The notes beneath the pieces are model-generated. The model saw only the letters and a program-made list of their open reading frames with translations, did not search any database and was not told the DNA's origin. 34,862 nucleotides of DNA. It comes from a bacterium (GTDB lineage Bacteria > Eisenbacteria > RBG-16-71-46). This document shows positions 1 through 34,862 of this stretch, piece after piece; position 1 is the stretch's first letter; the number at the start of each line of letters is the position of its first letter. A program made the translations under genes and the position numbers. The DNA lies in contig JAYWEM010000150.1 of the NCBI GenBank assembly GCA_043779265.1, positions 1 to 34,862 of the forward strand, in the 5' to 3' direction.

Positions 1-1449
1 CAGCAGGAGCAGTGGGCGGTGTGCCCTCCGTGATCTCCCGGCGAGCAGCGTGAGATCCGCGGCGTCCGCTCCGAACAGCGGGTCCGCGAGCGTCAGATAG
101 ACAGCCATCGAGTCGCCGGCGTCCGCGACGGAGCGCAGCATCATCAGGCACAACGTCACCTCGGGCCGCGAGTAGAGCCCGCGCATGCCGACGCGCCGGA
201 ACCGGATGCCTCGGGCCTGCAGGGCCAAGGCGATGGCGTCCAAGTGCGAGTGGGCGCGGGCGAGCACGGCGCACTCGCTGGCCCCGAGTCCACTGCGAAT
301 CGCGACTTCGAGATCCGCGGCGACGGCATCCGCCTCGTCGCTGCCCGTCGCATACGTGCGATGGATCACTTCGCCCTGGAACGGATCGCCGTCCTCGGCG
401 ATTCGCTGTGAGCGCAACCGCTTGTCGTAGCCCCGCATCGACTCGAGTCGTGCGGGGTTGTTGTGCTGGATCAGCGTGTGCGCGCTGTTCAGGATCCGCT
501 GACCCGACCGGTAGTTCCGCGTGAGCAGGATCTCGCGCGAGTCGGGATACGTGTCGAGGAAGCCGAGCAGGTTCTCGACGCGCGCGCCTCGGAAGCGATA
601 GATGCTCTGGTCGTCGTCCCCGACCACGGTCAGATTCCGCCGCTCGCCGGCGAGCAATCGAACGAGTTCGAACTGGACGCGGTTCGTGTCCTGGAACTCA
701 TCGACGAGGATCCAACGATAGCGGTCCTGGATCTGACGCCTCACCCAGGCGCGCTCACGGAGCAATCGGAGAGCGAGCGAGATCTGCGAACCGAAGTCGA
801 GCCGACCCGCCGCGAACAGAAGCCGCTCATAGTTCGCGTAGACACGCGCCTTCTCGGTCTCGGCCTCGGCTCGGTCGCGTTTCTCAGCGTCGTTGCCGGC
901 CCCGGCCACAAGACTCTCGGCGAACTCGCGATAGCGCTCGGCTGAGATGTCCTCGTTCCGCGCGCGGTCGATGAGGGCGACGAAGGCGCGCAGGTGAGCG
1001 TCGGGCCGTCCCATCGGCAGGTAGCGCTTGAGCCCGAGCTCGAACAGCCGTTCCCTCAGGAACACGAGGATCTCGGCGTCGCTCTCGACGCGGAGCGGGC
1101 TCGTCAGCCCGAGTTCCACCGCATTCTCGCGCACGAGGCGGTCGCAGAAGGCGTGGAACGTGGAGACCGTCGCACCGACGAGTCCGAAGGGGACCAGTTG
1201 GTCGACGCGCGCCTCCATCTCCGCTGCGGCCTTGTCGGTGAAGGTGAGCGCGAGGATCTGCTCGGGCCGTGCCCGAGCTGTGGCGATCAGCCAGGCGATA
1301 CGCCGCGTGACCACCTGCGTCTTGCCCGTACCGGCACCTGCGACGATGAGGAGCGGGCCCTCACCGTGCATGACCGCTTCACGTTGTTCGTCATTGAGAC
1401 CGGCGAGTACGGCATCATCCGCTCGCGGCGGATCGGCGGCGGTGGTCAT
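1..1449 (-). CDS. ATP-dependent DNA helicase, UvrD/PcrA (SF1A) family, 3' end outside window
   Basis: Manual translation from ATG at 1449: MTTAADPPRADDAVLAGLNDEQREAVMHGEGPLLIVAGAGTGKT (Q motif and Walker A), ALTFTDKAA, STFHAFC, LVDEFQDTN (Walker B), VGDDDQSIYRFRGA, LTRNYRS. Frame stays open to position 1. Confidence 0.95.
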   Translation of the reverse strand, partial: MTTAADPPRADDAVLAGLNDEQREAVMHGEGPLLIVAGAGTGKTQVVTRRIAWLIATARARPEQILALTFTDKAAAEMEARVDQLVPFGLVGATVSTFHAFCDRLVRENAVELGLTSPLRVESDAEILVFLRERLFELGLKRYLPMGRPDAHLRAFVALIDRARNEDISAERYREFAESLVAGAGNDAEKRDRAEAETEKARVYANYERLLFAAGRLDFGSQISLALRLLRERAWVRRQIQDRYRWILVDEFQDTNRVQFELVRLLAGERRNLTVVGDDDQSIYRFRGARVENLLGFLDTYPDSREILLTRNYRSGQRILNSAHTLIQHNNPARLESMRGYDKRLRSQRIAEDGDPFQGEVIHRTYATGSDEADAVAADLEVAIRSGLGASECAVLARAHSHLDAIALALQARGIRFRRVGMRGLYSRPEVTLCLMMLRSVADAGDSMAVYLTLADPLFGADAADLTLLAGRSRRAHRPLLLL

Positions 1450-1455
1450 GTCGCG

Positions 1456-1464
1456 ACGCTATCA
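1456..1464 (-). promoter_or_regulatory. Extended -10 promoter (TG-A-TAGCGT) for the helicase, probably leaderless
   Basis: Minus strand reads TGATAGCGT; the hexamer ends 6 nt before the ATG at 1449 and no Shine-Dalgarno is seen. Confidence 0.5.
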
Positions 1465-1481
1465 CATAGACTCGCGCGCTC

Positions 1482-3047
1482 ATGATCCCCATGCACGGCA
1501 CTTTCCGACTCCGCATTGCGTGTCTCCCGATGCTCCTGCTGGTGCTGACGGGGCAGGGATGCGCGCCTGCGCCCACGCCGGCGTCGCGAGCGGTCTGGGT
1601 CGCGGGCGCGCCGATGCCCGTGTTCGATCCGCACGGCGTCGCCGACCCGCTGCGAGAAGTGCTCGAGCGATCGATCTCGCGAGGACTCACCGAGCTCGAC
1701 TCGCTCGGGGCGGTGATGCCCGCTCTCGCCGCCCGGTGGGCGTGGTCGGCCGATCGCTGCACGCTCCGCTTCACGTTGCGAGCGGGGCTGCGATTCGCGG
1801 ACGACTCGCTTGTCCACCCTGAGGATGTCCGAACGGCCCTCGTGGCCGCTCTCGCCCGCACCGATCATCGTCGCAGCGGCCACCTGCTCGCAGCGGTGAA
1901 GGGTGTCGAGCCCGGCCGCGCTCGTAAGGTGACGCCGCTCGGAATCGAGGCGGTCGACGACAGCACGCTCGTCTTCGCGCTCTCGCGTCCGGATTCGATG
2001 TTGCCGGCCAAGCTCGCTCTGCACGGCATTTCCGCGCCATGGCGCGGTGACCGAGCGGGTTGGGCGAGCGTCGTCGGCTGCGGCCCCTATCGCGTGGTGG
2101 GTTCGAATGCGAGGCGATCGATGCGACTGGTCCGGCGCGACGGCCCGCTGCCGTTTCGCGCGACCGTCGACACCCTCGACATCCGATTCGAGCCGAGTGT
2201 GAACCGAGTGAGGGATCTGCTTCGGGACGGAGTCGTCGACGTGCTGTGGCCACTGCCGCCCGCCATGCTCGACTCCGATCCGCCGGCGGGCTACAAGGCG
2301 GTGCAAGCGGCGGCTCGTCCAGAGCGGCGACTCGTGCTCGTCCTCCGGGCGGACCGCCCACCTCTGACCCGATTCGACCGACGCCTCAAGCTGTCGCGTA
2401 CCTCCGAGTCCAAGGCGCTGATCTCGCGACTGGGGAGGACGGCTCACCCGGTCGGCGAGTGGGTGAAGGGAGGAGGAACTCCGACGCCGGTCCCCGCCGA
2501 GCCGATCGCGTCGCCTGGGTTCGGGGCGCCGGTCGCGACGCAGGAGCGGCCGAGCAGCCGGTCGTTCCACTTCAAGCTGGGCTGGGACGTCGACGGACCG
2601 GCTGCGAGGGCTGCGGGCTTGCTCGAGGAGCGGTGGGCGGAGGCTGGCCTCTATGTCGAGCGAGAGCCCTTGCGCGGCGCTCGCCTCGCCAGCCGCGCCC
2701 GCGCGCGCGAGGGGCCGCCGGCCATGCTCCTCATGGTTCAGCCCCTTTTCGAGGGACCCTCGGAAGCCATCGCACCCTTCGTGGAGAGCCCGAGCGGGGT
2801 CACGATCGTCGGTTTCCGGACCGGTTGGCGGCCCCAGGACCTCCAGGCGGCCCATTCCGGCCTCGAGGCGATCGGCCCGGAGGTCGCCCGGGAGCGGCTC
2901 GAGGCCGAGCGCGTGGCCATCCCGATCGCCCGGATCGACTGGTCCTGGTTCGAGCGTTCCGGGCGATCCGGCGCGCGTTCCCACCCACGTTTCGGGGTGG
3001 AACACACTGAACCCAAGGGGCCTGCCGATTCTCCGTTCGTCCGCTGA
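1482..3047 (+). CDS. ABC transporter substrate-binding protein, family 5 (OppA/DppA-like), probable lipoprotein
   Basis: Hydrophobic signal with lipobox-like LLLVLTGQG-C; SBP_bac_5-like segment GLTELDSLGAVMPALAARWAWSADRCTLRFTLRAGLRFADDSLVHPEDV; GCGPYRV. Start could be 1482, 1491 or 1530. Confidence 0.75.
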   Translation: MIPMHGTFRLRIACLPMLLLVLTGQGCAPAPTPASRAVWVAGAPMPVFDPHGVADPLREVLERSISRGLTELDSLGAVMPALAARWAWSADRCTLRFTLRAGLRFADDSLVHPEDVRTALVAALARTDHRRSGHLLAAVKGVEPGRARKVTPLGIEAVDDSTLVFALSRPDSMLPAKLALHGISAPWRGDRAGWASVVGCGPYRVVGSNARRSMRLVRRDGPLPFRATVDTLDIRFEPSVNRVRDLLRDGVVDVLWPLPPAMLDSDPPAGYKAVQAAARPERRLVLVLRADRPPLTRFDRRLKLSRTSESKALISRLGRTAHPVGEWVKGGGTPTPVPAEPIASPGFGAPVATQERPSSRSFHFKLGWDVDGPAARAAGLLEERWAEAGLYVEREPLRGARLASRARAREGPPAMLLMVQPLFEGPSEAIAPFVESPSGVTIVGFRTGWRPQDLQAAHSGLEAIGPEVARERLEAERVAIPIARIDWSWFERSGRSGARSHPRFGVEHTEPKGPADSPFVR

Positions 3048-3054
3048 GTTCGCG

Positions 3055-3063
3055 TGATAGGCT
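3055..3063 (+). promoter_or_regulatory. Extended -10 promoter (TG-A-TAGGCT) upstream of the C25 peptidase
   Basis: TGATAGGCT in the intergenic region, same pattern as at 1464(-) and 10377(+). Confidence 0.45.
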
Positions 3064-3207
3064 TTCGAGGACTCACTTGTCGTCTCGGGCCGTACTGCAT
3101 CCATGACCGAGAAGTTCCCTCACCCGGACGCTGGCCGCAGCGTGTGAACCGAGCGGGGGCTTTCTCGACGCCAGACTTCCGGCGCTCGTCCAGTAGGGAG
3201 ATCCCCC

Positions 3208-6200
3208 ATGCGCCTCGTTCTCGCCGCGTTCGCTGTCCTCCTCACTTCCGCCTCGACGGCGCCGGCCACTGCGGCGACGATCGAGCGTGAGTTCAGTTTC
3301 GAGACCTCCCGCGTGCGCGTCGAGGTCGTCGATGGACTGAGCGTCGTCTCCGCACGTCGATCGATGCCGGAGACCGAGGCTGGACGCCCCGACCTGCCGT
3401 GGTTCGCGGAACTGGTCGACGTGCCTGCCGGACAGCGCGTCTCGCGAGTCGAGGTGGTTTCGCTCGAGACCGCGCCGCTGGCATCGCAGGCCCGCCTGGC
3501 TCCCGCCGTCTCGCCCAGCCCGGGGCTCGGCCCGATTCTGCGCTCCACTGCCGACGATCGGTTCTTCGAGGGCGAGGCGATGCAGCCCGAGGAGTTCGTT
3601 CGACTCGGCACGCAGGGCAACTTGCGCGGCCGCGGAGTCGCGGGTCTCCAGATCGCGGTCGCGAGGTGGCAGCCTGCGACGGGCAAGCTCGAACGCATCG
3701 TCCGCGTCCGAGTGCGTCTGACGCTCGAGGCCGACGGATCGGATGTCGTTCGCCGCGAGCGCATCGTCCCCGAGTGGGAGGACTCGCCGCTGACGCCGAT
3801 GGAGTTGCGTGGGGTTCAGGTGTCGTCGATGACCGGCCCGTCTCGCGAGCCCGTGCCCTTCCGTCCGCAGCAGGTCCCCTCGCTGCTCGGCAGCCCAGTC
3901 GCCTATCTCATCATCACCAATGACGCGATGACCCCGACGTTCCAGCAGCTCGCCGATTGGAAGACGCAGACGGGCGTGCCCGCCGTCGTCCGCTCGATGA
4001 CATTCGTCCGCCAGCAGTACCCGAGCGGCGCGGATGACGCGGAGAAGCTCCGTCTCTTCATCCGCGATGCTTACTCCCGGTGGGGTACGAAGTGGGTGCT
4101 CCTGGGCGGTGACACGGATGTGATCCCCGAGCGCCTCGCGCGCACGCGATTCTACGGCGGCGAGTACATCGTCGCGGACCTCTACTACAGCGCGCTCGAT
4201 GGCAACTGGAATGCGGACGGCGACAGTCTATTCGGCGAGGGCTACCTCAACTCGCTCGATCCGGGCGATGCGGCGGACCTCTTCCCCGAAGTCTACGTCG
4301 GCCGCGCAGCCGTCTCGACGGTGGCCGAGGCGCAGGTGTTCGTGAACAAGACCCTCCAGTACGTGCGCAATCCGGTCGGGGACTACGAGCACAAGATCCT
4401 CATGTTCTCCGAGGTCCTCTTCCCGCAGGACTGGAATCCGTCGCTCCAGACCTCCCTCGACGGCGCCGAGCTGACCGAGGAACTGCTGCCGCTGTTCGAC
4501 CAGAAGCCGGCCATGACGCTGACGCGCCTCTACGAGAACCATCTCGACCCGCGCTGGCGTCCCGGCTCCACGCTCGAGACCCGCAGTGCGGTCATCGCGG
4601 CCCTGAACGCCGGCAACAACGTGTCGATCCACATCGGCCACGGCTATCGCAATGTCATGTCGGTCGGCGATGCCTCGCTGACCAATTCGGATGCGTTCGG
4701 GCTGACCAACGGCAATCGGCTCTTCAACCTCTACGCGAACAACTGCACCTCGAACGCCATCGACTTCCCCTGCATCGGGGAGGCGTTCATGAAGAATCCC
4801 AACGGCGGAGCGGTCACGAACGTGGGCTCGACGCGCTTCGACTTCCCGACCACGGGCCGTGTCTATCAGGAGGAGTACTTCCGGCTGTTCATCGAGCAGA
4901 GCGTCACGGCGGTCGGTGAGCTGCAGGCGAGGCAGAAGCTCCCGTTCATCGCCTTCTCCACCTACGACGGCGTCAATCGCTGGACGCAGATGACCCTGCT
5001 GATGCTGGGTGATCCCGAGCTGCGCATGTGGCAGCCGGGTATCCGGACGCTCGCCGTGAGCCATCCCGCGGCGATCGCGGTCTCCGATTCGCAGGTCGCG
5101 GTCACGGTGACGAGCAACGCACTTGCCGTCTCCGGGGCGCGCGTGGTGGCCTACCGGCCCGGCGATGAGTACGTGATCGTCACGACCGATGCGCTCGGTC
5201 AGGCGACGCTGCCCTTCCGTCCGGATGATGTCGGCTCGTTCACGCTGACCGTCACCGCATTCAACGCGGTGCCCTATCAGGCGACCGTGACGATCGCGGC
5301 GACCGCGGGCGTCTCGCTGGCCGATGGCGCACGCACGATCGATGATGACAACATCGGCGGCACGATCGGTGACGGCGATGGGCTGATCGATGCCGGCGAG
5401 ACGATCGATCTGCGCATCCCGGTGATCAATCGTGGTGCGCTCACGGCCACGGGTGTCACCGCGTCGCTCTCGACCACGGACCCGCTGATCACCGTATCCG
5501 CGGGGTTCACCGTCCACGGCACGATCGCCGGTGGCGCGACCTCGAACCCGGCGTCGTCATACCGCATCTCGTTCCCTTACGATCTCGTGGACCAGCGGGA
5601 GGTCCCGTTCACGCTGCATCTCGCGTCGGGTGGGGTGAGGTGGACGGAGAAGTTCCAGTTGGTCGTGCGAGCCCCGGAGCTCTGGCACTACGGCCACACG
5701 TACAGTGAGACGGGCGGCACACCCAACGGCATTCCGGATGTGGGCGAGACGATCACTTATGGAATCCGTCTGCGGAACAACGGGACTGGAGTCGCCCGCG
5801 GCGTCAGTGTGAAGCTTCGCAGCTACGATGGGCTGGCCACCGTGCTCGACAGCACCTCGACGTTGGGGGATGTCGCGAGCGGCGTGGAGGCCACCGGCGA
5901 TGGTGTTCAGTTCGTCGTGAGCTCCACCAGCGCCAAGCTGGCCCTGGTTGTCTCCGACGTTTACGGGCAGTTGTTCACGCGTCTGCTCGATCTGACTCCT
6001 CCCACGGTGCCTGCGGGGATCGTCGGCACCGGCAAGGCCTCGAGCATGACACTCGTCTGGGCGCGGGCCACGAGTGCCGATCTGCTCGGCTACCATGTGT
6101 ATCGCAGTACCGCCCTGGCTGGCCCCTTCTCGCGTGTGACGCCCGTTCCAACCGGCCGAACGGCGTACTACAGTGATCAGAACCTCTCGGCACTGACTCG

Positions 6201-7908
6201 CTACTACTATCGCCTGACCTCCGTCGATTCCTCGGGCAACGAGTCGGCCCTCTCGCTGACGTCGAACGCCAGCACGAACCCGCCGACGCATGCGATCTTC
6301 CCGGTTCCGACGGGTCGCAATACGCCCGCCTCGACGGCACTCGAGTTCGTGTATCACGGCTCGCAGATGTCGATCTTCACGGGAGCCGACAAGGTCTACG
6401 TCATCAACGCGGACGGCAGTGCACCGGTCGACGCGGATGGGACGACGGTCACGACGGGTGATTTCAGTCTTCGCGGCGAGTACTTCGCCGCGGGACCCTC
6501 GGTGGCGACGCTGGCGCCGGGTCAGGGCTGGTCGGTGGTCGCTCCCTCGTGGGATTCGACCGCCGTCTACGTGTTCGACACGCAGGGGCAGGTGCGTCCG
6601 GGCTGGCCGCTCTACGTGAACAGTGGTCTGTGGTCGGCGGCCACCATCGGCGACATCGATGGCGACGGTGACATGGAGATCGCCTTCGGTTCGAACGGTC
6701 CCAACTTCTACGTCATGAACCACGACGGCACCGAGTACCGGGATGGCGATTCGAACCCGGCGACCAAGGGCGTGTTCAAGGTTCTCGCGTCGTCGTTCAA
6801 CTACGGCACCGCCGCCATGGCCGACATCGACAACGATGGTCTGGCCGAGATCATCTACGGCGGGTTCGACGGCCGACTCTACGCATGGAACGCGGATGGA
6901 AGCTCCGTTCCTGGTTTCCCGCTGGTGACCACCGGCAACATCACGGCGTCCGTTGCGATCGGCTATCTCGATGGCCCCGGCGACACGAGCCCCGAGATCA
7001 TCTTCCCGTCGACCAACGATTCGCTCTATGTGCTCCAGTCCAACGGACTTCGTCGTCCGGGCTGGCCGGTCTGGACGCGGACGTCCGGGTCGACGCGCAC
7101 GCCTTCTCCGGCTCTGGCGGACATCAACAACGACGGCTTCCTCGATATCGTCTGGCAGAGCACGAACGGCGGGCTCTACGTGTGGAACCGCACCGGCACG
7201 CTGATCCCGCCGTTCGGGAATCTGCGCTACAGCCCGTTCACCAATGGCGCCTCCGAGAGCAGCCCAGTCGTGGCGGACCTCAATGGCGACGGCTTCAACG
7301 ACATGCTGGTGGGTGATGAGACCGGGTTGCTGACCGCCTTCTCGGGCCTGAACGGACAGATCCTGGCGGGATTCCCGATCCAGCTCGAGGCCGAGATCCG
7401 CGGCACGGCGGCGGTCGGGGACATCGACCGCGACGGGATGACCGAGATCGTGGTGACGGGATGGGACAAGAACGTCTATGTGTGGGACTACGACTTCCCG
7501 TTCTCCCCGAACGGTCCCGCGCCGTGGCCGCAGTTCCATCACGATGCCCGCCGCACCGGATTCTTCAACGCCCCGCTGTTCGTGGGCGTCGACCCCGCTC
7601 CAGGCGGGACCGGGCCGGTGGCGAGAGTGGAGCTGAGTGCGGTGGCGCCGAATCCGGCGCGACACTCGACGAGACTCTGGTTCGGCGTTCCCGCCGAGAT
7701 GGCGGGGCAGTCCTACGAGATGGCGATCCACGATCTCTCCGGTCGCCTCATCAAACGGGTCGAGACGGGCGTTGCCTCCTCGGGTCGCTTCTCGCTCGAA
7801 TGGAACCTCCAGGGCGAGGACGGACGGCTGGTCGAAGGTGGCGTGTACTTCGCGCGCCTGACACTCGGCGGACAGAGCGCCACCAGGAAGCTCGTCGTCC
7901 TGCAGTGA
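3208..7908 (+). CDS. Secreted C25-family (gingipain-like) cysteine peptidase with propeptide, Ig-like repeats, FN3, FG-GAP repeats and FlgD-Ig/T9SS-like C-terminal domain
   Basis: Signal peptide; C25 propeptide-like GRPDLP; YLIIT, WVLLGGDTDVIP, DLYYSALDGNWNADGD, EVYVGR; catalytic His (HIGHG) and Cys (NNCTS); LLMLGDPEL; FN3 (LLGYHVYRS...YYYRLTSVDSSGNES); repeats GDIDGDGDMEI, ADIDNDGLAEI, ADINNDGFLDI, ADLNGDGFNDM, GDIDRDGMTEI; C-terminus APNPARH...GGVYFARL...RKLVVLQ. RBS AGGGAG upstream. Confidence 0.9.
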   Translation: MRLVLAAFAVLLTSASTAPATAATIEREFSFETSRVRVEVVDGLSVVSARRSMPETEAGRPDLPWFAELVDVPAGQRVSRVEVVSLETAPLASQARLAPAVSPSPGLGPILRSTADDRFFEGEAMQPEEFVRLGTQGNLRGRGVAGLQIAVARWQPATGKLERIVRVRVRLTLEADGSDVVRRERIVPEWEDSPLTPMELRGVQVSSMTGPSREPVPFRPQQVPSLLGSPVAYLIITNDAMTPTFQQLADWKTQTGVPAVVRSMTFVRQQYPSGADDAEKLRLFIRDAYSRWGTKWVLLGGDTDVIPERLARTRFYGGEYIVADLYYSALDGNWNADGDSLFGEGYLNSLDPGDAADLFPEVYVGRAAVSTVAEAQVFVNKTLQYVRNPVGDYEHKILMFSEVLFPQDWNPSLQTSLDGAELTEELLPLFDQKPAMTLTRLYENHLDPRWRPGSTLETRSAVIAALNAGNNVSIHIGHGYRNVMSVGDASLTNSDAFGLTNGNRLFNLYANNCTSNAIDFPCIGEAFMKNPNGGAVTNVGSTRFDFPTTGRVYQEEYFRLFIEQSVTAVGELQARQKLPFIAFSTYDGVNRWTQMTLLMLGDPELRMWQPGIRTLAVSHPAAIAVSDSQVAVTVTSNALAVSGARVVAYRPGDEYVIVTTDALGQATLPFRPDDVGSFTLTVTAFNAVPYQATVTIAATAGVSLADGARTIDDDNIGGTIGDGDGLIDAGETIDLRIPVINRGALTATGVTASLSTTDPLITVSAGFTVHGTIAGGATSNPASSYRISFPYDLVDQREVPFTLHLASGGVRWTEKFQLVVRAPELWHYGHTYSETGGTPNGIPDVGETITYGIRLRNNGTGVARGVSVKLRSYDGLATVLDSTSTLGDVASGVEATGDGVQFVVSSTSAKLALVVSDVYGQLFTRLLDLTPPTVPAGIVGTGKASSMTLVWARATSADLLGYHVYRSTALAGPFSRVTPVPTGRTAYYSDQNLSALTRYYYRLTSVDSSGNESALSLTSNASTNPPTHAIFPVPTGRNTPASTALEFVYHGSQMSIFTGADKVYVINADGSAPVDADGTTVTTGDFSLRGEYFAAGPSVATLAPGQGWSVVAPSWDSTAVYVFDTQGQVRPGWPLYVNSGLWSAATIGDIDGDGDMEIAFGSNGPNFYVMNHDGTEYRDGDSNPATKGVFKVLASSFNYGTAAMADIDNDGLAEIIYGGFDGRLYAWNADGSSVPGFPLVTTGNITASVAIGYLDGPGDTSPEIIFPSTNDSLYVLQSNGLRRPGWPVWTRTSGSTRTPSPALADINNDGFLDIVWQSTNGGLYVWNRTGTLIPPFGNLRYSPFTNGASESSPVVADLNGDGFNDMLVGDETGLLTAFSGLNGQILAGFPIQLEAEIRGTAAVGDIDRDGMTEIVVTGWDKNVYVWDYDFPFSPNGPAPWPQFHHDARRTGFFNAPLFVGVDPAPGGTGPVARVELSAVAPNPARHSTRLWFGVPAEMAGQSYEMAIHDLSGRLIKRVETGVASSGRFSLEWNLQGEDGRLVEGGVYFARLTLGGQSATRKLVVLQ

Positions 7909-7967
7909 GCCGTGCATGACGTGAACGGGGCGTCTCGGTGACGAGGCGCCCCGTTCGCATGCACGGC
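7909..7967 (+). terminator. Long stem-loop after the C25 gene (terminator or mRNA-stabilising hairpin)
   Basis: GCCGTGCAT(7909-17) pairs with ATGCACGGC(7959-67); GTGAACGGGGCGTCTCG(7921-37) pairs with CGAGGCGCCCCGTTCGC(7942-58); GTGA tetraloop; no U-tract. Confidence 0.65.
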
Positions 7968-7969
7968 GC

Positions 7970-7999
7970 TTGACCCTCGAGTGCGCGTCTCCGTAGTGT
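7970..7999 (+). promoter_or_regulatory. Sigma70-type promoter of gltX (TTGACC-N18-TAGTGT)
   Basis: -35 at 7970-75, -10 at 7994-99, followed by RBS GAGAGGAG and ATG 8026. Confidence 0.6.
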
Positions 8000-8025
8000 C
8001 GCGCACCCCGCGAGAGAGGAGAACA

Positions 8026-9501
8026 ATGAGCGTCCGCGTGCGATTCGCGCCCAGCCCGACCGGATTCCTGCACGTCGGCGGTGCGCGTACGGCCCTGTTC
8101 AACTACCTGTTCGCCCGATCCATGGGTGGCCGATTCATCCTGCGCATCGAGGACACCGACAGCGAGCGTTCGACCGAGGCGTCGACCGCCGCGATCTTCG
8201 CGGCGATGCGCTGGCTCGGACTCGGCTGGGACGAGGGCCCCGATGTCGGCGGCGATCACGGTCCCTACGTGCAGAGCGAGCGAGAGGAGTTCTATCGAGA
8301 AGCACTGCGTCGTCTGGAGGCGGCCGGCACGGCCTACCCGGCCTACGAGACGCCTGAGGAGCTCGACGCGATGCGCGAGACGCAGGTGGCGCGTGGCGAG
8401 TCGCCGCGATACGACGGGCGCGCACGGACGCTGACGGCTGCCGATCGAGCGTCGCTCGAATCACAGGGCCGGGTCCCGGCGTGGAGGTTTCGCCTGCCCG
8501 AGTCGGGGGAGACCGCATGGGACGACATCGTGCGCGGGCGCATCGCGTTCCAGAACGAGGTGCTCGATGATTTCGTGTTGGTGCGCTCCGATGGCCTGCC
8601 CACGTACAACTTCGCATGCGTCGTCGACGACCTGGCGATGCGGATCTCGCACGTCGTGCGAGGCGACGATCACATTTCGAACACACCGCGCCAGATCCTG
8701 CTCTGCGAGGCGATGGGGGCCGCGCCGCCGCGTTTCGCACACGCTTCCATGATCCTCGGGCCGGACGGCAAGCGCCTCTCCAAGCGGCACGGAGCGACGT
8801 CGGTGGAGGCCTTCGGGGATCTCGGCATCATCCCCGAGGCGATGATCAACTTCCTTGCGCTGCTCGGATGGGCGCTCGATGGCAAGACCGAGATCTTCAC
8901 GCTCGCCGAGCTCGAACGCGTCTTCACGCTGGAGAAAGTCGGTGCGAATCCGGCCGTGTTCGACACGCAGAAACTCGAGTGGATGAACGGTCAGCACCTG
9001 AAGCGATTGGAAGAGGCCGATCGCACGCGCCGCGTCGTCGGATTCCTCCTTGGACGGGGGCATGATCTTGCGCGCCAGGGCGATGCGTGGGCCACGGAGT
9101 TCGTGCGTGTGCTCGGGGATCGCATGCGGACGATGGCCGATGCCGCCTCGCTCGGGGCATTCGCACTCGAGGACGAGGTCTCGCTCGAGCCCGAAGCGCT
9201 CAGTGCGCTCTGCGCGCGGCCCGGGGCCGGGCCGCTTCTGAAGGCCCTGGCCGAGGCCCTCGCATCCGACCGGGAGTTCTCACCGGCCAGCATCGAGGCG
9301 GTCACGCGCGCGCTCGCCGAAGCAAAGGGCGTGAAGTTCGGCGAACTCGTGGCGCCGGCGCGCATCGCCCTGACCGGGCGCACCTCGAGTCCGGGCATCT
9401 TCGAAGTGGTGCATCTGGTGGGCCGCGATCGGGCGGTTCGGCGGCTGCGTTCGGCCGCGGTCCACTGGGCGGAGTGTTCGAGCGCGAAGCCGGATGCTTG
9501 A
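8026..9501 (+). CDS. gltX: Glutamate--tRNA ligase
   Basis: MSVRVRFAPSPTGFLHVGGARTALFN (HIGH), LRIEDTD, PTYNFACVVDD, HVVRGDDHISNTPRQ, KRLSKRHG (KMSKS), RIALTG..SPGIFE. Start moved from 7981 to the ATG at 8026, which has an RBS. Confidence 0.98.
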   Translation: MSVRVRFAPSPTGFLHVGGARTALFNYLFARSMGGRFILRIEDTDSERSTEASTAAIFAAMRWLGLGWDEGPDVGGDHGPYVQSEREEFYREALRRLEAAGTAYPAYETPEELDAMRETQVARGESPRYDGRARTLTAADRASLESQGRVPAWRFRLPESGETAWDDIVRGRIAFQNEVLDDFVLVRSDGLPTYNFACVVDDLAMRISHVVRGDDHISNTPRQILLCEAMGAAPPRFAHASMILGPDGKRLSKRHGATSVEAFGDLGIIPEAMINFLALLGWALDGKTEIFTLAELERVFTLEKVGANPAVFDTQKLEWMNGQHLKRLEEADRTRRVVGFLLGRGHDLARQGDAWATEFVRVLGDRMRTMADAASLGAFALEDEVSLEPEALSALCARPGAGPLLKALAEALASDREFSPASIEAVTRALAEAKGVKFGELVAPARIALTGRTSSPGIFEVVHLVGRDRAVRRLRSAAVHWAECSSAKPDA

Positions 9502-9506
9502 GTGAC

Positions 9507-9535
9507 TTGCAACGCGCGGCTCGGGTCGCTAGATT
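9507..9535 (+). promoter_or_regulatory. tRNA-Gln promoter (TTGCAA-N17-TAGATT) with GC-rich discriminator
   Basis: -35 at 9507-12, -10 at 9530-35, then CCCCGCC, 12 nt before the tRNA. Confidence 0.65.
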
Positions 9536-9547
9536 CCCCGCCTCATT

Positions 9548-9621
9548 TGCCCGGTAGTGTAACGGTAGCACGACAGGTTCTGGCCCTGTTAGTCGAGGTT
9601 CGAATCCTTGCCGGGCAGCCA
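9548..9621 (+). tRNA. tRNA-Gln (anticodon CUG)
   Basis: Acceptor stem TGCCCGG/CCGGGCA, anticodon arm ACAGG-TT-CTG-GC-CCTGT, T-loop GGTTCGAATCC, encoded CCA. Confidence 0.97.
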
Positions 9622-9667
9622 GTTTCACGCGTCACACGTTCCGATCGGCGCGTTGTGGCCGCAATGC

Positions 9668-9697
9668 TTGACGCGAATGCGAGACGCTCGTTAGGGT
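9668..9697 (+). promoter_or_regulatory. tRNA-Glu promoter (TTGACG-N18-TAGGGT)
   Basis: -35 at 9668-73, -10 at 9692-97, GC-rich discriminator CCCTCGCC. Confidence 0.55.
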
Positions 9698-9738
9698 CCC
9701 TCGCCTCGTGGCCCGAAAGGGCATGCGATCGCCTTCGT

Positions 9739-9813
9739 GGCGCTATCGTCTAGGGGTTAGGACGGATGGTTCTCAGCCATCAAACCGGGGTTCGAATCCC
9801 CGTAGCGCTACCA
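9739..9813 (+). tRNA. tRNA-Glu (anticodon CUC)
   Basis: Acceptor stem GGCGCTA/TAGCGCT, anticodon arm GATGG-TT-CTC-AG-CCATC, T-loop GGTTCGAATCC, encoded CCA. Confidence 0.97.
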
Positions 9814-9820
9814 ATCGACC

Positions 9821-9862
9821 GACGACCCGCGTGGCTCACCGCCGCGCGGGTCGTCTCGTTTC
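9821..9862. terminator. Hairpin terminator after tRNA-Glu, possibly bidirectional
   Basis: 15-bp stem GACGACCCGCGTGGC(9821-35)/GCCGCGCGGGTCGTC(9841-55) followed by TCGTTTC; the loop contains the stop codon of the convergent gene. Confidence 0.65.
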
Positions 9863-10336
9863 GGCCCGGGGCACCTCTCCAATCGGATGCTGACCGGTCG
9901 AATCGCGCCGGGTGATCGACGTTTCGCCATTGCGATCCACCCACAGGTGGAGCCGTGAGCGGCCGGTCGCGTCGCTGAGGAACAGGTGGATGCGCTGCTC
10001 GGGGTCGAGCTCGGCCTGCAGCCGGTGTATGCCATCGCCGTCGCTCAAGCGGAAGCGGGGCCGTCCATCTGCGGTGACCATCGCGTAGACGCGTGGACGC
10101 GTGTTGGCATCATTGAGGCGCACGACGGCGGCGCCATCCTCGCGCATCTCGAGCGCCCCACGGAACACCTTGGCCGAGTCGCGGAGCACGAAGCGCTGTG
10201 CGTCCAGTTGGGTGCGTGGGGTGAATTGATGCGCCACCAGCAGCACGAAGCCGATCGAGAGCGTGAGTGCCACGGCGCGCAGTCGGTCGATCGCGCGTTC
10301 CAGTCGAATCGGGTCCGGCGTGTGCGAATCGGGCAT
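9836..10336 (-). CDS. Hypothetical single-pass membrane protein with ~22-aa beta-strand repeats
   Basis: GGAG RBS; TM segment AVALTLSIGFVLLVA; repeats LRDSAKVFRGAL.., LNDANTRPRVYA.., LSDGDGIHRLQA.., LSDATGRSRLHL... Confidence 0.75.
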   Translation of the reverse strand: MPDSHTPDPIRLERAIDRLRAVALTLSIGFVLLVAHQFTPRTQLDAQRFVLRDSAKVFRGALEMREDGAAVVRLNDANTRPRVYAMVTADGRPRFRLSDGDGIHRLQAELDPEQRIHLFLSDATGRSRLHLWVDRNGETSITRRDSTGQHPIGEVPRAETRRPARR

Positions 10337-10376
10337 GAAAGCTCCGGTCGAGTGAGGGGCGCTCCTTCGCGCGCGA

Positions 10377-10385
10377 TGATAGGGT
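10377..10385 (+). promoter_or_regulatory. Extended -10 promoter (TG-A-TAGGGT) for the SDR gene, overlapping a minus-strand TATCAT
   Basis: Lies in the 98-bp divergent spacer; the minus strand at 10381-10376 reads TATCAT. Confidence 0.45.
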
Positions 10386-10434
10386 AGCTGGCCGCGCGCT
10401 GCGATGGGGCAGCGAGCGAGAGCCGGGAGCCGAG

Positions 10435-11331
10435 ATGGCGGGTTGGCCGAGTCCGATCGCAGTCACCGGGCCCTTGGGCTTCGTGGCCGCCCATCTGCTG
10501 CCCCGACTGGATCACGCCGGGACCCAAGTGCTCGCCGTCGTGAGGCCGGGCAGCGACGCCCAGGCGCTTGGCCGCTTCGGCGGCGTGGAGATCCGGCGAG
10601 GGGACCTGTCCGATCCCGCTTCGCTCGGTGGATGTTTCGAGGGTGCGGCCGCGGTGATCCATCTCGCGGGACTGGCACTCGTTCCGGCGATGCTGCCGAC
10701 GATCGTCGCATCGGGGGTTTCGCGCGGTGTGTTCGTCAGCTCGGCGGGAGTCCACACGCGGCTCGTCAGTTCGGGCGCCGCTGCCAAGCGGGCGGGGGAG
10801 AAGGCGCTCGCCGACTCCACACTCGACTACACCATCCTGCGCCCGAGCATGATCTACGGGACGCCGCGCGACCGGAACATGGTGCGGCTGCTGAGATGGA
10901 TCGAGCGCTGGGGAGTGGTGCCGGCGCCGCTCGGCGGCATCACGCCACAGCAACCGGTGCATGTCGAGGACCTCGTGCAGGCGATCCTGGCCTCGCTCGT
11001 CCGCCCGGAGGCGGCGCGGAAGTCCTACGATGTCGGCGGCCCGACGGCCATTGATCTGCGGGAAGTCGTGCGGGCGGCGGCGGGGGCCCTGGGCCGTCGA
11101 GCGTACGTGCTGCCGCTGCCGCTGCGGCCGGCGCATCTGGCGGCCATCACCGCGAAGCGACTGCGAATGCCCTTCCCGGTGAGCCCGGAGCAGGTGCTGA
11201 GACTGGCCGAATCCAAAGCGGTGGACATCACTCCGGCGACCCGGGATCTTGGTTTCTCACCGAGAACCTTCGCCGAGGGCATCGCGGCTGAAGTGGCGAT
11301 GCTCCGCGGCGGCCCCTATCCCGGACAATGA
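10435..11331 (+). CDS. NAD-dependent epimerase/dehydratase family protein (atypical SDR)
   Basis: IAVTGPLGFVA Rossmann motif, GDLSD, VIHLAG, FVSSAGV, TILRPSMIYG, QPVHVEDLVQAI. Confidence 0.88.
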   Translation: MAGWPSPIAVTGPLGFVAAHLLPRLDHAGTQVLAVVRPGSDAQALGRFGGVEIRRGDLSDPASLGGCFEGAAAVIHLAGLALVPAMLPTIVASGVSRGVFVSSAGVHTRLVSSGAAAKRAGEKALADSTLDYTILRPSMIYGTPRDRNMVRLLRWIERWGVVPAPLGGITPQQPVHVEDLVQAILASLVRPEAARKSYDVGGPTAIDLREVVRAAAGALGRRAYVLPLPLRPAHLAAITAKRLRMPFPVSPEQVLRLAESKAVDITPATRDLGFSPRTFAEGIAAEVAMLRGGPYPGQ

Positions 11332-11392
11332 CCGGTCCGGGTCCCGGGAAAGACAAGCCGATACTCGGCTGAACCTGTTGGTGGGCTTTGAG

Positions 11393-11422
11393 TTGACCCG
11401 CCTCGCCGCCGCCGCCTAGACT
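11393..11422 (+). promoter_or_regulatory. Promoter of the structured leader and EPS operon (TTGACC-N18-TAGACT)
   Basis: -35 at 11393-98, -10 at 11417-22; same layout as the gltX promoter. Confidence 0.6.
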
Positions 11423-11436
11423 TCCGCCGTCGCGCG

Positions 11437-11624
11437 GCGCCCGGGGGAACTGGTCAAGGTCGGACGGCCCCGGTGCACCTGCGACAGCCGTGCTGGCCTC
11501 GAACCTTGGAAGTGCCGATGCTCCAACGGAGCGAGGCCAGTATCCACCCCTCGAATCCTGCCCCTGTTCCGGAACCTCCGGGACCGGAGTCGGGGTGTAC
11601 CGTGCGCCGAGAGGACCCGGGCGC
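11437..11624 (+). ncRNA. Candidate structured RNA or 5' leader of unknown family
   Basis: Nested stems found by eye: 11437-45/11616-24 (9 bp), 11471-85/11589-11602 (14 bp), 11491-11501/11532-42 (11 bp), 11566-72/11578-84; begins just after the predicted promoter. Confidence 0.45.
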
Positions 11625-11681
11625 GGTCGATCTTCGCGATCGCGAAGGTACGAGAGTGGATCGGTCCACACTCCCCACTTC

Positions 11682-14270
11682 ATGACCTTCCGCAAGGCAC
11701 CGAGATTCCTTCTGCTGACGATGACCTATGCGGCCATCGTCAACCTCTCCTACCTGGGCGCGCTGCTGCTGCGCTTCGAGGGGGATGTGCCGGCGCGTTT
11801 CGCGAGCGGCTACCGGGAAATCGCGCCCGCTTTCACGCTGCTGAGTCTGCTCGGCTTCTTCCTCGCCGGCCTGTTCCATGGACTGTGGCGATATGCCAGC
11901 ACGGTGACGCTCTTCCAGATCTTCAAGGGCGTCACACTCTCGGCCGCATCGCTCGTGGTGCTCATGCTGTTCATCCCCGAACAGCTGTTCCCGCGAAGCC
12001 TGATCGTGCTCGTGTGGCTGATCGAACTCGTGCTCGTGGGCGGCGTTCGGTTCTCGTGGCGTCTCGCGCGCGAGAAGGTGCTCGGCCCGTTCTCCGGTCA
12101 TGCCGTGCCGACGCTGGTCATCGGCGCGGATCACGCCGCCGTCAATCTGGTGCAGGAGATGCGGCGTCGCCTCTCGGGTGACGAATCGCTGATGCCCGTG
12201 GGGTTCCTCGATGACGACGAGCGCCTGACCGGCCATCTGCTCGAAGGACTCAAGGTGCTCGGGACGGTGGCGGATCTGCCCGAGGTGCTCAGGGCCCGGC
12301 ATGTCGAGATGGTCGTCGTCGCCGATCCGGACATCCCCGGCCGTGTTCTGCGCGAGATCGCACGCGTCTGCACGGATGCCTCGGTTCGCGTCAAGACCCT
12401 GCCCGGCCTGTCCGACGTCCAGAACACGGGACGCACGTCGCTCGCACAGATGCGCGACATCCGGATCGAGGACCTGCTGGGTCGTGAGCCCGTGCAGCTC
12501 GACCTCGATGAGGTCGGATCGTTCCTTCAGGGGCAGCGTGTCCTGATCACGGGTGCCGGCGGGTCGATCGGCTCCGAACTGGTCCGGCAGGTCGCGGAGT
12601 TCGGCCCGGCCGAGATGGTCATGTTCGATCACGCCGAGAACGGGCTCTACTTCATCCACAATGAGCTGGTGTCGCAACGGCCGGGCTATCCCGTGCACGC
12701 GATCGTTTGCGACATGCGCGATGCCGAGGGTGTCGAGTCGTGCTTCGCTCGTTTTCGGCCGACGGTCGTGTTCCATGCCGCCGCGCACAAGCACGTGCCA
12801 CTTCTCGAATCGAGTCCGCGTGAGGCGGTGCTCAACAACATCGTGGGGACGCGCAATCTGGTCGATGCCGCGGATCGCGTCGGGGTCCAGAAGTTCGTCC
12901 TCATCTCGACGGACAAGGCAGTCAATCCCACCAGTGTCATGGGCGCCTCCAAGCGCGTCTGCGAAATGCTGTTGCAGAGCGCGAGTCAGCGCAGCGCGAC
13001 TCGATTCTGCGCCGTGCGATTCGGCAACGTCCTCGGTAGCGATGGCTCGGTCATCCCGCTCTTCCAGCGCCAGATCCAGCGCGGTGGGCCGCTGACCGTG
13101 ACGCATCCCGAGGCGAGACGATTCTTCATGAGCATCCCCGAGGCGGTGCGATTGGTGCTGCAGGCCGGCGCGATGGGCCGCGTCGGCGAGGTGTTCGTCC
13201 TCGACATGGGAGAGCAGGTCCGCATTCAGGATCTCGCTCGCCAGTTGGTCCGTCTCGCTGGGCTGCGCGAAGGGGAGGACATCGAGATCGTGTTCACCGG
13301 CTTGCGCCCGGGCGAGAAGCTCTTCGAGGAGTTGCACTCCCACAGCGAGCGCACTCGCATCACACGCCACGAGCGCATTCTGACGTGGGATCTGACCTCC
13401 GAGGAGGAGGGCGTCCTGCGGCGCGATGTCGCTGAACTCGAGCGCCTGTCCGTCATCGGGGAGCCCATCGCGATCAAGAAGCAGTTGCATGCGATCGTCC
13501 CCGAGTACCGCGAACCGACGCCCGATGAACTCCGCCTCCAGCCGACACCGGCGAAGGAGGACGTTCTGCTGCCCGCCTCGTCGGTCGTGGCCCCGGCAGC
13601 GACGAACCCATCGTGGCCCGAGCGGGCGAGACAGTCGGTCGACGTCGTTCTTGCGACGCTGTTGCTGGTGCTCAGTGCGCCGATCTGGATCGCGCTGCTG
13701 CTGGAGGCCAGGTTGCGTGGCAAGAAGAGCATCCTGTTCCGCGAGACTCGGATCGGGCGCACCCGGCGCCAGGGTCAGCGCCGCGCGGGTCGCCAGGAGA
13801 TGGCGATCGACCGGCGCAACATCGAGCGCCGAACGCAGAATCTACTGGGCGAGCCGGTGGCCTGTTCCCGCTTCCGCCACGACCTCGGCCCGATCAGCCG
13901 ACTGTGCGCCCGGCACCGCCTCGACAAGTTGCCGTGGCTGTTCAACGTGATCCGCGGCGAGATGGCCATCGTCGGACCGAAGCCGGAGAAGGAGGAACTC
14001 GTGCTCCGCTGGCACCATTTGGTCCCCGACTATGAGCGCCGCTTCTCGGTGCTGCCGGGAATGACGGGCCTCGCTCAGGTCTCGGGCATCTCGGATAGCG
14101 ATGCCGAAGGCGTGGTCCGTCGCGTGCACTACGACCTGTTCTATGTCGAACGCCGTTCGCTGTTGCTCGATCTCCGGACGATGGCTCGCACGCTCTCGGT
14201 GGTCATCCGACGCCCGCGCGGACTTCGCCCCATGCCAGCAGCCTCGGTCGATGTCAGGCCTGCTGCTTGA
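11682..14270 (+). CDS. capD: CapD/PglF-type UDP-sugar 4,6-dehydratase fused to a degenerate C-terminal monotopic phosphoglycosyl transferase (Bac_transf) domain
   Basis: Four N-terminal TMs; IEDLLGREPV, VLITGAGGSIGSELVRQ, FHAAAHKHVP, ISTDKAVNPTSVMGASKR, VRFGNVLGSDGSV, TGLRPGEKLFEEL; from about 13620 VDVVLA..LSAP..LDKLPWLFNVIRGEMAIVGPKPE..PGMTGLAQV..YDLFYV. Start moved from 11490 to ATG 11682. Confidence 0.92.
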   Translation: MTFRKAPRFLLLTMTYAAIVNLSYLGALLLRFEGDVPARFASGYREIAPAFTLLSLLGFFLAGLFHGLWRYASTVTLFQIFKGVTLSAASLVVLMLFIPEQLFPRSLIVLVWLIELVLVGGVRFSWRLAREKVLGPFSGHAVPTLVIGADHAAVNLVQEMRRRLSGDESLMPVGFLDDDERLTGHLLEGLKVLGTVADLPEVLRARHVEMVVVADPDIPGRVLREIARVCTDASVRVKTLPGLSDVQNTGRTSLAQMRDIRIEDLLGREPVQLDLDEVGSFLQGQRVLITGAGGSIGSELVRQVAEFGPAEMVMFDHAENGLYFIHNELVSQRPGYPVHAIVCDMRDAEGVESCFARFRPTVVFHAAAHKHVPLLESSPREAVLNNIVGTRNLVDAADRVGVQKFVLISTDKAVNPTSVMGASKRVCEMLLQSASQRSATRFCAVRFGNVLGSDGSVIPLFQRQIQRGGPLTVTHPEARRFFMSIPEAVRLVLQAGAMGRVGEVFVLDMGEQVRIQDLARQLVRLAGLREGEDIEIVFTGLRPGEKLFEELHSHSERTRITRHERILTWDLTSEEEGVLRRDVAELERLSVIGEPIAIKKQLHAIVPEYREPTPDELRLQPTPAKEDVLLPASSVVAPAATNPSWPERARQSVDVVLATLLLVLSAPIWIALLLEARLRGKKSILFRETRIGRTRRQGQRRAGRQEMAIDRRNIERRTQNLLGEPVACSRFRHDLGPISRLCARHRLDKLPWLFNVIRGEMAIVGPKPEKEELVLRWHHLVPDYERRFSVLPGMTGLAQVSGISDSDAEGVVRRVHYDLFYVERRSLLLDLRTMARTLSVVIRRPRGLRPMPAASVDVRPAA

Positions 14271-14392
14271 TTCACGTTCCCCGCCTCCACGGCGCTGATC
14301 CGTCGGTGGCATGCACTATCATGTCGAAGACTCCCCATGCTCGGAAGCCCTGCGCTCGCCGATCGGCGAACGCGACGTCCAGGAGGGACCGG

Positions 14393-15361
14393 ATGCGTCC
14401 AGATCTCATTCGCCGCGCGGGGCTCGCACTCGCGTCACTGTCGTTCGCTGTCTCGATCCTGATGGCGATCCCCGCACGTGCCGCTGACTACGTGCTCGGC
14501 GCGGAGGACGTGATCCAGGTGTCCGTGTGGCTCCATCCGGAGCTCGAGCGGACGCTGACCATCCGCGCTGATGGAAGCGTGACGTTGCCGCCGGTCGGGG
14601 ACCTCAAGGCCGCCGGCCTGACGCCCAAGCAATTCGGCGATCGCACGGCGGATCGCCTCTCGGCCTATCTGCGACAGACGACGACCGTGACCGTGACGGT
14701 GACGCAGTACATGAGCCAGAGCGTTTTCGTTCAGGGTTCCGTGGCCAAGCCGGGACGATTCGGATTCGAGACGATCCCCTCGCTGGTCGATGTACTCGCC
14801 CAGGCGGGTGGCGCTCTGCCGGGAACGAATCTCGCGGCGGTGCAGGTCGTGCGGCGTGAAGGCGAACAGACACGGATGCTCGCTGCCGACATCGCGTCGG
14901 CACTGCGGACCGGCGACACGAGTGCACTGCCGACCCTGCGGCCGGGGGACACGATCATCCTGCCCGGAACGGGCGCCGCGACCTCGAGCACCAGTGGCGA
15001 AGGAGTCGCCGTGCTGGGCGAGGTCGGGAATCCCGGACTCTATCCGGCAGGGGAGCAGTCCGATCTGTGGACCATGCTCGCGCTCGCGGGCGGTATGACC
15101 AATCGAGGTCGGCTCGAAGACGTCCGTCTCCTCACACGTGGCAATGCCGGCGTCACCGTGGCGGTCATCGACTTGCGACAGGTGCTGGACCGCGGCAGTC
15201 GAGCCCCTCATCTCGTGCGCCCGGGCGATGTCGTGGTCGTGATGCCCAAGGGACAGGGCTTCTGGAGTGGCATGACGACCGTGCTCGGCCTGTCGCGCGA
15301 TGCGCTCAACGTGCTCCTCCTCGTGGACTACTTCGACAAAAAGAGTGGAACGAGCAACTGA
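14393..15361 (+). CDS. wza: Polysaccharide export protein (OPX/Wza-like, Poly_export plus two SLBB domains)
   Basis: AGGAGG RBS; signal peptide ending ARA-A; DYVLGAEDVIQVSVW, IRADGSVTLPPVGDLKAAGLT, VQGSVAKPG, VLGEVGNPG, LRPGDTI, VRPGDVV. Confidence 0.9.
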   Translation: MRPDLIRRAGLALASLSFAVSILMAIPARAADYVLGAEDVIQVSVWLHPELERTLTIRADGSVTLPPVGDLKAAGLTPKQFGDRTADRLSAYLRQTTTVTVTVTQYMSQSVFVQGSVAKPGRFGFETIPSLVDVLAQAGGALPGTNLAAVQVVRREGEQTRMLAADIASALRTGDTSALPTLRPGDTIILPGTGAATSSTSGEGVAVLGEVGNPGLYPAGEQSDLWTMLALAGGMTNRGRLEDVRLLTRGNAGVTVAVIDLRQVLDRGSRAPHLVRPGDVVVVMPKGQGFWSGMTTVLGLSRDALNVLLLVDYFDKKSGTSN

Positions 15362-17616
15362 TGAACTCCCATCCCCCGAACGAGCCGGCTCACGCGGACC
15401 GCGCTCAGATGGATCTGGGCGAGATGCTGCGCATGCTGTGGCGTCGGCGCTGGCTGCTGGTCGCGCCCTGGCTCACGGCGATCCTGGTCGCCGTGGCCGC
15501 GGCGGTTCTCTTGCCGCCCGTATTCGTCAGCCGAGCGATGCTCGTGCTCGATCGGGGCCAGAGCCTGCAGGGACCTTCGGGGCAGCTGACGGGCGGCTCG
15601 GGACTGGATCAGCAGGCTGAGATCATGAAAGAGCAGGTGCAGAGCGGGACGTTCCTGCGCGCGGTGCTCGCCGCGACCGGCGTCACTCGCGACGCCAGCA
15701 CGCGGGCGTGGGCGCGCAAGGAATCCGCGAAGTACCCGGGGACCAACGAAGATGAGCAGTTCGAGATGTTCATGGCCGATCATCTCCGCGAGAACGTCGC
15801 GATCAAGCGAAGCAAGGGCCAGTTGTTCGAGATCCAGGTCAGCGACATCGACGGCGAGCGCGCGCGATTGTTCGGGGATGCCATCGCGAATCAGATCGTC
15901 GAGAGTTCGAAGGCGCGGCAGCTCGAGCAGATCCGAGCCGGCCAGGAGTTCAGCTCGGAGCAGGCACTCATCTACAAGCGCCGACTCGAGGAAGCGGAGT
16001 CACGGCTTCGCTCGGCCGAGTCCGCCGCGATCTCCACGAGCGTCGTCGGGACGGCGGTCAGCAGCTTCAACCTGAACTTCGCCCAGACGCTCGCCGACCA
16101 GGCCTCCATCGAAGCGGACGAGCTGCGGCTCCGTCTCGCGGACTTGCGCACGCAGTCGGCGGGCCGACTGCGTGAGAACGATCCCGCGCTGTTGACCGGT
16201 ACCGAGATCTCCAACCTCTCGAGCCAGATCACGTCGCTCGAGGGACAGCTGGGGAGAGCGTTGCTCAGCGAGGCGTCGTTCACCGGAGGCACCAGCGTGA
16301 GATTGCTGCTCGCGCGTAAGAGTGCCGACCTCGAGCTCGCGCTCGCCACGGCCGCCGCACGTGCGCTGCCCGGGCTCGCACCGGATGCCCGCGATCTCGC
16401 GGTGCGAATCCGGCTGGCTCAGGTCAATGCCAATGCGAAGGACGCGTGGAGAGGCTGGGTGCAGGGGCAGATCATCGCGTATCAACGGCAGGTCGTGAGT
16501 TCCCCCGGTCGCCAGATGGAGATCGAACGGCTGCGGGCGGACGTCGAGTCGGCGCGGCAGATCTACAACACGTTCACGTCTCAGAGCGCGTCGATGACGA
16601 TCCAGGAGGCGTTCCAGAACGCCAAGCTCAGCGGGCGGTTCATCGTTCAGAATCCAGCGAGCCGGCCGTTGTCGCCCTCCAAGCCGAATCGTGCGCTTCT
16701 CGTCCTGCTCGGCGTGGTGATCGGCTGCATCCTCGGCGTCGGCACCGTGCTGGTGGCGGAGCACAACGACCCGTCCATGAAGAACGCCGAAGAGGTGGAG
16801 ACGATCCTCGGCCTGCCCGTGTTGGGGGCGATTCCCCGCGTGGATGAACTCGATCGATCGAAGCAGCGACGGTCGCGAGGTCCTGCCCCGGGCCCCGGTG
16901 TGCTGCCGGCGCCTCGCGATCACGGTCTGCTGCACCGACTGAAGGTGGAGAGCCCGCTCGGGTTGGAGTTCAAGCGCATCTACCTGAACCTCGCGCGCTC
17001 TCGCGGACGCGAGCTGCCGAAGACGCTGATGATCACGAGCTCGACTCGCGGCGAGGGCAAGACGACGACGAGCGCCTGTCTCGGGATCACGCTGGCGCGT
17101 GAGCATCGGGCCCGCACGCTGCTCGTCGATTGCGACTTGCGCAGTCCGGCGCTGCATCGCGCCCTCGGCATGCCCAGTTCAAGTTGGGGTGTGGCGCAGA
17201 TGTTCCAACAGCGCCACTTCGATGAGCGGTTCATCCGGCAGACCTCGCTCCCGACGCTCGATTTCCTCGCGGCAGGACGCAGCGAGCGCGCGGCGGCGGA
17301 GTTGATCGAGCAGGATGCCGTCGAGTGGTTCCTGCGGGAAGCGCAGCAGCGCTACGACCTGGTCGTGCTCGATACCGCGCCCAACCTCGCTGTTCCCGAC
17401 CCGCTGATCATCGGGCGCGTGGTCGAAGGCGTGCTCTACGTGGTCAAGGCCGGTCAGACCGTACGGAAGGCCGCCGAGTACGGAGTGAAGGTGCAGCGCG
17501 AGGCCAGGGACAATCTCATCGGAGTGCTGATGAACGATGCCGGTGAGTTCCTGCCGCAGTACTACGGGTACAAGCAGCAGTACTACGGTTACACGTCCGA
17601 GGTGGTCGAGGGCTGA
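15361..17616 (+). CDS. wzc: Polysaccharide co-polymerase / BY-kinase (Wzc-like)
   Basis: Wzz-like N-terminus MDLGEMLRMLWRRRWLL, coiled coil, PSKPNR plus second TM, LGLPVLGAIP, Walker A SSTRGEGKTT, LLVDCDLRSP, VVLDTAP, tyrosine cluster QYYGYKQQYYGY. The ATG overlaps the wza stop (TGATG). Confidence 0.93.
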   Translation: MNSHPPNEPAHADRAQMDLGEMLRMLWRRRWLLVAPWLTAILVAVAAAVLLPPVFVSRAMLVLDRGQSLQGPSGQLTGGSGLDQQAEIMKEQVQSGTFLRAVLAATGVTRDASTRAWARKESAKYPGTNEDEQFEMFMADHLRENVAIKRSKGQLFEIQVSDIDGERARLFGDAIANQIVESSKARQLEQIRAGQEFSSEQALIYKRRLEEAESRLRSAESAAISTSVVGTAVSSFNLNFAQTLADQASIEADELRLRLADLRTQSAGRLRENDPALLTGTEISNLSSQITSLEGQLGRALLSEASFTGGTSVRLLLARKSADLELALATAAARALPGLAPDARDLAVRIRLAQVNANAKDAWRGWVQGQIIAYQRQVVSSPGRQMEIERLRADVESARQIYNTFTSQSASMTIQEAFQNAKLSGRFIVQNPASRPLSPSKPNRALLVLLGVVIGCILGVGTVLVAEHNDPSMKNAEEVETILGLPVLGAIPRVDELDRSKQRRSRGPAPGPGVLPAPRDHGLLHRLKVESPLGLEFKRIYLNLARSRGRELPKTLMITSSTRGEGKTTTSACLGITLAREHRARTLLVDCDLRSPALHRALGMPSSSWGVAQMFQQRHFDERFIRQTSLPTLDFLAAGRSERAAAELIEQDAVEWFLREAQQRYDLVVLDTAPNLAVPDPLIIGRVVEGVLYVVKAGQTVRKAAEYGVKVQREARDNLIGVLMNDAGEFLPQYYGYKQQYYGYTSEVVEG

Positions 17617-17639
17617 GCCCCCGACAGGAACTGGCCCCC

Positions 17640-19214
17640 GTGCGCAGCCTTCGGGTCCTCAAGAACGTGATCACCAACTATCTCCGATTCTTCCTCGGAG
17701 CGGTGATCGCGTTCGCGCTGACTCCGTTCATGGTCCACGTCATGGGGGACCGCGACTACGGGCTCTGGATCACGGTGTTCTCGCTGACGGGATACTTCGG
17801 GTTGTTCGATCAGGGTATCCGTCCGTCGTTGGTCCGCTACGTCTCGCGCGAGCATGCCGCGGGCGATCACGATGCGCTCGCGCGCACGATCAGCAGCGCT
17901 TTCGCGTTGTATTCCTCCGTGGGCGTCGTGACGATGGCCGTCGCGGTCGTGGTGGCGATGAACGCATCGAGTTGGATCCGCGTCGATCCGGCACTGCACG
18001 CGATCGCCCCGACGCTCGTGCTGCTGGTGGGCGCCTCGATCGCGCTGGGATTCCCGCTGGGCGTCTATGGGGCCGTGCTCTCGGGGCTCCAGCGTTACGA
18101 CGTCGCGAATGGCATCGGCATGGTCATCGGTGTCGTACGCGCGTTCGCGTTCGTCGCCGTTCTCAAGCTGGGCGGTGGACTCGTCGAGTTGGCCTGGATG
18201 TCGCTGGTCATGAACTTGATCGGACATGCATGGTCGTGGGTGGCGGCTCGTCGACTGCTGCCGGGTCTACCGTTCGGGTTGCACTTGGTGGGCCGCGCTC
18301 ATGTCCGGCGCATCGCGAGCTACGGCGGATGGGCTTTCATCGGCGCGCTCGCCACCAATGTCGCGTTCCAGACCGATGCGCTCGTCATCACCAGTTTCCT
18401 GGGAGCTGCACTCGTCACTCCCTTCGCGCTCGCTGCCGGACTCATCGACAACTCGCGATCGCTCGTCCACTCCGCGGTGTGGGTGCTGTCGCCCACCGCC
18501 AGCGAGATGGAGACGCTGGGCGAAGGGGACAAGCTCCGTGCGTTGATGGTCGCGGGCTCCAAGTACTCGGTGCTCCTCGCTTGGCCGGTGCTGATCGGCC
18601 TCATGATCTTCGGCGGGAATCTGCTCACGACCTGGGTCGGACCCTCCTACGCATCGGCCTCGCTGCTCATCATCATCCTCGCAATCCCCACGCTCGTGGC
18701 GCTGCCCCAGGCGACCGCTTCGTCCGTATTGTTCGGCATCAGTCGGCACAAGGGCATCGTGATCCTCTCGCTCCTCGCCGCCGTCCTCAATCTCGGGCTC
18801 TCCATCTGGTGGGCACAGGATGTGAGGTGGATGGCCGCTTTGTTCGGAACGGTCGTGGATCCCGGGCTCGTCGGTGTGGCCATGGCGACCGCGATCCCAC
18901 TCCTGCTGCTCTCGGGCATCGCCACCGCGATCTTCGCCTGCCACGCGATCGCGCAGCCGCTCCCGGACTATCTGTGGCGCGGCTTGCTGCGCCCGGGCCT
19001 CGTGAGTCTGGCCTTCGTGCCTCCCGCGATCCTGGCGCAGCGGGTCTGGCATCCCATCGGCTGGGGTCCGATCATCCTCGCTTGTGGACTGAGCTGGGTG
19101 GTGTTCGCCTTCGTCGCATTCCACTGGGGAATGGACGCGGCCGAGCGCTCGCGATGGGCGAGGATGTTCATCGCCCTCTTCGGACGCACCCCTCGGACGG
19201 AGGGCGACTCATGA
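17640..19214 (+). CDS. wzx: Oligosaccharide flippase (Wzx/MOP family)
   Basis: Polytopic membrane protein; LKNVITNY, TPFMVHVMGDRDYGLW, FDQGIRPSLVRYVS, QTDALVITSFLG. Confidence 0.9.
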   Translation: MRSLRVLKNVITNYLRFFLGAVIAFALTPFMVHVMGDRDYGLWITVFSLTGYFGLFDQGIRPSLVRYVSREHAAGDHDALARTISSAFALYSSVGVVTMAVAVVVAMNASSWIRVDPALHAIAPTLVLLVGASIALGFPLGVYGAVLSGLQRYDVANGIGMVIGVVRAFAFVAVLKLGGGLVELAWMSLVMNLIGHAWSWVAARRLLPGLPFGLHLVGRAHVRRIASYGGWAFIGALATNVAFQTDALVITSFLGAALVTPFALAAGLIDNSRSLVHSAVWVLSPTASEMETLGEGDKLRALMVAGSKYSVLLAWPVLIGLMIFGGNLLTTWVGPSYASASLLIIILAIPTLVALPQATASSVLFGISRHKGIVILSLLAAVLNLGLSIWWAQDVRWMAALFGTVVDPGLVGVAMATAIPLLLLSGIATAIFACHAIAQPLPDYLWRGLLRPGLVSLAFVPPAILAQRVWHPIGWGPIILACGLSWVVFAFVAFHWGMDAAERSRWARMFIALFGRTPRTEGDS

Positions 19215-20203
19215 CACGGCCCAGCGTCAGCGTCGTACTCGCCGTCTATAATGTGATGTGGTGCATCGAGCGCGCGTTGGACAGCGTCCTGTCCCAGACG
19301 CACGTGCCGCTCGAGATCATCGCCTGCGACGACGGATCCACGGATGGGACGCCCGAGTTCATCGAGCGCAAGTACGGCGATGCTGTCCGCGTGCTGCGGT
19401 TGCCCCATCGCAATGCATCCGCCGCGAGGCACGACGGGCTGGCTGTCGCGCAGGGCGACTGGCTCGCCTTCCTCGATGCAGATGACTGGTGGCAGCCGCA
19501 CAAGCTCGAGCGACAGCTCGAGTACGTGGCGGCGCACCCGAGCGTCAGGTGGGTCTCGACCGAAGGCCGATATGAGTCGGAGCACGGAGTCGAGCGGGCG
19601 TCCTGGCTGGCCGACTACTTCGAGCCCGTCATCGAGCGCAACGGCGACCTTCTGCCGCCCATGTTGGGCCGCTGTTTCCCGCTGATGAGCTCGATGCTGG
19701 TCGAGCGGAGCGCCTATCACGAGGTGGGCGGCATCGACCCCGCGATCATCTACTCCCATGACTACGATCTCTGGCTCCGATTGGCGGCTCGCTTCGATGG
19801 CGGCTTGATACCCGAGATGCTCGTCCATTACTGGACCCACCCGGGCGCACTGAGCAAGAACTTCGAAGCGCGCCATCGCGACGACCTGATGTTGATGCAG
19901 CGCGCGGCCGACGGCACGCTGCGCGACGACGCCCAGACGCGCGAGCTCGGACGCGAACGCGTGGCGGCGCTGCAGTACCACATCGGCCAACGCTGCCTGC
20001 GCACGGGACGTGGGGCGGAAGGACGCGCGCTCCTGCGCGCCTCTTTGGCCCGCGGCCCGATTCTGCGTCGGAGTGTGGCGCTGCTCGGATCACTCGTCCC
20101 GGATGGACTCGTGCCCGTGCTGCAGCGCATCCCGCTGCTCAAGAAGTGGGTGAGCGTGGCTCGCGGACCGTCGCAGCGAGTGAAGGGGAGTGATCCCTCA
20201 TGA
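19211..20203 (+). CDS. Glycosyltransferase family 2
   Basis: SVSVVLAVYN, DDGSTDGT, ASAARHDG, AFLDADDWW, HDYDLWLRL; ATGA overlap with wzx. Confidence 0.92.
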   Translation: MTRPSVSVVLAVYNVMWCIERALDSVLSQTHVPLEIIACDDGSTDGTPEFIERKYGDAVRVLRLPHRNASAARHDGLAVAQGDWLAFLDADDWWQPHKLERQLEYVAAHPSVRWVSTEGRYESEHGVERASWLADYFEPVIERNGDLLPPMLGRCFPLMSSMLVERSAYHEVGGIDPAIIYSHDYDLWLRLAARFDGGLIPEMLVHYWTHPGALSKNFEARHRDDLMLMQRAADGTLRDDAQTRELGRERVAALQYHIGQRCLRTGRGAEGRALLRASLARGPILRRSVALLGSLVPDGLVPVLQRIPLLKKWVSVARGPSQRVKGSDPS

Positions 20204-21231
20204 ACCAGCGCGCGTACTCGGTCGTCATCCCGTGTCGCGATGGGATGCCCGATGTCCTCGATGCGGTTCGCTCCGCCCTCAGCCAGAGCCGTCCGCCGGA
20301 CGAGGTCGTCCTGGTCGACGATGGGTCGACGGATGGGAGCGCCGAACACGTCGAGCGTCAGTTCCCGGGACGCGTGCGGATCGTGCGAGGGCGTTTCGGG
20401 AGTGCCGGCGCTGCACGGAACGCCGGCTGGCGCGCCGCCACTTCGTCGTGGATCGCGCTGCTCGACGCGGACGATCTGTGGTTCCCGGAGAAGCTGGCCA
20501 CGCTCGACGAGGCGCTCGACCGGATGCCGCAGGCGACTTGGTGCTTCAGCGATGGCGCCTTCCGGACGTTGGATGGTCAGTTGCATGCGTCGTGGTTCGG
20601 ACTCTACGCCGACCTCGTCGAGCCCTACTGCGGCTCGCCACTCTCGCAGCTTCTCGAGGTGAACTTCGTGCTGACGTCCTCGGTCGTGATCGAGCGCGAC
20701 ACGCTCGAGGCACTCAGCGGCTTCGACGAGAGCCTGTCGCATGCCGAGGACGTCGACTTGTGGATCCGGCTCTCTCGCCGTGGTCTTGCGACGGCAGTGC
20801 GTCGAGCGCTTGTCCGTTATCAGCACCGAGAAGGTGGACTGACGCGGCTCACGGAGCAGCGCCTTCGAGGGGGTGCCACGCTGTTCGGTCGGCTCGCGGC
20901 GGATGCCTCGCTGGCGCAGCCTCTCCGGCGACAGGCGCGTGCGCGCACCTCGATCTACCAGTACAAGCTGGGGTTCCATGCACTGCGGGAGGGGCGGACC
21001 AGCGAGGCACGCGCTCGATTCTGTTCGGCGTGGCTCTTCCCGGAACGTGTCCTGCCCGTCGTCCTCGGGTTCTGCGCCGCACTGCTGCCGCCCGCACTCT
21101 TCCAGCGGCTGCGCCGGCAGGGCGCCGTCAAGGCCGCTGCCACGCCGATGATGGCGCTGCATCGCGTTCGACTCGAGGGCGTGGTCACCGAGTCGCCCAC
21201 TCCGGCGGCCAGCACGCGGAGCGCTCGATGA
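20200..21231 (+). CDS. Glycosyltransferase family 2
   Basis: YSVVIPCRD, VDDGSTDGS, GAARNAG, ALLDADDLW, EDVDLWIRL; ATGA overlap. Confidence 0.92.
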   Translation: MNQRAYSVVIPCRDGMPDVLDAVRSALSQSRPPDEVVLVDDGSTDGSAEHVERQFPGRVRIVRGRFGSAGAARNAGWRAATSSWIALLDADDLWFPEKLATLDEALDRMPQATWCFSDGAFRTLDGQLHASWFGLYADLVEPYCGSPLSQLLEVNFVLTSSVVIERDTLEALSGFDESLSHAEDVDLWIRLSRRGLATAVRRALVRYQHREGGLTRLTEQRLRGGATLFGRLAADASLAQPLRRQARARTSIYQYKLGFHALREGRTSEARARFCSAWLFPERVLPVVLGFCAALLPPALFQRLRRQGAVKAAATPMMALHRVRLEGVVTESPTPAASTRSAR

Positions 21232-22673
21232 GCCCGACCACGGGTCCGCGCGGCCGCGATGTCGGTGAGGAGATGCGCCGAGCCGCACAGCGCGGGGCCG
21301 AGCGCCATCAGAGCCTGCCCGGACTTCTGGTGGCCATGGGCGCTGCCGCGATCCTGATGATCGGATTCATCGTGCTCGACTATCACCTCGATCAGGCGGA
21401 CCATCGCCTGTTCAAGATCCTCGGCGGATTGCTGGCATTCGCGGGCATCCTGTCGCAGCCGCACTTCGGGCTGCTGCTCCTGCCCATCGCCAGTCCATTC
21501 CTGCCGTGGATCCCGCCTGCGCCGGTGCCCGGGCTCAACCCGGTCAACCTCCTGTTGTTCTCGATCTTCGGGACCTTCGCCCTCGGACGCATCGCGCGAC
21601 GGCAGCCGGTGTTCCGCCGCGGTCGGCTGGATGCGTGGATCGTCGGGCTGTTGCTGCTCGCTGCCGTTTCGATTCTCCGCGGGGCCGCGTTCCCGACGGG
21701 GCTCGGATTCGATGCGGCGAGCGCCGGGCTGGTGCTGTTCCGCTCGGCCACCACGTTCGCGACCTATTTCATCGTGCTCTCCATGTCGCGCGGGCTGCCC
21801 GATCGGCGGCGCATCGCGTGGGCCGTGATGCTCGGACTCCTGGCGGAGTCGATCGTGACCATCATGTACGGACGCAATGGCTCGGGTGGCCGAGCGCTCG
21901 GCACGCTCGGACAGTCCAACGAGCTCGGCGCCTTCCTCGCGCTGTTCTCCGTGGTGGCGGTGGCCCTGCTGGCTGCCACTCGCAATCCGTTCGGATGGAC
22001 CATCCTGTTCGGAACCTTCATCGCGGGCTCGATCGGCCTGTTCATGTCGCTCTCACGCGGCAGCATGGTGGCACTGCTCATCTCGCTGGCGGTCGTGTGC
22101 TGGCGCACGTCCCGCACGTTGTTCGCGGTCCTCGTCGTGGCCCTCTTGGCCTCGCCGCTGTGGGCGCCCGACTATCTCAAGGAACGCATCACGGGTTCAC
22201 AGGTCGCCGTGGAGGGCACGGATGACGTGAACATCGATGCTGCGGCGGAGGCCCGCGTCCAGACCTGGCGCAGCATCATGGAAGTGGTGCAATCCCATCC
22301 GCTCGATGGCGTGGGTTGGACCGGGCTCGGCTACGTCTTGCCCGACATCGGCACCGAACTCGGCCTCGAGGAGGTCAAGGATTCAGCGCACAACACGTTC
22401 CTGCGCATGCTGGGAGAGATGGGGATCCTCGGCCTGATTCTCTTCAGCGCACTGTTGTGGAAGTGCTGGAGCATCAGCGATCAGGCGATGAAGCGCGCTC
22501 GCACGCCGTTCGACCGTGCGCTGGCCATCGGCGTGGGTGGAGCCGTCATCTCGATGGCCGTCTCGTGCGCATTCGGGGATCGCTTCTTCAACGTGATCAT
22601 CGCGAGCAACTTCTGGGTGCTCATGGCGCTGGTCGAGCACAGCCTGCACGAGTCCTACGAGGCCCACACGTGA
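21228..22673 (+). CDS. O-antigen ligase / Wzy-like polysaccharide polymerase
   Basis: Polytopic; RALGTLGQSNELG, SLSRGSM, ARVQTW...HPLDGVGW, SAHNTFLRMLGEMGILGL (Wzy_C-type motifs); ATGA overlap. Confidence 0.88.
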   Translation: MSPTTGPRGRDVGEEMRRAAQRGAERHQSLPGLLVAMGAAAILMIGFIVLDYHLDQADHRLFKILGGLLAFAGILSQPHFGLLLLPIASPFLPWIPPAPVPGLNPVNLLLFSIFGTFALGRIARRQPVFRRGRLDAWIVGLLLLAAVSILRGAAFPTGLGFDAASAGLVLFRSATTFATYFIVLSMSRGLPDRRRIAWAVMLGLLAESIVTIMYGRNGSGGRALGTLGQSNELGAFLALFSVVAVALLAATRNPFGWTILFGTFIAGSIGLFMSLSRGSMVALLISLAVVCWRTSRTLFAVLVVALLASPLWAPDYLKERITGSQVAVEGTDDVNIDAAAEARVQTWRSIMEVVQSHPLDGVGWTGLGYVLPDIGTELGLEEVKDSAHNTFLRMLGEMGILGLILFSALLWKCWSISDQAMKRARTPFDRALAIGVGGAVISMAVSCAFGDRFFNVIIASNFWVLMALVEHSLHESYEAHT

Positions 22674-23689
22674 GCGCGCGATGGATGCGATGGCTCCTGT
22701 CGCTGCCGCCCTGGCCCACGGCCGGTGGGGCCGGAGGGCCCCGCCTGACCGTGATCCGGCACCATCGCGTCTACGCGCCGGGGGATCGGCCGCTCTACCG
22801 GCTGGGGGTCACCGAGCGCGTGCTCGAGGCTCAGGTCGCGACGTGCATCGGCGCGGGATTGACGCCGTGCACGGTGCGCGATGGCCTCACCTGGCTTGCA
22901 AGCGCCAGCGGTGGGCGTCGGGTCGCGTTCTCGTTCGATGATGGCTACGTCGACAACCTCGAGCGTGCTCTCCCGGTGCTGCAGCGACACGGCGCACACG
23001 CCACGCTCTACCTCGCGGCCGGTCTGATGGAGTCGCGCCAGGCTCCGTGGTGGGACGAGCTCGCGTTCGTGCTCGCCCAGGCGGCGAATGGGACGAGGAG
23101 CATCGAGTTCGGCGGGCAGTCGACGGAACTCGCTCTGCACGGCGAATCGGAGCGCCGAGCGGTGATGACACGACTATTGCCCGCCATGCGCGTCGCACCG
23201 GCCCACCAGAGGGCTCTGCTCGACTCGTTGCGCGAGCAACTGTCCGTCTCGACCGAGGCGCCGTGCGAACTGGCCACGCTGGAGTCCTCTGCGCGGTGGG
23301 CGGAGGCGGGAATGGAACTCGGCGCACACACGCTGACGCATCCCTTCCTCTCGACCCTCGAAGCCGACGCGCAACGCGAGGAGATCGTCGGTTCGGCGAA
23401 GCGGATCCGGGAAGTGGTCGGGGCGGACGTCGTCGGGCTGGCCTTCCCGAACGGCGATCATGACGAGCGCACGCTGCGTGCAATGCACGCCTCCGGCCTC
23501 GAGTACTCCGTCACGACGCAGTCGGGGGACATCGTGCAAGGCGCGGACCGATTCACGTTGCCGAGACGGGGCCTTCCCGAAGGAGCCGTGCTGGGGCCAG
23601 GCGGACGCTTCTCCCCGCACATGACACGAGCCGAGATCTCGGGCCGCTTCGATCGGCTGCGCGCCGGCAGCTCGGGAGCGTCGACATGA
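22670..23689 (+). CDS. Polysaccharide deacetylase (CE4/NodB family)
   Basis: RHHRV, FSFDDGY, ALPVLQRHGAHATLY, ELGAHTLTHP, AFPNG; GTGA overlap. Confidence 0.9.
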   Translation: MSARWMRWLLSLPPWPTAGGAGGPRLTVIRHHRVYAPGDRPLYRLGVTERVLEAQVATCIGAGLTPCTVRDGLTWLASASGGRRVAFSFDDGYVDNLERALPVLQRHGAHATLYLAAGLMESRQAPWWDELAFVLAQAANGTRSIEFGGQSTELALHGESERRAVMTRLLPAMRVAPAHQRALLDSLREQLSVSTEAPCELATLESSARWAEAGMELGAHTLTHPFLSTLEADAQREEIVGSAKRIREVVGADVVGLAFPNGDHDERTLRAMHASGLEYSVTTQSGDIVQGADRFTLPRRGLPEGAVLGPGGRFSPHMTRAEISGRFDRLRAGSSGAST

Positions 23690-24864
23690 ACGCCCGCGCC
23701 CTTGGACTGCCGGATCGCCGCATCCGCCTTCTCTACGTCGCCGCCAATTTCGTGACGGGTGGAGCGGAGCGCCATCTGCTCGAGATGTGGCGCCGTATCG
23801 ACCGCACGCGTTTCGATGTGCGCATCGCGTGCCTCAAACGCGAGGGGGCGTTCACGCCGCTCGTCGAGCAGCTCGGGCTGCCCCTGCATGACCTCGGCGT
23901 CGGTCGCCGCATCTACGACCCGAGCGGCGTGCGCGGGCTGTTGCGCCTGATCTCATTGGTGAGGGAGTGGCGGCCGGACATCCTGCATGGTTACTTGTTC
24001 GGGCCCAACCTCTTCGCGGCTCTGGCGGGGCGCGCGTGCGCGGTCCCGGTCGTGGCCGTCGCGAAGCGGAACGTCGATGCCTTCGAGACACCGCGCCAGA
24101 TCGCGATGCAGCGCCTCGCGCACCGGCTCGCGACCCATGTCACGGCCGTGAGCGAGGAGGTGGCGTGGAGCTCGGTGGCGCTCGGTGTGCCGCGCGAGCG
24201 AGTCACGGTGATCGAGAATGGCGTGGATGTGAGCCGTTTCGACGGGCGGAACGATCGTTCGCGCGCCGAGGGGTTGCCGGTGCTGCCCGCGAATGAGCTG
24301 GTCATCGGTGCGGTCGGCTGTCTCGCCCCGCGCAAGGACTTCGGCACGCTGCTCGAGGCGATGGCTCGCATCCGCGAGCAGGGCGTCGGGAGCCACCTCG
24401 TCATCGCGGGCGACGGACCCGAGCGTGCCGCGCTCGAGGCCCAGCGCGCCCGGCTCGGGCTCGAGGGAACCGTTCACTTCCTCGGTGAGCGTTCCGATGT
24501 CGACCGACTGCTTCCGGCCTTCGACGTCTTCACTCTGTCCTCGCGCGAAGAGGGCATCCCCAACGCGCTCCTCGAGGCGATGGCGGCCGCAAGGCCCTGT
24601 GTCGTCACGCGGGTCGGCGGCAACGCCGAGGTGCTGGCCGATGGCCGCACCGGCTGGCTGGTGCCGCCGCAGGATCCCGCAGCGCTCGCGGCTGCGCTCG
24701 TTCACAGCCTGCGCGATCGGGCCGAGGCCACGCGCCGAGGCGAGGCGGCACGTACGGCGATGATCGCGGAGCGCAGCATCGAGGGAATGGTCCGCCGTCA
24801 CGAGGAGTTCTACGAACAGGCGCTCGGGCTCGAACCGGCTGTCGCCGCGGGGGAGCGGTCATGA
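23686..24864 (+). CDS. Glycosyltransferase family 4
   Basis: GGAERHL, VIENGVD, LAPRKDF, AGDGPER, SSREEGIPNALLEAMA, TRVGGNAE. Confidence 0.93.
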   Translation: MNARALGLPDRRIRLLYVAANFVTGGAERHLLEMWRRIDRTRFDVRIACLKREGAFTPLVEQLGLPLHDLGVGRRIYDPSGVRGLLRLISLVREWRPDILHGYLFGPNLFAALAGRACAVPVVAVAKRNVDAFETPRQIAMQRLAHRLATHVTAVSEEVAWSSVALGVPRERVTVIENGVDVSRFDGRNDRSRAEGLPVLPANELVIGAVGCLAPRKDFGTLLEAMARIREQGVGSHLVIAGDGPERAALEAQRARLGLEGTVHFLGERSDVDRLLPAFDVFTLSSREEGIPNALLEAMAAARPCVVTRVGGNAEVLADGRTGWLVPPQDPAALAAALVHSLRDRAEATRRGEAARTAMIAERSIEGMVRRHEEFYEQALGLEPAVAAGERS

Positions 24865-26090
24865 AGCGCGTGCTGTATGTCACGACGACCTTCCCGACGC
24901 TGGCGGCGTTCATCGAGAACGAGGTGCACCGGCTCGTCGCGCGTGGCGTCCACGTACGGGTCCTCACGCTGCGCGGCGTGAGTCGGGAGCATCAGCCCGA
25001 GCACGCGGCACTCGTGCCGCTGACCATGGCGATCGGCTCGCCTCTGGACCTCGCGGGCTGGTGGGAGTTGCTCGGGTGGCTGGTCCGCCGTCCGCACGTT
25101 CTCGTGCCCGATGTGCTTCGCGTGCTGTGGGCTTCCCGCGGCAGCGTCTATGCCCTTGCGGGCCATCTCGCGTACCTGCCGGCCGCGGCCCGCACCGCCA
25201 CGATCGCGCGCCGCGAGCGATTCGAGCGCGTCCACGGCGCGTGGGCGCACTTCCCGGCTACCGTCGCCTATCTCGCCTCGCGCTTGGCCGGATGTCGCTT
25301 CAGCATGGCGGCTCATGCCGGAGCCGACCTCTATCGCACACGCGCCTTCCTCGCCGAGAAGGTGCGCGCCGCCGACTTCGTCACGGCGTGTGTCCGCGGC
25401 AACGCCGACATGCTCCGCTCGCTCGCGGGCGAGGGCCGCGGCCGCGTGGTCTGGCTCTACCATGGCACGGACCTCGCGCGGTTCGGCTCCATCGTGAAGG
25501 CGCGAGTGGAACAGCCGATGCTCCTCGTCGTGGGGCGACTCGCTCCGGCCAAGGGCTTCGATGACGCGGTGATGGCTCTGGGGCGGCTGAGGACGCGCGG
25601 CGTGCACGCCCGTCTCGTCGTCGTGGGCGATGGTCCGGAGCGCGCCCGACTCGAGTCGCTCGCGCTCGAGCACGGCGTTCGTGAACAGGTCGAGTTCCTC
25701 GGGTCCCTGACGCACGACGCGATCGTCCCGCTGTATGCATCCGCCTGGGCCCTGCTCGCGCCGAGCAAGGTGCTCGCCAATGGCCGTCGCGACGGGATCC
25801 CGAACGTGGTGATCGAGGCGATGGCGGCGGGGATCCCGGTCGTGGGCACGCGCGCAGCGGGACTCGAGGAGGCCATCGAGCCCGGCGTGACCGGGATGCT
25901 CGCCGATCCCGGCGACCCGGACGCGCTCGCGGCCGCCATCGAGCCGCTGGTCCGCGATGCGGAACTTGCGGATCGGATGGGACTCGCCGCGCGATCGCGC
26001 GTCCAGAGTCAGTTCGATGCGGCACTCAACTTCGAGCGGCTGTGGCGGTTGTTCGCCTCCGACGGACGCGAGGGGGCGGCATGCGCGTGA
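24861..26090 (+). CDS. Glycosyltransferase family 4 (WcaL/AmsK-like)
   Basis: FPTLAAFIENEV, AHAGADLY, VGRLAPAKG, RDGIPNVVIEAMAAGIPVV. Confidence 0.92.
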   Translation: MKRVLYVTTTFPTLAAFIENEVHRLVARGVHVRVLTLRGVSREHQPEHAALVPLTMAIGSPLDLAGWWELLGWLVRRPHVLVPDVLRVLWASRGSVYALAGHLAYLPAAARTATIARRERFERVHGAWAHFPATVAYLASRLAGCRFSMAAHAGADLYRTRAFLAEKVRAADFVTACVRGNADMLRSLAGEGRGRVVWLYHGTDLARFGSIVKARVEQPMLLVVGRLAPAKGFDDAVMALGRLRTRGVHARLVVVGDGPERARLESLALEHGVREQVEFLGSLTHDAIVPLYASAWALLAPSKVLANGRRDGIPNVVIEAMAAGIPVVGTRAAGLEEAIEPGVTGMLADPGDPDALAAAIEPLVRDAELADRMGLAARSRVQSQFDAALNFERLWRLFASDGREGAACA

Positions 26091-27205
26091 TGCACGTGGT
26101 CGAGGCCATGCATCAGGGCGGCGCCGAGTCGTTGGTGATCGAGCACGTGCGCCGCGCGGCTCGCGGGATCGAGAGCTTCGTGGTCGCGCTGAATCGAGGC
26201 GGCCCCTCACTCGAGGCGGCCCAGGCGGCTGGGGCGACCTGTCATGTCCTCGGCAAGGGCGGCGCGCGCGCGAGCGGCCTCGTGCGACTGACGCGGCTTT
26301 TGCGTGAGCATCGGATCGATGTCGTGAACGGGCACAATCCGACGGGGGCGCTCTACGGCACGATCGCGGCGCGGCTTGCGGGCGTACCGGTCGTGATCCG
26401 AACCGAGCACAGCATCCACTATCCGGGGCGGGGCTTCCGATTCTATGGACCGATCGAGGCCGTGCTGACGGCGCTCTCCGACCGCGTCATCTGCGTCTGC
26501 GAGGCTTCGCGAGCGAGTCACGCACCGCGCTTCGCATGGGCGGGCGGACGATTCGTCACTGTCGCCAACGGGATCTCCGAGGAGAGCGAGCGCCCGGATC
26601 GCGCTAGCGCTCGCCGGGAACTCGGGATCCCGATGGACGCGCGTGTCGTCCTCACGGTCGGGAGCCTGACGCCGCAGAAGTCCCAGGATGTCCTGCTTCG
26701 CGCCTTCTCGGAAGTCGCGCGTGCGATCCCCGAGGCGCTCCTCTTGATCGCGGGCGAGGGACGACTCGAGGCGCGGCTGCGGGCACTCCACTCGGAACTG
26801 GCCCTTGGCGAGTCGGCGCGATTCCTCGGCGCCCGTGGCGATGTCCCCCTGCTGATGGCCGCGTGCGATGTGTTCGTGCTCTCCAGTTCACGAGAAGGGC
26901 TTTCCGTCACGCTGCTCGAGGCGATGCGCGCCGGGCGCGCCTGTGTCGCGACCGACGTCGGTGGCAATCCCGAGGCGGTCGCCGATGGCGAAACCGGCCG
27001 GATCGTGCCGATGGGCGACCCCGAGGCTCTAGCGGGTGCGCTGCGGGACCTGCTCTCGGATGTTGCGGGCTGCGCGCGAGCGGGCGAATCGGGAGAGCGA
27101 CGGTTCCTCGAACGATTCACTGCGGCCCGCATGGTCCGTCAGACCGAGGCGATCTACGCGGATGCCCTCATCGCGAAGGGGAGGCTCGCACATGAGCCGG
27201 CTTGA
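26081..27205 (+). CDS. Glycosyltransferase family 4
   Basis: MRVMHVV..GGAE, TEHS, VANGI, VGSLTPQKSQ, SSSREGLSVTLLEAM, TDVGGNPE. Confidence 0.92.
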   Translation: MRVMHVVEAMHQGGAESLVIEHVRRAARGIESFVVALNRGGPSLEAAQAAGATCHVLGKGGARASGLVRLTRLLREHRIDVVNGHNPTGALYGTIAARLAGVPVVIRTEHSIHYPGRGFRFYGPIEAVLTALSDRVICVCEASRASHAPRFAWAGGRFVTVANGISEESERPDRASARRELGIPMDARVVLTVGSLTPQKSQDVLLRAFSEVARAIPEALLLIAGEGRLEARLRALHSELALGESARFLGARGDVPLLMAACDVFVLSSSREGLSVTLLEAMRAGRACVATDVGGNPEAVADGETGRIVPMGDPEALAGALRDLLSDVAGCARAGESGERRFLERFTAARMVRQTEAIYADALIAKGRLAHEPA

Positions 27206-28322
27206 GCCCACGGGCACCTTGCTCGGAACGCTGGCCGCGCTCGGCGACATCGGCGTCGTGGGCAGCGCGCGTCTCCGTGCGTCGAGCGAGGGCTGGGACG
27301 CCCCGTTCGCTTCGCTTCGGCCGCTGCTCGCGGATGCCGACGCGGCCTTCGCGAATCTCGAGTTCCCGATCGGAGAGCGCGCGTGGGTGCGCGAGGGGCG
27401 TTCGGAGGAATTCTTCCACGACGCCGACGTGGCCGGCGCGCTCGTGCGCGCCGGCGTGAGCGTCGTATCGCTTGCGAACAACCACATGATGGATTGCGGT
27501 CCGCAGGGACTGACGCGCACGCTCGAGGTCTGCCGTGCCGCCGGACTCGCGACCGTCGGCGCAGGTGAGGACCTCGCGACTGCTCGCACGCCGTGGCGAG
27601 CCACGTTGAATGGACGTCGGTGGGTGATGTTGGCCTACGGGACGACCCAGGGGGATGCGGCGAGCGTCACATCACCCGGCATCGCACCGCTCGAGGCCGC
27701 ACTCGTCGCAGCCGATATCGCGCGTTGGCGTCCCGAGGCAGATGTGCTGGTGGTGAGCGCTCATTGGGGCTCGATGTACGTGGACTATCCGCCGCCTCGC
27801 GTGCTCGAGGCGGCGAAAGGTATCGCCGCTGCCGGTGCCGACATCGTGCTCGGCCATCATCCGCACGTGCTGCAAGGCGCCGAGCGGGTCGGCCGGTCCC
27901 TGGTGGCCTACAGCCTCGGTGATGCGGTCTTCAACTGCCGCGCAGGCGACTTCCACTCGCAGGTGGCGGCCGACAAGCGTCTGGAGAGTGGCGTGTTCCT
28001 TGCGCAGGCGGCGAGCGATGCGCATGGACTGACGCTTCGGCCCACGCGCCTCGACCAGGATGGGTTCCCCGGTGTCGTGAGCCTGGCGGACGCTGAGGCC
28101 TCGATCGAACGCTGGAACGGACTCTCTGCAGGCCTCGCCGCAGGCGAGCGCGCTTTCGCCGAGGGCAGCGCTTCCACGCTGCTGCAGTACGAGGTGCAGA
28201 GCCTCGCGACGTATGTGAGGCAAGGCAGGTGGGGGCGCGTGCTGCGCCTGCTCGGAAGTGTCCGGCCACGTCACTTGCCCGTGCTGTGGCATGCCCTTTC
28301 GAGAAGGGCGGGTCCGCGATGA
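27192..28322 (+). CDS. CapA/PgsA family (PGA_cap) metallophosphoesterase-fold protein
   Basis: ALGDI, FANLEFP, SLANNHMMDCG, SAHWG, GHHPHVLQ, YSLGDAVF. Confidence 0.88.
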   Translation: MSRLEPTGTLLGTLAALGDIGVVGSARLRASSEGWDAPFASLRPLLADADAAFANLEFPIGERAWVREGRSEEFFHDADVAGALVRAGVSVVSLANNHMMDCGPQGLTRTLEVCRAAGLATVGAGEDLATARTPWRATLNGRRWVMLAYGTTQGDAASVTSPGIAPLEAALVAADIARWRPEADVLVVSAHWGSMYVDYPPPRVLEAAKGIAAAGADIVLGHHPHVLQGAERVGRSLVAYSLGDAVFNCRAGDFHSQVAADKRLESGVFLAQAASDAHGLTLRPTRLDQDGFPGVVSLADAEASIERWNGLSAGLAAGERAFAEGSASTLLQYEVQSLATYVRQGRWGRVLRLLGSVRPRHLPVLWHALSRRAGPR

Positions 28323-30484
28323 ACCTCGAACGTTGGAGCACCCGGACGCCGCTTCCGACGGAATTCGAGGTGCGATGGAGCGAGTGGGCGCAGGCGGCCC
28401 CGCTCACCAACTTCTCGATCCGGCTCGACCACGCTCGGTGGGATGCATCGTGCGGCAGGCATGCGACCCTGGTCATGGCCGAAGCTTCGGGCCGCCGACT
28501 CATTCTCGTGATGCGCGAGGTGGACGGCGAGTTCCATTGCGGGTGGCCGTGGCGCTGGCAGGCCGCGATGTGCGATGAGGGTGCGGGCCGCGGCCCCGGT
28601 CCTTCCGAGACCGAAGCCAGGTTGATGTTCGAGGCCGCTCAGGAGGCGGCACACGGCATCCGCCTTCGCATGCACCTTCCCGTCGATCCGGGGAGTCGGT
28701 ATCCCGGGTTCCGCACCGGTGTGACGATCATCCAGCGCATCGATGTGTCGGACCAGGAGTTGCTCGAGAGCATGGACTCGAACAAGCGCCGACTGCATCG
28801 CCGCGCGATCCGCGAGGGATTCCTCGTGCGCCTCGGCGACCGGCCCGAGGACCATCGCATCTACGGGGAGCTCGACCGTGGGGCCATGCAGCTGCGAGGC
28901 GATGTGCCGCCCGAGCCCGTGGATGATCCAGGACCTGGCATCGGATGGCGCGAGTGGGAGCATCCGTGGATGCGGCTCCTCGTTGCGGAACGCGAGGGAC
29001 GGGTCGAGGCGTGTGTCGGTGATGGCATCGCGCCCGGCGCGATGGTCGATGGCCGCTCCGCGGTCACCTCGCTCGAAGCTCGGAAGGCCGGTGTGATGGC
29101 GCTGCTGTGCCTCGAGGAAGCGCGACTTCACCGCGACGATGCACACCGCTGGCTCAATCACGGCGGCGACACGACCTTCAAGCGGGAGGTCTCGGGGAGG
29201 CTCGGGACACGGCTCGTGATGTACGGCTGGCTGGGCGGCGGGCGGCGCCATGCGCTGGCCAATCATTCCGAGGCGCTGCTCTGGCGGACGCGCCCGACGA
29301 TCGCCTCGTGGGTGCGTGCGGTGGGCCGGTCGCTGCCGCGGCTCGCCGAGCGCAGCACGCCATCGGTCCCCTCGATCCCCGCGGCCGCCGAGCCGGCATC
29401 GCTCACCCGGGCGAGCAAACCCGAAGCGGCTTCCCCCATGACTTCCCCGGCGGGCGTCGGCGGAGCCGCGGCTGCGGTCCGGACGTGGTCCACGGATCAG
29501 CCGGTCGACGCCTCGTTCATGCGCGCATGGCAGAGACGACTCGACACGAGCGGACGGGCGCACTTCTCGTTGCGGCCGGAGTGGCTGCATGCCGAGGCCG
29601 AACAGGGTCGCATCTGCCGCGCCATCCTGATCGATGAGCCCGACCTGAATGCCGCCATCGTGCTGAGGCGCGAGCGCGAGGGATGGGTGTGTGGCCGTCC
29701 GTGGCGCTCGCAGATCCTGTTCGAGGATGCTTCCGACTCCGCACCCGGGATGGAGGCGCTCGGTTTGCTGCGCGTGCTCGGTCACATGAGCGGCCAAGTG
29801 GCGCCGCAACCACTGGAATTGTTCGTTCCCTGTGTTCCGAACGGCCCGCGCGGTCGAGCGGCCGGGCGCACGCTCATGCGTTCACTGCGTGACGATGACG
29901 AGACGTTCTTCTCGAGTCTCTCGGAAGAGACGCGTGTCGACATCCAGCGCACGCTCGATGAGGGGTGGGAGGTCCGGCTCGCGTCGAGTCCCGGTGAGTG
30001 GGAGGCATTCCGAACGCTTCAGGTCGAGGCCGCCGATCGACGCGCCGGGGACCGCCCAGCCGGCGTGCCGCATCCGATCGCACCGGATGTGGCGTGGCTC
30101 CCGCAGGAGTCCGCATGGCAGTGGCTCTTCGTCGCGCTCAAGGACGGCGCTCTCCAAGGTGGCTCCGGCTTCGGCTGGGCCCCGGGCGGCTTCGCTGACT
30201 ACATGACACGCGCCTACTCGGAGGACGCTCGCCGGGCGGGCGTGAACACGTTGCTGACTTGGACGGCGATGCAGCACGCTCGCGAGGCCGGTTGCCGCTG
30301 GATCAACTGGTGTGGGGCAACGCGATTCGATCGACAGTTCGGCGGGGACCAGGTGGAGTTCGACCGCATCCAGATGGGCGGGCCAGGATGGTCGGCGACC
30401 GAGCAGATCGGCTCGGCGGCCCAGAACACGATGCAGGCGATGACCGAGTGGTTCAAGGGCGCACGAAAGGGGAAGCAGTCATGA
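28319..30484 (+). CDS. Internally duplicated FemAB-like/GNAT acyltransferase
   Basis: Two homologous halves (WST..W..FS.R..CG.PWR.Q; LLESMDSNKRRLHRRAIREG vs FFSSLSEETRVDIQRTLDEG; ARKAGVMALL..RWLNHGG..FKRE vs ARRAGVNTLLTW..RWINWCG..FDRQFGG) joined by a Pro/Ala linker; ATGA overlap. Confidence 0.7.
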   Translation: MNLERWSTRTPLPTEFEVRWSEWAQAAPLTNFSIRLDHARWDASCGRHATLVMAEASGRRLILVMREVDGEFHCGWPWRWQAAMCDEGAGRGPGPSETEARLMFEAAQEAAHGIRLRMHLPVDPGSRYPGFRTGVTIIQRIDVSDQELLESMDSNKRRLHRRAIREGFLVRLGDRPEDHRIYGELDRGAMQLRGDVPPEPVDDPGPGIGWREWEHPWMRLLVAEREGRVEACVGDGIAPGAMVDGRSAVTSLEARKAGVMALLCLEEARLHRDDAHRWLNHGGDTTFKREVSGRLGTRLVMYGWLGGGRRHALANHSEALLWRTRPTIASWVRAVGRSLPRLAERSTPSVPSIPAAAEPASLTRASKPEAASPMTSPAGVGGAAAAVRTWSTDQPVDASFMRAWQRRLDTSGRAHFSLRPEWLHAEAEQGRICRAILIDEPDLNAAIVLRREREGWVCGRPWRSQILFEDASDSAPGMEALGLLRVLGHMSGQVAPQPLELFVPCVPNGPRGRAAGRTLMRSLRDDDETFFSSLSEETRVDIQRTLDEGWEVRLASSPGEWEAFRTLQVEAADRRAGDRPAGVPHPIAPDVAWLPQESAWQWLFVALKDGALQGGSGFGWAPGGFADYMTRAYSEDARRAGVNTLLTWTAMQHAREAGCRWINWCGATRFDRQFGGDQVEFDRIQMGGPGWSATEQIGSAAQNTMQAMTEWFKGARKGKQS

Positions 30485-31356
30485 GCGGGAACATCCGGGA
30501 TGCACGAGTGGCGTTCGACGAGTTCGTGCGATGGACCATCGAGAAGGAGTACCGCGCCGTTCAGGATCGACTGCCCGACGGCGAGCGCGAGGCTTTCGCC
30601 GACTACTACAAGAATCTCCCGAAGCCCGGTCAGGAGTCGGCGATCCGTCGCTATCTGCGCGGCTTCTGGCGAAGTGATGCCGGTTGGACGTCGCGATGGC
30701 TGGTGAATCGTGCTCGCAGCACGGGACGAGCGCCTCGCGTGCTGGATGCAGGCTCGGGATTCGGGACCTACAGCATGTTGTACGCCTCGGTCGGCGGAGA
30801 TGTGCTGGGCGCCGATCTGAGACCCGACCGCCTCGCCGCCGCCGAGAAGCGCCTCGCCTTCCACCGTGAAGCGACGGGGAGGACGCTCTCGGTCCGTTAT
30901 GCGCGTGCCGACCTGACGCGCGCCTGGGACGCGCGCTACGACTTGGTCTGGGTGTACAACGCGCTTTCGCACATCGATCCGCTGGAGGGTTTTCTCGCGC
31001 AGGTCCGGACGCACCTCGAGCCGGGAGGCGTGCTGGTGATCGGCGACATCAACGGCGCCCATCCCGAGCATCTCGAGCGATTGAAGTCGCTGCGCGGCGA
31101 CGATGTGCATCAGGTCTACACAGCCCCCGACGGCCAGCAGCACACCTATGCCGTCGAGCGGCCGTTCCCGCCCGCGGAACTCCGGAAGATCATGGCTTCG
31201 AATGGTCTCCGCATGGTGCACCATGAATTGTACTGGGGCGGGCTCGGCGCGCTTCCCGAACCCGTCTATCGCATGACCATGGATCCGCTCCAGCGCCTGT
31301 GGTGGCTGGGTCACGGTGTCGCACGGCGGCAGTTGGCGGTCGCGACGGTGGCCTGA
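30481..31356 (+). CDS. Class I SAM-dependent methyltransferase
   Basis: RVLDAGSGFG, GADL, YDLVWVYNALSHI, LEPGGVLVI; ATGA overlap. Confidence 0.9.
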   Translation: MSGNIRDARVAFDEFVRWTIEKEYRAVQDRLPDGEREAFADYYKNLPKPGQESAIRRYLRGFWRSDAGWTSRWLVNRARSTGRAPRVLDAGSGFGTYSMLYASVGGDVLGADLRPDRLAAAEKRLAFHREATGRTLSVRYARADLTRAWDARYDLVWVYNALSHIDPLEGFLAQVRTHLEPGGVLVIGDINGAHPEHLERLKSLRGDDVHQVYTAPDGQQHTYAVERPFPPAELRKIMASNGLRMVHHELYWGGLGALPEPVYRMTMDPLQRLWWLGHGVARRQLAVATVA

Positions 31357-31369
31357 GGCCACCCGCACC

Positions 31370-33175
31370 ATGCGCATTCTCTTCCTCACGCAGTACTTCC
31401 CTCCGGAGACCGGAGCGGCTCCGGTGCGCGCGCTGCATCTGGCACGCGCGCTCGTCCGCGCCGGGCACGAAGTGCGCGTGCTGACCGGCCTGCCGAATCA
31501 TCCCTCCGGGGAGGTCGCGGCGGACTATCGGGGAGCAGCCGGCCGGCGTGAGGAAATGGAGGGGATCGGGGTCGAGCGTGTCTGGCTGTGGGCCAGCCCG
31601 CGCAAAACGGCGGTGTCGCGCTTGATGAACCATGCGAGTTTCGCCGCGTGTGCACTCGGGCCGGCGCTGCGGGGCCCTCGCCCTGACATCGTGATCGCGA
31701 GCACGCCGCCGTTGTTCCATGGCGTGACCGCACTGCTGGCCTCGCGCTGGCACGGCGCGGCATTCGTGGATGACTGTCGTGATGACTGGCCCCACGCTGC
31801 GATCGCCCTCGGCGAGATGCGCGAGGGGTTGGTGGCCCGTGCACTGGATGCAGTCGCGCAGTCCTTCCAACGCCGCGCCAGCCGCATCTTCGTCGTCACG
31901 CCCGGGATGCAGCGCCAGCTCGCCTCGCGTGGCTTCGAAGCCCATCGCCTCGTGTACCTTCCGAATGGGGCCGACACGGAGCTCTTCCGTCCCGCACCGT
32001 CTGACGCGCGACCGGAGCGGCCATTCACGGTCGTGTATGCGGGCACCCATGGGCTCGTGCATGGGATGGATGCGTTGCTCGATGCCGCCGCTCTGCTCTC
32101 GGGCGAAGGTGTTCACATGCGATTCGTGGGCGACGGCGTGGCGCGACCGGGTCTGGAGCGACGCGCGCGTGAGCAGGGCCTCGAGCACGTTCGATTCGAG
32201 GACAGCGTGCCGCCGGAGGAACTCGTCGGCATCCTGCAATCGAGTGACGCGTGCCTGGCGACGACCCGGGCCAGCGCCTTCGCGGGCGAGACCGTCCCGG
32301 TCAAGTTGTTCGACTCGCTCGCCTGCGGTGTGCCGCTCGTGGCGGCGGTGCGTGGGGATGCGGCCGCCGTGGTCGAGGCTTCGGGGGGCGGGCTCGTCGT
32401 CGATCCGGAGGATGGAGCCGCGATCGCCGGTGCCATCCGACAGTTGCGCGACGATCCTGCGCTGCGCCAGCGACTCGCCTCCGCCGGACCGGTCTGGGTC
32501 GCAGAGCATCGTTCGAGGCGGGCGCTCGGGGCGGCCGCATCTCGGGTGCTGGAAGCGGTTCGACAGGAGAAGCATGGTCGCGCCATCCCCCACAAACCAG
32601 AGGGACTGCACCGCGGGCTCAAGCGCATGATCGATGTCGTGACGAGTCTGACGGGGCTCGTACTCGGGGCACCGGTCATGCTGGGCATCGCAGTGGCGAT
32701 CCGGTTGGATTCGGCTGGTCCGGTGCTCTTCCGACAGCGACGCAGTGGGAGGGGCTCGAGCGAGTTCGTCATGCTCAAGTTCCGGAGCATGGCCGCGGGG
32801 ACTCCGGATGTCGCGACCCACCTGGTCGATCCGAGCGCGATCCGCGTGACGCGCGTCGGGGCCTTCCTCCGCCGCACCAGCCTCGATGAGTTGCCGCAAC
32901 TGTGGAACATCCTGCAAGGTGACATGTCGCTCGTCGGGCCTCGACCCGCGCTCCACAATCAGCACGATCTCATCGCACTGCGCCAACAGGCGGGTGTGGA
33001 CGCCCTCGTTCCGGGGTTGACGGGATGGGCGCAGGTGAACGGACGAGACGATATCCCGATGGACCGGAAAGTGGCGTTCGATCGCGAGTACCTCGATCGC
33101 CTCTCGCTGCCGCTCGACCTGCAGATCCTCATGCGCACCGCACTCGCGGTGTTCACCGCCCGGGGGGCCCGTTGA
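31370..33175 (+). CDS. Fusion of GT4 (WbuB/CapL-like) and monotopic phosphoglycosyl transferase (CapM/PglC-like)
   Basis: MRILFLTQYFPPETGA..LTGLPNHPSG, YAGTHGLVHG, PVKLFDSLACG; then KRMIDV..GPVLFRQRR..KFRSM..TPDVATHL..LRRTSLDELPQLWNILQGDMSLVGPRP..PGLTGWAQVNGRD. Confidence 0.92.
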   Translation: MRILFLTQYFPPETGAAPVRALHLARALVRAGHEVRVLTGLPNHPSGEVAADYRGAAGRREEMEGIGVERVWLWASPRKTAVSRLMNHASFAACALGPALRGPRPDIVIASTPPLFHGVTALLASRWHGAAFVDDCRDDWPHAAIALGEMREGLVARALDAVAQSFQRRASRIFVVTPGMQRQLASRGFEAHRLVYLPNGADTELFRPAPSDARPERPFTVVYAGTHGLVHGMDALLDAAALLSGEGVHMRFVGDGVARPGLERRAREQGLEHVRFEDSVPPEELVGILQSSDACLATTRASAFAGETVPVKLFDSLACGVPLVAAVRGDAAAVVEASGGGLVVDPEDGAAIAGAIRQLRDDPALRQRLASAGPVWVAEHRSRRALGAAASRVLEAVRQEKHGRAIPHKPEGLHRGLKRMIDVVTSLTGLVLGAPVMLGIAVAIRLDSAGPVLFRQRRSGRGSSEFVMLKFRSMAAGTPDVATHLVDPSAIRVTRVGAFLRRTSLDELPQLWNILQGDMSLVGPRPALHNQHDLIALRQQAGVDALVPGLTGWAQVNGRDDIPMDRKVAFDREYLDRLSLPLDLQILMRTALAVFTARGAR

Positions 33176-34038
33176 CCTCCAGCTCACTGCCGCTCGCCAT
33201 GCCTGCCCATCGCGGATTGATGGCACAGGGCATCGCGCTGCTCGCGATGGTGGCGCTCGTCCATCATCGGACGTTCGTGTCGCTGTGGCAGACGTGGCAC
33301 ACCAACGAGAACTACTCGCACGGACCGCTCGTGCCGCTCGTCACGCTGTTCCTCATCTGGGATCGGCGCGACCGGCTCCGCGCGGCGGCGATCTCCCCGG
33401 ACTCGCGGGGCCTGGCGCTCACGGCAGCCGCCTGCCTCATGCAAATCGTGGGCGTTCGTGCGGACGTGTTCGCCCTGCAGTGCTGGTCGCTGCTGCCGCT
33501 CATGCTCGGGCTGGCCATGACGTTCCTCGGAACGCGGATCGCACGGATGCTCACCTTCCCGGTGCTCTACCTCGGTTTCATGCTGGTGTTCCCGCCGGTC
33601 GTGATGAATCAGTTGAGTTTCCAGCTCAAGGAGATCGCGCTCTCGGGTGCGACCGCGCTGGCGCCGCTGCTCGGTGCCGATCTCCGCGTCGACGGGATGT
33701 CGATTTTCGTCGGAGGCGGAGAACTACGAGTGGAGGACCCGTGCTCGGGGCTCCGCTCACTTCTCGCCCTGATCGCGACCGGCACGTTGTTCGCCTACTT
33801 GCAGCCCGGAGGCGGATGGCGGCGAGCAGCCGTACTGCTTGCCACCATCCCGATCGCGGTCGCGAGCAATGTCCTCCGACTGCTCGCGCTCATCCTCGCC
33901 GCCGATGCGAAAGGTGTGGTGTGGGCCGCCGCCGGGTTCCATGACGTGATGGGCTATGTGCTCTATGCGTTCGCGCTGCTCGTTCTGATCGGTATCCGCG
34001 GACTCCTCTCGCCGCGCGCCAAGGCGGTGGTCCGATGA
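33172..34038 (+). CDS. Exosortase (EpsH/Xrt family)
   Basis: ENYSHGPLVP, FPVLYLGFMLVFP, catalytic Cys VEDPCSGLRS, Arg SNVLR, His FHDVMG. Start is TTG 33172 (overlapping the upstream stop) or ATG 33199. Confidence 0.92.
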   Translation: MTSSSLPLAMPAHRGLMAQGIALLAMVALVHHRTFVSLWQTWHTNENYSHGPLVPLVTLFLIWDRRDRLRAAAISPDSRGLALTAAACLMQIVGVRADVFALQCWSLLPLMLGLAMTFLGTRIARMLTFPVLYLGFMLVFPPVVMNQLSFQLKEIALSGATALAPLLGADLRVDGMSIFVGGGELRVEDPCSGLRSLLALIATGTLFAYLQPGGGWRRAAVLLATIPIAVASNVLRLLALILAADAKGVVWAAAGFHDVMGYVLYAFALLVLIGIRGLLSPRAKAVVR

Positions 34039-34679
34039 TGCGGTTCGTCCTGACGATGCTGATGCTGCTCGGCAGCGCGGCGACCGTCTGGCTCCAGCCA
34101 CCGGTCGATCTCGAGGCGGGGCGCGGCCTGCTGAGGCAGGTGCCCCATGCTTTCGGTTCCTGGAAGGGCGTCGAACTGCAGTTCGAGGAGACGGTCGTGG
34201 ATGAGCTGCGCGCCGACGACATCCTCATCCGTCGCTACGAGCAGGGCGAGCAGATCGCCTGGCTCTGTGTCGTCTATCATCAGAATCGCCGCTACGGTGC
34301 CCATGATCCCCTCGTCTGCTACGAGTCGCAGGGTTTCGTGCTCGGCGAGGAGGGCCATCGCGAGGTGAAGCGCCCGGGCGCCGAGCCGATGGTGGTCAAT
34401 ACATTCGTGGCCGATCGTCGCGGCCGCGAGCGCCTGGTCTGGTACTGGTGGACGACCGACGGTCTGACGACTTCGGATGCCAATCGATTCCGAGGCCGAA
34501 TGGCGATCCTGGGTGCGCTCGAGAATCGCTCGTGGGGAGCCTTCGTCCGAGTCGAGATGATCGTCGGCGCGGGTGGTCGTGAGCAGGCCGAGGCGTCGCT
34601 TGAGGAGTTCGCGACGCTCGTGGCGACTGAGATGCCGACCGTCTTCGCTCGGGCGCGGAACGGGTCCGGACGCCCGTGA
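34035..34679 (+). CDS. epsI: EpsI family exosortase-associated protein
   Basis: VPHAFGSWKG, LRADDILIRRY, HDPLVCYESQG, LVWYWW, GAFVRV; directly follows the exosortase with ATGA overlap. Confidence 0.88.
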   Translation: MMRFVLTMLMLLGSAATVWLQPPVDLEAGRGLLRQVPHAFGSWKGVELQFEETVVDELRADDILIRRYEQGEQIAWLCVVYHQNRRYGAHDPLVCYESQGFVLGEEGHREVKRPGAEPMVVNTFVADRRGRERLVWYWWTTDGLTTSDANRFRGRMAILGALENRSWGAFVRVEMIVGAGGREQAEASLEEFATLVATEMPTVFARARNGSGRP

Positions 34680-34862
34680 ATCCACTGCAGCCGTTCGCGC
34701 TCGGTCTCGAGGCGATGCGGCGTGCGCTCGTCGGGCTCCTTCGTGTCCCCTACGGCCGGGCCTGGCTGCTGCTCACGGCCGTGCTCGGCGCGGTCGTCGT
34801 CGCACTCGCATGGGCGGCACATCCGGCCCTCTCCTGGTTCCTCGCGCCCCTGCTCGAGCGGA
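34676..34862 (+). CDS. Hypothetical membrane protein, 3' end outside window
   Basis: GTGA overlap with the epsI stop; MNPLQPFALGLEAMRRALVGLLRVPYGRAWLLLTAVLGAVVVALAWAAHPALSWFLAPLLER, open to the window end. Confidence 0.65.
   Translation, partial: MNPLQPFALGLEAMRRALVGLLRVPYGRAWLLLTAVLGAVVVALAWAAHPALSWFLAPLLER

Follow-up and report, generated by a model that had tools for sequence, protein, structure and literature searches.

A PglF/CapD-type dehydratase with a conserved, probably inactive phosphoglycosyl transferase domain and an Arg-rich insert heads a Wzx/Wzy-type operon in Eisenbacteria

The window analysed here is a stretch of 34,862 nucleotides (contig JAYWEM010000150.1, forward strand) and contains a Wzx/Wzy-type operon headed by a gene in which a dehydratase is fused to a phosphoglycosyl transferase (PGT) domain. 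The single open frame spans 11490-14270, and the database protein (P0001, 862 aa) begins at the ATG at 11682. On this one chain CoA_binding_3, Polysacc_synt_2 (E 2e-114) and Bac_transf (E 1e-31) were matched by Pfam. The gene is followed by wza, wzc, a flippase, GT2s, a ligase/polymerase, a deacetylase, GT4s, a GT4-PGT fusion, an exosortase and EpsI.

10435..11331, + strand: upstream short SDR (Pfam NAD_binding_10/Epimerase), also upstream in loci L081 and L083
11682..14270, + strand: fused gene, composed of four transmembrane helices (4TM), CoA_binding_3 (DUF), PglF/CapD-type 4,6-dehydratase, linker and pseudo-PGT (Pfam, model)
11697..12080, + strand: four predicted membrane helices, residues 6-133, like PglF and large PGTs (model helices; N-terminal architecture common to both, PMC10942596)
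12525..13409, + strand: SDR dehydratase domain (E 6e-79 against C. jejuni PglF, 5BJU), with TDK (12909-12917) and MGASK (12939-12953) both intact
13605..14231, + strand: pseudo-PGT domain (Bac_transf) with predicted PglC fold (Pfam, model, Foldseek)
13614..13715, + strand: predicted re-entrant membrane helix with Pro667 (13680-13682; Pro in 105 of 106 listed homologues; alignment, model)
13755..13850, + strand: Arg-rich insert G692-G723 with four Arg-Arg pairs and an RRxx[D/N] end, a candidate c-di-GMP-binding loop (sequence; pLDDT about 60)
13869..13922, + strand: RFRxD (KFRSM equivalent) abutting the pre-dyad helix, mobile loop of 16 residues, R88 equivalent Ala (13908-13910)
13923..13928, + strand: Asp-Lys (codons GAC AAG) replacing the Asp93-Glu94 dyad
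13977..13985, + strand: PKP replacing PRP, R112 equivalent Lys
14393..17616, + strand: wza and wzc, immediately 3' of the fused gene (Pfam)
31370..33175, + strand: GT4-PGT fusion with intact KFRSM, DE (32885-32890) and PRP (Pfam, motifs)
33025..34679, + strand: exosortase and EpsI, mark of a PEP-CTERM-type exopolysaccharide locus (Pfam)

Every motif cited in an earlier note on this DNA was found at its stated position. In the fused domain LSAP starts at 13671, RFRHD at 13869, LDKLPW at 13920 (D, GAC, 13923-25; K, AAG, 13926-28), VGPKPE at 13971 and PGMTGLAQV at 14055; in the second PGT of the operon KFRSM starts at 32777, LDELPQ at 32882 and VGPRP at 32933. The full-length model reached a pTM of 0.55, with the mutual placement of the domains not fixed. 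A complex prediction of DUF plus SDR (138-633) with the PGT domain (642-848) in the presence of c-di-GMP and NAD scored 0.00, which counts neither for nor against an interaction; ligands are unscored by the method. Elsewhere in the window, PGA_cap (CapA-like) and GNAT/FemAB-like genes lie within the polysaccharide operon (27036-30484) and suggest amino-acid decoration of the glycan, and a 1566-aa peptidase C25 (PorU/gingipain-like) protein that contains FG-GAP repeats and has a tail of FlgD/T9SS type is encoded upstream of gltX (3208-7908).

Homologues were collected with query residues 700-926, which gave 172 matches; 106 of the 120 listed, the protein itself included, have both PF02719 and PF02397, and counts out of 106 below refer to these listed fused proteins. 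In the dehydratase half 4TM, DUF, PF02719, GxxGxxG, TDK and MxxxK were all present, and among the homologues STDKAV was found in 101/106, SSDKAV in 5/106 and MGASKR in 102/106. The TDK motif is catalytic in PglF/CapD dehydratases. Motifs and operon together suggest a UDP-GlcNAc 4,6-dehydratase, which would make UDP-4-keto-6-deoxy-GlcNAc, and the upstream short SDR (10435..11331) is a candidate C4 reductase for this product.

The fused domain was found at E < 1e-40 in 59 of the 89 genomes of its own family, with frames of at least 862 codons in 52 of the 59, and additionally in three genomes from two sister families; several of the fused homologues are labelled Candidatus Eisenbacteria. The same query gave no match in the 18 of 18 genomes of genus g14. 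A quick tree built from 140 rows separated the 56 fused-type rows from the rest at a branch with SH-aLRT 96, six short rows being called fused from similarity only and long-branch attraction being possible. The combination of dehydratase and PGT is not unique, since three clusters of the ESM Atlas (812-832 aa, one of them perhaps the protein's own cluster) are labelled PF02719 plus sugar-transferase. DE-intact dehydratase-PGT fusions did not appear among the best 120 of 6358 matches to a small-PGT query, which is weak evidence, and a dead monoPGT domain, the fused family or a c-di-GMP-binding PGT did not appear in searches of a full-text collection with few subscription papers. Fusions of PGTs to sugar-modifying enzymes are already a known class. 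Two database entries deserve a remark of their own: in L084 (17344-19898, genome G096) a frameshift within the dehydratase splits the fused gene and may be an assembly error, and P0070 (1250 aa) joins the fusion to Wza domains, either as a true triple fusion or as a read-through artefact.

The dyads of the 106 listed proteins were DK (81), DR (9), DT (3), DQ (2), DE (1) and ten more singletons. The codon after the Asp position is AAG in 24 of the 27 genome loci. Among six deep members the dyads are DR (3), DL, DH and HT, and the relatives from the sister families have DK, DR, DL, DH or HT, never DE. The lone DE member, P0099, is nested in the fused clade and is devoid of the loop, K59 and R112. 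Logan contigs from runs X1 and X2 were identical to 13000-14588 with a single letter throughout at a depth of about 12, a match that is not independent, as these runs are perhaps the source sample.

Selection was estimated with codon models for 27 loci of the fused gene, 30 of the active PGT, 25 of GT4 and 26 of Wza, all biased to close relatives because they were taken from the 30 best matches per search. Under the MG model omega was 0.141 for the PGT domain, 0.110 for the insert, 0.114 for the active PGT, 0.117 for GT4, 0.139 for Wza and 0.065 for the dehydratase; the GY model gave 0.091 for the PGT domain, 0.069 for the active PGT, 0.074 for GT4, 0.077 for Wza and 0.040 for the dehydratase. 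The helix region by itself evolves faster (omega 0.33). Pairwise NG86 ratios (PGT domain 0.40, active PGT 0.34) serve for ranking only, because they are inflated by GC3 bias. The fused PGT domain is under purifying selection. A sequencing error or a relic in neutral decay could be imagined from the single base that separates AAG from GAG and from the faster helix region, but with DK in 81 of the 106 listed clusters, long frames in 52 of 59 genomes and omega far below 1 this explanation is barely credible. The earlier note had argued against a sequencing error at the Asp-Lys pair, and homologues (DE in 1/106 listed), the AAG codons and the concordant X1/X2 contigs bear this out; neutral evolution, named there as a possible refutation, is at odds with omega values of 0.09-0.14.

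Glu94 and Arg112 are needed for monoPGT catalysis. PMC10541605 describes the Asp as nucleophile, K59 as essential and the role of the dyad in monoPGTs, and PMC10519829 describes binding of Und-P by R88 and R145 of PglC and closure of loop 61-81 over the ligand. With PglC numbering taken from the 8E37 alignment, the listed proteins showed K59>R in 104, M63>D in 104, R88>A/G in 92, E94>K in 82, Q97>aromatic in 94, R112>K in 75 (R in 6) and R145>C/I in 85 of 106. Position 61 is separated from the dyad by 16 residues in 106/106, versus 33-36 in 63 of 65 DE-intact relatives, and the mobile loop of PglC is shorter by about 18 residues in 106/106. Two or more of eight canonical residues are retained in only 3/106. 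The copy studied has neither the Asp-Glu dyad nor Lys59, Arg88, Arg112 (PRP) and the mobile loop 61-81 of active monoPGTs, and its score against the Bac_transf profile is 110 bits (cut-off 27). The model of the domain had a pLDDT of 89.9, and Foldseek aligned it to PglC and WbaP (E 7.5e-12, TM 0.65-0.75). Judged from these residues, the fused PGT domain very probably has no transferase activity.

Asp93 is kept in 98/106, which by itself counts against a dead domain; the exceptions include IT, ST, GG and NK. Invariant positions without a catalytic role are G692, R696, G723, W669, R776, R787 and F788. Yet since a nucleophile would be expected to be invariant, as many structural positions are, the count of 98 speaks against this role of Asp93. 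It could still be proposed that the Asp remains a nucleophile and that Lys or Arg replaces Mg2+ in a transferase or hydrolase whose chemistry is new: a basic residue follows at the dyad in 92/106 (K 82, R 10), the operon of genome G101 holds no other PGT, and the nested P0099 has DE. Such a remodelled enzyme is, however, highly improbable, as the Asp is missing in 8/106 and in deep members, P0099 has lost the loop, K59 and R112, and G101 has a DS dyad and a PGT elsewhere in its genome.

The residues lost bear equally on the proposal that the old active site still takes up Und-P, UMP or a UDP-sugar, does not turn it over, and signals its presence to the dehydratase. The retained fold, re-entrant helix, Asp93, GP-x-P, PG-x-TG and D-x-x-Y, and the charge preserved by K59>R and R112>K, would suit such a sensor. 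In PglC (PMC10519829), however, R88, R145 and loop 61-81 are tied to binding of Und-P or nucleotide, and a uridine-nucleotide site is already available in the DUF, to go by WbaP (PMC10942596); R145 is also missing from DE-intact PGTs with the insert, which is a caveat to that part of the argument. Because the residues that bind these ligands are the residues lost, a substrate sensor is improbable.

A DE-intact PGT in the same operon as the fusion is usual, and two more are encoded on other contigs of this genome. The GT4-PGT at 31370-33175 is, from its intact motifs, the likely initiating transferase of the locus, and would load the keto-sugar or its reduced form onto Und-P. All 30 of 30 fetched orthologues have DE. 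An orthologue occurs in 50 of the 59 genomes with the fusion versus 2 of the 30 other genomes of the family, counts that are not independent among kin, and in 25 genomes it lies on the same contig as the fusion, 8-19 kb downstream. The union of GT4 with an intact PGT, seen family-wide, would link the first sugar transfer to the second. Its best plasmid match is a Rhizobium PGT (54% identical) adjoining a CapD-type dehydratase, presumably the pair wreU-wreV; PMC11257628 lists WreU with UDP-KdgNAc, which is what PglF makes. In the deep loci of G041 and G042 a separate DE-intact PGT stands beside a DegT aminotransferase and a hexapeptide acetyltransferase.

The surroundings of the fusion vary. 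In 29 of the 30 loci L001-L030 the fusion is followed by wza where DNA is present, or by the locus end first (L011, L019); in L025 it is followed by wzc. The contiguous operon of G101 (98% complete) has no GT4-PGT orthologue, and in its locus L092 (1855-5400) GT4, PGA_cap-like and methyltransferase genes run through to exosortase and EpsI without a PGT gene. In the reduced loci of G133 (L091), G132 (L098) and G148 (L065) a single GT4 and a pair of genes for a histidine kinase and a sigma54 regulator come after the fusion; wza and wzc are missing in G133 and G132 and only wza in G148, and the fused dyads are IT, ST and DR, respectively. Because the domain is retained in G101, G132, G133 and G148, it tracks the dehydratase rather than one partner gene, and its persistence without wza, wzc or a second PGT at the locus (G132, G133, G101) argues for action in cis. 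Channelling to the second PGT, one form of the first-step channelling proposed in the earlier note, is weakened by the 9 of 59 fusion genomes without the orthologue and by the operon of G101. Of the overall reading given there, the conserved pseudo-PGT stands (its inactivity as a probable interpretation), and the Und-P or UDP-sugar sensor and the channelling are weakened. Two larger features, the shortened mobile loop and the Arg-rich insert, are absent from that note.

The same variation weighs on the idea that the dead domain is a scaffold, which tethers the dehydratase to the membrane and links it to Wzc, the active GT4-PGT or a partner subunit, with the Arg-rich loop binding anionic lipid or an acidic protein surface. 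New conserved surface positions (the EKEELVLRW helix with R776 in 106/106, and W669) and the co-occurrence of the second PGT in kin genomes, 25 times on one contig, fit this idea, as does the phosphorylation of the PGT CapM at a conserved Tyr by a BY-kinase of S. aureus, described in PMC6441080. Four membrane helices are already present in the protein, however, the domain is kept in loci without wza/wzc or a second PGT, and the fixed spacing and terminal D/N of the insert exceed the specificity that a lipid-binding basic patch needs. A scaffold is therefore rather unlikely, and we favour, with somewhat less than even confidence, a conserved, likely dead PGT that serves as a membrane-anchored regulatory module and acts in cis on the dehydratase via some ligand.

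The insert of 32 residues, which would be the likely ligand site of this module, sits between two beta-strands in the low-confidence part of the model (pLDDT about 60). Its conservation roughly equals that of the core (90% or above in 44% of its columns; omega 0.11). RRxxD at a fixed register was found in 98/106 listed fused proteins (RRxxN in the other 8, own copy included) and in 30/78 DE-intact insert PGTs, compared with at most 4 in a shuffle control that takes no account of shared ancestry. The first half of the insert carries T/S-RR with a spacing of 19 or DRR with a spacing of 3 in the fused family, and [DN]RR stands at its start in 69/78 DE-intact insert PGTs. The copy studied (Asn at 13839-41) and the deep branch have Asn where RxxD has Asp. 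The pattern occurs once in its own genome. The insert alone matched nothing among PDB sequences at E up to 10, and domain residues 45-100 retrieved from the ESM Atlas only Bac_transf clusters, all under 0.9.

An insert of the same kind is present in stand-alone PGTs whose KFR(S/T)M, loop, DE and PRP are all complete (63 of 138 parsed among the best 150 representatives, 12 being unparsed), and such PGTs also occur in related genomes. HMM alignments to WbaP matched the insert to the mobile loop; this placement was rejected, as DE-intact relatives have insert, KFR(S/T)M and loop together. DE-intact small PGTs whose beta-hairpin contains a G-x-[DN]RR...RRxx[D/N] insert are widespread (L066-L076, L078-L080 and a subset of P0138-P0270); the one in L079 immediately precedes wza-wzc and is close to an exosortase and a kinase-regulator pair. 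Outside the fused clade, the stand-alone insert PGTs P0225 and P0156 have AE/GPKPE or DD, possibly as independent catalytic losses.

According to PMC7382256 and PMC5677366, the Cle peptide binds dimeric c-di-GMP via DRR-x11-(R/K)RxxD, and in PMC7382256 it is unfolded unless the ligand is present. The Cle core DRR-x11-(R/K)RxxD was found in 0/106 listed fused proteins and 2/78 DE-intact insert PGTs, and the Cle/CSP tandem [YF]xGP[DE][RK]R in 0/106 and 1/65, respectively. Because 0/106 fused proteins carry the strict motifs, the insert resembles Cle without being a member. The DE-intact insert PGT P0160 has the exact CSP c-di-GMP core spacing. GGDEF genes were found in 89/89 family genomes with or without the fusion, and their presence is therefore not discriminating. 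By analogy, c-di-GMP would be the likeliest ligand of the insert, a doubtful assignment.

A simple history and mechanism can be outlined. An active insert-bearing PGT would have been joined behind CapD and would have lost catalysis, the insert being the reason for its retention, and another PGT would have taken over the transfer; since the tree leaves the sister group open, this descent is argued from the shared insert and motifs. The present domain, with most catalytic and substrate-binding residues gone, would be kept by selection for a purpose other than transfer. By analogy with Cle, ligand binding may fold the insert and gate flux at the first committed step. In a wider and equally tentative version, for which we see considerably less than an even chance, the Arg-rich insert would be a c-di-GMP receptor in monotopic PGTs, controlling the active small PGTs and, through the dead copy, placing the dehydratase under c-di-GMP. 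If true, a second messenger would directly gate the first steps of the Wzx/Wzy pathway, whose post-translational control is incompletely understood, c-di-GMP control being mainly known for synthase-type pathways (PMC12802240). The insert of the widespread DE-intact small PGTs is possibly a more important lead than the fused protein. Work on monotopic PGTs treats them as enzymes and as drug targets, and a clade-wide selected pseudo-PGT would show a non-catalytic use of the fold and warn that a PF02397 match need not be an initiating transferase.

Compared with known systems, the fused protein resembles the membrane-bound UDP-GlcNAc 4,6-dehydratases PglF, CapD and WbpM (PF02719) in 4TM, DUF, SDR, TDK and MxxxK and differs from them by about 250 additional C-terminal residues, the pseudo-PGT. 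The N-terminal likeness of PglF and WbaP is termed puzzling in PMC10942596, where the DUF of WbaP offers a uridine-nucleotide site; the fused protein combines these shared N-terminal domains with both types of C-terminal domain on a single chain. With the monotopic PGTs PglC (5W7L, 8G1N, 8E37) and WbaP (8T53; PF02397) its last domain shares the predicted fold, the re-entrant helix with Pro, Asp93, GPxP, PGxTG and DxxY, whereas Glu94, Lys59, Met63, Arg88, Arg112, Arg145 and most of loop 61-81 are absent and a 32-residue Arg-rich insert is present within the beta-hairpin. As in the known bifunctional monoPGTs (fusions with acetyltransferase, GT and other sugar-modifying enzymes; PMC11257628 and PMC10186338), a PGT is linked to a pathway enzyme, but here the PGT half is degenerate throughout one clade. 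EpsZ-EpsW of Myxococcus, as described in PMC12802240, is similar in that a Wzx/Wzy pathway is regulated post-translationally at its start and different in that an active large PGT is turned on by a separate receiver protein. To the Arg-rich region of Cle and the CSP peptide (Caulobacter; PMC5677366, PMC7382256) the insert is similar in its about 30 residues, tandem Arg-Arg, terminal (R/K)RxxD and attachment, as in Cle, to a domain that has lost its ancestral chemistry; it differs in having neither [YF]xGP nor the stacking Tyr, in its spacing, and in being an internal loop instead of a C-terminal tail.
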